Below, piece after piece: positions 1 through 64,000 of a stretch of DNA of 64,000 nucleotides. Under the pieces are notes generated by a model. It was not told the DNA's origin and did not search any database. It worked only from the letters and a program-made list of their open reading frames with translations. The stretch is from Clostridia bacterium (GTDB lineage: Bacteria > Bacillota > Clostridia > Oscillospirales > Acutalibacteraceae), in the NCBI GenBank assembly GCA_017520705.1, contig JAFXFF010000044.1, positions 60,108 to 124,107 on the forward strand, given 5' to 3'. Positions within the stretch are counted from its first letter, which is position 1; the number at the start of each line of letters is the position of its first letter. A program made the position numbers and the translations under genes.

Positions 1-603
1 GGGATGGTCATATTTTTCAGGCGCTCCCGCACTTTTTTGAGATACGCCTTATCCACCCGATCCGCCATATAGCAGATGCACACGTCGGTGGCAGAGATCC
101 GCCCCACCGGAATCACTTCCATCGTGAGGGCGGGATCCCGCAGACGGCGGCGGATCAGGGCGGCATTAAACACCAGCGTCTCCACCAGCCCATCCCGACT
201 GCCGCGGAGCACACGGTCGGTCTCCGGCTCCTCTACGCCACGGACGGGATAGGTACGGGCATCGATGAGGATGACCCGATCCAGCCCCTCCATCACCAGC
301 GCCGTGGTGCCCGACAGCACCGACGTGACCACCTTGTCCAGGTCGGCAGTGATCTCCACCTCGGTATAGGTGATGTACCGGGTGACGAACTCGTCGGCAG
401 AGGCGATGCCGTTCACCTTATCGGGGGTGAGGTTGGTGAGATACTGGAGCATCCGCGCCAGCACCTCGTCCTTGGTAAAGCCATCTACAAAGAACATGGT
501 CGCCAGCCGTCCGCCGATGGATACGGGACGGCTCATCAGGTCAAAGCTGGCGTCCACCCGTAGCTTACGGGACAGACGGTCAATGGTTTCGGTATAGGTC
601 ATA
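1..603 (-). CDS. Spore germination protein, GerA/SpoVAF family (N-terminal part; C-terminus lies outside the window)
   Basis: Reverse-strand translation from ATG at 601-603 (RBS GGAGTG upstream) gives MTYTETIDRLSRKL... with the GerA-family motif VEEPETDRVLRGSRDGLVETLVFNAALIRRRL. No stop within the window, so it is absent from the ORF track. Confidence 0.6.
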
Positions 604-659
604 CGCACACACTCCTTTGATGCTAATCAAGGATAGTATGCGAAAATTTGTCAAAAATA

Positions 660-1493
660 TCAGTCGGTCAGTGCAATAAAGGCCGCCAGACTGCCTCGGT
701 CGTTGCCCGTGTGGCGATGGGACCAAAACACGTCGGGACGGCAACGGGTACACAGATCGGTGACGGTGACGTGCTCGGGCAGCACCCCCGCCTTAAGCAA
801 CCAGCGGCGGTTCACCTCCCACAGATCGATGTGGTATTTCCCGCCGCCGTTGTCGGTGCAGCAGGTGTCGTCAAACACCGCCACTTGACAAAACGCGTCG
901 TACACAGGGCTATCCACCTCAAAGCAGCAATGCCCGATGGAGGGGCCGATGCCCACCACAATATCCTCGGGACGGCATCCGTATTCCTCCCCCATCCTCT
1001 CCACCGTCACGGCGGCGATGCCGGCGGCGGTGCCCCGCCATCCGGCGTGGGAGGTAGCCACCACCCGCTTCACGGGGTCGGCAAAAAACAGCGGCACACA
1101 ATCGGCGTATTGGGTGCACAGCACCACCCCGGGCTCATTGGTGATCAGTCCGTCCACGTCGGTGTATTCTTTTTCCCGCGTCACGCCACGCCCACAATCC
1201 TCTGCGGTGACAATCTTCACGTTGGCAGTATGTGTCTGAGCGGAGATCACCACGTGATCCGCATCCACCCCGATGGCGGCGCAGAAACGGTCAAAATTCT
1301 CCCGCACCGCCATAGGATCGTCCCCGCGGGTAAAAGACAAATTCATCGAAGCGAAGATGCCCTCGCTGACACCACCCAGACGGGTGGAAAAGCCGTGGCG
1401 AACGCAGCCCAGGTCATCCAAAGCGGGAAAGGTATAATACAATAAATCTCCCACCCGGTGGGCGCACAAAGCTTCGGTTTTGGGCAACAGCAT
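660..1493 (-). CDS. pgeF: PgeF/YfiH family (DUF152) purine nucleoside phosphorylase / peptidoglycan editing factor
   Basis: 277-aa ORF with the conserved His/Cys laccase-domain pattern typical of YfiH/PgeF (…HAGWRGT…, …GPSIGHCCFEV…, …CTRCRPDVFWSHRHT…). TGA stop. Confidence 0.8.
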   Translation of the reverse strand: MLLPKTEALCAHRVGDLLYYTFPALDDLGCVRHGFSTRLGGVSEGIFASMNLSFTRGDDPMAVRENFDRFCAAIGVDADHVVISAQTHTANVKIVTAEDCGRGVTREKEYTDVDGLITNEPGVVLCTQYADCVPLFFADPVKRVVATSHAGWRGTAAGIAAVTVERMGEEYGCRPEDIVVGIGPSIGHCCFEVDSPVYDAFCQVAVFDDTCCTDNGGGKYHIDLWEVNRRWLLKAGVLPEHVTVTDLCTRCRPDVFWSHRHTGNDRGSLAAFIALTD

Positions 1494-1666
1494 AGAGACA
1501 CCTTCTTTCTATCCACATTACCTTACATTATACGAAATATTGCGACAAAACACAAGAGGAAACCAAAAAGGATTTGTGTTTTTCGCCCACAAAATTTTCC
1601 TTTACATTTGTACCATTTTCCGATATAATATTACGGATAACACGCAAACCATCCGAGAACGGAGAA

Positions 1667-2809
1667 ATGATTATGCTGCAATTTGAAGAATTGAGATTAA
1701 AACTGGAGGCTCTGCTCCCCGGTATCGAGGATCTGGCCGGCTCCATCGGCCTGGACGGTCTGCGCCGTCAGGCGGAGGAGCTGGACGCCCAGGCCTCTGC
1801 CCCCGGCTTTTGGGACAATATGGAGTTTGCCCAGAAGATGACCCAGAAGGCCGCCGGCGTCAAGAGCAAGATCGAGGCCTACGAGCGTCTGCAGAGTGAC
1901 TACGCAGACACCCTGACCCTCATCGAGCTGGCAGACGAGGCGGAGGACCTCTCCCTGCTGGAGGAGTGCCAGGAGGGCTTCGACAAGGTGCAGAAGTCGA
2001 TGGAGACCCAGCGTCTGGCCACCCTGCTTTCCGGCGAGTACGACGGCAAGAACGCCATCCTCAACTTCCAGGCGGGTACCGGCGGCACCGAGGCGCAGGA
2101 TTGGGCCCAGATGCTGTACCGTCTGTACACCCGCTGGGCGGAGCGCCACGGCTATCAGTACAATATTCTGGACTATCAGGACGGCGACGAGGCGGGCATC
2201 AAGAGTGCCTCCATCGAGATCCTCGGCGAAAACGCCTATGGCTATCTGAAGAGTGAGAACGGCGTCCACCGTTTGGTGCGCATCTCTCCCTTCGACGCCT
2301 CCGGCCGTCGCCAGACCTCCTTTGCCGCGTTGGAAGTGATTCCTATGCTGGACAACGATACCTCCGTGGAGATTCGTCCCGAGGACATCAAGATGGACGT
2401 GTTCCGTTCTTCCGGCGCCGGCGGTCAGCACATCAACAAGACCTCCTCTGCCGTGCGTCTGACCCATATCCCCACCGGCATCGTGGTGGCCTGCCAGAAC
2501 GAGCGCAGCCAGTTCCAGAACCGCGACAAGTGTATGGAAATGCTGAAGTCCAAGCTGGTGAAGATCAAGGAGCAGGAACATTTGGATAAGCTCAGCGACA
2601 TCAAGGGTGCCCAGGCGCAGATCGCGTGGGGTAGCCAGATCCGCTCCTACGTGTTTATGCCCTACACACTGGCTAAGGACACCCGCACCGGCTTTGAGAG
2701 CGGCAACATTCAGGCAGTGATGGACGGCGAGATCGACGGCTTCATCAACGCCTATCTCCAGGCCCTCGCCAACGGCACCCTGGGCAAGGCTTCCGTGGCT
2801 GAGGAGTAA
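1667..2809 (+). CDS. prfB: Peptide chain release factor 2 (continuous frame, no +1 frameshift site)
   Basis: SPF tripeptide motif (RISPFDASGRRQTSFA) and GGQ motif (SSGAGGQHINKT). RBS GGAGAA precedes ATG at 1667. sigma-A-like promoter TTTACA-17-TATAAT at ~1607-1640. TAA stop. Confidence 0.9.
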   Translation: MIMLQFEELRLKLEALLPGIEDLAGSIGLDGLRRQAEELDAQASAPGFWDNMEFAQKMTQKAAGVKSKIEAYERLQSDYADTLTLIELADEAEDLSLLEECQEGFDKVQKSMETQRLATLLSGEYDGKNAILNFQAGTGGTEAQDWAQMLYRLYTRWAERHGYQYNILDYQDGDEAGIKSASIEILGENAYGYLKSENGVHRLVRISPFDASGRRQTSFAALEVIPMLDNDTSVEIRPEDIKMDVFRSSGAGGQHINKTSSAVRLTHIPTGIVVACQNERSQFQNRDKCMEMLKSKLVKIKEQEHLDKLSDIKGAQAQIAWGSQIRSYVFMPYTLAKDTRTGFESGNIQAVMDGEIDGFINAYLQALANGTLGKASVAEE

Positions 2810-2861
2810 AAACAGTCTGAGCTATGACCCTATAAAACCGCTTACTATATTTTGAAACAAA

Positions 2862-2900
2862 CGCATCGTTGAGTTCGCTCTTCGATGCGTTTGTTTACTT
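2862..2900 (+). terminator. Rho-independent terminator after prfB
   Basis: Hairpin aaacaaacgcatcg…cgatgcgtttgttt followed by T-rich tract. Confidence 0.6.
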
Positions 2901-2966
2901 TTCATCGTAATGGCGATACAATAAAAATGCAATCGGTTGTAACACTCAACTTAGGAGGGATAAGAA

Positions 2967-4037
2967 ATGTCGATTTCCATCGCTAAAACCATTAAAACCT
3001 TGCGTGCTCGCAAAGGAATCACACAGGAAGAGCTTGCATTTCATCTTGGTGTGACCTCGCAAGCAATTTCTAAGTGGGAACGCGACGAAGGCTATCCGGA
3101 CATCACCATGTTGCCTCTAATCGCCAATTTCTTTGAAATTAGTACCGACGAATTGCTCGGTGTCAATGTTGCCAAAAAATCGGAAGCAATCAGGACGATT
3201 GTCGCCAACGCCAACGCTTTTTATCATCATGGCGACCTAAACAATGCACAGCGCGTGTTGGAAGACGGACTAACGGAATATCCAAACGCACACCGTCTGC
3301 TTTTAGAGCTCATTCAACTTAAGTACGAACTGCCGTATGCAAGTCGCATCGAAAAAGAAGCCGTAATCTCTTCATCAATCGTCACACTTGAACGCATTTT
3401 GGAGGAAAGCAACGATAGCTTAATCCGCAATTTTGCGACAACACTTCTGATTCGTCACTATAAAAATCAAGGTGACCGTCAAAAAGCACTGGAACTCGCT
3501 AAAAAGCAAGCAGTTATGAATGCATCCAGTACCATTTTACTATGTGATCTAACCGAGGGAGAGGAGCGTCTTCAGCATATTCAGCAGGCTATCCGCTTCA
3601 CTCTCGAAGAATTGAACGGACTCTTTTCTCGACTGGGCGACTATACAGACAACAACGGCTATACACTTGAAGAAAAGATCGCCATCCGCCAACTCGGTAT
3701 TTGCGTGAACGAAGCGGTGCTCGGTAACGAAGCGCACATTGGTTTTGGATGGAACTATTGGAAACGCTGTGAAACAATCGCACAAGGCTATATCATGAAA
3801 GACGATATTGACAACGCGATGATGTGGCTTGAGAAAGCCGCTGCCATCGCTCGCGCACACGACTCACTTCCCGAGCAAAGCAGCTATACCGTCCTCCCAC
3901 TCAAAGGATGCGTGTTTGATCACGCCAAAACCACCAAAAACTACCAAAGCAGTGAAAGCGAACAATTCATAAAACGCTTACAAAACGATGTATATGACAC
4001 TCTCCGAAACGATCCGAGATTTCAAAACTTAACGTAA
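2967..4037 (+). CDS. XRE-family HTH transcriptional regulator with C-terminal TPR-like domain (RNPP-like architecture)
   Basis: N-terminal HTH_3 (GITQEELAFHLGVTSQAISKWERDEGYPDITMLPLIANFFEISTDELLG) followed by ~280 aa of helical repeats. RBS AGGAGGG precedes the ATG. Confidence 0.7.
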   Translation: MSISIAKTIKTLRARKGITQEELAFHLGVTSQAISKWERDEGYPDITMLPLIANFFEISTDELLGVNVAKKSEAIRTIVANANAFYHHGDLNNAQRVLEDGLTEYPNAHRLLLELIQLKYELPYASRIEKEAVISSSIVTLERILEESNDSLIRNFATTLLIRHYKNQGDRQKALELAKKQAVMNASSTILLCDLTEGEERLQHIQQAIRFTLEELNGLFSRLGDYTDNNGYTLEEKIAIRQLGICVNEAVLGNEAHIGFGWNYWKRCETIAQGYIMKDDIDNAMMWLEKAAAIARAHDSLPEQSSYTVLPLKGCVFDHAKTTKNYQSSESEQFIKRLQNDVYDTLRNDPRFQNLT

Positions 4038-4039
4038 AC

Positions 4040-4210
4040 ATCCAATAGCCACCGTAGGTGGCGTGGCTTCCCCTTGAGGGGAAGCTGGCACGGCGCAAGC
4101 CGTGACTGATGAGGTGTTCCGCGGAGCGGCTATATCCAATCAATGCGTCCCGCACCACCTCATCCACCGCCTTCGGCGGTCCCCCTTCCCCTCAAGGGGA
4201 AGGCTAACAA
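4040..4210. repeat. Mosaic palindromic intergenic repeat element (copy A of a family)
   Basis: Hairpins cttcccc-ttga-ggggaag and ccttcccc-tcaa-ggggaagg. Shares modules with copies at 27.9, 31.9, 35.7, 37.3, 44.4 and 48.0 kb. Confidence 0.6.
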
Positions 4211-4237
4211 ACCCGTACGAATCTACACATAAAAAAA

Positions 4238-4268
4238 CGGTGACCCGATCGGGTCACCGTTTTTTCTA
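4238..4268. terminator. Bidirectional intrinsic terminator
   Basis: aaaaaaacggtgacccgatcgggtcaccgttttttc: perfect hairpin flanked by A- and T-tracts. Confidence 0.7.
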
Positions 4269-4448
4269 TTAGTTCTGTCTTCTCACAATGCGGTATTCGT
4301 CACGGACGCGGAAATAGGGGCAGCGATTGTGTCCCGAGGCAAGAAACCGCTCATACTCGTCCATATCCAGATTCATCATACACGCGTAGGTGTCGGTCTC
4401 CTCGTCATAGTCGAAGTAATCGCACTCTTCACAGCGGATATCCTGCAT
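4269..4448 (-). CDS. Small Cys-rich protein (~59 aa), translationally coupled to the upstream glycosyltransferase
   Basis: MQDIRCEECDYFDYDEETDTYAC…HNRCPYFRV (two CxxC-like pairs). ATG lies 2 nt after the GT stop, preceded by GAGGAGG. TAA stop. Confidence 0.5.
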   Translation of the reverse strand: MQDIRCEECDYFDYDEETDTYACMMNLDMDEYERFLASGHNRCPYFRVRDEYRIVRRQN

Positions 4449-4449
4449 A

Positions 4450-5391
4450 TTAGTCCTCCTCATCGTAGGAGAGATACTCCTTCGCCACGTAGATGGGACG
4501 GTGCTTGCCCTGAATATAAATGCGGGCAATGTACTCGCCGATGATACCGAGAATGATCATTTGGATACCGCCAATGAGCAGAATGGACGCAATGATGGTG
4601 GCATAGCCGGGGAAGGCGATCTCAAAGAACAGTCTTTGAATCACCACCACCACCATATAGATGAGGGACAGGAAGGACATCACCGCACCGATGCCGGTGG
4701 CGATCTTCAGCGGGAAGGTGGTATAGGAGATGATACCGTCCAGCGCGTATTTCAGCAGCTTCCAGAAGGACCAGTTGGTGGTACCGGCATGACGCTCCTG
4801 CGCCACGTAGGGGATGAAATGGGTGTTGAAACCCACCCAAGAGAAAATACCCTTGGAGAAGCGGTAGCACTCCTGAACGCTGAGGATGGCGTCCGCTACC
4901 GTGCGGCGGAAGGTACGGAAATCGCTGGCGCCCTCGTGGAGGTTGACGTCACACACCTTGTCCATCAGACGGTAAAAGCGCTTTTTGCACCAAGAGGTGA
5001 ATTTGCCCTCAATGCGATTCTCCTGATAGGCCGCTACCGAATCAAAATCGGGATTGTTGTCCAAAAACTCCACCATCTCGACAACAATGTCGGGGCTCTG
5101 CTGCAGATCGGCGTCCAGCAGGGTGACGTAATCGCCGCAGGATTTCTGCAGGCCGGCATACATGGCCGCCTCCTTGCCAAAATTGCGTGACAAGTTCACC
5201 AGCTTTACAGGGCAGAGATGCCGCTCGTAGAGCGCCTTCAGCGCCTTCCAGGTGCCGTCACGGCTGCCGTCGTTGACAAAGATGAGTTCGTAGGACTCCA
5301 CCTTACCCTCAAAGGCTTTGACGCATACTTCCTGCAGGGGACCTACGTTAAGTTCTTCGTTAAAGCAGGGGATGACCACCGATAATTTCAT
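4450..5391 (-). CDS. GT2 family polyprenyl-phosphate glycosyltransferase (GtrB/CsbB/ArnC-like) with C-terminal TM helices
   Basis: MKLSVVIPCFNEE…FVNDGSRDGT…LDADLQ motifs plus two C-terminal hydrophobic helices. RBS AAGGAGGG. Confidence 0.8.
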   Translation of the reverse strand: MKLSVVIPCFNEELNVGPLQEVCVKAFEGKVESYELIFVNDGSRDGTWKALKALYERHLCPVKLVNLSRNFGKEAAMYAGLQKSCGDYVTLLDADLQQSPDIVVEMVEFLDNNPDFDSVAAYQENRIEGKFTSWCKKRFYRLMDKVCDVNLHEGASDFRTFRRTVADAILSVQECYRFSKGIFSWVGFNTHFIPYVAQERHAGTTNWSFWKLLKYALDGIISYTTFPLKIATGIGAVMSFLSLIYMVVVVIQRLFFEIAFPGYATIIASILLIGGIQMIILGIIGEYIARIYIQGKHRPIYVAKEYLSYDEED

Positions 5392-5533
5392 TTCCTTTTC
5401 CCTCCTTGGGGTGTATATCTGAATCATTATAGCAAATTCTCTCCCATTTGGCAAGGGGCATCTGTAAAAAGAGCGATTTCTCCTTCGTTATTGCTTTTTC
5501 CCGACGCCTGTGCTACAATGGGCGTGAAAGGAT

Positions 5534-6523
5534 GTGAACCGAATGAAATGTAAAAAGTGGTTAGCCCTCTTACTGACCATCCTGCTGGTATTCTGCGCCA
5601 CCTCTTGCCGCACCGATACCTCCGATCACCGTGACGAGGATTCGGGCTCCTCCACCGCCTCCATCTACAACCAGGTCGCCGACGGTCCTTTGCTGTATCA
5701 GGTAACCGATACGGACGGAGACGTGGTGTGGTTGTTCGGTTCCATTCACGTAGGCAAAAACGAGTTTTATCCTCTGCCGGATTATGTTCTCGACGCATTA
5801 AAGCAATCCGACGGCTTGGCTGTCGAATTTGACATCTTAGCCTTTGAAGCCGACATAACGGCGCAAAGCCGCGCCATAACCCATATGAGGTATACCGACG
5901 GAAGCACCATAGCCGACCATCTATCCCCGGACGTATACGAGCAAGCGGTACAAGCGCTGAAAGAGAAAGGGCTCTACTCCCCCCTCTACCACCAATATAA
6001 ACCTGTGATGTGGTCCTCCATGATCGACTCTTCTTTGATGGATCCCAATGCTGCTGCCTTGGGCGTGGATCGCTATATGATCCAATTTGCCAAGGAACTG
6101 GGGTTACCGGTTTTGGACGTGGAATCGGCCGAGGCGCAATACCGCATGATGGGCTCCTTCTCCGACGCATTGCAGGAATTGTTGCTCAAGACCTCTCTTG
6201 CCGGAGGGCAAAGCGCGGATGCCTACCGTCGCCAAGTGGAAGAGCTGATGGATCTGTGGATCAGCGGCAACGCCAAAGCGTTGCGCAGGGAGCTCAGCAC
6301 CAAGAGCACGTTCTTCCTTCCGAAACAAGAAAAACAACTGTACAAAGAGTATACCAACAAAATGTACGCCGAACGGGATGATGGCATGACCGCCTTTGTG
6401 AAGCAGGCGCTGGATGAGGGCGAAGAGCTGTTTGTCTGCGTCGGCGCTGCCCATATCGTGGGCAAGGGCGCCATCATCGACCAATTGCTGGCCGATGGGT
6501 ATATCGTCGAATTGGTAAACTGA
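5534..6523 (+). CDS. TraB/GumN family lipoprotein
   Basis: Signal peptide with lipobox (LVFCATSC). WLFGSIHVG…ERD…GAAHIVG pattern typical of TraB/GumN. Alternative ATG start at 5543. Confidence 0.7.
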   Translation: MNRMKCKKWLALLLTILLVFCATSCRTDTSDHRDEDSGSSTASIYNQVADGPLLYQVTDTDGDVVWLFGSIHVGKNEFYPLPDYVLDALKQSDGLAVEFDILAFEADITAQSRAITHMRYTDGSTIADHLSPDVYEQAVQALKEKGLYSPLYHQYKPVMWSSMIDSSLMDPNAAALGVDRYMIQFAKELGLPVLDVESAEAQYRMMGSFSDALQELLLKTSLAGGQSADAYRRQVEELMDLWISGNAKALRRELSTKSTFFLPKQEKQLYKEYTNKMYAERDDGMTAFVKQALDEGEELFVCVGAAHIVGKGAIIDQLLADGYIVELVN

Positions 6524-6552
6524 AGCCTAGGGTGAGCAGTAAAAGAAGCCTG

Positions 6553-6590
6553 TTTCCGCATGGGAAACAGGCTTCTTTTTTTAATGCTTA
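6553..6590. terminator. Bidirectional terminator between convergent genes
   Basis: gaagcctgtttcc-gcatg-ggaaacaggcttc followed by T7. Confidence 0.7.
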
Positions 6591-8192
6591 TCAGCGGCTC
6601 TTCTTCTTAAGCAGCAGGATCACAACGGCAGCAGCGGCCACAACGCCGACGCCAACACCGACAACCACTCCCACGGGGAAGGGCTTATCGGGGGTGGCGG
6701 AAGTATCCTCGTCCTTCTCGGGGGTAGCCGTAGGAGGAGCAAGGGTCGCGGTGGCAGTGGCAGCGGGCTCGGTCGGCGCATCGGTGGCCGAGGGCGCCTC
6801 AATGGAGGGGGTACCCGTGCCGATGGGATCGGTGGGAACGGTGGTAGCGGGCGCATCGGTGGGAGCCACCGTGGGATCATCGACAACCGGAGCGGTAGTG
6901 ATCACGTCTACAGGCTTGCCGGTGGTGGTGGGAGCCACTACGGAAGCGGTGGTAGAGGGCTCGGTCTTCTGGGTAACGGTAGGCTTAAAGACCGAACCGG
7001 AAGTGGGCTTCTGGGTGGTGGAAGCCGGCTTCTGAGTGGTGGAAGTGGTGGTCGCCTTAGTCGTAGTGGTAGTGGTGGTAGTGGGAACCTCCTTGGGGCT
7101 GTAGCGGGGAGGCTCCACCTCCACGTCATCGGTGGCAGTCACCTTGCGGGAGGAGGCGTACACCGTGGTGTTGGGGGTGGCGTGGTAGCCTTCCTCGCTG
7201 AAGTTGGCGTGCCAAGTACCCTTAGACTTCAGGTTGTGGACGCCGTTGGCGTCGTAACGGGTGATGATGACCTCGTTGCCGCGGATGAGGAACACGCTGA
7301 GGGTCAGCGCGGTATCAGCCTTGGGATCGTTACTGGAGTTGTAACCCACGTAGCCCGCGTTCATATAGGTGAAGTTGATGGTCTCGGTCTCCACCTCGTA
7401 CTTGGTGCCGTGAGCCACCTGCATTTTGTCACCCTTCTTCAGATAGATGGCAGAGCTGCCCAGGAAATCGTCGTAGCCGCTGGAATGGTTGTGACCGAAC
7501 AGATAGATGATGTTCAGGCCCTTGGCACCGCCCTCGTTGAGCACGTCCACCAGCTGATAGCCCTGAGAGCCGGAACCGTCCTTCAGGGTGCGGTTGCCCC
7601 AGTGCAGAGGAATGTGGTTGACCACAAAGATGGGTTTCTTCCAATTAGCAGCAGCCTTGGCATCCAAATAAGCCTTCAGCTCGGCGGCGGCCTTTTTGGT
7701 CTCGCTGGAGGTGTTACCCCACTCGCCGTACTGATCCTCGGGAATCAAGTACAGACCGTACTCACCGGTGGCGGGATCGTTGTTACCGTTGGGGGACAGA
7801 CCGGGGGTAGAGGCCAGATCGTGATTACCCTGAGCGAAGATAATGTTCTCGCCGACGATGGGCTCGAACACTTCCTTAATCGCCTTGATAGACTGCTTGT
7901 TCTGATTGATGGAAGACGGATCGGTGTAGCTACCACTGGCATTCAGGTCGCCGGCAAACAGCACGCCATCCGCGGTCTTCAGGCCGTGATTTTCTAAGGT
8001 GGCTACCAGATTTTGCAGAGTTTTCTTACCGGAAGCCACGCCGCTTTTGTCCTGAAAATCGGAAAAGGCGATGAGGATGGTATCCTCCTCGGTTGCTTCA
8101 ATGCCCTCTGCCGTAGCAGGGACAGCGATGGTAGATACCGCCAGGGTCACCAGCAGTACCGCACAGAGTAATAGGGCCAATACGCGTTTCAT
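6591..8192 (-). CDS. Secreted, membrane-anchored calcineurin-like metallophosphoesterase with Thr/Pro-rich stalk (paralog 1)
   Basis: Signal peptide; GDxx…GNHD…GHNH metallophosphatase motifs; ~150-aa T/P-rich linker; C-terminal TM plus KKKSR tail. Confidence 0.75.
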   Translation of the reverse strand: MKRVLALLLCAVLLVTLAVSTIAVPATAEGIEATEEDTILIAFSDFQDKSGVASGKKTLQNLVATLENHGLKTADGVLFAGDLNASGSYTDPSSINQNKQSIKAIKEVFEPIVGENIIFAQGNHDLASTPGLSPNGNNDPATGEYGLYLIPEDQYGEWGNTSSETKKAAAELKAYLDAKAAANWKKPIFVVNHIPLHWGNRTLKDGSGSQGYQLVDVLNEGGAKGLNIIYLFGHNHSSGYDDFLGSSAIYLKKGDKMQVAHGTKYEVETETINFTYMNAGYVGYNSSNDPKADTALTLSVFLIRGNEVIITRYDANGVHNLKSKGTWHANFSEEGYHATPNTTVYASSRKVTATDDVEVEPPRYSPKEVPTTTTTTTTKATTTSTTQKPASTTQKPTSGSVFKPTVTQKTEPSTTASVVAPTTTGKPVDVITTAPVVDDPTVAPTDAPATTVPTDPIGTGTPSIEAPSATDAPTEPAATATATLAPPTATPEKDEDTSATPDKPFPVGVVVGVGVGVVAAAAVVILLLKKKSR

Positions 8193-8213
8193 AGTATTTC
8201 CTCCGTTTTTATT

Positions 8214-9692
8214 TTATTTTTTGCGTTTGTACACCCATACAAACACAATAAAGCCAATGATCAGAATGGCACCGCCGCCAATGCCAAAGATGAGACCGAG
8301 GGGGGATTTTTTGGGGGCAGTGTCGGTCTCCTCCTCCCCACTCTGCTCAGGAGCAGAGGTATCCTCTCCCCCCTCCTCCGGCATCACGCAGTCATGCTCG
8401 ATAACCGTCCGGGAGGGGTCGGTGACCGTCGCCGAAACGGTGGGGTCGGGTACAGCCGATGTATCGGTGGTGGTTAGAGAAGGTACAGTAGATGTATCGG
8501 TTTGCAGGGTAGAAGTCGGCTTTTTGGTGGCCGTGGTGGTAGCGGAGGGCTCGGTGACCTCCGGCTCGTCCGGCTCTTCCTCCTCGATCGGGCTGTAGCG
8601 GGGGGACTCCACCTCCACGTCGTCGGTGGCGGTCACCTTGCGGGAGGAGGCGTATCGCGTCGTGTTGGGAGCGGCGTGATAGCCTTCCTTACTGTACTTA
8701 TCGATCCACTTGCCGGGGGATTTCAGATCGTGGACACCAAACTTGTTTTTGGTAAAGTTGATCTCCTCATCGTAGCGGGTGATGATCACCTCATCGCCGC
8801 GAACAAGAAACACACTCATAGTCAGAGCGCAATCTACCGCCGAATCGGGAGAGTTGACATATCCGATGTAACCGGCATTCATATAGGTGAAGTTGAGGGT
8901 GTAGGTGGTATGCTGGATCTTTTGCGCCGTCTCAGGTTCGCTGACGCACACCTCCATTTGGTCGCCCTTTTTGAGATAAACCGCCGCATTTCCTAAGAAA
9001 TCGTCGTAGCCACTGCCGTGGTTGTGTCCATACAGATAGATGATGTTTAGACCTTTAGCGCCTGCCTCATTGAGCACCTTAACCAGCAATTCGGCGTGGG
9101 CGCCCACGCCCTGCTCAATGGTGCGGTTGCCCCAATGCAGGGGGATGTGGTTGAGCACGAAAATCGGCTTGGTCCAACCGCTCTGCACCTTGGCATCCAA
9201 GTAGGCCTTCAGCTCGTCTGCCGCCTGCTTGGTGGTGTCGTAGGTGTAGGGGTAATTAAACTCCATACGCTGATTCTCATTGATGACAAACACGCCGTAT
9301 TTGCCCGAGGCGGGATCGTTGTTGCCATCCTTGGCCAAGCCTACGGTGTCTACGTGGTCGTGATTGCCCTGGGTAAAGATCATATTGTCGCCCACAATGG
9401 GTTGAAATACCTTTTTCAGTGCAACGATCCCCTCGGAGCTGGTGTTGGTCTCGCGCTTTTGAGGGGTATAATCGCCTACAAGGAAGGCGCCGTCAGCGCG
9501 GGTAAGACCGTGGAGTGACAAGATGTTCAGCAAATTCTCCACACGAGAGGTATCGTTACCACCCACCTGAAAATCCGATCCTGCCAGCAGGATCACGTCC
9601 TCCTCAGTGGCTACCACCTGCTCGGCAGACACCGCAGGAACGGCGGACAAAAACAAAAGCAAGGTGAGTGACAGGGTCAAAATCCGTTTCAT
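8214..9692 (-). CDS. Secreted, membrane-anchored calcineurin-like metallophosphoesterase (paralog 2)
   Basis: About 55% identical to the neighbouring gene over the catalytic domain (FTQGNHD…IPLHWGNRT…YGHNHGSGYDDFLG). Signal peptide; S/T/E-rich linker; C-terminal TM plus KRKK. Confidence 0.75.
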   Translation of the reverse strand: MKRILTLSLTLLLFLSAVPAVSAEQVVATEEDVILLAGSDFQVGGNDTSRVENLLNILSLHGLTRADGAFLVGDYTPQKRETNTSSEGIVALKKVFQPIVGDNMIFTQGNHDHVDTVGLAKDGNNDPASGKYGVFVINENQRMEFNYPYTYDTTKQAADELKAYLDAKVQSGWTKPIFVLNHIPLHWGNRTIEQGVGAHAELLVKVLNEAGAKGLNIIYLYGHNHGSGYDDFLGNAAVYLKKGDQMEVCVSEPETAQKIQHTTYTLNFTYMNAGYIGYVNSPDSAVDCALTMSVFLVRGDEVIITRYDEEINFTKNKFGVHDLKSPGKWIDKYSKEGYHAAPNTTRYASSRKVTATDDVEVESPRYSPIEEEEPDEPEVTEPSATTTATKKPTSTLQTDTSTVPSLTTTDTSAVPDPTVSATVTDPSRTVIEHDCVMPEEGGEDTSAPEQSGEEETDTAPKKSPLGLIFGIGGGAILIIGFIVFVWVYKRKK

Positions 9693-10048
9693 TTTTGTCC
9701 CTCCTCAATAAGAGCAATTTCAATGCCGACCACACCGTAACGTGCTTGCTTTTCGGCGGAATAATACACATTCATATCCTCAGGAGAGGCGGTGGACAGT
9801 TCTTCCGGCAAATAGCCGCATTGATCCAACGGCAGGGCGGCGTACAACGCCGCGAAATCGGGAAAGCGGTGAAGCGCCGTCACCGTGGCGGTGAGGGTTT
9901 GCGTGGGATTCTCGGTGTGAACAAACACCAAGGTGTCCCCCACCCCAATTTGGCTTCGCTTTTCGTCGTATAGGCGCAGCTCAATGGTTTTGAGGCCCTC
10001 AGCAATCATCGCAAACGGTTGGGGTTGCAAATTCAGGGTATGAATCAT
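9689..10048 (-). CDS. ASCH domain protein
   Basis: ~119 aa, MIHTLNLQPQPFAMIAEGLKTIELRLYDEKR… (ASCH/PUA-like beta-barrel signature). Stop overlaps the start of the phosphoesterase gene (ATGA). Confidence 0.65.
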   Translation of the reverse strand: MIHTLNLQPQPFAMIAEGLKTIELRLYDEKRSQIGVGDTLVFVHTENPTQTLTATVTALHRFPDFAALYAALPLDQCGYLPEELSTASPEDMNVYYSAEKQARYGVVGIEIALIEEGQK

Positions 10049-10133
10049 CCACTTCACCTCATTTTTATCAGTATAGCACACAAAGAATGGAAAGTAAAGA
10101 AAAAAGCCGCTGTTTTTACAGCGGCTTTTGAGG

Positions 10134-11111
10134 TTATTCGCTCTCGGAATGATCCAGGGTGATGTGGATATTGCCGGTATCGGTGGTGATTTCGCACAGG
10201 CCACCGGAGGGAGCAGTATGCGGCAGACGCACATTGCCCGTATCGGTGTGGGTGACAAACACCTTTTGCGTAAGGAGCGTACCCAACACGTCACCCGTGT
10301 CGGTGGTAATTTTCATCGAACCGGCATCGCAGGCGTCAAAGGAAACATCGCCGGTGTCGCGCTCGATGAAAAGGGCGTCGTCAACAAGGAGATCCCGCAT
10401 AAGGATGTCGCCTGTCGTGCCGACAGAGGTGAAATTGCGGCAACGAACACCCTTCACCGCCGTTTTACCTGTAGTCACCGACAAGCGCAGGTCATCGGTA
10501 CTCACGTTCTTAACGGAGATGTCTCCCGTGGATACCGATACATCCAACGAGCCTGCACTAAAGGCCTTCAGTCCGACGTCGCCGGTGGTAGCGCGAATCT
10601 TGGCAGTTCCAACTACTCCGGCAAAAGAGAAGATGTCGCCGGTAGTCACTTTGACGTCCATACTGTCAAAGGTGTAGTAGATGGGAAAATAGACGTCGCC
10701 GGTGGTGGCACGAACGGTCAGATCGCCATATTCTCCTGCAGGAAGATAGACGGTGATAGTGGAGGATTCAAAGCCAATGCCGACGTAGTGATACCACTTA
10801 TGGGATCTCGTTGCCTTGATGACAAGAGTATTGTCCTCTACGGTAACCGTATGTTGGAAGTTGACGTCCTCGTGGCAGACCACCGAGACGGAATCGTCTT
10901 CCGTAGGGACGAATTCGATATCGGCGGTATTCGCCTTGATGGAGATGTGACGGAAGGAATCGGTCACCGCGTGGGTATTGGTCTCATATTCGCGGGTGGA
11001 AAGCTTCTTGAAATCCCAATCGAGCTTGGTCATCACGACCGCAAACAGGATGCAGCCTGCCAATAAGAGAACGGTGGCAATCAGCAACCACACCTTCGTG
11101 CTCTTTTTCAT
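10134..11111 (-). CDS. DUF4097 family putative adhesin / beta-helix protein
   Basis: N-terminal TM followed by repeated TTGD[IV] beta-helix repeats (TTGDVY, TTGDIF, TTGDVG, STGDIS…). Confidence 0.75.
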   Translation of the reverse strand: MKKSTKVWLLIATVLLLAGCILFAVVMTKLDWDFKKLSTREYETNTHAVTDSFRHISIKANTADIEFVPTEDDSVSVVCHEDVNFQHTVTVEDNTLVIKATRSHKWYHYVGIGFESSTITVYLPAGEYGDLTVRATTGDVYFPIYYTFDSMDVKVTTGDIFSFAGVVGTAKIRATTGDVGLKAFSAGSLDVSVSTGDISVKNVSTDDLRLSVTTGKTAVKGVRCRNFTSVGTTGDILMRDLLVDDALFIERDTGDVSFDACDAGSMKITTDTGDVLGTLLTQKVFVTHTDTGNVRLPHTAPSGGLCEITTDTGNIHITLDHSESE

Positions 11112-11716
11112 TGTGCCTCCCCCTTTCTCATACACGCCTTTTTGATGGCGAGGACAATCTTTTGAGTCAGTCGTGCGGCACCCTTGGACGCCGCCTTACA
11201 GCCATAGAAAGCGAAGATGGCGAGGCCGCCGCAGACAAGAGCAGCGGCAAGGACAGCCAGCCCCGAGGGAACGTAGCCGCCGATGGCGAAGCCGATGCCA
11301 CCCACCGGACCGATAACAGCGCAGGCCGCCAGCGACACAAACACCGCCCAGAGAGACACGATCACCGACCACAGCACCGCATACAGCGACAGCACCACCG
11401 CAAAGGCGGCGATCAGCCGCGACAGCCAGATGGGAGACCCGAGAATCAGCAGGACAATCGTCAGTGCGGACATAGGCCTGCGCGAGCGAATACGCACCTT
11501 GATCAATTCCGGGAAGGGGTATTCGTCTACCACCTGCAGGACAATATCGTTCACCGATCCCACGGAGGCCACCGCCTCCTCCTCGGTGAGGCCCTCCTCC
11601 ATACGGTCATCGATCTGCTCGCTGTAAAACTCGATACGCCCGTCAATTTCCTCCTGCGGTAAGCCGGACAGCCCCTGCCGCAGATCGGAAAGAAATTCCT
11701 GTTTACGCATGCTCAT
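11108..11716 (-). CDS. DUF1700 (HAAS) membrane protein
   Basis: MRKQEFLSDLRQGLSGLPQEEIDGRIEFYSEQIDD… N-terminal domain followed by multi-TM Gly-rich region. The canonical PadR-DUF1700-DUF4097 triad. Confidence 0.7.
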   Translation of the reverse strand: MSMRKQEFLSDLRQGLSGLPQEEIDGRIEFYSEQIDDRMEEGLTEEEAVASVGSVNDIVLQVVDEYPFPELIKVRIRSRRPMSALTIVLLILGSPIWLSRLIAAFAVVLSLYAVLWSVIVSLWAVFVSLAACAVIGPVGGIGFAIGGYVPSGLAVLAAALVCGGLAIFAFYGCKAASKGAARLTQKIVLAIKKACMRKGEAQ

Positions 11717-12023
11717 CACCCTCCCTACTGACAAACTGATAAATAGACATCATCTCTGCCCACTCACTCTTAAACTCCTCGATACGGCGGCATCCCGCAG
11801 CGGTAATGCGGTAATATTTCCGCAGGCGGCCGTCGTGCGCCGCGGTGCGGACGGTGAGCATCTCTGCCCCCTCCAACCGCTTGAGAATGGTGTATAACGT
11901 GGACTCGGACAGTTCCATATACGGCTTCATATCCTTGATGATCTTATAGCCGTAGGAGTCTTCGCTCTTGATGGCGGCCAGCACACATACGTCCAAAAGG
12001 CCGCGCTTGAGTTGAACATCCAT
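11703..12023 (-). CDS. PadR family transcriptional regulator
   Basis: LLDVCVLAAI…SYGYKIIKDM…STLYTILKRLE winged-HTH PadR signature. Confidence 0.85.
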   Translation of the reverse strand: MDVQLKRGLLDVCVLAAIKSEDSYGYKIIKDMKPYMELSESTLYTILKRLEGAEMLTVRTAAHDGRLRKYYRITAAGCRRIEEFKSEWAEMMSIYQFVSREGDEHA

Positions 12024-12249
12024 CCAATACCTCCTCTCGTGTAATACATCGTATCACGAGGTATTAGATTTGTCAAGGGGAAAAGGGGGGAAATTGTGAA
12101 AATTTCGTAATTTTGTTTCACAAAATGGAGACGATTTTTTTGAAACAGAAAAAACCGTTAAAAAAATAACCACTTTCGGTCAAAAAAGCGAAAAAAGGTT
12201 GACAACGGCACTAAAAAAGTTTATGTTCTATAATGTATAGTTATATAAT

Positions 12250-12600
12250 TTGGGATATTATACCCAATTCTATGGGAGGTTGGGCGTCTTGACCGAAAAG
12301 GAACTGCGAAAACTGAACCGATACCAGCTTTTGGAGCTGCTGATGATGCAAACGGAGCAAAACCAGCAGCTCAGGCAGGAGATCGAGCATCTGCGAGAAC
12401 AGCAAATGCGGCTGGAGGAGATGGGCTCGGTGGCAGAGGCATCCCTGCTGCTGAACGGTGTATTTGAGGCGGCGCAAAAGGCTGCCGACGACTATTTGAG
12501 CGAGGCGCGCAACCGTGCACAACGGATCGTAGAGCGTGCCCGTCTGGAGGCGGAGTTATTCAATGAAACGGCAACTGTGGAAACCAAGGACGAAACCTAA
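12250..12600 (+). CDS. Small coiled-coil protein (hypothetical); true start probably TTG ~12280-12290
   Basis: Heptad-rich sequence (LRQEIEHLREQQMRLEE). RBS GGGAGG at ~12272. 3' end overlaps the signal peptidase gene. Confidence 0.35.
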   Translation: MGYYTQFYGRLGVLTEKELRKLNRYQLLELLMMQTEQNQQLRQEIEHLREQQMRLEEMGSVAEASLLLNGVFEAAQKAADDYLSEARNRAQRIVERARLEAELFNETATVETKDET

Positions 12601-13183
12601 GCACACCACCACGGTATCGGACACCCCGGAGCCGGAGGCGTTGCAGCAGGAACTCAAACGGGAACGAAACAAACGCCGATTCCGTAAGCTTTTGCGCAGT
12701 ACGGTCAGCGCTCTCATCGTGGCGGCAGCGGTGGCGGCCATCATCGCCACCATGATCCTGCCGGTATTGCAAATTGCCGGTACCAGTATGGAGCCGACCC
12801 TCTACGACGGGGACATCGTTCTGCTGGTCAAAACCGACAAACTGAAGACCGGTGACCTATGCGCCTTCTATTACTCCAACAAGATACTGATCAAACGGGT
12901 CATCGCGACCCCCGGCGACTACATCTGGATCGAGTCTGACGGCACCGTATTTCTCAACGGAGAAAAATTGGACGAGCCGTATCTCACCGTCAAAGCGCTG
13001 GGCGAATGCGACGTAGAATTCCCTTATCAAGTGCCTGAAAACCACTTCTTTATGATGGGGGATCAACGGGAAACCTCGGTGGACAGCCGCAGCAGCGTCA
13101 TCGGCTGTATCCCCGAAGATCAGGTGATCGGTAAGATACTGTGTAAATTCTGGCCCCTATCCCAATTTAACTGGATGGCATAA
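12563..13183 (+). CDS. lepB: Signal peptidase I (catalytic Ser/Lys retained), immediately upstream of the pilus genes
   Basis: TM helix; GTSMEPTL (Ser box); KRVIATPGD (Lys box); GDQRETSVDSR box E. Confidence 0.8.
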   Translation: MKRQLWKPRTKPKHTTTVSDTPEPEALQQELKRERNKRRFRKLLRSTVSALIVAAAVAAIIATMILPVLQIAGTSMEPTLYDGDIVLLVKTDKLKTGDLCAFYYSNKILIKRVIATPGDYIWIESDGTVFLNGEKLDEPYLTVKALGECDVEFPYQVPENHFFMMGDQRETSVDSRSSVIGCIPEDQVIGKILCKFWPLSQFNWMA

Positions 13184-13213
13184 AGTGTTTTAATATCCCA
13201 ACCGCGAGAGGAG

Positions 13214-16200
13214 GTGGAAGGCTTGCCGGAACAGTTAACGCAATACATATCCCAACTGAATAAGAGCAATTCCCGCCGTGCAGGCCTCCGCCAGGCGCTG
13301 TTCGCCCTCTCTCTGGTGGCGATACTCATCGTGTTCTGGTGTCTCAAACTGACCGGTATTACGATGGCCGGCGAAGCCTTCTGCGGCAAAGAAGAACACG
13401 TCCACACAGCCGAGTGTACGCAAACGGGATGTGCATTGGAAGAACATATCCACGACCCCACCTGCTACAGCAACGTCCAAATTGACGTAGAGACCGCCGA
13501 TGACTGGGAGCAGACGCTGGCCGGCATCACCCGCGGCGAGACCACGGCAGAGAACGTGGTGGCGGTAGCCACATCCCAACTGGGGTATCGGGAAAGTACG
13601 CAAAACTTCCAAGTGGACGCGAACGGTGTCCGACGGGGCATCACCCGCTACGGACAATGGTACGGCAACCCCTACGGCGACTGGTCGGCCATGTTTGCCT
13701 CCTTCTGCCTGCACTATGCCGGGGTGACCGACCTGCCTGCCAATGCAGGCGCCGAATCCATGCGACTGGAATGGGCAGAGGACGGCCTGTATCGGGCCGC
13801 GGCCCATTACGCACCGCAGGTAGGCGACCTGCTATTCCTCACCGAAAACGGCAGCACCGCCAACGCGGTGGCAATCATCACCGCTGTGAGTGACAGCGGC
13901 ATCACGGTGATACAAGGTGACGTGGAAGATGCCGTCAGCGAGGTAACCTATCCCCTCGACAGCACGCCTATTCTGGGGTACGGCACCGTGCCTGAACAAT
14001 CGGAGCTGACGGTGCTGGCCACCACACCTGACGGTGCCACCGTGGTGGCGCGTACCACCGCCTATTCAGCCGGTATGCTGACGCAGGGAAACAGCTTCGT
14101 CATCTACACCGTCAGCGGCGGCAACTATTACGCCATCGACGGCAGCGGCAACGCGGTGCCTGTGTACATAGAAAACGGCAACATTTTTGCGGATGTGGCA
14201 GATCCCAACACGCTGCTGTGGAATTTCACCGCCAACGGCTCCTCCTACGTTATCCGAAACGTAGGCACGGGGCGTCATCTCCACCCCTTCTACAACAGCA
14301 ATACCGATAACGGCGTCACCACCTCCGGCGGATGGACCACCTCGGTGGTCACCTCCGGCAACGGCGTCAAATTCCGCGCCTCTGCCTATGCCCGCCTAAA
14401 TGCGAGCGGCGGCAATTTCGTGATGACCCGTAACGAACAGGAGGGCACCGTATTCCAGTTTGGTGTGGTCAACAACCGCACCGTCTGGCTGGACGGTACC
14501 TGCGGAGGGATTATGAGCTTGGGCGGCTCCCCCAACACACCCTATACGGTGCTGCAGGGTGACGTCGTGAAACTTCCCACCGAATGGAAATCTCCTGACA
14601 AATACGCATACAAGCTGCGCGGCTGGTACGACGTGACCAACAACCGCTACTATCTGCCCGGTGCAGAGGTGACGGTCACCGACCATATGGTATTCTACGC
14701 CGATTGGACAGCAGAAACCTACGACGTGGGCCAATTCAATTCCCACGTAGCGGAAACCACCAGCACCAACCAGTTTGTCACTGTCCGTATGTTTGACTAC
14801 GGGCCTCTGTTCAACCTCTTATCCACACGAGCCAACGTCACGGTAAACAGCAGCGGACACACCGAGACCTGGAACCTCTTGACCTCCGGAAACAATCCCT
14901 ACAACGGAGATCCTACGCTGAACTTCATCTTCCGTGACTGGGACCGCGGCAACGAGGATATCTCCTATCCCAACGGCACCAATGCGGCTAACAACCCCAC
15001 CGACGCCGGCAGCGTGTATCCGGGACTGTATACGGATAACTTGGGCAGCCTGCTCTTCGACCCCGAATTGCAGGTCCTCGGCAAACAGTATTTGGGTGAG
15101 GGCGATCATCTATTCCAGCTCTGTGTGGATCCCAACGATCCCAATTACGGCTATTACTACTACGATTCCCAGCGCAACGCGGCATCGTATAACCAAAGCG
15201 ACGGACGCTTCTATGTCTACGACTATCTGGAGTGCACCCGCGACTCGCTGAACAACGGTTATGCAGACTTTTTGCCACTGAACTCTCCCTACGCCAATAC
15301 CAATGGCAAGCTCATCCCCACCTACCAATACGGAGGTGTCAACGGTGAATACGACGGTGTGACCCACTATTCGTACGACAGTAAGTACAACACCAACGGC
15401 AACAACACCGACCACGTGGGCGCCAACTACTGGTATGGTATGAGCGTAGACATTCAGTTCTATCTCCCCCACGTCCCCGGTACGATACTGGAAAACGGTC
15501 GATACGGCAACCAGGACCTCTACGGCGGCGATATGCACTTCCATTTCGCCGGCGACGACGACGTATGGGTGCTGGTGGACGGCAAAATGGTGCTGGACCT
15601 GGGCGGTATCCACGGTGTCGAGAACGGCGATATCAACTTCTCCACCGGCGTGGTCACCGTCAACGGCAGGGTGAATACGGCATTGTCCAACACCCTCAAG
15701 AGCATCTAGCCCGGCGAGCACACACTGACCCTCTACTATCTGGAACGCGGTAGTTCCAAATCCAACTGCGCTTTCCGTTTCAATTTGGCGCCCCGATTCA
15801 GCCTCGCCCTTCAAAAAGAGGACGTGCTGACCCGCCACCTGCTCAACGGTGCCCAGTTCTCGGTCTTCACCGACAAAGCCTGCACCCAACCGGCCACCCT
15901 GTGGACCAGCCAGCAGGCCTACTACGCCAACGAGGATCCCAACCACGTATTTACCGTTGTAAACGGTAAAGCCGATATGTGGGGACTCATCGCTGGCGAG
16001 ACCTATTACATCGTGGAGACCAAGCCGCCCGACGCCACCGGCTACATCGGAGCGGACGGCATTATCTGCCTGACCATCGACAAAAACGGTATCGCCTCCT
16101 ACTCGGTGGAGGTGAGGGAGAACGCTGACGGCGAACTTTCGCCCGGTTTCACGGTCCACGGTGTGAAAATTGATGAGGAAACCCAGCAAGCCTTCCTCAT

Positions 16201-17509
16201 CGCCACTAACGCGCCCGAGACCATCACCGAAGCCACCAGCGTGACAGTGAACAAGATCTGGGACGACGACAAGGATCACTCCGCCGATTACATCACGGTG
16301 TATTTGACGGTGACCGACCCCGACGGGACGGTGCGCCGCATCCGTGAAGTGATCCTCAGCGCGGAGAACAACTGGCAGTATACGTGGGAAAACCTTCCCA
16401 AGACCGACGCCGACGGCAACATCGTCCAATACGGCGTCAGCGAATCCACCGTTCCCGGCTACGTGAGTCGGGTTGAGATCACAGAAGGACCGCCGGGAGG
16501 TGACAGCTCCGACGGTGAAGGTAGTGGTCCCGGAGATGTGACAGCGGTGGGGAGCTTCCAAAACGGCCAAACCTATCTGCTGAGCACCAGATTCGGCTGG
16601 CTGACCGCCAACAACAATCAGTTGGGACTGGTCACCAATCAGCAGACTGCCGCCGGCTCCGACAGCGCCCTGTGGGTGGCAACGGTTAACGGTGACGGCA
16701 CCGTCACCCTGACCAACAAACGAGGACAAACCCTCTATTACGACAACTACACCTTCAAGGCAGGCTCCTCACCGGGAACCTACAAAAACCTCCGCTTTGC
16801 GGACAACCGTCTATACTGCTATATCAATCACGGCGGGTGGAGCGAGACGCAATATCCCATTGACGACGACAACGTCCCCAGTAACCTGACCTACAACCAC
16901 GTGTTGTATACCACCAACAACAGTGCACAAGCCCTGGTGATCACACCGCAGGCTCTGGGCGGCAGTCCGCCGGAACCCGAGCCTGAGCCGCCTCCCGACA
17001 GCGGCGGAGGTGACAAACACTTCCAGATCACCAACACGCCGGCAGGCCAGGCCGTCACCTCCCTTACCGTCCATAAGATATGGGATGTAGGCGACCTGGG
17101 AGATGCCTCGCTGTACGAGAAGCTGGTGGTACAAATCCGTCTGCTGGCTAACGGCGTGGACGCCGGCCTTACAGGTCAGCTCAGCCTCAAGAACGGATGG
17201 GTCTACACCTTCCAGGATCTGCCACTATACGACAGTGGCGGTCAAATGGTGGTGTACACCGTGGAGGAACAATTCATCTCGGAGGATTGGATCGTGCACT
17301 ACGGCAACGTCATCTCCTCCGGCGGAAGCAGCCCCACCTACACGGTCAACGTGACCAACACGTACCGAACAGGGGGGCCCATGTTGCCGGCCACCGGCAC
17401 GGCGGCACGTCTGTACTTTGTACTGTGCGGAGCGAGCATCATGCTCGGAACGCTGGTATACGGATTTGCATTGAGGCGTAAGCGTAAGCGAGAAAGGAGG
17501 TTAGAGTAG
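13214..17509 (+). CDS. Giant LPXTG pilus tip adhesin (CHAP/NlpC-like, fibro-slime/PA14-like, beta-trefoil-like, 2x CnaB), interrupted by an in-frame TAG at 15707-15709. Possible pseudogene, phase-off allele or readthrough.
   Basis: Track ORFs 13214..15709 and 15785..17509 are in the same frame; the translation reads …NTLKSI*PGEHTLTLYYLERGSSKSNCAFRFNLAPRF… uninterrupted except for TAG. C-terminus is LPATG + TM + RRKRKRERR. Probable start TTG 13223 after GAGGAGG. Confidence 0.75.
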
Positions 17510-17601
17510 CCTTCTGATCGCGGCAAAACTTGCGCCGTGAATGCAGATCTTAAGTAAACTGTAAACCAAAAAATTTTTAAATTCAGAAAGGAAGAAAACT
17601 C

Positions 17602-19104
17602 ATGAAAAAGATCGTTACTCTGTTACTGGTCCTGGCACTCACCCTGAGCCTGTCCTGCGCGGTTTCTGCCGCTGAGGTCGGTTCCATTACCATCAACAAC
17701 ATTGCCGCCGACACCACCTACGAGATCTACCAGCTGTTGGATCTGGAGAGCTATGACAGCGTCTCCGGTGCCTACTCCTACAAGGTAAACAGTGCCTGGA
17801 CCGCCTACTTCGACACCGCCGAGGCGCAGGCCTACATCACTGTGGATGCCGCCGGCTATGTGACCTGGGTGGCCGGTGAGGACGATGCCACCGTGGCCGC
17901 CTTCGCACAGAAGGCTTTGGCCTATGCCGAGGCCCACAGCATTGCCCCCGTTAAGTCCTCTCAGAATCCCGGCGATTTCGCCATCACCGGTACCACCGGC
18001 GTGTTCTCCGATCTGCCTCTGGGCTACTATCTGGTAGACTCCACCGCCGGCGCCCTGTGCGGCCTGACCACCACCGACCCCGACGCCGCCATCAACGCTA
18101 AGAACGGCGTGCCCACCATCGACAAGCAGGCGCAGGAAGATCTGAGCGGCATGTGGGGCGACCACAACACCGCCGACATCGGCCAGATCGTCAACTTCAT
18201 GACCATCATCCACGCTGCCCCCGGTGCCCAGAACTACGTGATGCACGATACCATGTCTGCCGGTCTGACCTTTGTGCAGGATACCGCCAACGACCGCGGC
18301 GTCACTCAGGTCGTACATATCAACAGCCTGGGTGTGGAAACTGTTCTGACCCCCGGCATCGACTACACCGTCAACGATGCCCCCTCCGATAGCTGTACCT
18401 TTGAAGTGGCTCTGACCGAAAGCTTCATCGGCACCCTGAAGGCCAACGACCGCATCATCACCTACTACAACGCCATGCTGAACCGTCACGCCATCGCCGC
18501 CGGCGATGGTAACCCCAACGAGAGCTGGCTGGAGTACGGCGAAGAGAAGTACACCACCCACGATCAGACCAAGACCTACACTTTCTCCATTGACATTGTT
18601 AAGACCGATTCCTCCAACAAGCTGATCGACGGCGCTAAGTTCAAGATCTACGACGCCGCCACCGACGGCAACGAGATCAAGGTCGTGCCCCTGAAGGAGG
18701 CCGACGACGTGACTCCCGTGCTGGATGCCAACGGCAACCCCGTCTATCGCCGTGCCCGTGCCGACGAGGAAGGTGTGGAGATCGAGGTCGTCGACGGTAA
18801 GGTGACCGTGGTGGGCTTTGACAATGGTGTCTACTATCTGGAGGAGACCGCTGCCCCCGCCGGTTACAACAAGCTGACCGCCCGTAAGGAGTTCACCATC
18901 GCCGACGCCAACCTGGATTCCGTCTTCAGCGGCGGCATCTACTCCACCGGTTCCGGCGTGCACGTGGTCAACAAGACCGGTACCATGCTGCCTGAGACCG
19001 GCGGCGTGGGCACTGTCATCTTCGTAGTGCTGGGTACCCTGGCCGTGCTGGGTGCCGGCGTGCTGCTGGTGACCAAGAAGAGAATGGCTATGATCCAGGA
19101 GTAA
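17602..19104 (+). CDS. Major pilin (SpaA-like) with E-box and LPETG sorting signal
   Basis: Signal peptide; E-box YYLEETAAPAGYNKL; LPETGG + TM + KKR tail. Confidence 0.85.
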   Translation: MKKIVTLLLVLALTLSLSCAVSAAEVGSITINNIAADTTYEIYQLLDLESYDSVSGAYSYKVNSAWTAYFDTAEAQAYITVDAAGYVTWVAGEDDATVAAFAQKALAYAEAHSIAPVKSSQNPGDFAITGTTGVFSDLPLGYYLVDSTAGALCGLTTTDPDAAINAKNGVPTIDKQAQEDLSGMWGDHNTADIGQIVNFMTIIHAAPGAQNYVMHDTMSAGLTFVQDTANDRGVTQVVHINSLGVETVLTPGIDYTVNDAPSDSCTFEVALTESFIGTLKANDRIITYYNAMLNRHAIAAGDGNPNESWLEYGEEKYTTHDQTKTYTFSIDIVKTDSSNKLIDGAKFKIYDAATDGNEIKVVPLKEADDVTPVLDANGNPVYRRARADEEGVEIEVVDGKVTVVGFDNGVYYLEETAAPAGYNKLTARKEFTIADANLDSVFSGGIYSTGSGVHVVNKTGTMLPETGGVGTVIFVVLGTLAVLGAGVLLVTKKRMAMIQE

Positions 19105-19215
19105 TCTTAGTCTCTTGTCCATTTTCTCGCTGACTAATTAATCGATATCCCCGGCGGAGGTATCCGCCTCCGCCGGGGATAGAGTTAAGTATTCCACAAC
19201 ATCAGGGGGAAGCCT

Positions 19216-20052
19216 ATGCTGAGCAAAAAAGCGACAATCCTATTGCTGGTCTTCTTTTTCATAGGTTTGTCCGTGCTGTTGTATCCCAGCATCAGCAGCT
19301 ACTGGAACTCCAAGACCCAGAGTGAGGCCATTGTAGACTACGAGGAGATGCTGGCCAACTACAAGCCGGAGGACCGCACCGCCCTCTTTGAAGCCGCCGA
19401 CGCCTACAATCAAAAGCTGGCGGCACTATTCCAGCCCCTGCAGGAGTATGGGGCACTATCCGAGGAATACTGGAAAACGCTGGACGTCACCGGAACGGGC
19501 ATGATGGGGTACATCACCATACCCAAAATCAGTCAAGAGCTGCCCGTCTACCACGGCACCTCAGATGCGGTGCTGGGTAAATCGGTGGGCCATCTGCAGG
19601 GCTCCAGCCTGCCGGTGGGCGGTGTCAGCACCCACAGCGTGGTATCCGCCCATCGCGGACTGCCCTCGGCGGTGCTGTTTACCCACCTGGATCGCATGGA
19701 GGTGGGCGACACCTTTTCCTTCACCATCCTGGACCGCACCTTTACCTATGAGGTGGATCAGATCCGCATCGTGGAGCCGGACGACACCAATCTGCTCCGC
19801 TTAGAGACGGGCAAGGACTACTGCACCCTGCTGACCTGCACCCCCTACGGTATCAACACCCAGCGTCTGCTGGTACGAGGTCACCAGATCGACGCCAGCC
19901 AAAAGAGCAATCTCTACATCGCCAATGAAGCCTATCGGGTGGACACCCTCATCGTCACACCCTTGGTGGCGCTGCCCATCATTTTGGCCCTGCTCATCTA
20001 CGTGATGCTGGCCCCCGTCAAGAAAGAACAGTTAGGAGAGGATACGCTATGA
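19216..20052 (+). CDS. srtC: Class C (pilus-polymerising) sortase
   Basis: N-terminal TM; HRGLP (His); TLLTCTPYG (Cys); LLVRGH (Arg); C-terminal TM lid/anchor. Confidence 0.9.
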   Translation: MLSKKATILLLVFFFIGLSVLLYPSISSYWNSKTQSEAIVDYEEMLANYKPEDRTALFEAADAYNQKLAALFQPLQEYGALSEEYWKTLDVTGTGMMGYITIPKISQELPVYHGTSDAVLGKSVGHLQGSSLPVGGVSTHSVVSAHRGLPSAVLFTHLDRMEVGDTFSFTILDRTFTYEVDQIRIVEPDDTNLLRLETGKDYCTLLTCTPYGINTQRLLVRGHQIDASQKSNLYIANEAYRVDTLIVTPLVALPIILALLIYVMLAPVKKEQLGEDTL

Positions 20053-20954
20053 CAAAACGAATACTTGCGTGTGTGCTGGCGGTATTCTGCCTGCTGATGC
20101 CTCTGTCGGTGCAGGCGGAGGAATTGAACACCGAGCAGCTGTGCAATCTGACGCTGGAATATTCCCACGAGGGGGTGGCCTTTGCCGATGTGGAAGTGGC
20201 TATCTATCGGGTGGCAGAAGCGCATACGGACGGCTCCTACGACCTCATCGCGCCCTATGACGCATACTCCGTCAACATCCACGGCATCACCTCCCAAAAG
20301 GAATGGCAGGACGTGGCGGCTACCTTAACCGCCTATATTACCGCCAACGGGGTCGAACCCACCGCGAGCGGAGTCACCGACAAGGCGGGCGAGGTGGTTT
20401 TGAGCGACTTGCCCGTAGGATTGTACCTCGTACAAGGTGCCCGTGCCGAAAATGAAAAGGGCACCTACGTATTCCGCGAGTTTATGATCTACCTGCCCAC
20501 GCCTGCAGAGGACGGCACCTACCAATACGATCTGCGTGCGAAGCCCAAATGCCACCAGTACACCCCCACCGAAAACTATCGGGTGGTGAAACTGTGGAAG
20601 GACACGGGTAGCGCCCTGCGCCCCGATGAGGTGGTGGTGGACATCTACAAGAACGGTGCGCTCCACGAGACGGTGTCGCTGAATGGAAACAACGGCTGGA
20701 GCTATGAATGGACCGACAAGGAACAAGCGCGGTGGCAGGTGACAGAGCGGGACGTGCCGGAGGGCTATCAGGTATCCGTCACCAACCACGAGACGGTATT
20801 TACCATCACCAACGCAAACCCCGACGCTCCTCCCCCGCCACCCGCTACGGGGGACAGCTTCCCTTGGCTGATGTGGGTTGTGATCGTATGTCTGGTGGGC
20901 TTTGCGCTGGTGCTGGTGGCTCTGTGGGGACGACGATATGAAAAGACGAAATAA
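20049..20954 (+). CDS. Minor/basal pilin with CnaB-type domain and non-canonical PPATG sorting signal
   Basis: Signal peptide; YRVVKLWKD… CnaB fold; PPPPATGDSFPW + TM + GRRYEKTK. Confidence 0.7.
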   Translation: MTKRILACVLAVFCLLMPLSVQAEELNTEQLCNLTLEYSHEGVAFADVEVAIYRVAEAHTDGSYDLIAPYDAYSVNIHGITSQKEWQDVAATLTAYITANGVEPTASGVTDKAGEVVLSDLPVGLYLVQGARAENEKGTYVFREFMIYLPTPAEDGTYQYDLRAKPKCHQYTPTENYRVVKLWKDTGSALRPDEVVVDIYKNGALHETVSLNGNNGWSYEWTDKEQARWQVTERDVPEGYQVSVTNHETVFTITNANPDAPPPPPATGDSFPWLMWVVIVCLVGFALVLVALWGRRYEKTK

Positions 20955-21501
20955 GTGGATACTGTGGGCGGGTGTAGCCCTCATTGCCGTCAGCCTGTGT
21001 GCGGCGGCGGTGTTCGGCCTGCTCCAGCGACGCGGCGAGCGACAGGCGGCGGACATCGCACGGCAAATCGAGGCGGCACTGCCGCCCCGCACCGTGGGCG
21101 CGGAAGAGGCCTACAGCGTGATGCAGATGCCTGCCCTGAGCATTGAGGGCGAGGACTTTGTGGGGCTGGTGGAGATCCCCGCCTACGGGGTCACGCTGCC
21201 CCTCTGTGACGAGTGGCAGCCTACCCAGCTGAACCGCTATCCCTGCCGCTTTTGGGGTACGGCGTATGACGGCAGTCTCATCATCGGCGGCGGTGCCAAA
21301 CAGTTTGCCTGCCTCGGGCAGATACAAAACGGCGACGAGGTGCGGGTGACGGATATGCAAGGGGCGGTGTTCACCTACACCGTGACCCGTATCCGCCGTA
21401 CCGACCACGCGGATGCAAAGACACTTAAAAATGAAGCGTCACTCACGCTGTTTGCGCGGGACGGAGCCAATATGGAGTATATTATAGTAGAATGTATGTA
21501 A
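20938..21501 (+). CDS. Sortase-fold protein lacking the His-Cys-Arg catalytic triad (degenerate sortase paralog)
   Basis: N-terminal TM. Aligns block-by-block with the srtC product (LVEIPAYGVTLPL ~ ITIPKISQELPVY; FTYTVTRIRR ~ FTYEVDQIRI), but HRG becomes GGGAKQ, TLLTC becomes TLFARD, and the protein ends before the Arg. Confidence 0.55.
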   Translation: MKRRNKWILWAGVALIAVSLCAAAVFGLLQRRGERQAADIARQIEAALPPRTVGAEEAYSVMQMPALSIEGEDFVGLVEIPAYGVTLPLCDEWQPTQLNRYPCRFWGTAYDGSLIIGGGAKQFACLGQIQNGDEVRVTDMQGAVFTYTVTRIRRTDHADAKTLKNEASLTLFARDGANMEYIIVECM

Positions 21502-21502
21502 A

Positions 21503-21542
21503 AAAATAACCGCAACCTCTGTGAGGTTGCGGTTATTTTTCG
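21503..21542 (+). terminator. Intrinsic terminator ending the pilus operon
   Basis: aaaaaaataaccgcaacctc-tgtg-aggttgcggttatttttcg. Confidence 0.75.
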
Positions 21543-21754
21543 TGTAGGAATCATCGCGCATCTTCCTCACGCCACGCAAAAAGGGTCGGCCGGGATAGAC
21601 GCCGAGAGATGCTGGACGGTCAAAACCCTTAGTTTGCGCTATGCGCAAACTAAGGGGGCAAGTCCATACCTCCCGAGCCAAGTAAAAAGACCCGCCATAA
21701 TGTGGCGGGTCTTTTTACTTGGGAATAACGAACAGGTTTAATAGAATGCCAAAA

Positions 21755-21892
21755 GACGGGGTGCATCTCACTTTTAGGTGGGGTGCCTTTTTGCTTTTCC
21801 CGGGGTGCAAATGAGGTGCAACCCGAAAACCGGGTGAGGTGCATCCTCCTCCGGGTGGGGTGCAAACCACACCCCGGGGTGCAACTTAGAAC
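21755..21892. repeat. Cluster of ~7 GGGGTGCA(A) heptamer/octamer repeats
   Basis: ggggtgcatc / ggggtgcc / ggggtgcaaatgaggtgcaa / gggtgaggtgcatc / ggggtgcaaac / ggggtgcaac within 140 bp. Confidence 0.6.
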
Positions 21893-22362
21893 GAAGCCTC
21901 ATAATAATAGAAATTTCCACAGATGTGCTCTGTATAATACCGATTATCCCCATTGGGTTCTTGACACTCAAATCCATTTCCGGAAGGAGTCAACGCACTG
22001 GCAGACGACGGTGCGCACCACACAGCAGCCATATCGTTTTCCGAGGTATAATAGAAACCTACATAAGAGGTACCCGAACCTACACCAGCACCACCACAGG
22101 AAAAGTCAACAACCGTTTCGTCTGCATCGATTTCTTTGATAAAGCCTTTATTCTCATATGCAGAAAAGTCTCCAGCTTCAATTGCCTTCAGCAGTTCTTC
22201 CTCATTCTCACTCACGAAATCAAAAACCTCGTCTTTATCGGCGCTATCATCCCCTGTTGCGACAAGGAAAAGGAAAAAAGCACCACCCAAGATATCCGAG
22301 CACCCAGACAGAGAAAACACCATAATTACAGCCAAAAGCAGGGCTAATCCTTTTTTTAGCAT
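21886..22362 (-). CDS. Lipoprotein of unknown function
   Basis: MLKKGLALLLAVIMVFSLSGCS lipobox; Cys/Tyr-rich C-terminus. Confidence 0.55.
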   Translation of the reverse strand: MLKKGLALLLAVIMVFSLSGCSDILGGAFFLFLVATGDDSADKDEVFDFVSENEEELLKAIEAGDFSAYENKGFIKEIDADETVVDFSCGGAGVGSGTSYVGFYYTSENDMAAVWCAPSSASALTPSGNGFECQEPNGDNRYYTEHICGNFYYYEASF

Positions 22363-22366
22363 ATTC

Positions 22367-22948
22367 TCACTCCCGTCCCAGCAGCAGCGCATATTGGTTA
22401 GACAAAACTTTTGACAAAACGCAGAACACCGCAGACATTACCACACCACACCACACCAGCGGTGATGACATCGCAATCCCACCTGCATAGTGGATCGTCG
22501 CCCAAACATATCCCAAAAGCGTGATTCCTAAGGTTGCAAGGCAGGAACAGACAGAAAAAATCTTTCGATTTTTATACACCCGGAGGAAAAACCAGTTTGC
22601 CAGAGACAAGAGGTATCCGGTTGCAGGAACAATCAGCGCCACTGCCCACAATCCGTTGGTATTTCCTGTAGGGGTACTACCTTCTAAAATTACACCCAGC
22701 GTAATAATGGCAAAGGAAACGAATAGCATTACCGATTGTAGGACAGACGCTTTCCAATCACTCACACGACGCAGCTTCACAGTATTCGGTTTTTCTTCAA
22801 AACTTTGGCATGTCTCACGCATCTGATCATATATTTTGCGGCAACTCTCACATGCGTCAAGATGCTCGGCTACAAGTCTTGCACTTTCTTCCGAACAACA
22901 TTCATCCACGTATAGGGGCAGCAGATCCATTATTACATTGCAGTCCAT
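22367..22948 (-). CDS. Anti-sigma factor, zf-HC2 type, with TM domain
   Basis: MDCNVIMDLLPLYVDECCSEESARLVAEHLDACESCRKIY (HxxxCxxC zinc motif) followed by 4 predicted TM helices. Confidence 0.75.
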   Translation of the reverse strand: MDCNVIMDLLPLYVDECCSEESARLVAEHLDACESCRKIYDQMRETCQSFEEKPNTVKLRRVSDWKASVLQSVMLFVSFAIITLGVILEGSTPTGNTNGLWAVALIVPATGYLLSLANWFFLRVYKNRKIFSVCSCLATLGITLLGYVWATIHYAGGIAMSSPLVWCGVVMSAVFCVLSKVLSNQYALLLGRE

Positions 22949-22949
22949 A

Positions 22950-23414
22950 TTATCGACCCAATCCTTCCATAATTTTTTGTTTGGCACGGTAGTAAGTAAC
23001 ACGAGCCCAGCTTTCACTTTTTCCAAACATCGCACTGATATCTTTCAACGATAGGCCGCCAAAAACAGAAAGCATAAAAACTTCTTTGTATGGCTCTTCC
23101 AAGGCGTGCAGGAGGGAAAAGGCTCTGCCGGCAAGTTCCTTTTCCTCGAAAAGCTCGGCAATGTCAGGTGTGCTATCCGCAGATATTGGCTGTGAAATTG
23201 GCTGATTTCTTTTCTGTTCGTTGAACCAAGCAAAGTATGTATTTTTTGCAATTTGGCACAGCCATAATGCTACTTTTTCTTCGTTTCTCAGAGCTGATAA
23301 GTTCATATACGCACGAAAAAAGGTTTCCTGCGTTAGTTCCTCTGCCAAAGATACATCACCGCATAGTTTCATCAAAAAACGAAAAACGAATTGATCGTTC
23401 TCTCGGAACACCAT
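22950..23414 (-). CDS. ECF (sigma-70 family) RNA polymerase sigma factor
   Basis: Region 2 (FRFLMKLCGDVSLAEELTQETFFRAY) and region 4 (GGLSLKDISAMFGKSESWARVTYYRAKQKI). Stop abuts the anti-sigma start. Confidence 0.8.
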   Translation of the reverse strand: MVFRENDQFVFRFLMKLCGDVSLAEELTQETFFRAYMNLSALRNEEKVALWLCQIAKNTYFAWFNEQKRNQPISQPISADSTPDIAELFEEKELAGRAFSLLHALEEPYKEVFMLSVFGGLSLKDISAMFGKSESWARVTYYRAKQKIMEGLGR

Positions 23415-23550
23415 TTCAAAGTCCAGCACACCCTCACCACCTTTCACTTATTAGATTGGGAAATAGTAAAAACGTTACAATTATTATACAGACACCAGCG
23501 TGATTTTTCAAATATGTTGCGAAATAAGTTCTATACTGTTGATCCGTCGA

Positions 23551-23690
23551 ACTAACCCATTAGCTACACACAAGTCTCTTTCGTTACACGCAGACCCTAT
23601 TCGCTACACGGAGAGCACTATTGGTTACACGGAGACCCCTATTAGTTACACGGCGACTTCAATTCGTTACACGGCTAAATAGGGGTAATT
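23551..23690. repeat. Six tandem ~21-bp iteron-like direct repeats (core GTTACACGGnGA…CTATT)
   Basis: tagcTACACacaagtctcttt / cgtTACACgcagaccctatt / cgcTACACggagagcactatt / ggtTACACggagacccctatt / agtTACACggcgacttcaatt / cgtTACACggctaaatagggg. Confidence 0.8.
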
Positions 23691-23821
23691 TCAAAGAAAT
23701 ACACATTCCAAAACAGCCGATTTCTATAAATGTTCTTTTTTATATAAAATATGTGTATTTTCGCTGTTGTTTTGAATATAAAAAGTTCCCGTCTAACTCT
23801 ATCAAAGTTAGACGGGAAATG

Positions 23822-23906
23822 TGGTGCGAGGGAGGGGACTTGAACCCCCACGCCATTTGACACACGCACCTCAAACGTGCCTGTCTGCCGATTCCAGCAC
23901 CCTCGC
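23822..23906 (-). tRNA. tRNA-Leu (anticodon GAG), type II with long variable arm, CCA encoded
   Basis: Reverse complement GCGAGGG-TG-CTGGAATCGGCAGA-…CACGT-TTGAGGT-GCGTG-…-GGGGGTTCAAGTCCCCT-CCCTCGC-A-CCA. 7-bp acceptor stem, T-loop TTCAAGT, anticodon loop TT-GAG-GT, discriminator A73 (Leu-type). Confidence 0.75.
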
Positions 23907-24057
23907 ATATAACAGCGCTTATTATACCACCTCCTTTTCCCCGTGTCAATGCTTTTCCAGCCTTTTCCGATTAAAAATCGAACGAAAGTCTTGACAATTT
24001 TTCGACAATCCAGCATAATAGTAATGATATTATTGAATGAATGCGAGGTGTTTCCTA

Positions 24058-24695
24058 TGGCAAAGGATTCTACCATCTCCCTGCAAGTGATTCGACGTCT
24101 GCCCCGCTACTACCGCTTCCTATACGATCTGAAGGAAAACGGCATCACCCGTATCTCCTCCCGCGAGTTGGCTCAGCGTATGCGGCTGACCGCCTCTCAG
24201 ATCCGTCAGGATCTCAACTGCTTCGGCGGATTCGGTCAGCAGGGCTACGGCTATTTGGTGGACCAGCTGTACGACGAGATCGGACACATCCTGGGTATGG
24301 ATCAGCTAACCAAAACCATCCTGCTGGGTGTGGGCAATTTAGGTACGGCTGTGGGCAACCACATTGACTTCAAATCCCGCGGATTTAATTTGATCGGTCT
24401 TTTTGACGACAACCCCGAGCTGGTGGGTGACACCCGTGCAGATATGGTCATCCGCTCCACCGACGAGATAGAGGAGTTTTGCCGCAGAGAGAAACCCGAG
24501 ATGGCGGTGCTGTGCATCCCAAAGGAGGCGGCTCCCCGTCTGGTGGAGGTGCTGGTGGGTTGTGGTGTCAAGGGTTTTTGGAATTTCTCCCACTACGACA
24601 TCCTACACGACTATCCCGACGTCATTGTGGAGAACGTACATATGGGTGACAGCCTGATGACCCTCTCCTATCATATGGTGCAAGAAGAAAATTAA
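24058..24695 (+). CDS. rex: Redox-sensing transcriptional repressor Rex
   Basis: VIRRLPRYYRFL…NGITRISSRELAQRM… winged helix + Rossmann GVGNLGTAV NADH-binding motif. Confidence 0.9.
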
Positions 24696-24765
24696 GCGAT
24701 ACGGCGTGTGCGATGCACACGCCGTATATTTTTGGCCCTCGTTCACAGACTATGGGCGAGGTGAT

Positions 24766-25000
24766 GAATATGAGCGAAGAAAAACGGCCTCTCCCCTATC
24801 CGGAGGATAGCGAGATACCCGTCCACCCCGTTCCCGGCGAGCCCATCGACGTATGGGATCAGATCAACAAATACGGCACCTACGAGGTGCAGGACACCAC
24901 CGACACCGACAACGTGTTCCCGTGCATTGGATATGAGGGTAGCTGGAAAGCCTGCTTAGACCTGCCGCAGACAAGCAAAAGGAAAGATCCCAAGCCGTGA
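24766..25000 (+). CDS. Small hypothetical protein (~77 aa)
   Basis: ORF with RBS GGCGAGGTG before ATGAATATG; hairpin terminator at ~24985-25015 follows. Confidence 0.3.
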
Positions 25001-25020
25001 GGCTTGGGATCTTTTGTGTG

Positions 25021-25809
25021 TTATTTCACTCGCTTCATGAAATCCAAGGAGAGGTTGCCCCACTGGCAGGCGCCGGGGAGCCAACCTGCCATAGCGTTGC
25101 CGTGTTCACCCTCGGGGAACAGGTGCAGCTCCGCATAGCGGCCGGCGGCGGCCATGGCCTTAGTCAGGCGAATGGAGTGCTCAAAGGGCACCAGCGTATC
25201 GGGGATGGTGTGCCACATAAAGATGGGGGCGGTTTTGTCGCTGACGTGCTTCTCCAAGGAGAGGGTGTCCAACACCTCTTGGGAGGCATCTTCGCCCAGA
25301 ATATGCCGAAACGAATCCTGGTGGCCGGCGTCGGGGTCGGCGCAGGTGACGGGATAGCCGAGAATGGCACCCGTCAGGCGGGAATCGGTGGTAGGGGCGG
25401 TGGGCAGATACTGATTCACGATATCGTCAAACACCGCCACACAGCCACACAGGTGGCCACCGGCGGAGAAGCCGACACCAAATACGCGGTTGGGGTCAAC
25501 GCCCCACTCGGCGGCGTGGGCACGGACGGATTTGACCGCCATCTGGGCGTCCAGCATGGGGGCGGGATGGGCATAGGGACGGACACGGTAGTAGACGATG
25601 AAGGCGTTGTAGCCGTTGTCGTAGTAGAACTGCGCCACGGGGTCGCACTCCCACTCGCCGTGGATGCAATAGCCGCCACCGGGGTAGACGATCATAGCGG
25701 GATGCACCTCGCCATCCTCGTGGAGGTAGGCGGTCATCTTATTCTCAAAGGGGATGTTTTCGTCATACAGAGGGATGTCGTTCTCCCAGATTTTCAACTC
25801 TTTGATCAT
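25021..25809 (-). CDS. Alpha/beta hydrolase (esterase/lipase fold-3)
   Basis: HGGG-like oxyanion region (VYPGGGY) and nucleophile elbow GFSAGG; later Asp/His. Confidence 0.75.
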   Translation of the reverse strand: MIKELKIWENDIPLYDENIPFENKMTAYLHEDGEVHPAMIVYPGGGYCIHGEWECDPVAQFYYDNGYNAFIVYYRVRPYAHPAPMLDAQMAVKSVRAHAAEWGVDPNRVFGVGFSAGGHLCGCVAVFDDIVNQYLPTAPTTDSRLTGAILGYPVTCADPDAGHQDSFRHILGEDASQEVLDTLSLEKHVSDKTAPIFMWHTIPDTLVPFEHSIRLTKAMAAAGRYAELHLFPEGEHGNAMAGWLPGACQWGNLSLDFMKRVK

Positions 25810-25821
25810 TGTCAGCACTCC

Positions 25822-27243
25822 TTATTCATCGTATCCGAAAAAGTCGTCCACCGACTTTCCGTAATGTTTGGCTAAATCCTCATCGGTGGGATAGGTGATA
25901 ATCTCGTTTATGTAAGGGTCGAGCAACGGCAACACGTGCTCTTCGGTCTCCTTGACCGAGATGGAAGCGTCCATATCAATGGCGGTGCCGTTCGCAAACA
26001 CCAACACGTAAGATCCGCGCTCCACCAATTCGTCGAAGTCATTTATGCGGCCTTCGATGTAATACACCTGCTCCACGTCCTCGTAGGCATAGGTGACGGG
26101 GTTGAGCAGCGGAAACTTGGCGGCGTCATCCCACACCATACGGTCGGCGTAAAAACGAGGAGCGGCGGCCACAAACACGAAACCGAAGAACAGCACCGCC
26201 ACCGTACACAACGTAGCCAACACAGTGGCGACACCATTGACCACTTTACCGGTGGCTAAGCGGTCGATGCGGGCGATACACTCAGCATCGCCGCGGAACA
26301 CCAACGGAATAAACCGCCGCCGCAAAGCCACCGAGCCAAAAACCGCAGAGAGCAGGGGCAGAATGAACAGAAACACCCAGTCCAAGGGGTAATAGGCGGC
26401 TCCCTGCCCCAAAATGAGATAGGTAACGCCGGCAATCAGCCATTCCGCCGCCAACACCGCCAAATAGCAGAACAGGGCGGTGACCAGAAGCAGCTTGCCC
26501 TCCTCCTTACCGTCGGTATAGGTCATAGCCCGTACGAAACCCATACACTCCGCCGGTGCGGGCCGATAGGTCACCGCGGCGGGGGTGTCGAGAAACGCCA
26601 GCAAGCGCTCCTCATAAGGAAGCAAATTACCCTTTAGCAGACGTTTGGTGTACAATTTCCTTGCCTTTTCCAAATTGCCCTGCAAAAAAGCGGTGTAACC
26701 ATTGTTGTTGGTGAAGCTGGCCAGCGAGACAAACTGCTCGTAATAGGCTTCCCATACCGCCCAAAAACCGTCCACCAGCTCAGGGTCGGTGGGCACGTCG
26801 CTCTCCTTGATGTTGGCGCAGCGTAAAATAACACGGCGTTTTTCCGCCAGCATCGCATCGTAGGCCGTCTCATCCAGCGCCAACGCCTCCACAGCGGGGA
26901 GATATTCCTCCACCATCCCCGCCAACACGGCAAAGCAGGCGTTCATCCGCTCGCCGCTCTCGATCATCGGAAAGTAGGTACAGCGGAAATCGTCGTGGCG
27001 CACGATCTCGTAGAGATGCAAGCACAGAGGGCGATTTTTCTGGGGGTATAAGCGGACAAACAAGGTGCTTTTGGGGCACAGACCGATCCCCTTGATGGTG
27101 TAGACAAATTCGATTTTAGACAGGCGGGTCTCGATGGTGAACAGCACCGCCTTTTTGGCTTCGGCAACGTAGGTATCCAGAGCGTCAAGGCGCTTGCCGA
27201 AATCCTCCGTTGCCTGAGCACAGGCTATCAGCATTTCTTTCAT
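25822..27243 (-). CDS. Hypothetical membrane protein (cytoplasmic N-domain + 4-6 TM + C-terminal domain)
   Basis: 473-aa ORF with hydrophobic segments at ~aa 240-330; no recognisable family motif. Confidence 0.45.
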   Translation of the reverse strand: MKEMLIACAQATEDFGKRLDALDTYVAEAKKAVLFTIETRLSKIEFVYTIKGIGLCPKSTLFVRLYPQKNRPLCLHLYEIVRHDDFRCTYFPMIESGERMNACFAVLAGMVEEYLPAVEALALDETAYDAMLAEKRRVILRCANIKESDVPTDPELVDGFWAVWEAYYEQFVSLASFTNNNGYTAFLQGNLEKARKLYTKRLLKGNLLPYEERLLAFLDTPAAVTYRPAPAECMGFVRAMTYTDGKEEGKLLLVTALFCYLAVLAAEWLIAGVTYLILGQGAAYYPLDWVFLFILPLLSAVFGSVALRRRFIPLVFRGDAECIARIDRLATGKVVNGVATVLATLCTVAVLFFGFVFVAAAPRFYADRMVWDDAAKFPLLNPVTYAYEDVEQVYYIEGRINDFDELVERGSYVLVFANGTAIDMDASISVKETEEHVLPLLDPYINEIITYPTDEDLAKHYGKSVDDFFGYDE

Positions 27244-27259
27244 AGAGGTGACACCGCCT

Positions 27260-27922
27260 TTACATTTTTCTCAGCAGATCGCTTAAATCGGTCAGGCGGG
27301 AAACGGTGACAAAATCGCCGTCGTGATAGTAGCCACGGGCACGGCGGAGGAGGTGCTCTGCCATCATTTGGCGATAGGGTCTCCCCTCCTCGGCGGTGAA
27401 AAAGCCGCCGTAGATAGCCACCTCGTCCTCGCAAGGCGGGGCGGCGGTGTACTCTGCCGCCATCACGGGATAGAGGTGACGGCCGTCGGTGATGAGGTGC
27501 TCCTCCAAAACGGAGAAACCGTGGGTAAGCAACCAGCGGCGCAGGTCTTCGGCACGGGTCATAGGCTGCAAAATCAGGCGGATGCCCTCATTCTGCACCC
27601 ACGGTGCGGCCTCCAAGATGGCGGCGATGGTCTCGCCGCCCATACCGGCGATGGCGATATCCTCTACCTCTTCGGCGGACACGGTGGAAAGGCCGTCGCC
27701 GAGGCGTAAAGCGATTTCACTTGTCAGGTCATTTTCCGTGACGGTACGGTGTGCGGCGTCCAAAGGCCCCTCCCCGATGTCCGAGGCGATGGCCGAGGGA
27801 CACACACCCGCCTGCACCAAGTAAACGGGCAGATAGGCGTGGTCGGTGCCGATGTCCGCCAGGCGGCTGCCCTGCCGCACCAAAGCGGCTACGGCGGACA
27901 GACGTTTATCTAACGTAATCAT
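27260..27922 (-). CDS. trmK: tRNA (adenine22-N1)-methyltransferase TrmK
   Basis: MITLDKRLSAVAALV…LADIGTDHAYLP…ASDIGEGPL… matches YqfN/TrmK. RBS GGAGG. Confidence 0.8.
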   Translation of the reverse strand: MITLDKRLSAVAALVRQGSRLADIGTDHAYLPVYLVQAGVCPSAIASDIGEGPLDAAHRTVTENDLTSEIALRLGDGLSTVSAEEVEDIAIAGMGGETIAAILEAAPWVQNEGIRLILQPMTRAEDLRRWLLTHGFSVLEEHLITDGRHLYPVMAAEYTAAPPCEDEVAIYGGFFTAEEGRPYRQMMAEHLLRRARGYYHDGDFVTVSRLTDLSDLLRKM

Positions 27923-27944
27923 AGTTTCCTCCAAGCCGACTGCG

Positions 27945-28025
27945 TCGGCTAAACTCCCTCCGTCACGCCTACGGCGTGCCACCTCCCTCAAGAGGGAGGC
28001 TGACGAGGGTCATGCGTAATGATAA
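27945..28025. repeat. Palindromic intergenic repeat element (copy B)
   Basis: aaactccctccgtcacgcctacggcgtgccacctccctcaagagggagg: nested hairpins (gtcacgcc…ggcgtg-c; cctccctc-aag-agggagg). Confidence 0.6.
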
Positions 28026-28062
28026 ACCCGGTGGAGGACATACCTCCACCGGGTTTTTAGCA

Positions 28063-28260
28063 TCAATTGCCGAAGTGCTTGTTCAGCTTAGCCACCAGAT
28101 CGTCCACAGACACGCCGTGCACGGCGCAGGCCTGCTCCAGATTCTCGCTACGGGCGCCGGGGCAACCCAGACAGTGCATACCCATCTCCAGGAAGTAAGG
28201 AGCGGTGGTGGGATCGGCATCCAAAATGTTGCCGATGATGCTGGTCTTAGTGATAATCAT
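28063..28260 (-). CDS. DUF1858 domain protein
   Basis: MIITKTSIIGNILDADPTTAPYFLEMGMHCLGCPGARSENLEQA… (CLGC motif, DUF1858/hybrid-cluster-protein-associated). Confidence 0.55.
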   Translation of the reverse strand: MIITKTSIIGNILDADPTTAPYFLEMGMHCLGCPGARSENLEQACAVHGVSVDDLVAKLNKHFGN

Positions 28261-28327
28261 AGTAAAAACTCCTTTCATTTGGTTACAAGGTTATTATATC
28301 GCAGTGCATACGAAATTGCAATTGGAA

Positions 28328-31300
28328 TTAGTTGGCGTTTTTCTCCACAGCCAAGGTGACCACCTCACCGTTGATATTCCACTCCTTGACGTAGCCGGCG
28401 GTCTCGCCCACGGTCAGGGCGGTGGCCATCACGTCGGAGCCGATGGACTCCCAGTTGCGACCCACCAACTTCTCCACGCTCTCGTTGCCGGTGACGTAGA
28501 CGGAGATGGTATCCATCACCTCGAAGCCGGCCTCTTTACGCATGGTCTGCAGCTTGCTGACCACCTCGCGGACAAAGCCCTCCTCAATGAGTTCGGGAGT
28601 CAAGCGAGTGTCGATGGCCACGGTGATGCCACGGTCGGAGACGGTGTAATAACCCTCGGTCTAGGTGGTCTCGATGAGCAGATCCTCGGTAGCCAGTGTC
28701 ACGTCGCCGCTCGCCAAATTCAGGGTGATAGCACCCTTCTCATTGAGCTCGGCCATGGTGGCATTGCCGTCCAGCTCGGTGAGGGCGGTGCGGATCTCGT
28801 TCAACTGCTTACCATACTTGGGGCCGACGGTCTTGAGCTGAGGCTTGAAGGAGTAGCTCATAAAGGCGGCGGCGTCGGTGATAAACTCCACCGACTTGAT
28901 ATTCAGCTCGTCGGCGATGATGGCGGTGCAGAACTCGTCCAAGGAGCCGTCCATCTGGACGTACATCTTGCCCAAGGGCTGACGATTCTTGCAGGCGGCG
29001 CCGTTACGGGCGGCACGACCCTGCACCACGATCTGCAGAACGCTGTCCATAGCGGTCTCGAGGGCGGTGTCGATGTAAGCCTCATTGACCTCAGGATAGG
29101 CGCACAGATGGACGCTGACAGGAGCGGTGGGATCGTTCTCACACACCAGATTGCGGTAGATATCCTCCGCCATGAAGGGAATCATGGGAGCGGATGCCTT
29201 GGCCACCGTCACCAGAGCGGTGTACAGGGTCATATAGGCGTTGATCTTATCCTGAGGCATATCCTTGCCCCAGAAGCGCTCACGGCTACGGCGGACGTAC
29301 CAATTACTCAGCTCGTCCACGAAGTCCTGCAACACGCGAGAAGCCTCAGGGATGCGGTAGTTGGCCAGATGATCGTCCACCGCTTTCACGCAGGAATTGA
29401 GACGAGACAAAAGCCACTTATCCATCACGGACAATTTGTCGTATTCCAGGCTGTACTTGGTGGCATCGAAGCCGTCAATGTTGGCGTACAGCACGAAGAA
29501 GGCGTAGGTGTTCCACAGAGTGCCGAGGAACTTGCGCTGGCACTCCTGCACCGCCTTACCCGAGAAGCGGTTGGGCAGCCAGGGAGCGGAGTTGGAATAG
29601 AAGTACCAACGGATGGCGTCGGCGCCGTAGGTCTCCAGCGCCTCGAAGGGATCCACGGCGTTGCCCTTGGACTTACTCATCTTCTGGCCGTCGGCATCCT
29701 GCACGTGACCCAAGACGAGGACGTTCTTATAGGGTGCCTTATTGAACAGCAGGGTGGAAATCGCCAGCAGAGAATAGAACCAACCACGGGTCTGGTCCAC
29801 GCCCTCGGAGATGAAATCGGCGGGGAACTGCTTAGCAAAGACATCCTGATTCTCGAAGGGATAGTGATGCTGGGCGAAGGGCATAGCGCCGGAGTCGAAC
29901 CAGCAGTCGATGACCTCGGGCACACGCTTCATCACGCCGCCGCAATCGGGGCAACGCAGGGTGACCGCGTCGATGAAGGGACGGTGCAACTCCACGTCCT
30001 CGGGACAGTCGATGGCCATCGATTTCAACTCTTCACGGCTGCCGATGGCGTGCTGACAGCCGCAGGAGCACTCCCAAATATTGAGAGGTGTACCCCAATA
30101 GCGGTTACGGCTGATACCCCAATCCTGCACGTTCTCCAGCCAGTCGCCGAAGCGACCCTTGCCGATGGATTCGGGGATCCAGTTGACGGTGTTGTTGTTG
30201 CGGATGAGATCCTCCCGCACGGCGGTCATCTTGATAAACCAAGACTCACGGGCGTAGTAGATCAGAGGCGTGTCGCAACGCCAGCAGAAGGGATAATCGT
30301 GCTCAAACTTAGGCGCATCGAACAGCTGACCGCGGGAGTCCAGATCCACCAAAATCTTGGGGTCGGCGTCCTTGACGAACAGGCCGGCGAAGGGGGTGTC
30401 CTCGGTCATATGACCGGCGCCGTCCACCAACTGCACGAAGGGCAGGTCGTACTTACGACCAACCTGGGCGTCGTCCTCGCCGAAGGCGGGAGCGATATGC
30501 ACGATACCGGTACCATCGGTCATGGTGACGTAGCCGTCGCAGGTGATGTAGAAGCCGTCCTTCTTCTGCTTGTCGGCCAGCGCCTTGGCACAATCGTAGA
30601 GGGGCTCGTAGGCCTTGCGCTCCAGGTCGCGGCCCACGTAGGTCTCCAGCACCTCGTAGGCGGGAGTGTCCTCGGTAGCCAGCTTGCCCAGCACGCGGTC
30701 CAGCAGAGCCTCGGCCATATAGTAGGTGTAGCCGTCAGCGGCCTTTACCTTGCAATAGGTCTCGTCGGGGTTGACGCACAGCGCCACGTTGGAAGGCAGG
30801 GTCCAAGGGGTGGTGGTCCAAGCGAGGAAATAGGCGTCCTCGTCGGCCACCTTAAAGCGTACCACGGCGGAGCGCTCCTTGACGCACTTGTAGCCCTGAG
30901 CCACCTCGTGGCTGGACAGAGGGGTGCCGCAACGGGGGCAATAGGGAACGATCTTAAAGCCCTTGTACAGCAACTGCTTGTCCCAGATCTGGCGCAGGGC
31001 CCACCACTCGGACTCAATGTAATCGTCGTGATAGGTGACGTAGGGATCGTTCATATCCACCCAGAAGCCAACGGTGCCGGAGAAGCCTTCCCACATGCCC
31101 TTGTACTTCCAGACGCTCTCTTTACACTTCTCGATGAAAGGCTCCAGACCGTATTTCTCGATCTGCTCCTTGCCGTCCAGACCCAGCTGCTTCTCCACCT
31201 CCAGCTCGACGGGGAGACCGTGGGTATCCCAGCCCGCCTTACGGGGAACCATCTGGCCCTTCATGGTGCGGTAGCGGGGAACCATATCCTTGATAACACG

Positions 31301-31483
31301 GGTCAACACGTGGCCGATATGGGGCTTACCATTGGCCGTGGGAGGGCCGTCGTAGAAGGTGTAGGTCTCCCCTTCCTTGCTCTGCTCCAAGGACTGCTCG
31401 AAGACCTTATTCTCAGTCCAGAACTGCAGCACCTCGCGCTCACGCTGTACAAAATCCATATTGGTCGATACTTTCTTGTACAT
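28328..31483 (-). CDS. ileS: Isoleucine--tRNA ligase, type 2, interrupted by an in-frame TAG at 28661-28663
   Basis: HIGH (PTANGKPHIGHVLTRV) and KMSKS motifs. Track ORFs 31540..28661 and 28621..28328 are in the same frame, and conserved C-terminal sequence continues: …EDLLIETT*TEGYYTVSDRGITVAIDTRLTPELIEEGFVRE…. Start ATG 31483 after GGAGGT. Confidence 0.9.
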
Positions 31484-31775
31484 CTCAATACCTCCAAACA
31501 ATAAAAAATCCCCCGTCCCGCAAAACAGGACGAAGGTCAAACTTCGCTATACCACCTATTTGCACGTACCATCATACGCCGCCCCGCTAACGGTGGGCAA
31601 CCGTCCGCGCCTAATAGGAAACATCCGTTCAGCCGGCAACTCCCGAGGGATATTCACGCAGGCTCTCTCCGTCGGGCTTACACCCTCCCCGACTCGCTGT
31701 GGGATATACCCCTGCGCTACTGACTCGTTCACTGTTTTTAATTATCATACAATATAATAGCGGATAGCGGAGGAA
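31484..31775 (-). promoter_or_regulatory. Candidate T-box leader with terminator/antiterminator upstream of ileS
   Basis: Leader strand shows promoter TTGACA…TATTAT, AGAGAG (AG-box), T-box-like AATAGGTGGTATAGCG, and intrinsic terminator tcgtcc-tgttttgcg-ggacgggggATTTTTTATT just before the RBS. Confidence 0.5.
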
Positions 31776-31799
31776 TTGTCAAGAGGGAAACGAAAAAGT

Positions 31800-32060
31800 A
31801 GGACGGGAGGGCACAGAGGTCCTCCCCTACGTTCTCGGTGCGGGGGGTGTAGGGGCGAACTGTGTTCGCCCGAGGCGGGACGATGTGGGCATCGTCCCCT
31901 ACGGGGTCTATCCAAGGTTGGTGCGGGCAGACTGATGAGGTGGTCGCAGAGCGTCGGATATTTAACGATAATCCAAAAGCCTTCGGCAACACTTCATCCG
32001 CCTCGTTTCACTCGGCACCTTCCCCTCAAGGGGAAGGCTTGATCCTACCGCTGCCGTGGT
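31800..32060. repeat. Mosaic palindromic intergenic repeat element (copy C)
   Basis: caccttcccctcaaggggaaggct module nearly identical to the 4.15-4.20 kb copy; ggtcctcccctacg… and catcgtcccctacgg modules also seen at 44.4 kb. Confidence 0.6.
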
Positions 32061-32179
32061 GCGTGGACAGCAAGAGAAAAAGAGAAAGCCTCCGCAGACG
32101 CCGTCTGCGGAGGCTTTTGTTAGTTATTATGTGTCACACAAGAGAACGGTTTTGTTGTGTCTTATTGATCGACAACATA

Positions 32180-33280
32180 TTACACCCAGTCGTTGAGATA
32201 GTCCATATAGGCTTCTTCGTCATAAGAATCTAACCAGAACATATAACTACCACATTCAGATAACTCCAGAATTTCATCAGCTGACAAAACTGCGGCATAG
32301 CCATAGTGAGAAAGCGATCCATCCGATTTTTTCGTACCATAAGCCGCAGAAAGCACATACGAAAGAACAGCTTTTTCATTCTTTTCTAAATCCTCTTTCC
32401 AACGCCCTTCCAAAGGGATCGGTTCAATATCGCTGAACTTTGCCAAAGCTTCCACCGCTTCATCTGCACGAGCATTCCAATAGGCCAACTTAAAATCATG
32501 TTGTCTACTATCGTACTGCGACCGTAAAGAACGATAGGTTTCGCCTGCACTCCATTTGAGGCCGGCGGCTTCATATTCTCCCCAGGCTAACTGCACCTCC
32601 TCCGCCAATTTTACCATTTCATCGCTTTGCAAAAGTGCATCGACCGCTTCGTTAAGGTCCTCCACTAACTTTTGATTATATTTGGGGTTGATGGCAACCA
32701 ATACGGCATATACGGCATCGGTATCTTTGTATTGCTCCATAGCTTGCTTCAACAGCGGAGATATTTCTCCCGGCTTAAACAATCCTATAGGCATTTGGTC
32801 CAGAGTATCATCGTCGATAGCTTCAACCCCGGTAATCAGCAGTTTATCTGTGGGCGCAGTGGTCGACGTAGTCGTCTTGGACGGCTCGGTCTTGCCGGTG
32901 GTGGGGGCTTGGGTAGCGGTGGGCTTGGACGGGGCGGGTGCTGTAGTCGTGGGTGCGGTGGTGGGCGGGGTTACGATGCCGCCGTCGGTGGTGGGTGCGG
33001 GTGCGGTGGTATTTACAGTAGTTGTCGTGGTGGTGGTGGCCTCACCCTCGGTGGGGATATGGGTGGTCGTGGTGGTGGCTCCGCCGTCGGAAATCGGCGG
33101 GGTCTCGCGGAAGGCGTCACTCTTAAACAGAGCAAAACTGGCCAGCGACACCAGCGCCACAGAACCGACGGACACGGTGGTACGGGCTATAACCTGTTTT
33201 TTCTTCTTCTGTTCAGCTACATAACGATTGCGGCGCTCTAACAAACGGTTGGTCAAATCATCGTAATTCTTCATACACAA
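32180..33280 (-). CDS. Putative anti-sigma factor: cytoplasmic N-terminus, single TM, Thr/Pro-rich stalk, extracellular domain of unknown function
   Basis: Start overlaps the upstream ECF sigma stop (ATGA…). Architecture and genomic coupling only; no named domain recognised. Confidence 0.5.
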   Translation of the reverse strand: MCMKNYDDLTNRLLERRNRYVAEQKKKKQVIARTTVSVGSVALVSLASFALFKSDAFRETPPISDGGATTTTTHIPTEGEATTTTTTTVNTTAPAPTTDGGIVTPPTTAPTTTAPAPSKPTATQAPTTGKTEPSKTTTSTTAPTDKLLITGVEAIDDDTLDQMPIGLFKPGEISPLLKQAMEQYKDTDAVYAVLVAINPKYNQKLVEDLNEAVDALLQSDEMVKLAEEVQLAWGEYEAAGLKWSAGETYRSLRSQYDSRQHDFKLAYWNARADEAVEALAKFSDIEPIPLEGRWKEDLEKNEKAVLSYVLSAAYGTKKSDGSLSHYGYAAVLSADEILELSECGSYMFWLDSYDEEAYMDYLNDWV

Positions 33281-33821
33281 AGCCCTCCTTTTCCAGCTCT
33301 GATCTTAAGGCGTTTTTGGCGCGGAAAACCAAGTTCTTCATTTGGCGGGACGTCTTACCCATCACGGCGGCTGTCTCGGCGTGGGACAGATCCTCAAAAT
33401 AGAGCAACCAAAGCACCTGCCGATACTCGGTATGCAACCGGTTCAAGGCTTGGTGCAAGACAATTTTTTGCTCCTCGACAAGATAATTTTGTTCCAAATC
33501 GAAACGATCGCCGGCCGTGCCCTCTAACTCGTTCAACGAGATATCCGCTCGCTTTTGGCGGCGGAGATAATCGATAGCAACGTGACGACCGATGGTATAC
33601 AGCCACGTTTTGAATGAATAGGCAGAACGGTACTTCGGCTTTTTCGTGATGAGTTTGAAAAGCGTCTCCTCCATCAGCTCCTCGGCAGTAGAGAAATCGT
33701 TCACAATACCGCAAAGATAGAGGGTCAGTCCGTCACTGTACTCCCGCACGATTTCCGCTAAACCCGTATCGTCGCCGTCAAGGAAACGGCGGTAGCTACT
33801 GGCACCGTTGTCCATTGACAT
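33258..33821 (-). CDS. ECF sigma factor (copy 1 of tandem duplicate)
   Basis: Regions 2 and 4 (EELMEETLFKLITKKPKY…; LYFEDLSHAETAAVMGKTSRQMKNLVFRAKNALR). Confidence 0.8.
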   Translation of the reverse strand: MSMDNGASSYRRFLDGDDTGLAEIVREYSDGLTLYLCGIVNDFSTAEELMEETLFKLITKKPKYRSAYSFKTWLYTIGRHVAIDYLRRQKRADISLNELEGTAGDRFDLEQNYLVEEQKIVLHQALNRLHTEYRQVLWLLYFEDLSHAETAAVMGKTSRQMKNLVFRAKNALRSELEKEGFVYEELR

Positions 33822-33971
33822 GCTCCTTTCCGAAAGGTAATTTTTACCCTTTCACTTATTAAACGATTGAGAACGGAAAAGGTCTCAGCAACAGTATAAA
33901 ATAATTTGGAGAAAAATGCAAGAAAAGGCGAAAGCCTCCGCAGACGGTGTCTGCGGAGGCTAGTTTATCTA

Positions 33972-34955
33972 TCACTCGTCAACATTGTAACCACTATCAT
34001 TATACACATCGTTGATTGTGTCGGGCGAATCCAACCAGAACATATATGTGCCTCGCTCTGCCAACTCATTGATTGCATCGGCAGACAGAACGGCGGAGTA
34101 GAAATACGATGCACGATACGAATACATATGCAATGTCAAAACAATAGGCGACACCTCGTCAGAGGGTTTCGAGTACGCATCGGCAACCAGATCGAACAAC
34201 TCCGTTTCGCTTAACTTTGCCAAAGCATCCACCTCTAAATTTGCAAGGTTTATACCGTATTCGACTTTAAAATTGGTAACACGATTATGATACTCACCCC
34301 ACTTTTCTTGCTCAGCGAGCTGCACCATTTCATCAGTCGCTTTGAACTCTTCAACCGCTTTGTTCATTTCATCCATAGCAGAAGCCTGATCAAAGCGAGG
34401 GCACACAGCAACCAAAACGGCATAGATGGCGTTGGCATCTTTGTTTTTCTCCATCGCTTCTTTCAAAAGCGGTGAAATCTCACCATATCTAAACTTAGGT
34501 GACTCGTCACCAAAACAATCTGCACCATAGTCATCCGGCTCATCTCCGGTAATGAGCAGTTTGGTCGGAGCAGTTGTAGTGGCGGTCGTCTTGGGCGGCT
34601 CCGTCTTACTCGGGGCGGTGGTGGGAACGGTGGTGGCGGTGGTGGTGGGTGCCACCACGCCGCCGTCGGTGGTGGGTGCGGGTACGGTGGTATTTACAGT
34701 AGTTGTCGTGGTGTCCTCCCCCTCGGTGGGGATATGGGTGGTCGTGGTGGTGGCTCCGCCGTCGGAAATCGGCGGGGTCTCGCGGAATGCGTCGCTCCGC
34801 AGCAGGGCGATACCGGCCAGCGACACCAGCGCCACCGAGCCCACCGAGGCGGTGACGCGGGTGACAAGCTGCTTTTTCTTCCGCTGTGCGATCACGTATT
34901 GCTCTCGCCGCGCAAACACGCTGTCGGCGATCTCTCTATAGCTCTTCATAAACAA
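33972..34955 (-). CDS. Putative anti-sigma factor (paralog of 32180..33280)
   Basis: Same architecture; the N-terminal ~110 aa are near-identical to the paralog (…VGSVALVSLA…LRSDAFRETPPISDGGATTTTTHIPTEGE…). Confidence 0.5.
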   Translation of the reverse strand: MFMKSYREIADSVFARREQYVIAQRKKKQLVTRVTASVGSVALVSLAGIALLRSDAFRETPPISDGGATTTTTHIPTEGEDTTTTTVNTTVPAPTTDGGVVAPTTTATTVPTTAPSKTEPPKTTATTTAPTKLLITGDEPDDYGADCFGDESPKFRYGEISPLLKEAMEKNKDANAIYAVLVAVCPRFDQASAMDEMNKAVEEFKATDEMVQLAEQEKWGEYHNRVTNFKVEYGINLANLEVDALAKLSETELFDLVADAYSKPSDEVSPIVLTLHMYSYRASYFYSAVLSADAINELAERGTYMFWLDSPDTINDVYNDSGYNVDE

Positions 34956-35535
34956 AATTCTCCTTTTCCAATTGTGTCTTGAGCGCCTGCTTTGCCCGAT
35001 ACACCAAATTCTCGATCTGGCGGCGGCTCTTATTCATCGCCACCGCCGCATCGGCATTGCTGAAGCCGTCAAAATAGGTCAGGTACAGCACTTGGCGATA
35101 GTCCTCTCTCAGCTTACGCAGGGCTCTGTGCAGGGCGATCTTCTGCTCCTCTCGCAAACAGGAACGCTCCACGCTTTCCTCCTCCACGAGGCAGTGCTCC
35201 AGGTCGTCAATGGGGGTATCGGCCATCCGCTTGTGATGGCGGAGGTAATCCATCACTACATTGCGGCCGATGGTATACAGCCAGGTCTTGAACGCGTATT
35301 TTTCTGTGAATTTCGGCTTTTTGGTTACGATTTTAACGAAGGTCTCCTCCATCAATTCTTCCGCAACGAAAATGTTGTTCACATAGCCGTTCAGGTAGAG
35401 GATCAAGCCGTCTTTGTAATCGCGTATGATCTCAACAATGCCCTCGTCGTCACCATCGAGGAAACGGCGGTAGCTACTTGCACCGTTATCCATGGACTGC
35501 CTCCTTTCCGAAAGGTAGTGTGATTGCCCTTTCAC
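34936..35535 (-). CDS. ECF sigma factor (copy 2 of tandem duplicate)
   Basis: Paralogous to 33258..33821 (MSMDNGASSYRRFLDGDD… identical N-terminus). Ends with a bona fide TAG stop. Confidence 0.8.
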   Translation of the reverse strand: MKGQSHYLSERRQSMDNGASSYRRFLDGDDEGIVEIIRDYKDGLILYLNGYVNNIFVAEELMEETFVKIVTKKPKFTEKYAFKTWLYTIGRNVVMDYLRHHKRMADTPIDDLEHCLVEEESVERSCLREEQKIALHRALRKLREDYRQVLYLTYFDGFSNADAAVAMNKSRRQIENLVYRAKQALKTQLEKENFVYEEL

Positions 35536-35619
35536 CTATTAAACGGATGGGATGGGAAAATCTCTCAGTTACAGTGTAAAAGATTTCGGGGAAAGATGCA
35601 AGAGGAAGATTGGGCGGCG

Positions 35620-35810
35620 GGACGGGATATAGGGGCGAACTGTGCGTCAAGCCTCCCTCCCCGAGGGAGGTGGATTTTTCTGTGGCAACAGCCGCAGAAA
35701 AAGACGGAGGGAGTTTTCCTCTCGCCGCCTAACGGCGGCAACTCCCTCAGTCCTCGCTAACGCTCGGACAGCTCCCTCAAAGAGGGAGCCTATTGCTCTA
35801 TCCCACTTTG
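35620..35810. repeat. Mosaic palindromic intergenic repeat element (copy D)
   Basis: cctccccgagggagg, ctccctcagtcctcgctaacgctcggacagctccctcaaagagggagc hairpins. Confidence 0.55.
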
Positions 35811-36060
35811 ATGCAAGACAAAAAAGGAAAACCGCCTGACAGGGGATGTCAGGCGGTTTCCTTTTGTTAGAGGGGTGTTTTGAGGAGGATGTACCCAAGG
35901 TATGTAGGCGTTCGGGTGCGGCTCCCTACCGCCCTCTTGAGTACAAGCTCAGTATAACGGGTAAATTTGAACTTTCCGTGACCAAAAGATGAATACTCCG
36001 TAAGGAATTTGTGAATTCGCGGCAAAAATAAAAAATTTTACGAAAAATCCAAACAAATGT

Positions 36061-36090
36061 TTGACTTTGCCGAACATATGTGCTATACTA
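36061..36090 (+). promoter_or_regulatory. lexA promoter (TTGACT / TATACT) with embedded SOS (Cheo) box CGAACATATGTGCT
   Basis: The box sits between -35 and -10; it matches the Gram-positive consensus CGAACATATGTTCG at 12 of 14 positions. Confidence 0.6.
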
Positions 36091-36132
36091 TGGCCAAGAG
36101 TAGTAAAATACTGCGATTTTGGGAGGTTTTCG

Positions 36133-36721
36133 AATGAAACCGTTGAACGAAAAGCAACAAAAAGTATTGGCCTTTGTGAAAGAGCGACTGGGCGACGGCA
36201 TCCCCCCCTCTGTGCGGGAGATCTGTGACGCCTGCGGCATCAAGTCCACCTCCACCGTCCACGCCTACCTCAAGCGTCTGGAGGAGGAGGGATACATTGA
36301 CCGTATGGACGGCCTCAACCGCGCCATCCGTCTGCCGGGAGAGAGCGTCACCCGTGTGCCTCTGCTGGGTAAGGTCACTGCCGGTCTGCCCATTCTGGCG
36401 ATTGAAGAGGTGGAGGACTACGTCCCCTTCTCCGGCGGCAGTCAGTATCAGGCGGGCGAGCTATTTGCCCTGCGGGTCAGCGGTACCAGTATGATCAATG
36501 CCGGCATCCTCGACCGGGACGTGGTGATCGTGCGCCGCACCAATACCGCCCAGAACGGCGACGTGGTGGTGGCCCTCATCGGCGACGAGGCCACCGTCAA
36601 GCGCATCTATATGGAGTCCGACCACATCCGTCTGCAGCCCGAAAATCCCGAGTTCGAGCCCATCATCGTCAAAGAGGCCATCGTGCTGGGCAAGGTCATC
36701 TCGCTGGTGCGGTATTTCTGA
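36133..36721 (+). CDS. lexA: LexA repressor
   Basis: N-terminal wHTH; Ala-Gly cleavage site (VTAGLPILA); S24 peptidase Ser (GTSMI) and Lys (TVKRI). Confidence 0.9.
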
Positions 36722-37164
36722 TGAGTATGTACAAGTATTTGATCAGCGCCTGCCTGTGCGGTGAGAATTGCCGCTACGACGGGGGCAGCTTTGACTATCC
36801 CGCCCTACGCAAGCTGGCGGAGGAGGGAGTGGCCCTCCCCTATTGCCCCGAGCACTGCGGCGGCCTGCCTATCCCGCGCAAACCCTGCGAGATCGTGGGC
36901 GACAAGGTGTTGGCGGCGGATGGCACCGACTGCACCGCGGAGTATACTCGCGGCGCCGAGGGCGCACTGGCGCTGTGTAAAGAGCACGGCATCACCGCCG
37001 CCATCCTCAAGGAGAGCAGCCCCAGCTGCGGCAGCACCCGCATCTATGACGGCACCCACACGGGGGTGAAGATTCCCGGGATGGGATTGGCGGCGCGGCT
37101 GCTCAGCGAGAACGGCGTGACGCTATACAGCGAAAAGGCGCTGCCGGAAGAGATTGGAAAATAA
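36721..37164 (+). CDS. DUF523 (YbbK/TudS-like) protein
   Basis: LISACLCGENCRYDGG…SPSCGS Cys pattern typical of DUF523 [4Fe-4S] proteins. Overlaps the lexA stop. Confidence 0.65.
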   Translation: MSMYKYLISACLCGENCRYDGGSFDYPALRKLAEEGVALPYCPEHCGGLPIPRKPCEIVGDKVLAADGTDCTAEYTRGAEGALALCKEHGITAAILKESSPSCGSTRIYDGTHTGVKIPGMGLAARLLSENGVTLYSEKALPEEIGK

Positions 37165-37254
37165 AAAAGGCTGAGCACCCGGCGGACTTTACATGCCGAC
37201 GATACCACCGCCAAAAGCGGCAGCAATGCTCAACCCATAGTTATGATAACACAA

Positions 37255-37395
37255 ATAAGCTGTCGCGTCAAGCGACAATCCCTCCGTCACGGCTATCGCC
37301 GTGCCACCTCCCTTTACACAAAGGAGGCACGCCGCCTGCGACGGCTATATGTGCGGCGGGAGCAAGCCCCCGCCCTACAAGCGTGATTGTAGGAT
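37255..37395. repeat. Palindromic intergenic repeat element (copy E)
   Basis: aatccctccgtcacggctatcgccgtgccacctccc: same module as copy B with compensatory changes in the hairpin stem. Confidence 0.6.
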
Positions 37396-37451
37396 ACGTA
37401 AAAACAGCGGTCCGTACCGATGGTACGGACCGCTTTGTTTGTTTTGTACGA

Positions 37452-39266
37452 TTACGCGAGGGTGTACTTCTCCTTGTAGCCCGCGTAGGCGTGCTGGAAG
37501 TCCACGTCGGTACGCTTGATATCCTGCAAATAGTGGTGGGTGTCAAAGGCGTTGTGCTCTACCTCGATGACAGCAACCGCTACGTTGGAGCAATGGTCGG
37601 ACACACGCTCAAAGTTGGTGAGCATATCCGCCAGAACAAAGCCCATCTCGATGCTACACTCGCCCTGACGCAGACGGCGGACGTGATTGCTGCGAATGCC
37701 GGTAATCAAGCCGTCGATGACCTGCTCCAAAGGCTCAACCTGTCGAGCCATGGTAATGTCGTTTTCAGAATAGGCACGGTTGGTGATCTCCAGGATCTCG
37801 CGAATAGCGGCAGACAGAACGCCCAGCTCCTTCTTCGCCTCATCAGTGAAGGACAGACCCTTTTCGTGCATTTCGACGGCACAATCCTTAAGATTCAGGG
37901 CGTGGTCACCCAAACGCTCGAAATTGCCAATGGCGTGGAGCATCTTGGACACCACCTGAGAGTCCTTTTCGGACAGGGCGCTGGAGGACAGCTTGACCAG
38001 ATAGGTGCCCAGCTTGTCCTCAGCGTCATCCAGCTGATGCTCGATGTCCCGCATGGGCTCGATCTTCTTCTCGTCGAATTTCTCCAATAGTTCCAGAGAG
38101 GTGAGCACGTTGCGATACGCCAGGCTGCACATACCGATGCTGGCGTGATTGCTCTCGGACACCGCCACGGAGGGAGAATTGAACAGACGCTCGTCCAGGA
38201 ACAGGCCCTTCTTCTCCTCGGTGGCCTCCTCCTTGTCGCGAACGACCAAGCAAGCCAATTTCTCCATCTGCTTGCCGAAGGGCAGCAGCAAGGCGGCAGT
38301 CAGCACATTGAAGATGGAGTGGACCACCGCCACAGCAAAGGCGCTGGCGCTCTCATCCGCATGCAGGAAGGTGTAGATCGCGCTCTGATCGGAAAGGAAG
38401 GAATTGAACAGCATAAACGCCGGCAGCCACACCACCGTACCGATGAGGTTCATAGCAAAGTGCAGGATCACCACCCGCTTGGCGTTGCGGTTGGTGCCGA
38501 TAGAGGAAAGCAGCGAGGTGACACAGGTGCCGATATTGGCACCCATCACCAGCGGAATCGCCATATAGTTGGTGATGACGCCGTTCATGGCAAAGGTCTG
38601 CACGATACCGATGGTAGCGGCAGAAGACTGGATCACACCGGTGAAAACCGTGCTGATGAGCAACAGGATCAAAGGATTGCTGTAACGAGTCAACAGCGCC
38701 TTGAACTCTTCCAACTCGGAGAGGGGGCTGACACCCATATCCATCAGCTCCATACCGTAGATCAGAATGGCAAAGCCGATGAGGATGGTGCCGATGCTCT
38801 TGCGCTGATCCTTCTTGGACATCATCACCATCACGGTGCCGATGAGCGCCAACACGGGAGCAAAATTTTCCGGTTTGAGCATCAGGATGCCGATATTGTT
38901 GCTCTCGATGCCGGACATAGAGAGGATCCAGGAGGTGAAGGTGGTACCGATATTAGCGCCATAGATAACGTACAAGGTCTGAGACATGGTCATCAGGCCG
39001 GAGTTGACCAGACCCACCATCATCACGGTGGTGGCGGAAGAGGACTGCACCGCAATGGTGATCGCCGCACCGAGGAGGATGCTGACAACGGGATTGGTCG
39101 TCGCCTTTTTCAGCGTACGCTCCAGCTTACCGCCGGACATCTTCTCCAGATTACCGGACATCACGTTCATGCCGAACATAAAAAATACCAGACCGATAAT
39201 CAGACCAATCACAACAGAAAGCCAATAAGCAGGCGTCGTCTGCGCTATGCTCGTTATTTCAGGCAT
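37452..39266 (-). CDS. Na/Pi cotransporter family protein with C-terminal PhoU-like domains
   Basis: Multi-TM N-terminal half with duplicated GANIGTT/GANIGTC motifs; C-terminal PhoU-like helical repeats. Confidence 0.8.
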   Translation of the reverse strand: MPEITSIAQTTPAYWLSVVIGLIIGLVFFMFGMNVMSGNLEKMSGGKLERTLKKATTNPVVSILLGAAITIAVQSSSATTVMMVGLVNSGLMTMSQTLYVIYGANIGTTFTSWILSMSGIESNNIGILMLKPENFAPVLALIGTVMVMMSKKDQRKSIGTILIGFAILIYGMELMDMGVSPLSELEEFKALLTRYSNPLILLLISTVFTGVIQSSAATIGIVQTFAMNGVITNYMAIPLVMGANIGTCVTSLLSSIGTNRNAKRVVILHFAMNLIGTVVWLPAFMLFNSFLSDQSAIYTFLHADESASAFAVAVVHSIFNVLTAALLLPFGKQMEKLACLVVRDKEEATEEKKGLFLDERLFNSPSVAVSESNHASIGMCSLAYRNVLTSLELLEKFDEKKIEPMRDIEHQLDDAEDKLGTYLVKLSSSALSEKDSQVVSKMLHAIGNFERLGDHALNLKDCAVEMHEKGLSFTDEAKKELGVLSAAIREILEITNRAYSENDITMARQVEPLEQVIDGLITGIRSNHVRRLRQGECSIEMGFVLADMLTNFERVSDHCSNVAVAVIEVEHNAFDTHHYLQDIKRTDVDFQHAYAGYKEKYTLA

Positions 39267-39556
39267 TTTTAAATCATCCTTTCGTTTTCATAACAAATGG
39301 GTGAAATATTTCAATCGGAACGGATCCGTTATTGTTTTTGGGCAGGAGTTTCCGAACTACCCCAGTATCAATGAAATTATAGCATACGCATCGTCAAATT
39401 TCAATATTCACACGGCAAAAACTACCTCGTCAAATATGATAAAGAAACTTCCACAATTTGAGGGATTTTGGATAATTTTTGAGGACGGTACTTGTCAATC
39501 GTCGTGAGGGTGTGATACAATAAAAACGATATAATGGGAAAGGAAGTGCTTCCCTG

Positions 39557-42013
39557 ATGGCATTGGCGCTGTACGATTTGACCTGCGAATATCAAAAAGA
39601 AGCCATGGGCGTGCATCGGCAAAACGCCGTATTCGGCTGGAAGATGACCTCCCGGCAAGGCGCCGCCCAAACCGCCTATCGCACCCAAGTGACGGATGAG
39701 CACGGCACATTGGTGTGGGATAGCGGAAAAACAGCGTCCCGCCGCCAATACGGCATCGAGATGGACAGCCAAACCCCAATGAAACCGATGTCGGAATATA
39801 CCTTTCGGGTGATGGTATGGGATGAGAAGGATGAGCCCTCCGCGTGGGCAGAGTCCCGCTTTGTCACCGGAGTGTTTCGGGTGCACCAATGGGCGGGGCA
39901 ATGGTTCCGCATCTGGTGGCACGGGACGGTGCATTTCTACCGCCACGAATTCGAGGTGGCGGACAAGCCTATCCGCTATGCCTATGCCTACGTGGCCTCG
40001 CTGGGGGACAAAGCCAACTCCCACGTGGCCTATCTCAACGGCAAACGACTGGAAGAAGGCATCCTCTTTCCCGGCGCGACGGAGTATTTTCGGGCGCTGT
40101 ACACCTGCGTGGACGTAAAAGCCCTGCTGAAACGCGGCAGGAATGCCGTGGGATTGGTGATCACCAAAACCTCCTCCATGGTGATGAAGATCGCCTACGA
40201 GGACGGCGAGGTGCAATACGTAGCCTCCGCGCGGGATACCTGGGCCTGCGGCGTGCAGGGGCCCTATAAGATAGGGTACTCGGAGGAGCATATGCAGCAC
40301 GGCAAATACGAGGAATACGACGCCCGCAAGGAATGGGGCGACTGGACCAGCCCCGGCTTTGACGACAGCGGATGGGAACGGGGGAAGCACACCCTGGTCA
40401 TCGATATCGGGCCCCTCTTTTTGCAACCCCAATACTGCCAAGCGAAGGTACAAGCCCGTCACCGCCCCATGCGCATCCTGCGGCACGAGGATCGGTGGTT
40501 TGTGGACTTTGGGGTGAATATGGCGGGATTCGTCTCCCTGCGGCTGCAAGGAAAACCCGGACAAACGGTGGAAATCCGGTTTGCCGAAAAATGCAACGAG
40601 CAGGGCGACGGCGGTATCTTTTCCTCTTGGAGACACCCCTATCTCAAATACACCTTTTCCACCGACGGGGTGGAGGAATATACCCCCTCCTTTATGTATA
40701 CGGGATTCCGCTACGTGGAGATCTACGGCTATGAGGGCGAGATCACCGAAGGCAGCATCACCGCCGTATCCATCCACAGCGACGTGCTGAACGCGTCCCG
40801 CTTCTCCTGCTCGGATCCGATGCTGGAGCGGCTCAGCGAGGTGGCGCGGCGCAGCTTTCTATCCAACATGGTGAACATCCCCACCGACTGTCCCGAGCGG
40901 GAGCGGCGGGGATGGACCGCCGACGCCTATGCGGTATGCGAGGCGGAATGCGTGAACTTCAACACCCTGACCTTCTACCGTCAATGGCTGGAAAGTATGC
41001 GGGATTGCCAGCGGGGAAACGGATGGATCCCCGTGGAGCTGCCCCTCTCCTCCGACGACTGCATCGACGTGAACTGGCCGGCGGCGGCGGTGCTGGTGCC
41101 GTACGACTTGTATATCCAATACGGTGACCAAAGCCTGATCGAAGAATTCTACCCGATGATGTGCCGATGGGTGGAGCTGCTGGAGAATATCTGCGACGAG
41201 GAATACACGCAGTGCGACGCATTTATGAGCTATAAGGACTGGCTCTGCGGAGAACCTGCCGGCTCCGGATTCTTGGCTACGGCCTATTTCTATCGCTGTG
41301 CCGATCTGCTGGCGCGGATGGCCGCTATTTTGGAGAAAAAGGACGACGCTAAGCGGTACGAAACGCTGGCAGCCGCTATCCGAGACAGCATTCAGCGCCG
41401 CTATCTGCACGTGGACGGGGATGCGGTGTGGTACGATACGGGCAGTCAGAGCGCCAACGCTCACGCCCTATATTTCGGCATCTGCCCTGCTGAGCTGCGG
41501 CAGGCAGTGACCGCTTCCCTGGTGCGGGATATCGAAGAGAAAGGTGCCTCCACCACCGGATTTATGGGCACCATGTGCCTGATGCCCGCCCTCTCCCAAA
41601 ACGGACGGGCGGACGTGGCCTACGGATTGCTGAAAAATCCCCATATGGGCGGCTGGATCTACCTGCTGGAGCAGTGTGATGCCACCACCTTCCCCGAACA
41701 CTACAACGGCGGCGGTTCCCAGAACCACGCCTTCCTCGGCAGTTCGCCGGGGCTGTGGATCTACAAGTATCTGGTGGGCATCTCCCCTGCCGCCCCCGGC
41801 TATGAACGGGTGCGGATCGCACCCTATATCCCTGCGGATATGGAATGGGCCGCCGCCACCGTGGACACACTGTACGGGCCCGTCTCTGCCGCATGGCGGA
41901 AGACGGAAGGCGGATGCGCGCTCACCGTATCTCTGCCGCCCAACGTCAGCGGTAAAATCGAATGGAACGGACAGGAATACGACGTAAAGGCGGGCAACTA
42001 TACATTCAAATAA
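39557..42013 (+). CDS. Alpha-L-rhamnosidase (GH78)
   Basis: 818 aa; central (alpha/alpha)6 motifs (IPTDCPERERRGWTADA…), bacterial rhamnosidase N/C beta domains. Promoter TTGTCA…TGATACAAT upstream. Confidence 0.75.
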   Translation: MALALYDLTCEYQKEAMGVHRQNAVFGWKMTSRQGAAQTAYRTQVTDEHGTLVWDSGKTASRRQYGIEMDSQTPMKPMSEYTFRVMVWDEKDEPSAWAESRFVTGVFRVHQWAGQWFRIWWHGTVHFYRHEFEVADKPIRYAYAYVASLGDKANSHVAYLNGKRLEEGILFPGATEYFRALYTCVDVKALLKRGRNAVGLVITKTSSMVMKIAYEDGEVQYVASARDTWACGVQGPYKIGYSEEHMQHGKYEEYDARKEWGDWTSPGFDDSGWERGKHTLVIDIGPLFLQPQYCQAKVQARHRPMRILRHEDRWFVDFGVNMAGFVSLRLQGKPGQTVEIRFAEKCNEQGDGGIFSSWRHPYLKYTFSTDGVEEYTPSFMYTGFRYVEIYGYEGEITEGSITAVSIHSDVLNASRFSCSDPMLERLSEVARRSFLSNMVNIPTDCPERERRGWTADAYAVCEAECVNFNTLTFYRQWLESMRDCQRGNGWIPVELPLSSDDCIDVNWPAAAVLVPYDLYIQYGDQSLIEEFYPMMCRWVELLENICDEEYTQCDAFMSYKDWLCGEPAGSGFLATAYFYRCADLLARMAAILEKKDDAKRYETLAAAIRDSIQRRYLHVDGDAVWYDTGSQSANAHALYFGICPAELRQAVTASLVRDIEEKGASTTGFMGTMCLMPALSQNGRADVAYGLLKNPHMGGWIYLLEQCDATTFPEHYNGGGSQNHAFLGSSPGLWIYKYLVGISPAAPGYERVRIAPYIPADMEWAAATVDTLYGPVSAAWRKTEGGCALTVSLPPNVSGKIEWNGQEYDVKAGNYTFK

Positions 42014-42066
42014 GCATAAAAATGAGGGTCGGAGCCATGGCTCCGACCCTCTTGTGTTTTATGGAA

Positions 42067-44130
42067 TCAGTCCGCGTTGGCACGGGCGGCAATCACCTTA
42101 TCCGCCACCGGCTTGGGAGCCTCTTCGTAGCGCTCGAAAGCCAGGGAGAAATAGCCACGGCCCTGAGTGGTGGAACGCAGCATCACCGCGTAATCGCCCA
42201 GCTCGCCCTGAGGCACCTCGGCCTCGATGCAGGTCAGCTCGTCCTCGGCGGGGTTCATACCCAGCACGCGGCCACGGCGCTTATTGATGTCGCCCATAAT
42301 GTCGCCGGTATTATCCGAAGGCACATAGACGGCCAGGTGCATCACGGGCTCCAGCAGGATGGGATTGGCCTTGGAAATACCGTCCTTATAGGCCAGAGAA
42401 GCGGCGGTCTTGAACGCCATTTCAGAGGAGTCGACGGGGTGATAGGAACCGTCCACCAGAGTGGCCTTGACGCCAACCAGAGGATAACCGGCCAGCACGC
42501 CCTCTTTGGAGCAATCCTGCAGACCCTTCTCCACGGCGGGGAAGTAGTTCTTGGGCACGGCGCCGCCGAACACCTTCTCCTCAAAGACCAGCTCGTCGCC
42601 CTCCCAGGGCTCGAACTCGATCCACACGTCGCCAAACTGGCCGTGGCCGCCGGACTGCTTCTTATGGCGGCCCTGCACCTTAACCTTGCAACGGATGGTC
42701 TCGCGATAGGCAACCTCAGGCTCGGACAACGTGACCTCGGCGCCGAACTTGGCCTTCAGACGGGATACGATGATATCCAGATGCTGCTCACCCATACCGG
42801 AGAGGATCAGCTCGCCGGTCTCGGTGTTCTTTTCCACCTTGATGGTGGGATCCTCTTCCGCCAGACGAGCCAGACCGGTGGCAACCTTCTCCTCGTCGCC
42901 CTTCTTGGTGGTGTTGACCGCGCGGGACAGGCAGGGGGAATCGAAGGGAACGCCGGGCAGAGTCACGGGGCAGCTGGGGGCGCACAGAGTGTCGCCGGTG
43001 CCGGTGTTGACCAGCTTGGCCACGGCACCGATGTCGCCGGCGCCGATGAAGGGTGCTTCCTCCTGCTTCTTGCCGCGGACGTAGAACAGCTTGCCCAGAC
43101 GCTCGCTCTCACCGGTGCGGGTGTTCAGCAGCGCCATATCCGGCACGATCTTGCCGCGGATGACCTTGAAGTAAACCAGTTTGCCCACGAAGGGATCGAC
43201 CACGGTCTTGAAGACGGTGGCAACGGCGGGGGCGTTCTCGTCCACCTCCAGCTCAATGGGATCGCCATTGGCGTCGGTGCCGGTCTCGCCGGCCACAGAC
43301 TCAGCCCAAGGCGCCAGCCACAGCAGACCGGTCAGCAACTGATCGATGGCCTCCAACTCCTGCGCAGAACCGCAGAAGACGGGAGCGATCTCGCCGCGAC
43401 GGACACCGGAGGCAATACCCTGGATCAGCTCGTCGGGAGTGAACTCCTCACCGGCGAAATACTTCTCCATCAGCTCCTCGCTGGTCTCGGCAACCGCCTC
43501 GTTCATAGCGGTGCGCAGGCCCTCCAAACGGTGACCCATATCGGGGATGGGAACCTGCTTGGCCTTACCGTTCTCGTAAGTATAAGCGCGGTACTCCAGC
43601 AGGTTGACGTAGCACTGCACCTTGTGATCCACCACGTGGGGAACCACCATGGGACAGACCATAGGACCGAACTTGCCCTTCAGGTCCTCGAACACTTTAT
43701 AGAAATCCGCGCTCTCGCGGTCCAGCTTGTTCACAAAGAAGATGGTGGCGATGCCCTTCTTCTGGGCCGCGGCAAACGCCTTCTCGGCGCCGACGGTGAG
43801 ACCGCTCTTGCCCGATACGACGATGACCGAGCTACCGGCAGCGCGAATACCCTCGCGCAGGCCACCCACAAAATCAAACAGACCGGGAGTATCCAAGATG
43901 TTCAGCTTGGTGCTCTTCCACTCCACGGGAACGAGGGAGGTGGAAACGGACACCTTGCGGCGGATCTCCTCGGGGTCGAAGTCACTGACGGTGTTGCCAT
44001 CCGCGATCTTACCCAGACGGTCAGCCTGATACGCCAGGTAGTACATCGCCTCGACGAGACTGGTCTTACCCGAGCCGGCATGACCCGTCAGAGCCACGTT
44101 ACGGATGGTCTTTGCATTGTAGTTTTTCAT
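42067..44130 (-). CDS. Elongation factor G paralog (EF-G2-type translational GTPase)
   Basis: G1 AHAGSGKTS, G3 DTPG, G4 NKLD; domains II-V conserved. 687 aa. Confidence 0.8.
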   Translation of the reverse strand: MKNYNAKTIRNVALTGHAGSGKTSLVEAMYYLAYQADRLGKIADGNTVSDFDPEEIRRKVSVSTSLVPVEWKSTKLNILDTPGLFDFVGGLREGIRAAGSSVIVVSGKSGLTVGAEKAFAAAQKKGIATIFFVNKLDRESADFYKVFEDLKGKFGPMVCPMVVPHVVDHKVQCYVNLLEYRAYTYENGKAKQVPIPDMGHRLEGLRTAMNEAVAETSEELMEKYFAGEEFTPDELIQGIASGVRRGEIAPVFCGSAQELEAIDQLLTGLLWLAPWAESVAGETGTDANGDPIELEVDENAPAVATVFKTVVDPFVGKLVYFKVIRGKIVPDMALLNTRTGESERLGKLFYVRGKKQEEAPFIGAGDIGAVAKLVNTGTGDTLCAPSCPVTLPGVPFDSPCLSRAVNTTKKGDEEKVATGLARLAEEDPTIKVEKNTETGELILSGMGEQHLDIIVSRLKAKFGAEVTLSEPEVAYRETIRCKVKVQGRHKKQSGGHGQFGDVWIEFEPWEGDELVFEEKVFGGAVPKNYFPAVEKGLQDCSKEGVLAGYPLVGVKATLVDGSYHPVDSSEMAFKTAASLAYKDGISKANPILLEPVMHLAVYVPSDNTGDIMGDINKRRGRVLGMNPAEDELTCIEAEVPQGELGDYAVMLRSTTQGRGYFSLAFERYEEAPKPVADKVIAARANAD

Positions 44131-44329
44131 GAATGCACGCCCTTTCTCATAACCCTCCCCCACCCTTTGGCTATTTTCCATAGCAAAACGGCGGGAAATA
44201 GGATATTTTGCACAAAAAAATCAAACAAACTCCGTTTGTTTTATACGATTATACTGCATTAAAATAAATTTGACAACACCTTTTTGTGAAATTTTTGAAA
44301 AAAGTGTGGTTTTATTTTAGGTAATTGCA

Positions 44330-44420
44330 TCGACACCCGTGACGGACGCCGGGAGTGAGCAAAGCGGGAACACTGTGGACATCGTCCCCTGCGGAGTGGA
44401 TTTGAGGTCGTGTGTGCGAT
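44330..44420. repeat. Palindromic intergenic repeat fragment (copy F)
   Basis: …gggaacactgtggacatcgtcccctgcgg… matches …ggcgaactgtgttcgccc…gggcatcgtcccctacgg at 31.86-31.90 kb. Confidence 0.45.
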
Positions 44421-44488
44421 CGGGGTATCAAAAACGACGACGAAAAATTGTGCATTTCGACAATTTTTGAAAAATCACGAAATCCCTA

Positions 44489-44517
44489 TTGACGGTCACG
44501 TGACCGTGTGATATAAT
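44489..44517 (+). promoter_or_regulatory. Promoter of DUF1836-nfeD-floT operon with perfect 12-bp palindrome GGTCACGTGACC in the spacer
   Basis: TTGACG (44489-94), GGTCACGTGACC (44494-505), TGATATAAT (44509-17). Confidence 0.55.
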
Positions 44518-44545
44518 CAAATCAACCTGATAAGGAGGTGGCACA

Positions 44546-45097
44546 ATGGCTACTACACTTCCGGGGACAACGATCGAAGTCTCCGATATCCACAAGGGCG
44601 TTTCGCGGCAGCTGTTTGACGGCATCTTTGCCGCCGGCGGTATCACGCTCGCTCAGGTGTCGGTGATGACCGGTCTGGAGCCCTATCGCATCCAGAACTG
44701 GGTCAAGCGCGGCTTTGTGTCCTCACCCCAGCATCGCCAATACAGCAAAAACCAGTTTGCCCGCATCGTCATCATCCATATGCTGTGCGAATCTCTGCAA
44801 CTGGATCGTATCTGCGAACTACTCTCCTACATCAACGGCAATCTGCACGACGAAAGCGACGATGTCATCGGTGACAGCGAGCTGTACCACCGCTACACCG
44901 ATATGATCGCCGAAACCGGCGGAACCATCAGTCACGAGGCCATCCGTCAAGCGGCAAAGGCGGCGGCCGCCGACTATGCGGAGCCCCTCCCTGGTGCCCG
45001 CCAACGACTGGAAAAGACCCTGCAGGTCATGGCCTATGCCCACTACGCCGCCATTGCGCGGCATACCGCAGACGAAACACTGTCACACCTGCTGTAA
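44546..45097 (+). CDS. DUF1836 domain protein
   Basis: 183 aa. Conserved synteny: DUF1836 precedes nfeD-flotillin in Firmicutes. Confidence 0.5.
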   Translation: MATTLPGTTIEVSDIHKGVSRQLFDGIFAAGGITLAQVSVMTGLEPYRIQNWVKRGFVSSPQHRQYSKNQFARIVIIHMLCESLQLDRICELLSYINGNLHDESDDVIGDSELYHRYTDMIAETGGTISHEAIRQAAKAAAADYAEPLPGARQRLEKTLQVMAYAHYAAIARHTADETLSHLL

Positions 45098-45124
45098 TCA
45101 GCAGAATATAGAGGAGGTAAGAAT

Positions 45125-45787
45125 ATGTTAGCTTGGTGGGACTCTCTGAGTCTGATCTCTCAAATCTTTGCCTGCATCGCCATCCCCACCACCTTAGTGC
45201 TGGCCATCCAGACGGTGCTGATGCTCATCGGCCTGGACGGTGACGGTGCCGGCGATATAGACGGCGACCTCTCCCTCGACCACGACATAGGTGATCCGGA
45301 CGCGGGAGCGGATATCGATATGGCCGACGGCATCTTCGGTGAAGACGTGCCTATGGGCGATCCCGACCCCTCCGGTCTGGACGGTCTGCGCATCTTCTCG
45401 GTGCGGGGCATCATCGCTTTCTTGGTCGTCTTCGGCTGGGTAGGCCTCGTCATGGACAGCGCAGGAGCACAGCTGTGGCTCTCCCTGCCGGTGTCCACGG
45501 TATGCGGCATCGCCACCATGGTGCTTATAGCACTGCTGCTGCGTGCGGTGATGGGCCTACGCAACAACGGCAACATCAACAACCGCAACGCCATCGGCAC
45601 GGCAGGCCGCGTGTATCTCACCGTGCCCGCATCCCGCAGCGGCGAGGGCAAGGTGAACGTGCTGCTGCAAGGCTCCTACGTGGAGCGCGATGCTGTCACC
45701 GACGAGGAAACTCCCCTCCCCACCGGCTCTGAGGTCGTGGTGGTAGGTGTCAGCGGCCAGACCACCCTGGTGGTCAAGAAAAAATAA
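45125..45787 (+). CDS. NfeD-like membrane protein
   Basis: TM helices flanking an acidic insert; C-terminal OB-fold-like beta domain (GRVYLTV…GKVNVLLQGSYVERDA…GSEVVVVGVSGQTTLVVK). Confidence 0.65.
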   Translation: MLAWWDSLSLISQIFACIAIPTTLVLAIQTVLMLIGLDGDGAGDIDGDLSLDHDIGDPDAGADIDMADGIFGEDVPMGDPDPSGLDGLRIFSVRGIIAFLVVFGWVGLVMDSAGAQLWLSLPVSTVCGIATMVLIALLLRAVMGLRNNGNINNRNAIGTAGRVYLTVPASRSGEGKVNVLLQGSYVERDAVTDEETPLPTGSEVVVVGVSGQTTLVVKKK

Positions 45788-45876
45788 GCCATTCCCATTC
45801 CGCATCGGCGGAATGGTTCGCAATTCCCCTGTCCGTACATAAACTGTGTTTTGAATTTATTAGGAGGTATGTATTT

Positions 45877-47259
45877 ATGGGTCCCGGTACTGTATTTTTG
45901 ATCATCGCCATTGTGTTAGTCGTTGTGTCCTTTCTCATCTGGGTGTGCTCACGCTATAAGAAGTGCCCCTCGGATAAGATCATGGTGGTCTACGGCTCCA
46001 TCGGCAAAAACAAGGACGGCACCAACCGCAGTGCCAAGTGCATCCACGGCGGCGCCGAGTTCGTGATCCCCGTATTCCAGTCCTATGCGTTCCTCGATCT
46101 GACCCCCATCTCCATTCAGGTGGACCTGAAGAACGCCCTGTCCCGTCAGAACATCCGTATCGACGTGCCCTCCCGCTTCACGGTGGGTATCTCCACCGAG
46201 CCGGGCGTGATGCAGAACGCCGCCGAGCGTCTGCTGGGCCTGCAGCTCTCTGAGATCCAGGAGCTGTCCAAGGACATTATCTTCGGTCAGCTGCGTCTGA
46301 TCATCGCCACCATGGACATTGAGGAGATCAACACCGACCGTGATAAGTTCCTCGCCGCGGTCAGCAGCAACGTGGAGACCGAGCTGAAAAAGATCGGTCT
46401 GCGACTCATCAACGTGAACGTCACCGATATCTGCGACGAATCCGGCTACATCGCCGCTCTGGGTAAAGAGGCGGCGGCTAAGGCCATCAACGACGCCAAG
46501 AAGAGCGTGGCCGAGCAGGAGCGTGACGGCTCCATCGGTGAAGCCAACGCCCATATGGATCAGCGTATCAAAGTGTCCGAGGCGGACTCCATCGCCATTC
46601 AGGGTGAAAACGAAGCCAAGATGAAGATCGCTATGTCCGACGCCGCTCTGAAAGAGAAAGAGGCCGAGGCTCTGAAGATCGCCACCACCGCCGAGAAGAT
46701 TCAGGCCGCTAAGGCTCTGGAGGAATCCTACGCCGCCGAGCGTGCCGCCGAAGAGGCTCGCCGCTCCAAGGAGCAGGCCACGCTGGAAGCGGACATCATC
46801 GTGCAGGCTGAGGCCAAAAAGCGCGAAATGGAGTTGGAAGCCGAAGCCGAGGCCGAGCAGATCCGTCGCAAGGCCAAGGGTGAGGCGGATGCTATCTATG
46901 CCAAAATGGAAGCGGAAGCCCGCGGTATGGAAGAGATCCTGAAAAAGCAGGCGGCCGGCTTTGCCGAGATCGTCAAGTCCGCCGGCGGCGACCCCGAGGC
47001 CGCCCTCAAGTTGCTCATCGCCGACAAGCTGGAAGAGCTGATGCGCGTACAGGTGGAGGCCGTTAAGAACATCAAGATCGACAAGGTCACCGTGTGGGAC
47101 AACGGTCAGAGCGCGGACGGCAAAAACGCCACCGCCGGCTTTATCTCCGGCATGATGAAGTCGGTGCCCCCTCTGGAGGAGGTCTTCTCCATGGCGGGTA
47201 TGCAACTGCCCGAAATTCTCGGCAAGAAAGCGGAGGCTCCCCTACCCGCCGCCGAGTAA
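45877..47259 (+). CDS. floT: Flotillin (SPFH/band-7 family, FloT-like)
   Basis: N-terminal TM; SPFH domain; long EA-rich coiled coil (AEEARRSKEQATLEADIIVQAEAKKREMELEAEAEAEQIRRKAKGEADA). Confidence 0.85.
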   Translation: MGPGTVFLIIAIVLVVVSFLIWVCSRYKKCPSDKIMVVYGSIGKNKDGTNRSAKCIHGGAEFVIPVFQSYAFLDLTPISIQVDLKNALSRQNIRIDVPSRFTVGISTEPGVMQNAAERLLGLQLSEIQELSKDIIFGQLRLIIATMDIEEINTDRDKFLAAVSSNVETELKKIGLRLINVNVTDICDESGYIAALGKEAAAKAINDAKKSVAEQERDGSIGEANAHMDQRIKVSEADSIAIQGENEAKMKIAMSDAALKEKEAEALKIATTAEKIQAAKALEESYAAERAAEEARRSKEQATLEADIIVQAEAKKREMELEAEAEAEQIRRKAKGEADAIYAKMEAEARGMEEILKKQAAGFAEIVKSAGGDPEAALKLLIADKLEELMRVQVEAVKNIKIDKVTVWDNGQSADGKNATAGFISGMMKSVPPLEEVFSMAGMQLPEILGKKAEAPLPAAE

Positions 47260-47270
47260 GGTGATACATA

Positions 47271-47750
47271 ATGAAACCCTTTAAAAAGACGCTTCTCTAT
47301 TTCATCTACAATGAATTGGCTTTCTTTGCGGGCGGTATCCTCGGCGGTTTTCTCGGATTGGCGTTACACCTCATCTTAGGCAACCGCGCCGACCGCACCC
47401 TGCTGTACGGCGTGACGACTGCGCTGGTTATCTGCGCCGCGCTGTTTCTCCTGATGCTGCGAGATGCCTATGAAGAACGGCAATTCCCGCTGAAGAAAGC
47501 GTGCCTCGCCATCCTTCCCGTTTTTATGCTCCGTTGGCTGGTGGTCTTTCTCAGCAAAGGCGACCAAGGCTTCCTGCTGTGCGGCAGTGCGTCGATGTTC
47601 ACCGACGGCGAGACCGTAGCCGCAGTGCTCATCACCCTTATTTGCTTTGATCTGCTCATCCATCTGCCTGCTATGTTGCTGGGCGGTTGGTGGGGATGCC
47701 GCCGACATAGGATGGAGACGGAAGCGCTGACAACGTCAAAGGATACATAA
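47271..47750 (+). CDS. Hypothetical small membrane protein
   Basis: 159-aa ORF, 4 hydrophobic helices; hairpin terminator at 47752-47798 follows. Confidence 0.4.
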   Translation: MKPFKKTLLYFIYNELAFFAGGILGGFLGLALHLILGNRADRTLLYGVTTALVICAALFLLMLRDAYEERQFPLKKACLAILPVFMLRWLVVFLSKGDQGFLLCGSASMFTDGETVAAVLITLICFDLLIHLPAMLLGGWWGCRRHRMETEALTTSKDT

Positions 47751-47814
47751 AAACAACCTCCTGCAACGGACGGAAGAGCCGTTGCAGGAGGTTTTGTTAT
47801 GCCACAGCAGCGAC

Positions 47815-48175
47815 GCCAGAGGCGACGGAACGGGAGACCCGTCCCCTACGGGTTCACAACAGGGTGGTGCGATGTCTTGCGAATCGCTCGCAGTGTAGAA
47901 ACTCCCTCCGTCATCGCCTGCGGCGATGCCACCTCGCTCGCCGCGAAGCGGCCCCCTTTTGTCTGCTCTGCAGACATTTCCCCCGCAACGCGGGGGAATC
48001 TGCCCTCAAGAGAGAGGCTTACGGGGGTGGTGCGTAACAATGACAATCCCTCCGTCGGCTGACGCCGACACCCTCGCTCGCCGCGAAGCGGCCCCCCTTT
48101 GTCTGCTGTGCAGACATTTCCCCCGCTAAACGGGGGAATCACCTTTACACAAGGGAGGCGCGCCGCTGACGCGGC
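47815..48175. repeat. Large mosaic palindromic repeat element (copy G) containing a ~120-bp internal tandem duplication
   Basis: Two copies of …ccctccgtc[hairpin]c(c)acc(c)tcgctcgccgcgaagcggccccc(c)ttttgtctgctSTgcagacatttcccccgc(t)aaacgcgggggaatc…. Multiple short perfect palindromes. Confidence 0.65.
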
Positions 48176-48338
48176 TAAAGCACCCTATTCGGACAAAGTG
48201 CGAAAAAGCCGCCGTGACGGGAAGCCGTCTCCTCGCCCCGAAACAAATTATCGAAAAACGATATAAATATATTGACAAACAATAAAAGCTTTGATATTAT
48301 TGAAACAGTAAAATGTACAGAAAGGCAGGGCTGTATCC

Positions 48339-48806
48339 ATGAAAAGAAACAACATACGCATATGGTGTTTAGGGCTATGTTTGCTCTGCTGTGCCGTTCT
48401 GCTGGCTGGATGCCCCGGTTTATCTGACTGGGCATACCATCTACCCAATGCATACTCCATCGTTCGCGCCAACAACGTGGATATACGCTTGATTAAGGAA
48501 AATGACACAGGAACAGGCGGAACCACCGTTGTAGAATCGCACATAAAAGCTTTCTGTTACAACGCGTCTTTTATCGGTCTTCAAAGAGTCCCCGTAGATG
48601 ATGCAGGTGAGTTCAATGCGAATGACTATGCAGATGAGGACTTGGAATACTACCTCATAGATGCTTTCAAAGATGAGGTGCTCGGCCCATACACTTGTGA
48701 GGAGTATGCGATTCAATGTCAAGAACACAACGTCGGCGATCTGTGCGAATGGATCGGCACCGATACCAAACCCAGTGGAGAAGAACACGAGAAGCATTTG
48801 TACTAA
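48339..48806 (+). CDS. Lipoprotein of unknown function
   Basis: Signal peptide + lipobox LLAGC; Cys-rich mature part; hairpin terminator 48808-48845. Confidence 0.5.
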   Translation: MKRNNIRIWCLGLCLLCCAVLLAGCPGLSDWAYHLPNAYSIVRANNVDIRLIKENDTGTGGTTVVESHIKAFCYNASFIGLQRVPVDDAGEFNANDYADEDLEYYLIDAFKDEVLGPYTCEEYAIQCQEHNVGDLCEWIGTDTKPSGEEHEKHLY

Positions 48807-48852
48807 GCAAAAAAGGCCACCCGTGATGGGTGGCCTTTTTCTGTTATTCGAA

Positions 48853-49770
48853 TTACAGGTCAGAGAACAGGTCGGCGTTGTACTCGCCGGCGTCGATGAG
48901 CTCCTTGAAGCTGGCGACCACCAGAGGCTTATCCTCGGCGTAGGTGACGCCGAACCACTTATCGGGGGTGGGCAGCACCTTGACGGACACCTTGCCCGCC
49001 TTCAGCAGATCGCCGATGTGACCGGGCAGCAGGTACTCTGCCTTCAGCTCATTGCCCTCGATGCCCTGCAGGAAGGTGACGAAGTCGGCCTCCAGCATAG
49101 GCAGATAAGCGGGGGTCAGACCCCAGAAGTTCATGGACACGGCGCCGTCGGCATCCAGAATCTTGTCGCCGGCAGCGGCACCACCGTCGGCGGTCTTGAC
49201 GATGTCGGAGGTCTCCACCACGTCGGTGAGGTAGTTGTCGGCATTGACCTGGCACACGCCACGGGTAACGCCGCCGTTGTCGGACAGGGTGTTCTTCAGC
49301 TGGAAGCCGGCCATACAGAAGTTGGTGTCCTTGGCCTCGTTGATCAGGAACTCGTGCAGCTCCTTAAACGCCACCTTGCCGTAATAATCGTCGGCGTTGA
49401 TGACCACGAAGGGCTCGGTGAGCAGATCCTTAGCCGCCAGCACCGCCTGACCGGTGCCCCAAGGCTTGCCGCGACCCTCGGGAACGGAAAAGCCCTCGGG
49501 CAGGGCGTCCAAAGCCTGGAAAGCGTAGCCCACCTCCACGTCGTGAGCGGCGCAGATCTTCTCAATGCGGTTGCCGATGATCTCGCGGAAGTCCGCCTCA
49601 ATGTCCTTACGGATGATGAAGACGATCTTGTTAAAGCCGGCCTTGATGGCGTCGTGGATGGAATAATCCATAATGATCTCGCCGTTGGGGCCAACGGGGG
49701 CCAACTGCTTAATGCCGCCGCCGAAGCGAGAGCCGATACCGGCCGCCATAATCAGAAGAGTAGTTTTCAT
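48853..49770 (-). CDS. Sugar-1-phosphate nucleotidylyltransferase family protein (non-GalT), cotranscribed downstream of galK
   Basis: N-terminal IMAAGIGSRFGGGIKQL nucleotide-binding loop and VINADDYY; no HxHxQ HIT motif. Confidence 0.55.
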   Translation of the reverse strand: MKTTLLIMAAGIGSRFGGGIKQLAPVGPNGEIIMDYSIHDAIKAGFNKIVFIIRKDIEADFREIIGNRIEKICAAHDVEVGYAFQALDALPEGFSVPEGRGKPWGTGQAVLAAKDLLTEPFVVINADDYYGKVAFKELHEFLINEAKDTNFCMAGFQLKNTLSDNGGVTRGVCQVNADNYLTDVVETSDIVKTADGGAAAGDKILDADGAVSMNFWGLTPAYLPMLEADFVTFLQGIEGNELKAEYLLPGHIGDLLKAGKVSVKVLPTPDKWFGVTYAEDKPLVVASFKELIDAGEYNADLFSDL

Positions 49771-49796
49771 AGTGCATATCTCCTTTTCAATTAAAA

Positions 49797-51080
49797 TCAG
49801 TTGAGTTTATCTACGCAGACGCCGCCGTAGGGACGGATGTTCAGCACGTGGCAAGAGCCCTCACCGAACACCTGCTCGATGGTGGACTTGAAGGTGTCCA
49901 GCATATCCAAGGGGACGAAATTCTGGGTGGTGCCGCCGAAGCCGCCGCCGTGGACACGCCAAGCGCCGCGGCCCTCCAGCAGGCGGTGAGCCAGAGCCAA
50001 AGCCAGAGCCATACTCTGCTCGCGGACGTCGTGAACGGCGTAGACGTTCTGCAAATACTGGAAAGAGGAGTTACCGGAGGCGATGATGAGCTTTTTGAAA
50101 CCCTCGAAGTCGCCTGCCTTCAGCGCCGCCACCTGCTCCACCACGCGGTCATTCTCCTGCAGGAAGTGGATGGCACGCAGAACGGCGCGGTCGCCGTGTT
50201 CCTTACGCAGAGCGGTGATATTAGCCAGCAGAGTCTCCATATTGGTCTGGCGCAGGACCGGCACACCCAGCGAGGCGGCCACCGCCTTCATCTCGCCGGG
50301 GACGGCGGCGTACTCGTGGGTCAGGTCGGCGTGGTCGCCGCCCACATCCACGATGCACAACGCGTGACCGGTAGCGGCAAAGTCCACGTCCACCTTCTCG
50401 ATGATGGGGTTGGCGGGATCGGCGAAGTCGATGGTGATGATATTACCCACAGAGGAGGCCATCTGGTCCATCAGGCCGCAGGGCTTGCCGAAATACACGT
50501 TCTCGGTGTACTGGGCGATCTGAGCGATCTCCACGGCGCTGACCTTGCCCTCATTGTACAAATGGTTGAGGATAACGCCGATGAGCACCTCGAAGGCGGC
50601 AGAGGAGGAAAGGCCGCTACCCTTGAGCACGTTGGAGGTGGCGTAGGCGTCGAAGCCGTCGATGGCGTAGTCCAGATCGGCAAAGCGGGCGGCGGTGCCG
50701 CGAATGAGAGCGGCAGAGCCGTTCTTCTCCTCCTCCACAGGGAGCAATTCGGAAATGTCCACCTCAATGATGGGATAACCCTCGGACTGCATACGGATGC
50801 CGCCATCGGTGGGGCGCACCACGGCGATGACGTCCAGATTGACCGAACCCGCCAGCACACGGCCAAAGTTGTGGTCGGTGTGGTTGCCGCCGATCTCGGT
50901 GCGACCGGGGGCGGAGAACAAAAGCAGATCTCCCTCACCGCCGAAGGTGGCGGCAAAGCCCTCTACCGCGGCGGCGTAGCGATCGCGCTGGGCAGGCACC
51001 TGTGCCTCGCCGTAAAGCGCGGCGAAAGCGGCGTCGTAACCGCCCGAGCGAATCGTATCCAGCAAGATTTGAGCAGACAT
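49797..51080 (-). CDS. galK: Galactokinase
   Basis: GRTEIGGNHTDHNFG (galactokinase signature), GHMP ATP loop GSGLSSSAA. Confidence 0.9.
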   Translation of the reverse strand: MSAQILLDTIRSGGYDAAFAALYGEAQVPAQRDRYAAAVEGFAATFGGEGDLLLFSAPGRTEIGGNHTDHNFGRVLAGSVNLDVIAVVRPTDGGIRMQSEGYPIIEVDISELLPVEEEKNGSAALIRGTAARFADLDYAIDGFDAYATSNVLKGSGLSSSAAFEVLIGVILNHLYNEGKVSAVEIAQIAQYTENVYFGKPCGLMDQMASSVGNIITIDFADPANPIIEKVDVDFAATGHALCIVDVGGDHADLTHEYAAVPGEMKAVAASLGVPVLRQTNMETLLANITALRKEHGDRAVLRAIHFLQENDRVVEQVAALKAGDFEGFKKLIIASGNSSFQYLQNVYAVHDVREQSMALALALAHRLLEGRGAWRVHGGGFGGTTQNFVPLDMLDTFKSTIEQVFGEGSCHVLNIRPYGGVCVDKLN

Positions 51081-51221
51081 AATGTTACCTCCTCAGAGTT
51101 TTCTACTCTCATTATAATGCCTGCGCAGCAAAAGTGCAACAATTTTATTTCGGCATTTGTATGGACAAATGTTGCATCATGTGCTATACTGATCTCAGCA
51201 AGCCGTAAAGGAGGGGCACGA

Positions 51222-52046
51222 ATGGCACAAGAACGGTACCAATTCCGAGATACACTGAAGGAAAACGCAGGTCTGTCGGTATACAACACCGGCTACGAGC
51301 AATGCGCCAGCGGGCACATTTGGGGCCCTGCCCTGCGCGACCATTACCTCATCCACTACGTGGTGTCGGGAAGCGGCACTCTGCGATGCAATCAGCAGAC
51401 CTACACCGTGGGACCGGGGATGCTGTTCATCATCTTTCCCTCTCAGGTGGCCAGTTATCAGGCAGACGTCCACGACCCGTGGCAATACAACTGGGTGGGC
51501 TTTAACGGCACCGATGCCCGACGGCTGGTGAAGCTGACGGGGCTGAGCAAGGAGCAGCCCGTGTGGACCAGCGACGACCCTGAGGAGACCTGTGCCCTGC
51601 TGCGCGGTATCGCGGACGCCAGCGACAACACCGCCGCCGCCGATGCGGAGATGGTAGGGCGACTGTATCTGTTTTTGGCGCACCTGATCCACCGCAACCG
51701 CCGCCGCACTATGGGGGACACGCACCAAACCTACGTAGACAATGCGCTGCGGTACATCCAGTATAACTACGCCAGCAACATCGGTGTGGCGGATATCGCC
51801 CGCTACGTGGGCATCAGCCGCAGTCAGCTGTATCGCGCCTTTTTGCAGGATTTCGGGGTATCTCCCCACGCCTATCTGCAGACCTATCGCATCAACGAGG
51901 CCTGCAGTCTGCTCCGCGACCCCGCCTATTCGGTGACGGAGGTGGCGGGCTCGGTGGGATTCAACGATCCCTTGTATTTTTCCCGCGTATTCAAGTCCAT
52001 CAAGGGGATCACCCCATCCGACTATCAGAAAAACCGTAAACAGTGA
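51222..52046 (+). CDS. AraC family transcriptional regulator, divergent from galK
   Basis: Cupin-like N-domain + C-terminal 2xHTH (IADIARYVGISRSQLYRAF…; VTEVAGSVGFNDPLYFSRVFK). Confidence 0.85.
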   Translation: MAQERYQFRDTLKENAGLSVYNTGYEQCASGHIWGPALRDHYLIHYVVSGSGTLRCNQQTYTVGPGMLFIIFPSQVASYQADVHDPWQYNWVGFNGTDARRLVKLTGLSKEQPVWTSDDPEETCALLRGIADASDNTAAADAEMVGRLYLFLAHLIHRNRRRTMGDTHQTYVDNALRYIQYNYASNIGVADIARYVGISRSQLYRAFLQDFGVSPHAYLQTYRINEACSLLRDPAYSVTEVAGSVGFNDPLYFSRVFKSIKGITPSDYQKNRKQ

Positions 52047-52081
52047 GAAAAGCGGTGTGCCGAGGCACACCGCTTTTTCTT

Positions 52082-52789
52082 TCAGTCCGCTTTCTGCAAT
52101 TCTTCCCGCAGGCGGCGGATGATGCGCTTTTCCAAACGGGAGATGTAGGATTGGGAAATGCCCAAACGGTCCGCCACCTCCTTTTGGGTGTGCTCCTGCT
52201 CACCGCAGATGCCAAAACGCAGGCGCATAATCTGCTGCTCCCGCGGCGGCAAACGCCTCACACAGCAGAGAAGCTGCTGGCGCTCTGCCTCCGATTCCAA
52301 TTCGCGGTGTACCGTGTCGGCGTCACTGCCCAGCACGTCGGAGAGGAGCAGCTCGTTGCCGTCCCAATCCACATTGAGCGGCTCGTCGATGGAAATTTCG
52401 CTCCGCTTCTGGGCATTTTTACGCAGGTACATCAGAATCTCGTTCTCGATACAGCGAGAAGAGTAGGTGGCGAGCTTAATGTTTCTGCCGGGGCAGAAGG
52501 TGCGTACCGCCTTGATAAGGCCGATGGTGCCGATGGAGATCAGGTCCTCCAACCCCACGCCTGAGCTCTCAAACTTGCGGGCGATATACACCACCAGACG
52601 CAAATTGCGGGTGATGAGAGTATCCCGCGCCGATTCATCCCCTTCCTCCAGGCGCGCTAACACCGCCCGCTCCTCCTCGGCGGTGAGGGGCGGCGGCAGC
52701 ACCTCCGTTCCGTTGATGTAATGAATGGAATTGCGGCCCAATAGCCGCCTCCACAGCCGCCGCAAGCGGCCGATCAGCCTGTAAAGCAT
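52082..52789 (-). CDS. sigE: Sporulation sigma factor sigma-E (pro-sigma-E)
   Basis: Pro-sequence with …[16 protein letters not shown]…; [38 protein letters not shown] region 2. Confidence 0.85.
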
Positions 52790-52806
52790 CTTGACTTGTC
52801 ACCCTT

Positions 52807-53646
52807 TCATTCCGCATATTCTCCCAGTTCGCTGCCCATCAGGCCGCTGTATTCACCGCGGCCTAAGCGGTCACACACCGCCACGTAACATTCCGGCAGA
52901 CGGCGCTCCCCATCGCGGCGCAGCACCACAGCCGAATCGGTCAAAAACGCCGGAAGCAGGCCGCTGCCACCCAGTGTATCGTAGGGCACCAGCCGCCACC
53001 CCTTTTCCGCCGGCATCTCCTCCACAGAGGGCGGCACCGGCAACAGCTCCTCTGCCACGCCACGTTCCACCACCAGAACGGGACGACCCGAAAAGGGCTC
53101 TGTGAGGTGATTGCCGCTATCGTAGAGGCAGGGGAAGGTGACGCTGCTACCCTCGTGGGTCAGCCGTACCCGAAACAGATGCTCTGTAGGCGCGCGGCGG
53201 CGGAGAAGCTGCTCCGATAGCCACAACAGACCGTAGCACACCACTGTGAGCGCCACCAACAAAAGAGGCGGCACGGAATAGTAAACCACGCCGTTAAACA
53301 CGTAGAAGCCCTGCGGCGCCAAAAAGAAATAGAAAGCACCGCACAAGCCTGCCAAACCTGCAGAAAGGGCGAAGAGCAGCAGCACCCGTCGCCCCCAATC
53401 CTGCCACGAACGACGGCGAAAGGCCACCGTCACCATCAGCGCCGCCGCGCACAGACGGATAAGGAGGGACAGCCACACCGACAGCGGGGGCAAAAAAAGC
53501 ACGAGGCAGGACAAAGCCCCCACCAAGGCTCCCACCGCCAATCGCCAGGACTTAGCGCCGCCGCCCATGGCGCGGCGCACCCCCAACAGGAGCAGAAAAT
53601 CGATCCACCAATTCAGCGCCAGCAGAATGTCTATGTAAATCACCAT
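52807..53646 (-). CDS. spoIIGA: Sigma-E processing peptidase SpoIIGA
   Basis: MVIYIDILLALNWWIDFLLLL… 5 TM; C-terminal aspartic protease motif YDSGN. Confidence 0.8.
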   Translation of the reverse strand: MVIYIDILLALNWWIDFLLLLGVRRAMGGGAKSWRLAVGALVGALSCLVLFLPPLSVWLSLLIRLCAAALMVTVAFRRRSWQDWGRRVLLLFALSAGLAGLCGAFYFFLAPQGFYVFNGVVYYSVPPLLLVALTVVCYGLLWLSEQLLRRRAPTEHLFRVRLTHEGSSVTFPCLYDSGNHLTEPFSGRPVLVVERGVAEELLPVPPSVEEMPAEKGWRLVPYDTLGGSGLLPAFLTDSAVVLRRDGERRLPECYVAVCDRLGRGEYSGLMGSELGEYAE

Positions 53647-53817
53647 ACGCTCACTTCCCTTACCCCGTCATTATACCGCGACGGCACCGCCGATTTTTGC
53701 CGAAACGGGGCGGAGAAGAAAAAAGGGACAAGCGGGTTGTTTTCTTTTCGGGAATGTGGTATACTGGCAGGGTAAATCCTGCACTCTGTCGGTTATACTA
53801 TGGCAGAGGTGAGAGGT

Positions 53818-54246
53818 ATGACAGAAAAAGCGGCGCCCTGTGTGCTGTGGTCGTGGGTGCTGGTGTCGCTGACGGCGGCAGTGCCGCTGACCGCCCTATT
53901 GGCAGTGGCGACAAGTTACCTGCCCCCTGTATGGCGGTGGACGCTGTGGGCGGCCTGGGGCGGCGTTCTGCTCCTGTTTGGATGCGTGTATCTCCCTTTG
54001 CGGCGGCGCAATCTACGCTATGCTCTCACCGAGGACGGCATCGAAGTCACGGGAGGCGTGCTGATCTTCACCACGCGGCGCATCCGCCGCGAGGCGGTGC
54101 GGCAGGTCACCATCCTGCAGGGACCCATCGAACGGCGATGCCACACCGCATTTCTGCTGGTAAGCGGTACCGGCGGCTATCTACTGGCAGAGGGGCTTCC
54201 CGTGGCCCGGGCCGAGGACTGGTGCCGCCGTCTGTATACCCGATGA
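53818..54246 (+). CDS. YdbS-like bacterial PH-domain (bPH_2) membrane protein
   Basis: 2 TM + PH-like domain. RBS GAGGTGAGAGG. Overlaps the next gene (ATGA). Confidence 0.6.
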   Translation: MTEKAAPCVLWSWVLVSLTAAVPLTALLAVATSYLPPVWRWTLWAAWGGVLLLFGCVYLPLRRRNLRYALTEDGIEVTGGVLIFTTRRIRREAVRQVTILQGPIERRCHTAFLLVSGTGGYLLAEGLPVARAEDWCRRLYTR

Positions 54247-55643
54247 AGGCGCGGTGGGAACACCCGGCGGCCATTCCCGGGCATATCCCCTACTATTACC
54301 TGCTTTTGTTATTGCCCCTATTGCGTGGGGTACGGTATGTTCGCCTGCCCAACGGATTTCCCCGTTGGTTGCGAGGCACTTGGTTTGACGAGGCAGTCAT
54401 CGCCTCTCTGCTGGTGCTTTCCGCCGTGGCGTGGAGCAAGCGCACCTACGACGTAAACGAGCACCGTCTGCGGCTGTGCCGCGGCATCTTTTGGCAACGC
54501 ACCACCCGCATCCCCCTGCGATGGGTGACCACCCTGACGGTGGAGCGCCCCCTATGGCTGAGGCTGTTGCGGGCGGCACGGGTCAGTGCTGACACCGACG
54601 GCGGAAACCACCGTCTGGCAGACGTGCGGCTGACGGTGTGGCGGCGGCAGGCGGCACTGTTTTTGCCCGATTCGGAGCGCGGGGTGTATCTCCGTGCCAA
54701 GACGTGGCGCATGGTGCTGCTGAGTCTGCTCTCCTCCGACTCTTTCGGTGGGGTGCTGCTGCTGACGGCGGCGGTGCGGCAAAGCAGTGTTCTGCTGGGC
54801 GAAAGCATCCGGAATACCGTCATGGATAACTTAGAGGCGGCGGCGGACGCCATGGCGGCCATCCCCCGTACCGCCGCCCTGCTCATCCTCGTCCTCGCCG
54901 TCGGATGGCTGACGGGAACGGTGCGGCACCTGCTGAGGCATCTGCCCTTTGCCCTCTGCCGCCGGGAGGACACCCTGACGGTGTATATGGGTACCATCAC
55001 CAAGCGCATCCACTGCTGTGCGGTGGGGGCGGTGAACTATATCGATATTCGCCAGACGTTGGCGGCGCATATCCTGCGGCTGTACACCGTGTACATCAAC
55101 TGCACCGGCTACGGCAAGGATAAAAACACCCTGGCGGTGGTGATCCCACCCTGCCGCCGATTCCGAGAGGAATGGCAATTGCTGTTTCCCCATTTGCGGC
55201 CCTGCACCGTCACCCTACGACCCGCCAAGAGGGCATGGCTGCGGTATCTGCGATTGCCGCTGCTCCTGCTCCTGCTGTTGCCCATTGCCGGGCAGGCGGC
55301 GGGATGGGCATTCCCTGTTTGGCGGGAATTGGCGGTGTATCTGTCCATTTTAGCGGTGCTCCCCTGCCTATGGCTGGGGGCGGTGCGTATGGTAGCCTAC
55401 CACGTGACGGGTGTGGGATACCAAGAGGGGCAATACAGCCTATGCTATGCCCATCGGCTGACCCTACACCGGGTAACGGTGCCCGCCGAAAAGGTGGCGG
55501 CGGTGCACATCCGTAGGTCCCTATGGCAACGCCGACGGGGCGTGTGCGATCTATGGGTCTACAGCCATCACGAATTCCGCCGCCCCCACAAGGTGCGGCA
55601 TCTAAAATACGACGAAGTGAAACAACTGCTAAAGGAAGTGTGA
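54243..55643 (+). CDS. YdbT-like membrane protein with repeated bPH_2 domains
   Basis: Three TM/PH-domain repeats; Arg/Trp-rich. The track ORF 53697.. carries a spurious N-terminal extension. Confidence 0.6.
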   Translation: MKARWEHPAAIPGHIPYYYLLLLLPLLRGVRYVRLPNGFPRWLRGTWFDEAVIASLLVLSAVAWSKRTYDVNEHRLRLCRGIFWQRTTRIPLRWVTTLTVERPLWLRLLRAARVSADTDGGNHRLADVRLTVWRRQAALFLPDSERGVYLRAKTWRMVLLSLLSSDSFGGVLLLTAAVRQSSVLLGESIRNTVMDNLEAAADAMAAIPRTAALLILVLAVGWLTGTVRHLLRHLPFALCRREDTLTVYMGTITKRIHCCAVGAVNYIDIRQTLAAHILRLYTVYINCTGYGKDKNTLAVVIPPCRRFREEWQLLFPHLRPCTVTLRPAKRAWLRYLRLPLLLLLLLPIAGQAAGWAFPVWRELAVYLSILAVLPCLWLGAVRMVAYHVTGVGYQEGQYSLCYAHRLTLHRVTVPAEKVAAVHIRRSLWQRRRGVCDLWVYSHHEFRRPHKVRHLKYDEVKQLLKEV

Positions 55644-55647
55644 AACG

Positions 55648-56457
55648 ATGGAAACCATCCGCACCGATGAACTGGTGGCCCGCCAACTGGAGGTGGACCT
55701 CGCCACCGCCGCCGCCCTCATTATGGAGGGACGCATCTGGATCGGCAACGTGCCCGCAGAGAAGCCCGGCTCTCCCCTGCCCGCCGACACGGTAGTGACC
55801 TGCCGCGAGAAGGCGAAAAAATACGCCAGCCGCTCCGGTTACAAGCTGGAGAAGGCGTTGGCGCATTTCGGCATCGACCCCGCCCACCGCATTGTGTGCG
55901 ACATCGGCGCCAGCAACGGCGGCTTCACCGATTGCCTGCTGCAAAACGGCGCACAGCGGGTGTTTGCGGTGGACGTGGCGTACGGTATCTTGGACTATAA
56001 GCTGCGCATTGACGAGCGGGTGACCGTTTTGGAGCGCACCAACGCCCGCAACCTCACCCTGGAGCAGTTGGGCGGCACCGTCTGCGATATGGTGACGGTG
56101 GACGTGTCCTTTATCTCCCTCAAGAAGATCTATCCCGCCATCCATCGGGTGCTCAAAGAGGGCGGCGAGGTGGTGACGCTGATCAAGCCCCAGTTTGAGG
56201 CCAAGCAGAAGGAGCTGGGCAAAAACGGCATTCTCCGCGACCCTGCGGCGACACTGCCGCCTCTGATGGCGGAGCTGTTCCAGTCGGCGGCGGAGAACGG
56301 GCTGACGGTGCTGGGGCTGACGGTATCCCCCATCCACGGCACCAACGGCAACGTGGAGTATCTGGCCCACTATCGGCACACCGCACCCTCTGAAGAGGAG
56401 ATGGCGGCCTATCCTGACACGGTAGAGGCTGTGATGGGGTTACAGCCGGACGTGTGA
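55648..56457 (+). CDS. tlyA: TlyA family rRNA 2'-O-methyltransferase
   Basis: S4 domain N-terminus + FtsJ fold (VCDIGASNGGFTDCLL; DVSFISL). Confidence 0.85.
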   Translation: METIRTDELVARQLEVDLATAAALIMEGRIWIGNVPAEKPGSPLPADTVVTCREKAKKYASRSGYKLEKALAHFGIDPAHRIVCDIGASNGGFTDCLLQNGAQRVFAVDVAYGILDYKLRIDERVTVLERTNARNLTLEQLGGTVCDMVTVDVSFISLKKIYPAIHRVLKEGGEVVTLIKPQFEAKQKELGKNGILRDPAATLPPLMAELFQSAAENGLTVLGLTVSPIHGTNGNVEYLAHYRHTAPSEEEMAAYPDTVEAVMGLQPDV

Positions 56458-56536
56458 GTCCCTTCCATCACCACCGAAAAAAGAATGTTCTAAACAAGCC
56501 TAAAAGAGCCTCGGCGTCTGCCGAGGCTCTTTTGAA

Positions 56537-58432
56537 TTATTTCCGTTTGTTTTTTCGAAGAACCAGCAGAAGGATAACTAACGCAAGAATCACTGTCACC
56601 GCAACAGCTACCGCAACCACCATACCGGTACGGTCGTTCCCCCGATTCGTCCCGCCAACCTCTTTCTCAGTTGTTTCGAGAGGGGGGGACATAGCGATTG
56701 CGTCGGTTTGAGTGGGTATCATTTCGCCCTCTGTTACCGTAGAAGAAGGCACAGATACGGTCGTCGAAATCGTCGTAGAGAACTTAGCCGTCGTAGTGGT
56801 AGTCGTGGATTTGATGGTAGACTGTTTAGAAGCGGTCGGTTTCGCAGCGCGGTAGTTATACGTCCAATCGGCTTCCAGAAAAGACTCATTATTCTTCGTA
56901 AACGCAAAGATATCTTTTCGTTGCGTTTGGCTACCCGCATAGTACACCTTTGCCAGCGCGGTACACCCCTCAAACACACCCGCATACAAAAGGCGAAGAG
57001 AAGCAGGAATCACAATCGACGTCATGCGAATACAACCGGAAAAAGCGCCTTCGCTGATCGCATCTACCCCATCCGGGACAACGACTTGCGTCAGCGAGGT
57101 ACAGTCCTGAAATAAATTGCCGGCAATGGATGTGAGTCGATCACTTAAGGTAACTTGATTCAATTGCGTGCACCCTTTAAAACAGGAGGAGCCGATAGAG
57201 GTAACGCTGTTGGGGATGGTGATTGAAGCGAGTGCGGCGCAGTTGGCAAAAGCCTCGGTTCCAATGCTTGTGACACCATCGGGAATGATGACCGAGGTGA
57301 GCCCGGAACAATTCACAAACGTTCTCCACGCGATAGTGGTAACCTTCCTCGGGATGGTAACGGAGGCGAGCGAAGTACAATTGGCAAAAGCCCCCTCATA
57401 GATGGTGGTGACGCTGTCCGGGATACTCAGCGAAGTCAAAGCGGAACAACCGGAAAAGGCGGCGCTACCAATATCGGTGACGCCCTCGCTAATGGCAACA
57501 TCGGACAAAGAGGCACACCCCATAAAGCAACGAGAACCAATACAGACAACGCTACCGGGAATCGTCACCGAGGTCAGAGAAGAACAATCCTGAAACGCTC
57601 TGTCCCCTATATAGGTAACACCTTTGCCAAACACGACCGAAGACAACCGTCCACATTCCAAAAAAGATTCATCTCCGACTCGACTCACACTGTCAGGAAA
57701 CGTGACAGAGGACAAAGACGCACAACCCAGAAACGCTTCGTCCGTTATGGTGGTAACCCCCTCCCCGATGGTGACGGAGGTCAGCGCTTTACAACGTGAA
57801 AACGTCAACCAACCGATGGTTTTCACACTGCCGGGGATAGTAACCGAGGTCAACCCATCACGACCCTGGAACGCCCTCTCCGCAATGGATAGCGTACCCT
57901 CTTTGATGTTGACAGCTCCGGAGACGGAGGTCGCTACAGAAATCAAGTGGCGTCCCATATACACAACATCCTCGCCGTAATTCTCCACATAGGCGGTTTT
58001 GCCAAATGCGTCGCGCCCAATGGTTATGGCGTGGTCGGGAAGGGTGATAGAGGCCAAATTGCTACAGCCGATGAAGGCGCCCTCTCCAATGGCGGTGACA
58101 CTATCAGGGATGGTAATTGAGGTCAGGCCGGTACAACCAATAAACGTGTTGCTGGTAATGGTGGTAACGGTGTTGGGGATGGTGATCGAAGTGATTTCGG
58201 TTTGACCATAAAAGGCTTGATTACAAATCTCGGTGACCGGATAGCCTTCGATGGTAGCAGGAATGACCACATCACCGGACATACCATCCTTACAGCCTCG
58301 AATCGACACCTGCTCCTGGTAAATGATATAGCTTAGTCCTTGAGGGGTTACATCCACGGCAAAAACGCTTACGGGAAACAGGGTCAGCGCAAACAATAAC
58401 GTCAAAAATACAGACGCATACTTTTTCTTCAT
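56537..58432 (-). CDS. BspA-type leucine-rich repeat (LRR_5) surface protein with C-terminal TM anchor
   Basis: About 17 repeats of …LTSVTIP.SV..IG..AF..C..L…; Thr-rich stalk; TM + RKNKRK. Confidence 0.75.
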   Translation of the reverse strand: MKKKYASVFLTLLFALTLFPVSVFAVDVTPQGLSYIIYQEQVSIRGCKDGMSGDVVIPATIEGYPVTEICNQAFYGQTEITSITIPNTVTTITSNTFIGCTGLTSITIPDSVTAIGEGAFIGCSNLASITLPDHAITIGRDAFGKTAYVENYGEDVVYMGRHLISVATSVSGAVNIKEGTLSIAERAFQGRDGLTSVTIPGSVKTIGWLTFSRCKALTSVTIGEGVTTITDEAFLGCASLSSVTFPDSVSRVGDESFLECGRLSSVVFGKGVTYIGDRAFQDCSSLTSVTIPGSVVCIGSRCFMGCASLSDVAISEGVTDIGSAAFSGCSALTSLSIPDSVTTIYEGAFANCTSLASVTIPRKVTTIAWRTFVNCSGLTSVIIPDGVTSIGTEAFANCAALASITIPNSVTSIGSSCFKGCTQLNQVTLSDRLTSIAGNLFQDCTSLTQVVVPDGVDAISEGAFSGCIRMTSIVIPASLRLLYAGVFEGCTALAKVYYAGSQTQRKDIFAFTKNNESFLEADWTYNYRAAKPTASKQSTIKSTTTTTTAKFSTTISTTVSVPSSTVTEGEMIPTQTDAIAMSPPLETTEKEVGGTNRGNDRTGMVVAVAVAVTVILALVILLLVLRKNKRK

Positions 58433-58465
58433 CTTATATCCTCCTAAAGCCGCCAAAAAACCGGG

Positions 58466-61400
58466 TTATCCTTCTGCGGCGGCGGTGATGACGCGCTGTA
58501 CCAAATCAGACTCCTCTTGTGTCAGCCAAATCAGTTTGCCGTCATCCCGCAGAAGCGCAGTGTGATCCGAAGTGACGTAATACGTGTGTTTCCCCAGATT
58601 GATCGCTCCCTCAAACAGAAAAGCGCGATTGACAGAGGTGGCATCTACCCACCGGTTCTCTTTATCCCACTGCTCCCACAACAGCCACAGTTCCTCCATA
58701 TCCTCATCATCTCGAAGGAATTTGCGCCATCTCTCAACCGCTTTGTCGGGATACTCGGTAAGCTGATTAAAGACGGCGGCATAGTAATTCTCGGGAATGG
58801 TTGCCCTCACGTACGATTCCATATGAGTGACAAACACCAAATCCACCTTTGCGATGCCCGAAAATAACCACCAGTTGGCGATACCGGTATCCCCTACAGC
58901 GGGGGTATATACATCCAAGCCCACACGAAGCTTTGAGTCTTCGTAAGTGTAAGAAACCACGTACGGGGTGTCGGAACCGCTAACGGTCGTGTAACAGGTT
59001 AGAAGAACCGCATTATCTGCGAAGAATGCATCGTTAAAGCAGTCGAAATCGCTGATCTTCCACCGCTCTGCCGTTCCCGCTTTTTGATAGTACGTGAGGA
59101 ACTCCACCAATGCGGCGCGATTATTGAACCGCTTGATCGACGCAGTTCCAAAAATCATCTCCCGCTCTTCTTCGCTGATGCCCGTCTCCACCGTATGGGT
59201 GATCCCCACGTCCACAGTGTGGGTGTACAAGATGAAAGAACTGCCGTCTGCTCCTACCAAAAGCATCCGATTGGCACCGGTGGTCGTATTCTTCTGATAT
59301 ACGCAGGCCATATTGCCCAAGAGGTTGATCTCCGGTCGCAAAGAGGTATAATCATACGTCGTTCCCATCACGTAGGGAATGGGAACACCGATGGCCTTAC
59401 CCTTATAATCCGTAAACATTAAGGAGGCGCCGCTGCCGTGATTATCCGTGACCAATCGCACCGTGTAATCGTTCAACCGCTCTCCGGGCGAGCCCGAAGA
59501 GAGGATTTCCTCACCGGTTTGGATATTGTAGAATCGGTGTTGTTTATAGACGTATGCGCTGAAATAATCGTTGTGAAGAGAGTTATCCTCCGCCGAGGAA
59601 TACCATTCCAACTCCCAACCCAAATCCACTTCTTCCATCTTAGGGGAATCCGTACGATAATCGACGGTATACGTTCCGGTGAACGTTTGGTAAGTGAGAT
59701 CGTTGGAACTGGAGGGGATATCGGAGCCGGTATAGCCATAGCTTTCCATCTTCAGATAGCATTTCCCTCGGTTAAAACCATATATCGTGATATAGGCTCC
59801 GCCACCGACGGTGCCCATAGTCAATTGCTGACGCTGACTGCCATCCGTTCGGTATATAAACAACTTTTCTCTATTTACAGACATATGCTTTTTCACGCTG
59901 AAGATCCATGCGCCCGCAATATCGAAAGATAACACGTCGTCGTCGCCGTCTATCAAACGGACATCACTGCCATCGTCACGGCAGGAATACAGATTGTGTC
60001 CCTTCAAGTAAAAAATTCTGCCATCCTTTACCCGCAAATTGGAACAGCCCAAAAAGTCCGTAATCTTTTTTAGGGCATTGGGAGCAGACGGGTCCTTAAC
60101 GGTCAAATCTCGACGATACAAGACCTTTTCGTTGGGCTGTACAAAATAGTAATAATTCCCGTCCACACAGGTGGCAATATCCGTTGAGGGCGCCGTTAAC
60201 GAAGGAGTAGACGGCTTCGTGGTGGGGGTGGTGGGCTTGGTGGTGCCGGTGGTGGGATCGGAGGGCTCGTCGTCGGGGCCGCCCATCAGATCCGCATCCG
60301 CCCACTTTCGATCGATGGCGTAAATGGCGGTGCCGTCATACCAACCGTCGTAATAGATCGTGGCGGAATAGCCCACAGCCGGAGCACTGCCCGGAAGCAA
60401 AATGCCGGTGTACACCTTCACCCGCGGACCCAATTTCGAGTCGCTATCGGTGACTTCCAGCACGAGATAGCCGCCTTCTTTGCTCCACTCCACCACCGTG
60501 CCGGTGACCGAGGCGGCGATGGCGTCCTCGCCGGGGTTGCCCTCGCACAGATAGTAATCCAACTGTTCGCTCTCTTCGGCGGTCAGATCGGCGATCTGCT
60601 CGCCATTGTAGAGCTGCTTTTTGTCGGGACTGAGGTAATAGTTCTTTGCGCCGTCGAAGGAGAAATTGGCGATGGCGGCAAAACCGGTATCCACCCCACC
60701 TTCTGCGCTATACCATTCCAGACCCTCCACCAAAGGCAGTAGGGTTTCACGGCTATCCTCGGAGAGGCTGTAATAACCGATGAATGCAACGTCCTCGTCA
60801 CCACCTACGGTGATGGGGTGGCTGTAAGTTGCCCAGTAATTTTCCGTGGGGATGCGATAACGAATCACCGCACGATAGGCGGTGGCGCCCTTGATCTCGG
60901 CGAGAGGCACCTCCGCCAGCATAAACCAATGACCGGTGGCAAAATCCACGTGGGAGGGTTCGTAAACGTCCACCTGAACGGTGACCAACTCGGTGCCGTT
61001 GTACATCACGGCGGCAATCTTAGGCTTCAACGAACCGCTGCTGTCCCGATGATATACGGCAAGCAACATCCTATCTGTAAAGAAAGCGTCGTCGTAACCG
61101 CTCACCAGTTCGGCCTTGCTCTCGATAATGTAATCGTCAAGAAATGCATCCAGCTCAGCTCGGGAAGTAATGGGGATAATGGGGCGGTCTTTATCGCTGT
61201 AATTACCGGTGCGATATTGGTACTGATTATACAACGTATTGCGCTGTTCCTCCGTCATCTGCACCTGCCCTGCGGCAAAGGTAACGGGAGCCGTAAAAGA
61301 CACGGCGTGAATTTTGTCCTTGCGCTCAAACACAGCGCCGTCTTTCAGCGTATAGTCGCCAAAGGACATCTGCTCATAGCTCATCAGAGAGCCACCTTTA

Positions 61401-62758
61401 CCGATACGTAAGGTCAGGCCGGTCAGATCGCCGTCAAACAACAAGGTCATGGCGTCGTCAGGGAAGGTCATGGTGACGGTATCCTCCCCCATCTCATAGG
61501 TGCCCTCCAACAGCATGGCGGAGGACAACGCGCTGTTGGTATAAGTACAACGGTTACCGCCGATCTCCAACGTTACCTGTGCGTAGGGCTGCTGGACATG
61601 GGTAAACACCGCATACTGCGGCTCGGCGTCGGGATCGTCATCCGTATCGGTGACGGCGGGTTTATCCGTATCATCCGACTTAGGGTCGGTGAGCAGGCAG
61701 ACGCCGGCCACGGTGGACACCAGCAGAGCGGCGACGATGATCCAGATGGTGGGTTTCTTATAAGACAGTACCGACTTGACGCGGCTCTTGACTGACGTCT
61801 CGCCAAAGGCGAGAGGACAGGCGGACACCAGGCGGCGGGGGGCACTGCAGGCCAGCAGCGCCTCGGAATACGCCTTGCGGTCGGCGGCGGGCATATCCCG
61901 CACCACCCGCTCGTCGCAGGCGGCCTCGATATCGCGGCAAAGGAAGATATAGGCCACCCACATCAAAGGGTTAAACCAATACACCGTCAGCAGCACAAAG
62001 CCCAGAGGCTTCCACCAATGGTCGCGGCGGTGGAGGTGGGCCTGCTCATGGGCCACCACGCTGGCTCGGGCGGTGGCATTTAAGTCAGAGGGCAGGTAGA
62101 TGCGAGGGCGGAACACACCCAGGATAAAGGGGCTGCGCAGATGATCGCACTGCCACAGATTATCCGACAGATGAGCCGCCTCCCCCACCTGACGGCGCAA
62201 GCGGAGGGTGGTGAACACGGCATAGGCCGCCAGCAGCACGATACCCGCCAGCCACACGTAGGTGGCGACGGTGAGAGCAATCTGCCACGGGTCAACGCTT
62301 GCCTCGGTGGTAGCGGTAGATACCGACGCATCGGGGGTGGGGGTCACCACGGGAGCATCCGCCACGGGAGGCGTCACCACGGGGGTATCCGTCGCGGGAG
62401 GTATCACCACGGGAGGTGTCACCACGGGGGTGTCCGTCACGGGAGGCGTCACCACGGGGGTGTCCGTCACGGGAGGCGTCACCACTGGGGTATCGGGGGC
62501 GCTATTCTCAACGGGCGGCGTATCGGGAGCGGGAGCCGGCGCCGGAACGGACACCGCGGGGGTGTCGGGCATCAGGCTCAGGCTGCTCTCGATGGTGAAG
62601 GGGCACAGCAGACGCACCGCCACCAGCGCCCACAAAAGAACGTGGATCCAACGGGGTGCCTTATGAAACACCAAACGGAGCAGCAACACAGCCACCACCA
62701 GGATACCGGCGGTGAGGCTCATATTCAGCAAATGCAGAAAGACGTTCTCCATAATCAC
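58466..62758 (-). CDS. M56-family (BlaR1/MecR1-like) signal-transducing metalloprotease fused to a ~1000-aa uncharacterised extracellular region
   Basis: BlaR1-type N-terminus; HEQAHLHRRD zinc motif; P/T/V-rich 10-aa repeat insert between TM1 and TM2 (30-bp DNA tandem repeats ~62300-62520); large C-terminal ectodomain without PBP motifs. Start overlaps the blaI stop. Confidence 0.75.
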   Translation of the reverse strand: MIMENVFLHLLNMSLTAGILVVAVLLLRLVFHKAPRWIHVLLWALVAVRLLCPFTIESSLSLMPDTPAVSVPAPAPAPDTPPVENSAPDTPVVTPPVTDTPVVTPPVTDTPVVTPPVVIPPATDTPVVTPPVADAPVVTPTPDASVSTATTEASVDPWQIALTVATYVWLAGIVLLAAYAVFTTLRLRRQVGEAAHLSDNLWQCDHLRSPFILGVFRPRIYLPSDLNATARASVVAHEQAHLHRRDHWWKPLGFVLLTVYWFNPLMWVAYIFLCRDIEAACDERVVRDMPAADRKAYSEALLACSAPRRLVSACPLAFGETSVKSRVKSVLSYKKPTIWIIVAALLVSTVAGVCLLTDPKSDDTDKPAVTDTDDDPDAEPQYAVFTHVQQPYAQVTLEIGGNRCTYTNSALSSAMLLEGTYEMGEDTVTMTFPDDAMTLLFDGDLTGLTLRIGKGGSLMSYEQMSFGDYTLKDGAVFERKDKIHAVSFTAPVTFAAGQVQMTEEQRNTLYNQYQYRTGNYSDKDRPIIPITSRAELDAFLDDYIIESKAELVSGYDDAFFTDRMLLAVYHRDSSGSLKPKIAAVMYNGTELVTVQVDVYEPSHVDFATGHWFMLAEVPLAEIKGATAYRAVIRYRIPTENYWATYSHPITVGGDEDVAFIGYYSLSEDSRETLLPLVEGLEWYSAEGGVDTGFAAIANFSFDGAKNYYLSPDKKQLYNGEQIADLTAEESEQLDYYLCEGNPGEDAIAASVTGTVVEWSKEGGYLVLEVTDSDSKLGPRVKVYTGILLPGSAPAVGYSATIYYDGWYDGTAIYAIDRKWADADLMGGPDDEPSDPTTGTTKPTTPTTKPSTPSLTAPSTDIATCVDGNYYYFVQPNEKVLYRRDLTVKDPSAPNALKKITDFLGCSNLRVKDGRIFYLKGHNLYSCRDDGSDVRLIDGDDDVLSFDIAGAWIFSVKKHMSVNREKLFIYRTDGSQRQQLTMGTVGGGAYITIYGFNRGKCYLKMESYGYTGSDIPSSSNDLTYQTFTGTYTVDYRTDSPKMEEVDLGWELEWYSSAEDNSLHNDYFSAYVYKQHRFYNIQTGEEILSSGSPGERLNDYTVRLVTDNHGSGASLMFTDYKGKAIGVPIPYVMGTTYDYTSLRPEINLLGNMACVYQKNTTTGANRMLLVGADGSSFILYTHTVDVGITHTVETGISEEEREMIFGTASIKRFNNRAALVEFLTYYQKAGTAERWKISDFDCFNDAFFADNAVLLTCYTTVSGSDTPYVVSYTYEDSKLRVGLDVYTPAVGDTGIANWWLFSGIAKVDLVFVTHMESYVRATIPENYYAAVFNQLTEYPDKAVERWRKFLRDDEDMEELWLLWEQWDKENRWVDATSVNRAFLFEGAINLGKHTYYVTSDHTALLRDDGKLIWLTQEESDLVQRVITAAAEG

Positions 62759-63108
62759 ACCTCCTCGATGAGGCGGCGAATCTCTGCCACCTCGTCCTCG
62801 GTCAGGGGTTTACAGGCGGCAAAGGCCGCCAAAAAGGCGGGCAACGAGCCGCCGAAGGATTCCTCCACGAACTGCTGGCTGCGGCGGGCGTAAAACTCGT
62901 CGCGGGAGATGAGTGCGGTCACCTGTCCCCCTTCGTTGCGGAACAGGCCACGGTCCGACAGCCGCTTCAGCACGGTATAGGTGGTGGTGCGCTTCCATTC
63001 CAGCTCGGCCTCGCACAGCTGCACCAAGCGCTGGGTGGAAAGGGGCTGGTTGGCCCAGATGATGTCCGCAAAGCGGGACTCCACCACGCCTAAGCTCAAT
63101 TCGTTCAT
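62755..63108 (-). CDS. blaI: BlaI/MecI/CopY family transcriptional repressor
   Basis: MNELSLGVVESRFADIIWANQPLSTQRLVQL…TTYTVLKRLSDRG winged helix. Confidence 0.85.
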   Translation of the reverse strand: MNELSLGVVESRFADIIWANQPLSTQRLVQLCEAELEWKRTTTYTVLKRLSDRGLFRNEGGQVTALISRDEFYARRSQQFVEESFGGSLPAFLAAFAACKPLTEDEVAEIRRLIEEV

Positions 63109-63252
63109 ATAAAGCACCTCTCTCTCGTCATGTCTACACCTTGTCGACAATTTAAGTCTACACGACGTAGACAAATTTGTCAAGGGGGTTGCGGAAATTT
63201 TTTGAAAAAGATAAAAAAGCCGAGCAACGGCAAGCGTTGCTCGGCTTTTCGA

Positions 63253-64000
63253 TTAAGGCTTGGTGATGGTAACAGCGGTGATACGAGGCGGCAGTGAGGG
63301 CATCACCATGTCCTCGTAGGTGACTACGTATTCCTCCCCTACCAGAGGGTCCAGCTCGATATCCCCCAGATTGACCCACACGCCCTGAATAAACTGATCC
63401 ACATCGTAGCTCTCCATCAGCATAGAGCGGCCCTCCACCCGTGTTACCTTACCGGTGAAGGAAAGTTCGGTGTCCTTATGGATGACAGAAGCATCGGAGG
63501 TTTTCTCCACATAGGATTCCAACACGGTGACACCCTCCATATCCGACTTGGCAATGCCGGAGAAGAGCAGCCACTGGGTAAGGACGGTATCGCCCGACGC
63601 AGACGCATCCACGCCCAGGCGCACCGAGAGGCAGGTGCCCTCCTCGGTATAGACGTAGGACGCCACCTGAGGCGCGGGCAGGTCGATGCCGGCCTTATAA
63701 TAAGTCATAATAAGCGAATTCTTCTCGAAGAAGGCCTCGTCAAACTGCGTGAAGGTAGCCTGCTTCAGATCGGTCCAGGGGGAATCCATCATATGCTGGG
63801 ACAAAAGCACGTCCAGCTGAGGACGGGAAGTGAACACCTTGACCGGCAGGTAGTAGGGCTTGTCCGAGGCAGTGGCGTCGGTGGTGTCGGACGAGTTGTT
63901 GGGCACGTAGCCGAACATCTTGCGAATCTCGTCCTCGCTCATCCAGTTGTAGCTCTTAATGGTAAGCGTATCCCCCACCAAAGCCGTCGCGCCGCGGACA
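63253..64000 (-). CDS. Partial gene (N-terminus outside window) encoding a domain paralogous to part of the M56 protein's ectodomain
   Basis: …DEAFFEKNSLIMTYYK…TQWLLFSGIAKSDMEGVTVLESYV… versus …DAFFADNAVLLTCYTT…ANWWLFSGIAKVDLVFVTHMESYV… in the 58466..62758 product. Reading frame stays open to the window edge. Confidence 0.45.
   Translation of the reverse strand, partial: VRGATALVGDTLTIKSYNWMSEDEIRKMFGYVPNNSSDTTDATASDKPYYLPVKVFTSRPQLDVLLSQHMMDSPWTDLKQATFTQFDEAFFEKNSLIMTYYKAGIDLPAPQVASYVYTEEGTCLSVRLGVDASASGDTVLTQWLLFSGIAKSDMEGVTVLESYVEKTSDASVIHKDTELSFTGKVTRVEGRSMLMESYDVDQFIQGVWVNLGDIELDPLVGEEYVVTYEDMVMPSLPPRITAVTITKP

Follow-up and report, generated by a model that had tools for sequence, protein, structure and literature searches.

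A row of short direct repeats between a tRNA gene and a sigma factor operon raises the question of whether it serves the expression of the operon, the mobility of the DNA in which it lies, or no function at all. Such a row is found at 23552..23674 on the minus strand of the window, by which we mean the whole stretch of DNA analysed (64 kb), with the terminator of tRNA-Leu(GAG) on one side and the promoters of an ECF sigma factor operon on the other.

The array and its orthologues

The array is a real, non-random run of six units, five of them good (23674-23654, 23653-23633, 23632-23612, 23611-23592 and 23591-23572) and one degenerate (GTGTGTAGC, at 23552-23571). The initial annotation of this DNA had likewise described six repeats with a degenerate unit at the edge, which is borne out by Tandem Repeats Finder (23580-23674, period 21, 4.6 copies, 81% matches, score 113) and by shuffling: the score of 113 was reached in none of 100 block-shuffled windows, their maximum being 79. 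The exact 21-bp periodicity claimed at the same time does not hold. The minus-strand unit starts (23674, 23653, 23632, 23611, 23591 and 23571) give a spacing of 21/21/21/20/20 bp, and an independent round of repeat finding returned start-to-start distances of 20/21/21. On the minus strand the units of this array, which we call type A, follow the pattern tCCGTGTARC-n-AATAG-nnnn-tct (CGTGTARCNAATAG is the search form of the motif). All five matches to the core GYTACACGS in the window fall inside the array; the core CGTGTARCnAATAG has no copy elsewhere in the window, and none outside an array in 778 kb of related loci. The array is not a CRISPR either, as had been recognised before: CRISPR repeats of 23-50 bp alternate with unique spacers of comparable length, usually beside cas genes, whereas these are contiguous 21-mers with a variable block of only 4-5 nt, and no cas genes were seen.

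The same array is present in metagenome loci of gut Oscillospiraceae (numbered L below), with 2-7 recognisably orthologous units: two in L109, three in L006, five in L008 and L098, six in the window and in L009, and six to seven in L090 and L091. A one-to-one alignment of units works across the window, L098, L009, L008, L006, L090 and L091. Conservation within the units is strikingly uneven. Among 20 units from four loci, 9-10 core positions are kept at 95-100% and a block of 4-5 nt at about 40-60%; eight of these units read TGTAGC. When orthologous units are compared, identity amounts to 88% in the core and 73-76% in the variable part, and to 67% in the AT-rich spacer that lies near the array. 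Because the units remain recognisable across loci, and because their divergence is confined to the 4-5 nt block, the array appears to be old and to have changed by gain or loss of whole units rather than by fresh slippage; at 81% match the units are also too diverged for recent slippage to be likely. Judged from these alignments, we regard the array as old and under constraint. Variation in array length, which the initial annotation had named as a possible sign of simple slippage in low-complexity DNA, does occur, but the individually recognisable units do not fit such slippage.

The islet and its two ends

Downstream of the array, as previously noted, lies an operon of three genes on the minus strand. 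The first (22950..23429, in a 159-aa reading) encodes an ECF sigma factor, identified by homologues, by Pfam Sigma70_r2 and Sigma70_r4_2 and by a match to NCBIfam sigma70-ECF above cut-off, the nearest NCBIfam subfamily being SigM; alternative starts exist at 23414 and 23447, and readings of 154 and 159 aa are on record, the 165-aa reading being without exact match. It is followed by a membrane anti-sigma factor (22367..22948; Pfam zf-HC2, with a 193-aa gene call in L001) and by a putative lipoprotein of 158 aa (21886..22362), an open reading frame with a signal peptide and Cys that matches no Pfam or NCBIfam family.

Two predicted promoters, both on the minus strand, precede the operon. A sigma-A-type promoter, TTGAAA-17-TATAAT, at 23483..23511 matches at 11 of 12 positions in a promoter scan, and a TATAAT just 5' of TGTAAC recurs among distant homologous loci. 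An ECF-type promoter, TGTAACGTTT-N-ATCTAATA, at 23449..23479 recurs, with the same boxes and a constant spacing, at about 80 loci of various species; with a position weight matrix (PWM) built from 71 distant loci it is the top match of the window (39.2 bits), and it is probably autoregulated. The TTGAAA box of the window lies about 60 bp from the array, and a TTGAAA-17-TATAAT promoter in L091 follows the start of the last unit at about 62 bp. Since both arrays thus have a promoter on their 3' side, much of the data would also suit a role in transcription alone. A literature search on 21-bp repeats upstream of ECF sigma genes and on tandem ECF promoters returned nothing relevant.

The initial annotation had seen the array, but had missed both a second repeat unit ahead of the promoter and the larger conserved module to which the array belongs. 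The second unit is a single copy of another repeat, type B (AGTTCGACGGATCAACAGTATAG, 23531..23553, minus strand), recognised by alignment with the promoter-proximal type-B units of other loci, which it matches; through it the 20-21 bp phasing of the array runs on up to the promoter. In a sister module the type-B repeat, TTCGACGGAC, takes the slot of the array, with arrays of 1-5 units in L003, L005, L010, L092-94, L101 and L109; the window, where one copy adjoins the array, contains an A/B hybrid junction. Type-B islets have flanking direct repeats of 72 nt and 37 nt. A third repeat type, GATTTCATC, stands ahead of 23S_rRNA_IVP genes. That type A is simply type B inverted was considered and rejected, as the best cyclic match of 10/21 equals the median of shuffled units.

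The larger module, or left end, consists in order of a hairpin with a 15-bp stem, an AT-rich spacer, a 33-bp leader and the array, all on the minus strand. The initial annotation had placed the array immediately downstream of tRNA-Leu(GAG) (23822..23906, minus strand; ARAGORN, Rfam tRNA). Given the position of the tRNA gene the array is indeed 3' of it, but the other parts of the module, about 145 bp, lie between the two. The hairpin (TTCCCGTCTAACTTTGATAGAGTTAGACGGGAA followed by a T run, 23786..23818; terminator scan, inverted repeat) serves as tRNA terminator; as duplex DNA it presents 13-bp perfect inverted arms that flank TTGATAG (13-7-13), and its identity across loci is 97%. Hairpins with other stems and the same apex, TTTGATAGA, occur in L003/L109 and in L006/L009. 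The spacer (23708..23785; 67% pairwise identity among the window, L098, L090 and L091) is the least conserved part of the module. The leader (AATGTGTATTTCTTTGAAATTACCCCTATTTAG, 23675..23707) always precedes the first unit and in seven loci is 81-85% identical between pairs, numerous columns being invariant; it marks the upstream limit of homology in L006, L008 and L009, which have kept the leader and array without hairpin and spacer. A Rfam search of 21000-24200 recovered the tRNA alone, all other matches being sub-threshold terminator look-alikes.

This succession of hairpin, spacer, leader and array is found 3' of tRNA-Leu(GAG) in the window, of tRNA-Leu(TAA) in L090, of tRNA-Leu(CAA) in L098-100 and of a partial 3' copy of tRNA-Arg in L091. 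Where the module does not adjoin the 3' end of a tRNA gene, it follows directly on the far end of another islet. The cargos behind it are mutually unrelated: the ECF operon, a lipoprotein gene in L090 and a LOR-family gene in L091. L090 and L091 diverge directly after the last core, and in L090 about 330 bp, together with a terminator-like hairpin, lie between array and gene. As far as these alignments go, the left-end module evidently moves independently of its cargo.

At the other end of the islet lies an element of six to seven TGCACCCC repeats, partly spaced 21-23 bp, that ends in ...CTCTATTAAACCTGTTCGTTATTCCCAA (21719..21883, minus strand; found by nhmmer also in L099, L090, L015, L007 and L109). 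It shows RNA structure z values of -1.2 and -2.4 with one covarying pair, and a bidirectional terminator with a 20-bp stem, an inverted repeat at 21678..21722, closes the islet. The same two ends enclose a different cargo in L090, and contig L099 (2,153 bp) is essentially one islet. In L109 the far end of an ECF islet is followed after 4 nt by a sister left end (hairpin, spacer and type-B repeats) with a DUF134/ABC cargo, the type-B repeats lying about 250 bp from the cargo promoter. The GC content of the islet is 0.42-0.45 against about 0.57. Cassettes at about 90% nucleotide identity occur in at least eight distinct flanking contexts and on very many contigs of 1-2 kb. The apex of the left-end hairpin recurs inverted at the far end over 17 bp in a type-B islet (p<0.003); for the A type of the window the inverted match of 10/11 (p 0.14-0.3) is not significant alone.

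The tRNA breakpoint and the search for mobility genes

That the 3' end of the tRNA gene is a hotspot of integration or variability, as the initial annotation had supposed, is confirmed by five syntenic relatives with an identical tRNA-Leu(GAG) and Rex-ileS synteny: BLAST homology stops exactly at 23822, the tRNA 3' end. In these relatives the distance from an ASCH gene to the tRNA gene is 0.6-0.9 kb, compared with 13.7 kb in the window, and about 13.7 kb of the window is absent from them.

No Rep, Par, integrase or relaxase gene was found in the islet or in the strain-specific 13.7-kb segment, no recombinase, transposase or relaxase in that segment or in any islet examined, and no rep, par, relaxase or conjugation gene adjoining the array in any related locus; in the window its neighbours are the genes for ECF sigma, anti-sigma, lipoprotein and Rex. 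Integrase and serine-recombinase genes are confined to neighbouring elements of some loci (L003, L009, L011 and L092). A search for attR detected no second copy (>=10 nt) of the tRNA-Leu 3' end near the islet or in the window. Blastn searches of 72,556 plasmids and 50,697 phages gave no match for either the cassette or the left-end module. Viral contigs contain no match to the motifs of the hairpin, leader or far end and no relative of the sigma protein; a two-core array motif has two matches there, at chance level and in unrelated contexts.

Possible functions of the array

Among known systems, the array invites comparison with the arm-type sites of tyrosine recombinases (P'1-P'3 of lambda attP, DR1/DR2 of attI1). 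In both cases the element contains direct repeats with a short core near its junction with a tRNA 3' end, AT-rich DNA and a palindromic core-like site (here the 13-7-13 hairpin) occur in their vicinity, and the repeat motif differs between sister lineages, as type A and type B do. The hairpin arms may also resemble GTTRRRY/RYYYAAC, and GTTACRC the attI DR sites. Unlike at att sites, however, the islet has no integrase in it or near it, and the window shows no duplication of the tRNA 3' end, so that of the features of a lambda-type att site the tRNA 3' junction is present, but the direct repeat of the core at the other end and the cognate tyrosine integrase are missing. With six or seven contiguous sites at a 21-bp period, the first of them about 145 bp away from the junction, the array also exceeds classical arm-type sites in both number and distance. 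Elements such as Tn7, Tn5053 and Mu likewise carry contiguous sites of about 20 bp near one end, downstream of a tRNA gene, and the islet has a second repeat cluster, partly with 21-23 bp spacing, at its other end. Yet the same sites are not found inverted at both ends with one at the tip: the motifs of the two islet ends are unrelated, and the array is not terminal, as hairpin, spacer and leader come before it. Neither tnsA/B/C-like genes nor a target-site duplication was detected. CIMEs of streptococcal ICEs and the cargo-only tycheposon remnants of Prochlorococcus are similar in that small recombinase-less units have accumulated head to tail next to tRNA genes, accompanied by partial tRNA copies and by neighbouring elements that bear an integrase or serine recombinase (L003, L009, L011, L092 in our data). 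They are delimited by tRNA-derived att direct repeats, whereas the A-type islet lacks such repeats and is bounded by a hairpin with its array on one side and by a C-rich repeat element on the other.

The main rival explanation sees the array as an operator or UAS, on whose phased sites an oligomerising transcription factor encoded in trans, for instance a response regulator, would bind cooperatively and control the sigma-A promoter about 50-60 bp past the last unit, and with it the basal expression of the ECF operon or of another cargo. The good TTGAAA-17-TATAAT promoter 3' of the array, the phasing that extends to it through the type-B unit, the similar promoter distance in L091 and the window, the combination of conserved core and variable spacer block that is typical of protein-binding sites, and the fact that type-B and GATTTCATC repeats abut promoters too, all speak for it. 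LytTR operators (AgrA, ComE, VirR) are 9-12 bp direct repeats with a period of 21-22 bp, and the array resembles them in period, direct orientation and position 5' of a promoter. Its core, CGTGTARC / GTTACACG, fits the LytTR consensus [TA][AC][CA]GTTN[AG][TG] (compared by eye) at only about 6/9 positions, so that the period agrees with the 9-bp consensus and 12-bp spacer of these operators but the core does not; moreover there are six units instead of two, and no LytTR gene was seen beside any array. Compared by eye with the DnaA box, Spo0A box, WalR, Rex, CcpA cre, PadR and RTP/Ter consensus sequences, the core shows no convincing fit. The same array stands ahead of unrelated cargos, a terminator-like hairpin intervenes before the gene in L090, the type-B repeats of L109 are remote from the cargo promoter, no regulator gene travels with the array, and the core does not recur elsewhere in the window or the related loci. 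We regard an operator as a possible explanation, somewhat less probable than the one that we prefer below. A different transcriptional reading takes the units as reiterated ECF promoter boxes, with a -35-like TGTAAC(G)AAT in each and a -10-like AACTAATAG in the next, which would amount to several weak sigma-ECF-dependent promoters in series, or to a sigma sink, feeding the operon. The PWM from 71 distant promoters does rank positions in the array second to fourth in the window (18.7, 10.0 and 9.1 bits, against 6.4 for the best match outside it), every type-A array contains a match of 11-20 bits, and the array and operon share their orientation. Nevertheless the best array score falls short of the weakest true promoter (24.6 bits), the background in 1.5 Mb reaches 15-18 bits, and the array does not reproduce the TGTAAC -35 and ATCTAATA -10 boxes at their fixed spacing, which is off by +1. 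ECF -35 boxes require AAC, which TGTAGC destroys in the eight units mentioned, and the ECF box does not include the invariant CG that precedes TGTA. Type-B arrays lack any such resemblance, and in L090 a terminator follows the array, all of which makes this reading very unlikely.

Alternatively, the array might have no function and be a minisatellite or a modular intergenic repeat of the BOX or MITE kind, its units being subunits of a selfish element or a neutral VNTR at a recombination hotspot. Pneumococcal BOX elements have the structure boxA-boxB(n)-boxC, with conserved flanks and a variable number of 45-bp folding subunits. The module is comparable: it is intergenic, occurs in many contexts, encodes no enzyme and holds a variable number of tandem subunits between conserved flanks. 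The units, however, are 21 bp long with a conservation like that of protein sites, cargo genes lie between the ends, and the whole is anchored at tRNA genes. The polymorphism of 2-7 copies, changing by whole units, is what a neutral VNTR would show; but divergence should then be even and the repeats no better kept than their flanks, and neither the concentration of change in the 4-5 nt block nor the difference between core and adjacent spacer agrees with this. Concerted evolution would homogenise entire units and not the cores alone, and the low match among units makes recent slippage improbable. We consider this explanation unlikely. Still more remote than the ECF boxes is the proposal of the initial annotation that the array is a set of plasmid or ICE iterons, or a parC-like centromere, left by an integrated element. 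A set of direct repeats beside an AT-rich stretch is the classical geometry of an iteron origin, and six to seven 21-bp repeats in such a setting, at a tRNA hotspot, agree with the iterons of theta plasmids (R6K, pPS10, P1, F; 4-7 repeats of 17-22 bp) in their period of about two helical turns and in exceeding the minimum of at least three phased repeats of 17-22 bp. In contrast to these iterons the array is chromosomal and tRNA-linked and comes without initiator gene, DnaA box or plasmid, ICE or phage backbone; no Rep gene, as an iteron origin would have, and no ParA/ParM/ParR-type gene, as would be expected of a parC/parS centromere beside the parMR or parAB operon that it autoregulates, adjoins it, and the gene and database searches described above, including those of plasmids, phages and viral contigs, all speak against this proposal. 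Next to negligible is the chance that the repeats encode a heptad-repeat peptide (21 bp being seven codons) or a structured RNA. A plus-strand ORF of 60 aa, 23500-23682 (...PIRYTES TIGYTET PISYTAT...), does span the array, but it lacks a ribosome-binding site, its frame is shifted by the 20-nt units, there is no Pfam or Rfam match, and the units are not self-complementary. As no frame is kept open across the arrays of seven loci, coding for a peptide of seven-codon repeats was rejected.

The explanation that we tentatively prefer, with less than even confidence, is that the array is a cooperative protein-binding platform in the frame of a mobile, recombinase-less islet, and serves as accessory or arm-type sites of recombination. 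This agrees with the suggestion in the initial annotation that the repeats belong to, or were left by, an integrated element or form a recombinase accessory site. The array would be a selected cis-acting multi-site platform within the upstream boundary module of a small islet that swaps its cargo. A sequence-specific DNA-binding protein that forms oligomers and has its gene elsewhere in the genome may, as we infer, occupy the 13-14 bp cores, all on the same helical face, and the resulting nucleoprotein complex may promote recombination or mobilisation of the islet in the manner of the arms of lambda-type att sites or of DR1/DR2 in integron attI; an influence on transcription entering the cargo would be a possible side effect. 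The non-random and constrained array, a module that moves independently of cargo, the exact breakpoint at the tRNA, the conserved far end, the low GC content and the many flanking contexts point in this direction. So do islets placed head to tail, the parallel repeat designs and breakpoints at the edges of the array (the A/B hybrid and the L090/L091 divergence), although repeats are intrinsically recombinogenic and such breakpoints are therefore no proof of site-specific recombination. Against it stand the lack of a recombinase in the islets examined and of a tRNA-Leu 3' direct repeat in the window, a far-end motif that differs from the array as neither Tn7/Mu-type ends nor lambda arms do, the unusual number and distance of the contiguous sites, the loss of hairpin and spacer in L006, L008 and L009, and a match between apex and far end that for the A type is not significant alone.

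A bolder extension of the same idea, which we put forward as doubtful, is that gut Oscillospiraceae (Faecousia and relatives) possess an undescribed family of enzyme-less, small, cargo-swapping cassettes, arranged in head-to-tail series from the CCA ends of several different tRNA genes. Each would open with a lox-like hairpin (apex TTTGATAGA) and phased, lineage-specific repeats of about 21 bp, and end in a C-rich repeat element in which the apex motif recurs inverted; a trans-acting recombination system, functionally integron-like though built from other parts, would dock on the array. Integrons are, to our knowledge, essentially unknown in this phylum.

Under either a recombinational or a transcriptional reading, the module repeatedly causes the assembly of gut metagenomes to break, as the many contigs of 1-2 kb that end at islet borders show. 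If the array is an operator, it would constitute a regulatory input to a sigma factor operon whose conservation extends over more than 500 species-level genomes. If, on the other hand, it is a handle for an enzyme acting in trans, it would show how the abundant, yet uncultured Clostridia of the gut can trade small modules with regulatory or envelope functions, none of which needs a recombinase of its own; the module exchanged here would be a complete ECF sigma signalling unit, and the succession of hairpin, leader and array would provide a signature by which such cassettes may be found in metagenomes.

The repeat array, its setting and its conservation

On the minus strand of the window, the tRNA-Leu(GAG) gene (23906-23822), which has its own TTGACA-17-TATAAT promoter, is followed by a hairpin with a 15-bp stem and a T run (23818-23786), an AT-rich spacer of about 78 bp, a 33-bp leader (23707-23675) and six direct repeats, the type-A units (23674-23552). 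A single unit of a second repeat family, type B (AGTTCGACGGATCAAC...; 23553-23531), separates this array from a sigma-A-type promoter, TTGAAA-17-TATAAT (23511-23483), and an ECF-type promoter, TGTAACGTTT-N-ATCTAATA (23479-23449), leads into an operon of ECF sigma, zf-HC2 anti-sigma and lipoprotein genes, all likewise on the minus strand. The GC content of window 22-24 kb is 0.42-0.45, versus about 0.57 in its surroundings.

Tandem Repeats Finder reports a period of 21 with 4.6 copies, 81% matches and a score of 113 (23580-23674); in 100 block-shuffled versions of the window the best score was 79. The array described in the initial annotation is borne out. Local gene order confirms its position upstream of the ECF operon; it does lie 3' of the tRNA gene, but not immediately, as had been stated, because the two are about 145 bp apart, with other conserved sequence between them. 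The (C/G)(C/T)GTGTA(A/G)C cores start at 23674, 23653, 23632, 23611, 23591 and 23571 (minus strand), and the supposedly exact 21-bp periodicity therefore holds for three spacings, whereas the other two are 20 bp. The degenerate edge unit is real, and is the last, promoter-proximal one. All five core matches in the 64-kb window fall inside the array, and 778 kb of fetched loci contain none outside arrays. Another strong tandem repeat of the window (62343-62491; CACGGGAGG...) is GC-rich, with nested periods of 15/30/45/75 and a score of up to 230, and is probably a coding repeat.

Among related loci, mostly gut metagenome contigs, arrays comprise two (L109), three (L006), five (L008, L098-100), six (window, L009) or six to seven units (L090, L091). 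The units align one-to-one between loci, and a 20-nt unit, CCGTGTAGCgaatagggtct, is common to five of them, so that differences in number represent gain or loss of whole units. Orthologous comparisons give identities of 97% for the hairpin, 81-85% for the leader, 88% for the core, 73-76% for the variable part and 67% for the spacer. Over 20 units, the CGTGTA-C-AA(T) positions are 95-100% conserved versus 40-60% for a 4-5 nt block; such uneven conservation, with the core kept while block and spacer drifted, weighs against a neutral minisatellite and favours a core that is recognised sequence-specifically. Across the compared arrays no reading frame is kept, and no Rfam family matches the array. 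The evidence shows an old, constrained and conserved cis element that bears the signature of protein-binding sites.

A boundary module at the 3' ends of tRNA genes

Scanning metagenomes for pairs of cores at array spacing retrieved two loci, L090 and L091, with the same hairpin, spacer, leader and array, in which the ECF operon is absent. In L090 the cargo is a lipoprotein gene preceded by a terminator-like hairpin; in L091 it is a LOR-family gene with a TTGAAA-17-TATAAT promoter in front. This left-end module stands right behind the CCA of a tRNA-Leu gene, namely tRNA-Leu(GAG) in the window, tRNA-Leu(TAA) in L090 and tRNA-Leu(CAA) in L098-100; in L091 it comes directly after a second copy, 21 nt long, of the tRNA-Arg(ACG) 3' end. 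Three further loci (L006, L008, L009) have the leader and array only, behind a 23S_rRNA_IVP gene. The evidence shows the array to be part of a boundary module whose movements do not depend on the genes to either side, and places the module boundary at a hotspot, the 3' ends of tRNA genes.

The window shares ileS, DUF1858, TrmK, esterase and Rex genes (Rex proteins 89-91% identical) and an identical tRNA-Leu(GAG) with five loci, whose alignment stops at base 23822; the DNA after the CCA differs in each. The distance between the tRNA and an ASCH gene (aligned to window 9700-10084) is 0.6-0.9 kb in L102 and L104 versus 13.7 kb in the window; L105, L107 and L108 carry an unannotated gene of 123 aa in its place. 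The five relatives lack about 13.7 kb (about 10300-23821), comprising a PadR-like/HAAS/DUF4097 unit, a signal peptidase, an 831-aa protein, a sortase-pilus operon (two LPXTG pilins, one Cna_B protein, two sortases) and the ECF islet, i.e. the small cassette that the module opens. No second copy of the tRNA-Leu 3' end was found in the window.

The initial annotation had suggested looking for integrase or relaxase genes outside the window; within this segment we found no recombinase, relaxase, Rep or Par genes. Large serine recombinase or tyrosine integrase genes do occur in neighbouring elements of L011 (2-1582), L092 (1984-3768), L003 (3569-4474) and L009 (405-1271), close 5' of the tRNA remnants in front of the islets. 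Comparison of L011 with L010 reveals a serine-recombinase element that splits tRNA-Arg(CCG) near TCCGGTGTACCA. Multi-hairpin segments of ~130 nt lie between tRNA-Arg, or its remnant, and the islet (L005, L010, L091 4440-4560, L092 3470-3610, L101 55-175) and end in GGAAGGGACTCG ... CGAGTCCCTTCC, where an inverted and a direct copy of the tRNA-Arg 3' end face each other. In L102 (4100-4760), tRNA-Leu(GAG) is followed by two to three tandem ~220-bp modules, each with a terminator and permuted tRNA-like T-arm (GGTTCAAAGTCCCC) and D-loop (TGGATAGAGCATC) fragments.

Far ends, sister repeats and the ECF cargo

The islet of the window ends 3' of the lipoprotein gene in an element of ~165 nt (21883-21719, minus strand), which contains six to seven copies of TGCACCCC, partly at 21-23 bp spacing, ends in ...CTCTATTAAACCTGTTCGTTATTCCCAA and CTCTATTAAACCTG..TTATTCCCAA, and is followed by a terminator. 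Copies of this far end close the L090 islet with its other cargo (7257-7414), the ECF islets of L099 (1936-2086) and L109 (1980-2071) and, in part, L007 (1528-1618); in L015 (1186-1344) the element follows an unrelated gene. It has no Rfam match and no convincing covariation.

In L109 a sister left end begins 4 nt past the far end of the ECF islet, ahead of DUF134/ABC-transporter cargo. Its hairpin has other stems but shares the apex TTTGATAGAG; a spacer and a pair of type-B repeats complete this left end, which matches that of L003 at 85% identity. Type-B left ends (GTTCGRCGGACTATCCCCC, one to five units of 19-22 bp period) stand ahead of the ECF operon in L003-5, L010/11, L092-95 and L101, in the same slot as the single unit of the window (23531-23553). 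Given these loci, the window islet looks like ECF cargo that retained its last type-B unit and sits in a type-A frame. Type-B islets close with a sister version of the far end, an element with four GTGAACCCCC repeats, and one of them has direct repeats of 72 nt (92% identical) and 37 nt (95%) on its flanks, along with the 17-bp inverted repeat CGCATATTTTGATAKAA. Ahead of IVP genes, repeats of a third type, GATTTCATC, are arranged likewise (L009 4120-4300; L106, between tRNA-Leu 4765-4849 and the IVP gene 4178-4495): a tRNA and a hairpin whose apex is TTTGATAGA come immediately before inverted GATGAAAT/GGTGAAAT copies, which are followed by four to five direct GATTTCATC copies reaching the -10 box of the 23S_rRNA_IVP gene. 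Of 24 TTTRATAGA motifs in 893 kb, 16 are at islet ends; the inverted match between left and right type-A ends is not significant by itself.

The block of promoters and operon (23549-21876) is ~90% identical among loci with unrelated flanks. Relatives of the sigma factor with 93-100% identity number thousands in metagenomes, most on 1-2 kb contigs, and more remote ones occur in >500 species-level genomes (Faecousia, Acutalibacteraceae, Oscillospiraceae, Ruminococcus); repeat arrays are restricted to the closest lineage. In ~80 remote loci, TGTAACG(T/A)TT-N-ATCTAATAG boxes lie at fixed spacing directly 5' of the ribosome-binding site, usually with a sigma-A TATAAT ahead of them (window copy 23449-23479), and they are probably the autoregulated ECF promoter of this sigma-factor family behind a sigma-A promoter. 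The window encodes two further ECF paralogues (33306-33752 and 34981-35430), each 25% identical to the array-linked sigma factor, 1.7 kb apart and with repeated flanks (CCAGCGACA at 33142 and 34817), and a 356-aa HTH_3 + TPR protein (2967-4037) with the architecture of RNPP/Rgg-type peptide-sensing regulators.

Possible roles of the array

The combination of a conserved cis element, an independently moving module and a tRNA 3'-end hotspot leads us to favour, tentatively, a cooperative docking platform: a trans-encoded protein would dock cooperatively on the units and recombine or mobilise the islet, the units serving as accessory or arm-type sites. Against this stand the failure to find an enzyme, the absence of att duplicates in the window, the unlikeness of the repeats at the two ends, and a number and distance of sites unusual for the arm type. 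The main rival, an operator or UAS of the sigma-A promoter, fits the last unit starting about 60 bp ahead of the TTGAAA -35 box in the window and L091 alike, but the distance from the same array to the unrelated cargos behind it varies, and array and gene are separated by a terminator in L090; we consider this reading somewhat less probable than the docking platform. Array units might also be taken for ECF promoter boxes; their likeness is measurable, yet too weak to explain the array, and the conservation pattern is wrong.

The array has a geometry known from iterons, arm-type sites and LytTR-type operators; an iteron or partition site, as proposed initially, agrees with it in geometry and in no other feature. 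In genomic behaviour its nearest counterparts are presumably tRNA-anchored islets that lack a recombinase (CIMEs, cargo-only tycheposon remnants) and modular intergenic repeats of the BOX kind. The array shows the full defining features of none of these families. That the whole frame constitutes a new cassette platform seems to us unlikely; the array itself we rate as phased protein-binding repeats at the edge of a mobile islet.

What the first reader, a model, noticed from the sequence alone, without database searches (positions are those of the whole stretch)
28328..31483. Essential ileS carries an in-frame TAG (28661-28663) with conserved protein sequence continuing on both sides
The two minus-strand ORFs 31540..28661 and 28621..28328 share one frame. 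Translating across the gap gives …EDLLIETT*TEGYYTVSDRGITVAIDTRLTPELIEEGFVRE…, a contiguous type-2 IleRS C-terminal region. IleRS is essential, and its C-terminal domains contribute to tRNA-Ile anticodon recognition. A true nonsense codon here should be lethal or severely deleterious, and no second ileS is visible in this window. TAG is otherwise a working terminator here (ECF sigma at 34936-34938; pilus tip gene end 17507-17509), so global code reassignment is unlikely. Candidate explanations: a sequencing or assembly error, a strain with an amber-suppressor tRNA, context-dependent readthrough, or a truncated but still functional IleRS. A second in-frame TAG in the same window (pilus tip gene) makes a common cause worth testing.
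Basis: partly seen in the sequence, partly recalled or inferred. Interest (0 to 1): 0.75.

Follow-up and report, generated by a model that had tools for sequence, protein, structure and literature searches.

The report
Private amber mutation in MAG ileS
The stop codon inside the essential isoleucyl-tRNA synthetase gene is a single C-to-T change found only in this metagenome-assembled genome, not a recoding signal, so it is an ordinary lesion or sequence error.

Summary
The minus-strand type-2 ileS (31483..28328) has one in-frame TAG at 28661-28663, and IleRS homology continues on both sides.

The TAG is not conserved. 118 of 120 homologues have Gln at this position. All nine near-identical contigs (99.6-99.99%) from other samples have CAG, and in two of them this base is the only difference from the window.

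The pilus-tip TAG (15707-15709) is the same kind of change, CAG to TAG, and is intact in all three near-identical relatives. Both belong to a set of seven SNVs private to this genome across 59.8 kb. Six are G:C>A:T transitions and all seven change the protein.

The window matches an NCBI short-read MAG ("Clostridia bacterium", IKL13 locus tags) that has no IleRS protein on record.

The gene looks like a working housekeeping copy: it has a T-box leader and no other lesion. Truncation at residue 940 would remove ARD3, including the Arg whose mutation abolishes tRNA charging in P. megaterium IleRS2.

Best reading: an unselected point change, either an artefact or a non-representative variant. Amber suppression or a second ileS cannot be excluded without the reads and the rest of the genome. 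Interest is low.

The parts
28328..31483 (-). ileS, type-2 isoleucyl-tRNA synthetase, 1051 codons including the in-frame TAG
   Evidence: TIGR00392 ileS, 947 bits; PmIleRS2 8C8U, 1091 bits. Intact 1051-aa orthologue in contigs L006-L010.
28661..28663 (-). In-frame TAG at codon 941; CAG (Gln) in all relatives
   Evidence: Q in 118 of 120 homologues. (C instead of T at 28663 in 9 of 9 near-identical contigs). (CAG 70, CAA 9, CGG 1 in 80 species genomes).
28535..28549 (-). Codons for Q979, R982 and K983, equivalent to the PmIleRS2 ARD3 residues Q961, R964 and K965 that read anticodon base G34; downstream of the TAG
   Evidence: Alignments, mapping, function from preprint 10.64898/2026.02.03.703510.
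31523..31741 (-). T-box leader upstream of ileS, with AUC (Ile) at the aligned specifier position
   Evidence: RF00230, 96.7 bits, gathering score 93, E 5e-20; sequence.
13223..17509 (+). Sortase-pilus tip or adhesin gene (1428 aa in relatives), split here by the TAG at 15707-15709
   Evidence: The MAG annotation gives two CDSs of 828 and 574 aa.
15707..15709 (+). Second in-frame TAG; CAG in all 3 near-identical contigs that cover it
11418..11418 (-). Private SNV, CTG>CGG, L98R in the PadR-linked HAAS membrane protein
   Evidence: 5 of 5 relatives differ.
22438..22438 (-). SNV private among the near-identical clone, GTG>ATG, V171M in the zf-HC2 anti-sigma factor; Met also occurs in a 99% strain
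34427..34427 (-). Private SNV, GTC>ATC, V175I in the 325-aa gene downstream of the ECF sigma factor
50659..50659 (-). Private SNV, GGC>GAC, G141D in galactokinase; Gly in 14 of 15 cluster members
51936..51936 (+). Private SNV, GCG>ACG, A239T in an AraC-family regulator

Best explanation
A single C>T transition, private to this metagenome-assembled genome, changed the Gln-941 codon CAG of the T-box-regulated housekeeping type-2 ileS to TAG. It is a lesion, not a programmed or conserved signal. It belongs to a small set of lineage-private changes that are almost all G:C>A:T and show no sign of selection; this set also created the TAG in the pilus-tip gene.

Read literally, the gene would yield a 940-residue enzyme. 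It would still activate isoleucine, but it would lack the second half of ARD2 and all of ARD3, which holds the pocket for anticodon base G34, so it should not charge tRNA-Ile.

Shown: the change is private and derived, the mutational class is shared, and the lost residues are the ARD3 pocket. Inferred: the base does not represent the working gene of the viable, dominant population. It is probably a library or assembly-level error (for example cytosine deamination at low unique coverage) or a defective or minority variant captured by short-read metagenome assembly.
For: (1) Derived and private. 9 of 9 contigs at 99.6-99.99% identity from other samples have CAG, and in L012 and L013 this is the only difference. 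Q is present in 118 of 120 homologues, and the codon is CAG or CAA in 79 of 80 species genomes.

(2) Same class as the other TAG. 15707 is C in 3 of 3 relatives.

(3) Seven private SNVs lie in 59.8 kb. Six are G:C>A:T, there are no indels, and all seven are non-synonymous, including G141D at a conserved GalK glycine and L98R. This pattern shows no purifying selection.

(4) The source is a short-read MAG. Five private alleles match NCBI proteins MBR3779524/525/531/541/554/555 on one 124,107-bp contig, and no IleRS protein or fragment is on record. Related contigs carry the XIEF21-1 label of a MEGAHIT/IDBA-UD ruminant-gut project.

(5) The gene is otherwise a healthy housekeeping copy. It has a T-box leader, very high coding score and only one lesion.

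(6) The truncation removes the equivalents of PmIleRS2 Q961, R964 and K965. R964A lowers aminoacylation by at least 10^3-fold and the transfer step by 10^4-fold.

(7) Base rate. Another short-read MAG (L067, RGIG3042) has TGG>TAG at an invariant catalytic-core Trp of ileS. A MEGAHIT contig of this same clone (L005) breaks ileS with a 1-bp deletion.
Against: No reads are available, so an error cannot be demonstrated. A 124-kb contig suggests reasonable coverage, and random read errors rarely reach the consensus at about 1 per 10 kb. Random damage or neutral mutation would leave about 53% of G:C>A:T changes silent or intergenic, yet none of the six is (p about 0.01). That pattern is not predicted by this explanation, although n is small and the window was chosen because of the two stops. 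RGIG MAG loci in general show no excess of in-frame stops (1 in 202 kb versus 8, mostly false positives, in 1296 kb), so a dataset-wide artefact is not supported. One of the private alleles (M171) is a natural polymorphism.
Confidence: 0.6

Rival explanations
1. The TAG is a real, fixed amber mutation in living cells, and full-length IleRS is still made. This would happen through an amber suppressor tRNA (for example tRNA-Gln CUG>CUA, itself a G:C>A:T change, or one supplied by a TAG>Gln recoded prophage), or through basal near-cognate readthrough by tRNA-Gln. Either route re-inserts the wild-type Gln. The T-box would amplify the effect: a shortage of charged tRNA-Ile derepresses ileS transcription.
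For: Both in-frame TAGs sit at Gln codons, so Gln insertion restores both wild-type proteins. TAG is followed by A, which from my own knowledge of E. coli supE context effects is a favourable context. TAG is a rare terminator here, about 2 of 44 genes in the window, so a suppressor would be cheap. A T-box feedback loop is present. TAG>Gln recoded Topaz prophages integrate in Oscillospiraceae (10.1101/2021.08.26.457843). The lineage was abundant enough to assemble a 124-kb contig.
Against: No suppressor tRNA, prophage or RF1 gene is in the window (the release factor present is RF2). CAG>TAG is simply the commonest way a G:C>A:T change makes a stop in this genome (333 of 962 possible nonsense sites), so both TAGs being at Gln needs no suppressor. 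The TAG allele is found in no other public assembly. A comparable amber in ileS of another MAG hits an invariant Trp, where Gln insertion would not help.
Confidence: 0.22
2. The mutation is real, and a second IleRS elsewhere in the genome (IleRS1, or another IleRS2) carries the load, so this copy is a brand-new pseudogene.
For: Some bacteria carry two ileS genes, and IleRS2 can be the sole or the second copy (PMC10485003). The window covers only about half of one contig.
Against: This copy has a T-box leader with an Ile specifier and one of the best codon-adaptation scores in the window. It is strictly conserved and intact in all nine near-identical contigs and in 79 of 80 related species. It carries a single lesion and no other decay.
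Confidence: 0.08
3. The 940-residue product works on its own, or it reassembles non-covalently with a C-terminal fragment re-initiated at an in-frame GTG 42 nt (28621) or 99 nt (28564) after the first base of the TAG; the second GTG is preceded by GGAGG. This would be a natural split IleRS.
For: In-frame start codons and one SD-like GGAGG lie downstream of the TAG. From my own recollection, not checked here, fragment complementation of E. coli IleRS was shown by Shiba and Schimmel in 1992. The INS subdomain just upstream of the break is dispensable in PmIleRS2.
Against: ARD3 is essential for the transfer step. The GGAGG is 14 nt from the GTG and there is no SD before the first GTG. No relative has this arrangement. 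No such fragment protein is on record.
Confidence: 0.03
4. TAG is a sense codon in this organism, through genome-wide reassignment or pyrrolysine.
For: Two in-frame TAGs in 64 kb, and low use of TAG as a terminator.
Against: Both TAGs are absent from contigs that are 99.98% identical. TAG ends the tip-pilin and ECF sigma genes at positions shared with relatives. Only these two sites pass the coding filter.
Confidence: 0.01

Closest known systems
Amber (CAG>TAG) nonsense mutations and supE-type (tRNA-Gln CUA) suppression in E. coli genetics
   Same: The codon change is the same, the mutational class is the same (G:C>A:T), and Gln insertion would restore the wild-type protein.
   Different: No suppressor has been shown here. 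The organism is an uncultured Acutalibacteraceae-like Clostridia MAG, and the allele is known only from one assembly.
'Internal stop' pseudogenes in short-read MAGs (consensus errors or captured defective variants)
   Same: There is a single-base disruption of an otherwise perfectly conserved essential gene, and no protein is on record for it in the annotated MAG. A parallel case is L067 (TGG>TAG in ileS), and L005 has a 1-bp deletion in the same gene of the same clone.
   Different: The error cannot be demonstrated without reads. The accompanying private SNVs are all protein-changing, which simple random error does not predict.
TAG>Gln recoding (genetic code 15) in gut phages and prophages (crAss-like, Lak, Garnet, Topaz)
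   Same: TAG stands where Gln is expected, and Topaz prophages occur in Oscillospiraceae hosts.
   Different: In those phages many genes carry in-frame TAGs that are conserved among relatives. Here there are two host genes, each with one private TAG, and no phage genes or suppressor tRNA are in the window.
Bacterial type-2 IleRS (PmIleRS2, PDB 8C8U/8C8V) with ARD1-ARD2(INS)-ARD3 C-terminal domains
   Same: The alignment is full-length (1091 bits). HIGH and KMSKS are present, and the ARD3 residues Q, R and K that read G34 are conserved.
   Different: The reading frame is interrupted at the INS/ARD2 boundary (equivalent to Pm P923).

Membership tests
Type-2 isoleucyl-tRNA synthetase (IleRS2) | Class I catalytic core with HIGH and KMSKS motifs, and an ileS-level model score | tested here: met
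   HIGH at residue 55 and KMSKS at residue 601. TIGR00392 scores 947 bits against a cutoff of 621. Pfam tRNA-synt_1 has E 6e-131.
Type-2 isoleucyl-tRNA synthetase (IleRS2) | C-terminal ARD2/INS/ARD3 region (Pfam DUF5915) instead of the IleRS1 zinc-binding domain | tested here: met
   DUF5915 matches on both sides of the TAG. The protein aligns to PmIleRS2 791-1012 with the Q961, R964 and K965 equivalents conserved.
Programmed stop-codon recoding or readthrough (Sec, Pyl, code 15, conserved leaky stops) | The in-frame stop is conserved in orthologues or close relatives | tested here: not met
   9 of 9 near-identical contigs, 120 homologues and 80 species genomes have a sense codon there.
Programmed stop-codon recoding or readthrough (Sec, Pyl, code 15, conserved leaky stops) | The stop codon no longer serves as a terminator, or many genes carry it in frame | tested here: not met
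   TAG ends two genes at conserved positions. Only two in-frame sites are found in 64 kb, and both are private.
Programmed stop-codon recoding or readthrough (Sec, Pyl, code 15, conserved leaky stops) | A dedicated decoder is present (tRNA with CUA anticodon, pyl genes, or loss of RF1) | not testable with these tools
   The only tRNA in the window is tRNA-Leu(GAG). The release factor in the window is RF2. The rest of the genome is not available.
Decaying pseudogene backed by a second functional copy | Multiple lesions or relaxed constraint in the disrupted copy | tested here: not met
   There is one substitution in 3.2 kb relative to nine relatives, no indels, and a top coding score.
Decaying pseudogene backed by a second functional copy | A second ileS exists in the genome | not testable with these tools
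   There is none in the window. The remainder of the MAG could not be retrieved.
T-box-regulated aminoacyl-tRNA synthetase gene | A T-box leader above the Rfam gathering score lies directly upstream, with a cognate specifier codon | tested here: met
   RF00230 scores 96.7 bits against 93, at 31523-31741 on the same strand. AUC lies at the aligned specifier position; the specifier assignment is by alignment only.

The most novel reading that the evidence does not exclude
The lineage is a natural amber-suppressing strain. It would carry a tRNA-Gln(CUA), either from a G:C>A:T change in a chromosomal tRNA-Gln(CUG) gene or from a resident TAG>Gln recoded prophage of the Topaz type known in Oscillospiraceae. 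CAG>TAG changes would then be tolerated even in the sole, essential, T-box-controlled ileS. That would be a first step of host-genome drift towards amber reassignment, caught in a gut commensal.
Probability: 0.08. Interest if true: 0.6.

Novelty: already known. Interest (0 to 1): 0.12.

Why it matters
As it stands, it matters little. It is a single private nonsense substitution in a short-read MAG, the kind of lesion annotation pipelines already flag as an internal-stop pseudogene. Its practical value is as a caution: in-frame stops in essential genes of MAGs should be polarised against near-identical contigs before recoding is invoked. It would matter only if reads proved the TAG fixed at high depth and a CUA-anticodon tRNA were found. 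In that case it would document a wild gut bacterium living with an amber codon in its only IleRS gene.

Tried and rejected
(1) Exact look-up of the truncated IleRS, of four possible C-terminal fragment ORFs, and of the private GalK and 325-aa proteins in the gene-position index. None is on record, so I could not fetch the MAG contig itself.

(2) Genome-contig scan with the IleRS protein. The 80 loci were reused as a base-rate panel.

(3) Metagenome-contig scans for the TAG allele and for a Y-degenerate control. Both were empty. The species is absent from that collection, so the result is uninformative.

(4) Release factor lead. The PCRF/RF-1 gene at 1673-2809 is RF2 (prfB), not RF1, and is identical to relatives, so it is irrelevant to UAG.

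(5) L107 first looked like independent support for a private allele. It is a 99.0% strain that merely shares Met171, so I rejected it as read-level confirmation.

(6) Deaminase-toxin or methylation-motif idea. The mutated C has no shared 5' context (TCC, CAC, CCC, GAC, CGC, CGC), and there is no transcription-strand bias, with 2 on the coding strand and 4 on the template.

(7) Dataset-wide artefact in RGIG MAGs. There is no excess of in-frame stops: 1 in 202 kb versus 8 in 1296 kb for the other genomes.

(8) Long-read error. This is rejected because there are no indel differences from relatives and the MAG project used short reads.
Full report
OBSERVATION. On the minus strand, the ORFs 31540..28661 and 28621..28328 share one frame. 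Translation from the ATG at 31483 gives a 1051-codon type-2 IleRS with a single in-frame TAG at 28661-28663, codon 941...EDLLIETT*TEGYYTVSDRG.... Pfam DUF5915 is matched at profile positions 2-86 before the stop and 90-194 after it. NCBIfam ileS scores 947 bits, and the protein aligns end to end with Priestia megaterium IleRS2, PDB 8C8U. A second in-frame TAG at 15707-15709 (+) splits a 1428-aa SpaA/Cna_B LPXTG pilus-tip protein. A coding-potential filter over the whole window returns exactly these two sites.

WHAT OCCUPIES THE POSITION ELSEWHERE. In 120 homologues with 75-97% identity, the residue is Gln in 118 and Lys in 2. In 80 species-representative genomes the codon is CAG in 70, CAA in 9 and CGG in 1. 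More decisively, exact-protein look-ups of neighbouring window genes retrieved 25 public contigs that are 99.6-100% identical to the window and together cover positions 1-59770. Nine of them cover the ileS site and all nine have C where the window has T, that is CAG. In L012 (5.5 kb) and L013 (4.8 kb) this is the only difference from the window. All three contigs that cover 15707 have CAG there. Both TAGs are therefore derived, lineage-private C>T transitions at Gln codons. This rules out a conserved or programmed stop and any code change shared with relatives.

THE COMPANY THE TAG KEEPS. Polarising every difference against the relatives gives seven SNVs private to the window in 59.8 kb:
- 11418, L98R in a HAAS membrane protein
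- 15707, Q829* in the tip pilin
- 22438, V171M in an anti-sigma factor
- 28663, Q941* in IleRS
- 34427, V175I
- 50659, G141D in galactokinase
- 51936, A239T in an AraC regulator

Six of the seven are G:C>A:T transitions, there are no indels, and all seven change the protein. Isolated singletons in the other contigs are mostly transversions: 2 of 9 are G:C>A:T by my count, giving a one-sided Fisher p of about 0.02 by hand calculation.

For a random G:C>A:T process in this window, I computed 35.7% synonymous, 17.5% intergenic, 43.9% missense and 2.9% nonsense outcomes, with CAG>TAG the commonest nonsense route at 333 of 962 sites. Two amber codons at Gln therefore need no special explanation beyond the mutational class. 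The complete absence of silent changes (p about 0.01) and the concentration on codon position 1 remain unexplained. I do not over-read this, because n is 7 and the window was selected for its two stops. No common sequence context or strand bias points to a deaminase or a methylation motif. GalK Gly141 is conserved in 14 of 15 cluster members. Met171 and Thr239 also occur in more distant strains, so the set mixes probably harmful changes with harmless ones.

SOURCE. Exact-sequence look-up shows that the window's private alleles are the proteins of one NCBI MAG, "Clostridia bacterium", with locus tags IKL13_07410, IKL13_07505 and others, and accessions MBR3779524.1 to MBR3779555.1, on a single 124,107-bp contig. 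The tip pilin is annotated there as two CDSs of 828 and 574 aa. No IleRS protein, truncated or fragmentary, is on record, which is consistent with an internal-stop pseudogene call.

The near-identical contigs carry the label XIEF21-1_SAMN158300xx. This label, together with the many RGIG MAGs among related genomes, points to the ruminant gut project of Xie et al. 2021 (PMC8199421). That project assembled short reads with MEGAHIT and IDBA-UD, singly and as co-assemblies. The attribution is probable, not verified. The nearest named genome is an Acutalibacteraceae MAG at 93% amino-acid identity.

IS THIS THE WORKING ileS, AND COULD THE TRUNCATED ENZYME WORK? A T-box leader above the Rfam gathering score lies directly upstream at 31523-31741 on the minus strand (96.7 bits), with AUC at the aligned specifier position. 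The gene has one of the highest coding scores in the window. It is intact in all near-identical contigs except L005, which carries its own 1-bp deletion. It has no lesion other than the TAG. That is not the picture of a decaying spare copy, although a second ileS elsewhere cannot be excluded.

The TAG aligns with PmIleRS2 P923, at the end of the INS subdomain (residues 851-925). The residues equivalent to Pm Q961, R964 and K965 are Q979, R982 and K983 here, and all lie downstream of the TAG. In PmIleRS2 these ARD3 residues form the pocket for anticodon base G34. R964A leaves Ile activation intact but lowers aminoacylation by at least 10^3-fold and the transfer step by 10^4-fold, whereas the INS subdomain is dispensable (preprint 10.64898/2026.02.03.703510). 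In-frame GTG codons lie 42 and 99 nt after the first base of the TAG, the second preceded by GGAGG at 14 nt. A split enzyme is conceivable but unsupported.

BASE RATE. Among the 80 species-representative genomes, one other ileS has an internal stop. L067, MAG RGIG3042 from goat rectum, has TGG>TAG at a Trp that is TGG in the other 79, inside the DWGISRNRYWG core motif. This is also a G:C>A:T change in a short-read MAG, at a site where Gln insertion would not restore function. Together with the L005 frameshift, it shows that gene-breaking single-base defects in ileS do appear in public short-read assemblies. However, RGIG loci as a group show no excess of in-frame stops, so I cannot claim a dataset-wide artefact.

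MECHANISM AND RIVALS. Best-supported reading (about 0.6): an unselected private C>T change that does not represent the functioning gene of the viable population. It would be either a library or assembly-level error or a defective or minority variant captured by the assembler.

Main rival (about 0.2): the allele is real and full-length enzyme is still made, either by a Gln-inserting amber suppressor or by near-cognate readthrough. Either route would restore the wild-type residue at both TAGs, and the T-box would raise ileS transcription as charged tRNA-Ile falls. TAG is a rare terminator here, about 2 of 44 genes. TAG>Gln recoded Topaz prophages are known in Oscillospiraceae. This rival is therefore not far-fetched, but nothing in the window supports it: the only tRNA is tRNA-Leu(GAG), and the release factor present is RF2, unchanged from relatives.

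Lesser rivals are a second ileS (about 0.08), a truncated or split functional enzyme (about 0.03), and code reassignment or pyrrolysine (about 0.01, effectively refuted by the relatives).

VERDICT. Novelty and interest are low unless the reads and the full genome show a fixed allele together with a suppressor.

Noticed in passing
window 31523-31741 (-): A T-box leader (RF00230, 96.7 bits) lies directly upstream of ileS, with AUC at the aligned specifier position followed by C rather than the usual purine.
   Followed up: partly
window 11418, 15707, 22438, 28663, 34427, 50659, 51936: All seven lineage-private SNVs change the protein, and five of the six transitions hit codon position 1. About half should be silent or intergenic under random G:C>A:T change (p about 0.01). 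This is unexplained.
   Followed up: partly
L067 11363-11365 (MAG RGIG3042, JAFSDL010000053.1): Another short-read ruminant-gut MAG has an in-frame TAG in ileS, at a Trp codon that is TGG in the other 79 genomes, inside the catalytic-core motif DWGISRNRYWG.
   Followed up: partly
L005 (ERZ27256864 k141_1544636), equivalent to window 30725 and 28877-28913: A MEGAHIT contig of the same clone has a 1-bp deletion that splits ileS (a 796-aa call), plus a cluster of 5 SNVs in 37 bp. These look like assembly or strain-mixing defects.
   Followed up: no
window 12536-21501 (+): A complete sortase-dependent pilus locus: signal-peptidase-like gene, 1428-aa tip adhesin, 500-aa SpaA backbone pilin with an LPXTG anchor, two sortases and a Cna_B minor pilin. 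Only the tip gene is broken.
   Followed up: partly
window 32952-33206 and 34632-34881 (-): Two tandem ECF sigma/anti-sigma modules share an 84%-identical 256-bp segment. Several public assemblies (L008, L010) are chimeric or collapsed exactly there.
   Followed up: no
window 1673-2809 (+): prfB (RF2) is called as one uninterrupted 378-aa ORF in relatives, so it apparently lacks the programmed +1 frameshift found in many bacteria.
   Followed up: no
window 22000-24000, tRNA-Leu(GAG) at 23822-23906 (-): GC dips to 43% around the only tRNA gene in the window. Contig L001 from another sample ends at 23825, just inside the tRNA gene.
   Followed up: no
window 46432: This is the only shared polymorphism seen among the near-identical contigs in about 60 kb (T in the window and L015, A in L016-L018). 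The clone is extremely uniform across samples.
   Followed up: no

Follow-up and report, generated by a model that had tools for sequence, protein, structure and literature searches.

Background

Proteins of the BlaR1 type are usually taken as antibiotic sensors. A survey from 2026 found most of them to be without a penicillin-binding domain: a transpeptidase domain occurs in only ~6% of M56 proteins, a BlaI gene lies near 96% of them, and non-beta-lactam M56/BlaI systems were reported to be widespread (PMC13492132). In BlaR1, the external domain and the extracellular loop EL1 form the input, and the cleavage site of BlaI and MecI is the N101-F102 bond (PMC9834060). Among the atypical systems, no inducing signal could be found for CenIR of C. 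difficile (PMC13492132), and atypical BlaR proteins with a short external domain or none at all still work, as in CenIR (PMC13492132) and PvmSR (bioRxiv 10.64898/2026.08.03.742534).

Here we describe a locus in a 64-kb stretch of DNA (the window) from a ruminant-gut Oscillospirales bacterium, apparently of the Acutalibacteraceae. Judged from sequence and modelling, it rather probably encodes a non-canonical module of regulated proteolysis of the BlaI/BlaR1 family, which would derepress its own operon. Because non-beta-lactam M56/BlaI systems have been reported to be widespread, the general class is already published, and the giant mosaic ectodomain found here is a variant within it.

The locus resembles the BlaR1/BlaI and MecR1/MecI loci of S. 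aureus in having a repressor gene next to that of a (predicted) four-TM M56 zinc protease, with an HExxH motif, downstream Glu and Asp residues and an extracellular loop between TM2 and TM3; its repressor is collinear with MecI, with a Phe at the position aligned with P1', and TACA/TGTA dyads lie over the promoter. In contrast to BlaR1 and MecR1, it has a region of ~1070 aa made of seven cassettes and no acyl-serine penicillin-binding sensor, and whereas those loci have a beta-lactamase or PBP2a gene, none lies nearby here, the probable co-transcribed gene encoding an LRR surface protein. With the atypical BlaIR systems (CenIR, mycobacterial BlaIR and PvmSR of P. aeruginosa) it shares an M56 protein without a transpeptidase domain, a BlaI-like repressor and a presumed non-beta-lactam input, and its M56 protein falls in the commonest class of the InterPro survey, namely M56 plus a C-terminal region without an identifiable domain (PMC13492132). 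However, the external regions of those systems are short, often unstructured, or absent, whereas the region here has over 1000 aa of modules predicted to fold with confidence. Furthermore, neither cassette exchange nor an adjoining orphan paralog made of TM4 plus an ectodomain has been described for them.

Organization of the operon

On the minus strand, the genes for a BlaI-family repressor, an M56 metalloprotease and a BspA-type LRR protein form a single unit running from promoter to terminator (Table 1). The promoter is the top promoter match across positions 56000-64000 (10/12), and in 35 related loci TTGACA is found at most 16 nt upstream of the first dyad. Operators of the TACA/TGTA type at the repressor's own promoter, a trait of BlaI, MecI and CopY, had been predicted upstream of blaI, and two GTCTACA-N3-TGTAGAC dyads are indeed present over the -10 element and the leader and are kept in related loci. 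Dyad 1 has one mismatch to GTCTACANNNTGTAGAC, and its position is kept in L006-L025. The strict dyad motif occurs in 37 of 81 related loci, compared with 21 of 1620 control windows, the spacing of the two sites is 24-27 bp in 31 of the 32 two-site loci, and the arrangement of TTGACA with two dyads recurs in relatives. Searches of the 64-kb window and of the 24-kb locus L001 gave no operator copies beyond the two at the promoter. Strong terminators lie at both sides of the unit and none in the gap between the M56 and LRR genes. Rfam families are absent from positions 55000-64000, and the rest of the window has no second M56/BlaI pair and no further B, C, D or E modules.

The flanking BspA-like LRR gene of the original prediction was confirmed by LRR_5, which matches in four stretches (E 7e-117, 385 bits vs 27.7). 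Its likely start is ATG 58432, after AGGAGG, within an ORF spanning 56537..58456, and the product has a signal peptide, four LRR_5 regions, a Thr-rich stalk and a C-terminal TM anchor. A gap of 33 nt, containing an RBS, separates it from the M56 stop, and from this layout it is probably co-transcribed with blaI and the M56 gene. The LRR gene is also found after the P0002 orthologue (88% identity). However, it is missing from L006 and L007, the two nearest species-level relatives, and thus is not a conserved output.

Table 1. Features of the blaI-M56 locus, with positions in the window; M56 residues are counted from GTG 62758
Feature	Position	Strand	Remark
Bidirectional intrinsic terminator closing operon	56502..56533	.	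14-15-bp stem, T-runs on both strands
BspA-type LRR surface protein gene, 631 aa	56537..58432	-	LRR_5 (PF13306)
M56 metalloprotease gene with giant ectodomain	58466..62752	-	1428 aa from ATG 62752; 1430 aa from GTG 62758
Module C copy 2, residues 1323-1430	58469..58792	-	
Module B copy 2, residues 1191-1322	58793..59188	-	AF2 pLDDT 82-95
Module E, residues 858-1190	59189..60187	-	putative divergent DUF5050-type beta-propeller, low GC 0.48
Thr/Pro-rich linker, residues 829-857	60188..60274	-	sequence
Module D, residues 746-828	60275..60523	-	putative OB-like barrel
Module C copy 1, residues 638-745	60524..60847	-	
Module B copy 1, residues 501-637	60848..61258	-	no Pfam match
Module A, residues 378-500	61259..61627	-	small all-beta domain
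TM4, residues 335-359	61682..61756	-	hydropathy; conserved SYKKPxxW motif just before
Zinc-protease active site	61913..62050	-	H237-E238-x-x-H241 + E278-x-x-x-D282, aligned to BlaR1 8exs/8exp residues 183-267
Extracellular loop TM2-TM3, residues 59-157	62288..62584	-	hydropathy; Pro/Thr/Val-rich, expanded equivalent of BlaR1 EL1
30-bp variable-number tandem repeat, unit DTPVVTPPVT	62343..62491	-	TRF; within TM2-TM3 loop
blaI-like repressor gene, 117 aa	62755..63108	-	Penicillinase_R (PF03965)
Operator dyad 2 (predicted)	63132..63148	.	GTCgACAAGGTGTAGAC, 24 bp downstream of dyad 1, before RBS
Sigma-70-type promoter of operon	63155..63183	-	-35 TTGACA 63178-63183, 17-nt spacer, -10 TAGACT 63155-63160
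Operator dyad 1 (predicted)	63156..63172	.	GTCTACgTCGTGTAGAC, overlaps -10 element
Intrinsic terminator after orphan gene	63214..63250	-	16-bp stem, 8 GC pairs, then T-run; separates orphan gene from blaI promoter
Orphan paralog, 3' part	63253..64000	-	complete gene 519 aa at L001:7941-9500

Repressor and M56 protease

Penicillinase_R covers residues 6-116 of the repressor (E 1e-21, 77.7 bits vs a cut-off of 22.6), which is collinear over its full length with residues 12-121 of MecI (1okr, E 1e-6). Its Ala-Phe pair (FLAA|FA) aligns with the N101-F102 scissile bond of MecI and BlaI in the dimerisation helix, and among 82 related clostridial repressors the Ala of this pair is invariant and the Phe is present in 81. 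By this alignment the repressor appears to keep the Phe of P1', whereas its P1 residue is Ala and not the Asn of BlaI and MecI. In the M56 protein, spacing and invariance are the basis on which we propose PLA317|F318 as a candidate autocleavage site.

An ORF of 1430 aa is present at 58466..62758(-). The probable start, however, is ATG 62752, seven nt after GAGGAGG and two nt past the blaI stop, and database homologues begin at MENVF. The two genes therefore abut, whereas blaI had been described as overlapping the M56 start. Both are intact, as judged by Pfam and by alignments to MecI (1okr) and BlaR1 (8exs), and nearly every one of 80 related genomes or loci has blaI directly upstream of its M56 gene. 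Peptidase_M56 (PF05569) spans residues 9-329 (E 6e-46, 157 bits vs 31). The zinc site HEQAHLHRRD, reported earlier as intact, is located at residues 237-246 with its catalytic residues aligned to those of BlaR1, and H237, E238, H241, E278 and D282 are nearly invariant across 22 homologues. The M56 core without the repeat aligns weakly to BlaR1 (E 0.17); the full N-terminal region including the repeat gave no match to PDB sequences, nor did a profile of full-length homologues at E 0.01.

Hydropathy predicts TM helices at residues 5-35, 37-58, 158-187 and 335-359, with basic residues beside their cytoplasmic ends, and thus a four-helix topology that puts a cytoplasmic protease between TM3 and TM4. 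The distance from TM2 to HExxH is 183 aa (median in the family 137, maximum 187), so that, unlike in BlaR1, the TM2-TM3 loop exceeds this median by ~46 aa and includes a variable repeat. TRF confirmed this 30-bp tandem repeat at 62408..62491 (period 30, 2.8 copies, 96% matches), and further, degenerate units extend from 62343. It had been placed between TM1 and TM2, but on these helices its residues (~89-140) fall in the TM2-TM3 loop, which corresponds to EL1. Its suspected length variation is borne out by L001, L002 and L003, from which it differs by exactly one 30-bp unit, the flanks being otherwise identical.

The mosaic ectodomain

The ectodomain (~1070 aa) is a mosaic of seven cassettes in the order A-B-C-D-linker-E-B-C, and the Thr/Pro linker that had been noticed in it lies at residues ~829-857. 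The model of A-D has a mean pLDDT of 82, most of B2-C2 reaches 82-95 per 10-residue block, and only the first ~150 residues of module E are modelled confidently, the second half having a pLDDT below 50. Pfam scans of the seven segments at E <=10 gave one chance-level match only, with none for modules B and C, and a Foldseek search of the A-D model against the PDB returned nothing meaningful (E >=0.009, TM <=0.14).

The original prediction called this region novel, and it is indeed unannotated; however, modules D and E resemble described folds and module B is widespread. Module D resembles the YobA/DUF3221 OB fold (4qy7). Module E appears to be a divergent beta-propeller of the DUF5050 type (PF16472; structure 3s25, EUBREC_1955), with PF16472 not matched by E itself. 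It is embedded here in a membrane protease and not in a lipoprotein; it is also known free-standing, as a lipoprotein, and in lipoprotein P0041 it is preceded by a linker like that of the M56 protein. Module B, present in more than 1,400 protein clusters (15 of 87 sampled members bear a dockerin), is a widespread extracellular domain common in gut Firmicutes, including dockerin proteins. The ectodomain modules are domains of an extracellular type that are also found in lipoproteins and dockerin proteins. Assignment of module B to a PrcB_C type was dropped, because Pfam scans gave no such match in 19 family members (E <=5) or in 87 remote members (E <=0.01).

An ectodomain stretch (WLFSGIAK...MESYV) recurs in the adjoining orphan gene with significant similarity (E 3e-15; 35% identity over 163 aa), a second internal copy being matched more weakly (E 8e-8), and the orphan B module matches both M56 B copies. 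The full protein, from L001, begins with a TM4-like anchor (53% identity over 32 aa to M56 residues 330-361), followed by a module of no known type, a B module and a short D-type module, and it has no Pfam match. From this it is predicted to be a membrane-anchored type-II protein, and not the secreted paralog that had been suggested. It is collinear with its L007 orthologue (46% identity).

At the same locus, close relatives have different cassette orders. Across relatives, the M56 proteins vary in length between ~525 and 1319 aa around a protease core that is similar. In one homologue (P0032), a BspA LRR region is fused to the M56 protein.

Proposed input and mode of action

In the reading we favour, a BlaI-like dimer would at rest occupy both dyads and keep its own operon off. 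An extracellular ligand would engage the mosaic ectodomain, and this may be a macromolecule (for example a protein, glycan or surface), as suggested by the putative propeller, OB and barrel folds and by the company the modules keep. The signal would cross the membrane as in BlaR1, the zinc protease would cut the repressor at the conserved Ala-Phe bond, and the derepressed operon would give more sensor and, in this lineage, more LRR adhesin-like protein. The ectodomain would evolve by cassette exchange at a fixed locus, and the orphan TM4-anchored paralog would be a lineage-specific accessory. The external region of such proteins is thus a presumed input, no inducing signal having been found for CenIR (PMC13492132).

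Since a large seven-module outer region replaces the penicillin sensor, the pair probably senses something other than antibiotics. No C-terminal penicillin-binding (transpeptidase or class D beta-lactamase-like) domain is present in the ectodomain, in agreement with the original prediction, and neither a PBP-like fold nor a transpeptidase match was found, at E <=10 in Pfam over the seven segments. Weak matches to blaR1_generic and MecR1 of NCBIfam (NF000326 / NF033109) could be read as traces of a canonical beta-lactam sensor whose penicillin-binding domain has diverged past recognition; however, they reach only 63.9 against a cut-off of 400 and 30.1 against 1200, are confined to residues 201-356 of the protease region, and no beta-lactamase or transpeptidase Pfam family is on record among the genes within 10 kb on L001, which makes such a sensor extremely improbable. 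The mosaic architecture and the fall in GC, which is 0.64 for the M56 domain and 0.48 for module E, would also suit an assembly chimera or a decaying pseudogene. That is very improbable: three independent assemblies, in one case on a 172-kb contig, contain an identical 1418-aa protein, two further samples have a second architecture in which the E-B-C end and the LRR gene recur, and the frame is open over 4.3 kb, with modules that are predicted to fold confidently.

Two further views concern what the outer region does. It may serve mainly for display at the surface, as an adhesin or binding scaffold, with M56 chiefly its anchor and the repressor setting the expression level; cassette shuffling and repeat variation would then arise under selection for diversity by phage, host or competitors. 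The wide occurrence of module B, partly with dockerins, the free-standing lipoprotein form of module E, the LRR-M56 fusion in P0032, the swapping of cassettes among close relatives, the Pro/Thr linkers with the variable-number repeat and the lower GC in the 3' part of the gene all accord with display. It is nevertheless unlikely, because the protease active site and the cleavage-site Phe of the repressor are strongly conserved in the family, as is not expected of a mere anchor, and because almost all of the 80 sampled loci pair blaI with an M56 gene. Signalling could instead be real with the state of the membrane or cell envelope as input, as suspected for sensor-less BlaR homologues, the external modules being accessory. 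Such a role fits the function of atypical BlaR proteins with little or no external domain and the wide length range of the relatives' M56 proteins around a similar core, but we regard it as distinctly unlikely: more than 1000 aa of folded modules are retained on TM4 in several lineages, which suggests that they contribute to function, and the input of BlaR1 is its external domain with EL1 (PMC9834060).

Within the favoured reading of ligand-induced proteolysis, a bolder and rather improbable version is a contact sensor whose input end can be exchanged, in which cassettes (A, B, C, D, E and LRR) from a pool that lipoproteins and dockerin proteins share would be recombined at a fixed chromosomal site onto a constant M56/BlaI core. 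The orphan paralog, which starts exactly at a TM4-like helix, could act as a co-sensor or decoy by joining the M56 membrane domain, either as an insertion or as a partner. Coupling would be adjusted by the variable TM2-TM3 repeat, and the output in this lineage would be an LRR adhesin.

Significance

The locus is a delimited example of a BlaI/M56 system with a large foldable external region, a clear predicted operator, a candidate cleavage bond and a candidate output gene, and the analysis delimits two families of extracellular domains, B and C, that lack annotation. The natural cassette-swap variants among close relatives could be used to look for the input. If the contact-sensor reading is true, exchange of cassettes would retune which extracellular macromolecule or surface the cell responds to.

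Protease and repressor genes

The minus strand between 56.5 and 64 kb carries the features originally described there: a 1430-aa open reading frame (residues numbered from GTG 62758) with a Peptidase_M56 match spanning residues 9-329 (E 6e-46), the 117-aa blaI gene 5' of it, which matches the penicillinase-repressor family (E 1e-21), and, 3' of it, a gene for a BspA-type LRR protein, which probably starts at ATG 58432, correcting the earlier start. However, the overlap proposed for blaI and the M56 gene gives way to a probable M56 start at ATG 62752 behind a GAGGAGG box, so that the two genes abut. The BlaR1 and MecR1 NCBIfam models matched over the protease region only, far under their cut-offs (63.9 versus 400).

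The repeat-free M56 core aligns with solved BlaR1 (8exs/8exp) over HExxH and the downstream Glu/Asp. This alignment identifies H237, E238, H241, E278 and D282 as active-site residues, which are nearly invariant among 22 homologues. Homologues also share a nearly invariant ACPLAFGET segment, 40 residues C-terminal of E278, whose spacing makes it a candidate equivalent of the autocleavage loop in BlaR1. MecI is collinear with the encoded repressor, whose Ala-Phe pair (FLAA/FA) aligns with N101-F102, the scissile bond of MecI/BlaI (PMC9834060); among 82 related clostridial repressors this position has Ala in all and Phe in 81.

Hydropathy predicts helices at residues 5-35, 37-58, 158-187 and 335-359 of the M56 protein. 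The 30-bp tandem repeat of the original prediction is real (period 30, 2.8 copies, 96% matches, degenerate units adjoining), but these helices place it inside the TM2-TM3 loop, not between TM1 and TM2; this loop corresponds to EL1, the TM2-TM3 extracellular loop of BlaR1 (PMC9834060). In three independent assemblies the same gene has exactly one unit fewer, with identical flanks, a difference for which repeat collapse during short-read assembly might still conceivably account. The distance from TM2 to HExxH is 183 aa, versus a family median of 137.

Features of the blaI-M56 locus and modules of the M56 protein
Feature	Position	Strand	Location or description
M56 open reading frame	58466..62758	minus	1430 aa
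blaI	62755..63108	minus	117 aa
Upstream paralog gene	63253..64000	minus	truncated at window end
Terminator	63250..63214	minus	16-bp stem, 3' of upstream paralog gene
Promoter	63183..63155	minus	TTGACA-17 nt-TAGACT, best promoter match in region
Dyad 1, GTCTACgTCGTGTAGAC	63156..63172		over -10 element
Dyad 2, GTCgACAAGGTGTAGAC	63132..63148		over leader
Bidirectional terminator	56502..56533		end of transcription unit
Module A	residues 378-500		M56 protein
Module B, copy 1	residues 501-637		M56 protein
Module C, copy 1	residues 638-745		M56 protein
Module D	residues 746-828		M56 protein
Thr/Pro linker			between D and E, M56 protein
Module E	residues 858-1190		M56 protein
Module B, copy 2 (B2)	residues 1191-1322		M56 protein
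Module C, copy 2 (C2)	residues 1323-1430		M56 protein

Promoter and operator

The arrangement of TTGACA and two dyads recurs 5' of blaI in relatives. The strict dyad motif was found in 37 of 81 loci, with two sites in 32 (24-27 bp apart in nearly all), and in only 21 of 1620 control windows; neither the window nor L001, a 24-kb locus carrying the same gene, contains further copies. Altered half-sites (GTCTAT...ATAGAC, GTTTA...TAAAC) within the same TTGACA and two-dyad layout are present upstream of blaI in L009, L011, L019, L022, L041 and other related loci, and half-site differences may separate paralogous blaI-M56 systems from one another. Two divergently arranged blaI-M56 pairs exist in each of L062 and L078. 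The M56 and LRR genes are 33 nt apart, with no terminator between them.

Modular ectodomain

In Pfam, residues ~375-1430 had no match, not even when divided into seven segments and searched with E up to 10; NCBIfam matches at E 0.01 were confined to the protease region. Searching 5.8 billion proteins with the ectodomain yielded 40 clusters, 39 of them with an M56 domain, and the module borders were drawn by iterative profile searches among these clusters. Modules B, C and D are found in many different orders in homologues. In the AlphaFold model, mean pLDDT is 82 for A-D; values are mostly 82-95 in B2-C2, 70-85 in the first half of E and <50 in its second half. Foldseek found no match to the A-D model in the PDB, and no penicillin-binding or beta-lactamase fold is among the matches listed in any of the searches.

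When 1.84 billion representatives were searched exhaustively with a profile, 1457 proteins scored E 1e-3 or better, the majority with module B alone, often in multiple copies. Module B, an extracellular domain that lacks annotation and a Pfam model, occurs in >1,400 clusters at 50% identity, is often present in 2-6 copies per protein (P0056-P0181) and shows the recurring motif YD..FF....L........SGS...P...T.D.A.W. Domains co-occurring among 87 sampled proteins were dockerin (15, type I), M56 (3) and DUF5050 (3, distantly related to module E). Few proteins are closely related to E: besides the M56 protein and its 92% variant, P0002, the close search gave only P0041 (51% identity). This free-standing 430-aa lipoprotein, encoded at L004:8001-9293 in a Clostridia MAG (GCA_017442345.1), an unrelated locus flanked by rpmB and a gene for an M50 peptidase, consists of a signal peptide with a Cys lipobox, a Thr/Pro/Ser-rich linker and E, in that order; its layout suggests that E entered the M56 gene along with its own linker. 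P0032, a 925-aa M56 homologue, has a BspA-type LRR_5 region, a separate downstream gene in the window, fused to its own ectodomain, and thus the LRR seems to be part of the same exchangeable module pool.

Cassette exchange and the upstream paralog

In species-representative genomes, 235 relatives of the protease core were confirmed; the closest are from a Clostridia MAG of goat caecum (89%) and a MAG of the Acutalibacteraceae (81%). The best 80 are from Oscillospiraceae, Acutalibacteraceae and Lachnospiraceae MAGs of animal guts; blaI is directly 5' of the M56 gene in nearly all, and complete M56 ORFs are ~525 to 1319 aa. At the syntenic locus the cassette order is A-B-C-D-E-B-C in the window, B-C-D-C-D-D in L006 and B-C-D-B-C-D in L007. 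P0002 shares both ends with the M56 protein (81% identity over residues 1-477, 92% over 851-1428) and differs in the middle section, which indicates a recent cassette swap. That the long ORF is an assembly chimera, an outcome the original prediction had allowed for, is made unlikely by the recurrence of the whole gene in three independent assemblies and of the E-B-C end in a second architecture.

The M56 domain has a G+C content of 0.64, compared with only 0.48-0.51 for E, B2-C2 and the LRR gene (window average, 0.56). The LRR gene also follows the M56 gene at the P0002 locus (88% identity) and is absent from L006 and L007. The entire low-GC block (56537-60187; the LRR gene plus the 3'-terminal third of the M56 gene) has this same distribution, present in the P0002 lineage and missing in L006/L007, consistent with acquisition as a single block.

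The similarity noticed between the ectodomain and the gene truncated at the window end was confirmed (E 3e-15). Complete in L001, this paralog has 519 aa. Its N-terminal helix shares 53% identity with TM4 of the M56 protein and the SYKKPxxW motif belonging to it, and is followed by an unassigned module, one B module and a short module of D type. The L007 orthologue is collinear with it (46% identity), and among 80 loci scanned from species genomes the paralog is confined to the closest relatives, L006 and L007. The gene has its own terminator and no operator. Directly 5' of it, beyond the window end, L001:7236-7877 encodes a 213-aa protein, also present in L007, whose only match, to a phosphoribosyltransferase, is weak (E 0.033). 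A tandem glycine riboswitch (two RF00504 aptamers, 56 and 48 bits; L001:6893-7054, minus strand), likewise beyond the window end, precedes a Na+/alanine symporter gene two genes past the paralog.

Interpretation

The evidence best supports a BlaR1-like switch that works by regulated proteolysis and has an input other than a beta-lactam; its core parts are read from the sequence. The system would autoregulate via the two dyads and, in this lineage, would be coupled to the LRR surface protein; we infer ligand binding, transmembrane coupling, Ala-Phe cleavage and control of the LRR gene. The two main rival readings are that the external region mainly acts as a binding scaffold on display, and that the envelope state, not the ectodomain, provides the input.

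In a survey of ~15,000 M56 proteins (Kurtz et al. 2026, PMC13492132), only ~6% had a transpeptidase domain, the commonest architecture had an unannotated C-terminal region, and 96% had a BlaI gene nearby. Work on sensor-less systems covers C. difficile, mycobacteria and P. aeruginosa (bioRxiv 10.64898/2026.08.03.742534). Thus, this locus falls in a class already known. Its new features are the size and mosaic composition of the external region, the exchange of cassettes at one fixed locus, an orphan paralog with a TM4-type anchor, a variable repeat in the loop equivalent to EL1 and an operon containing an LRR gene.
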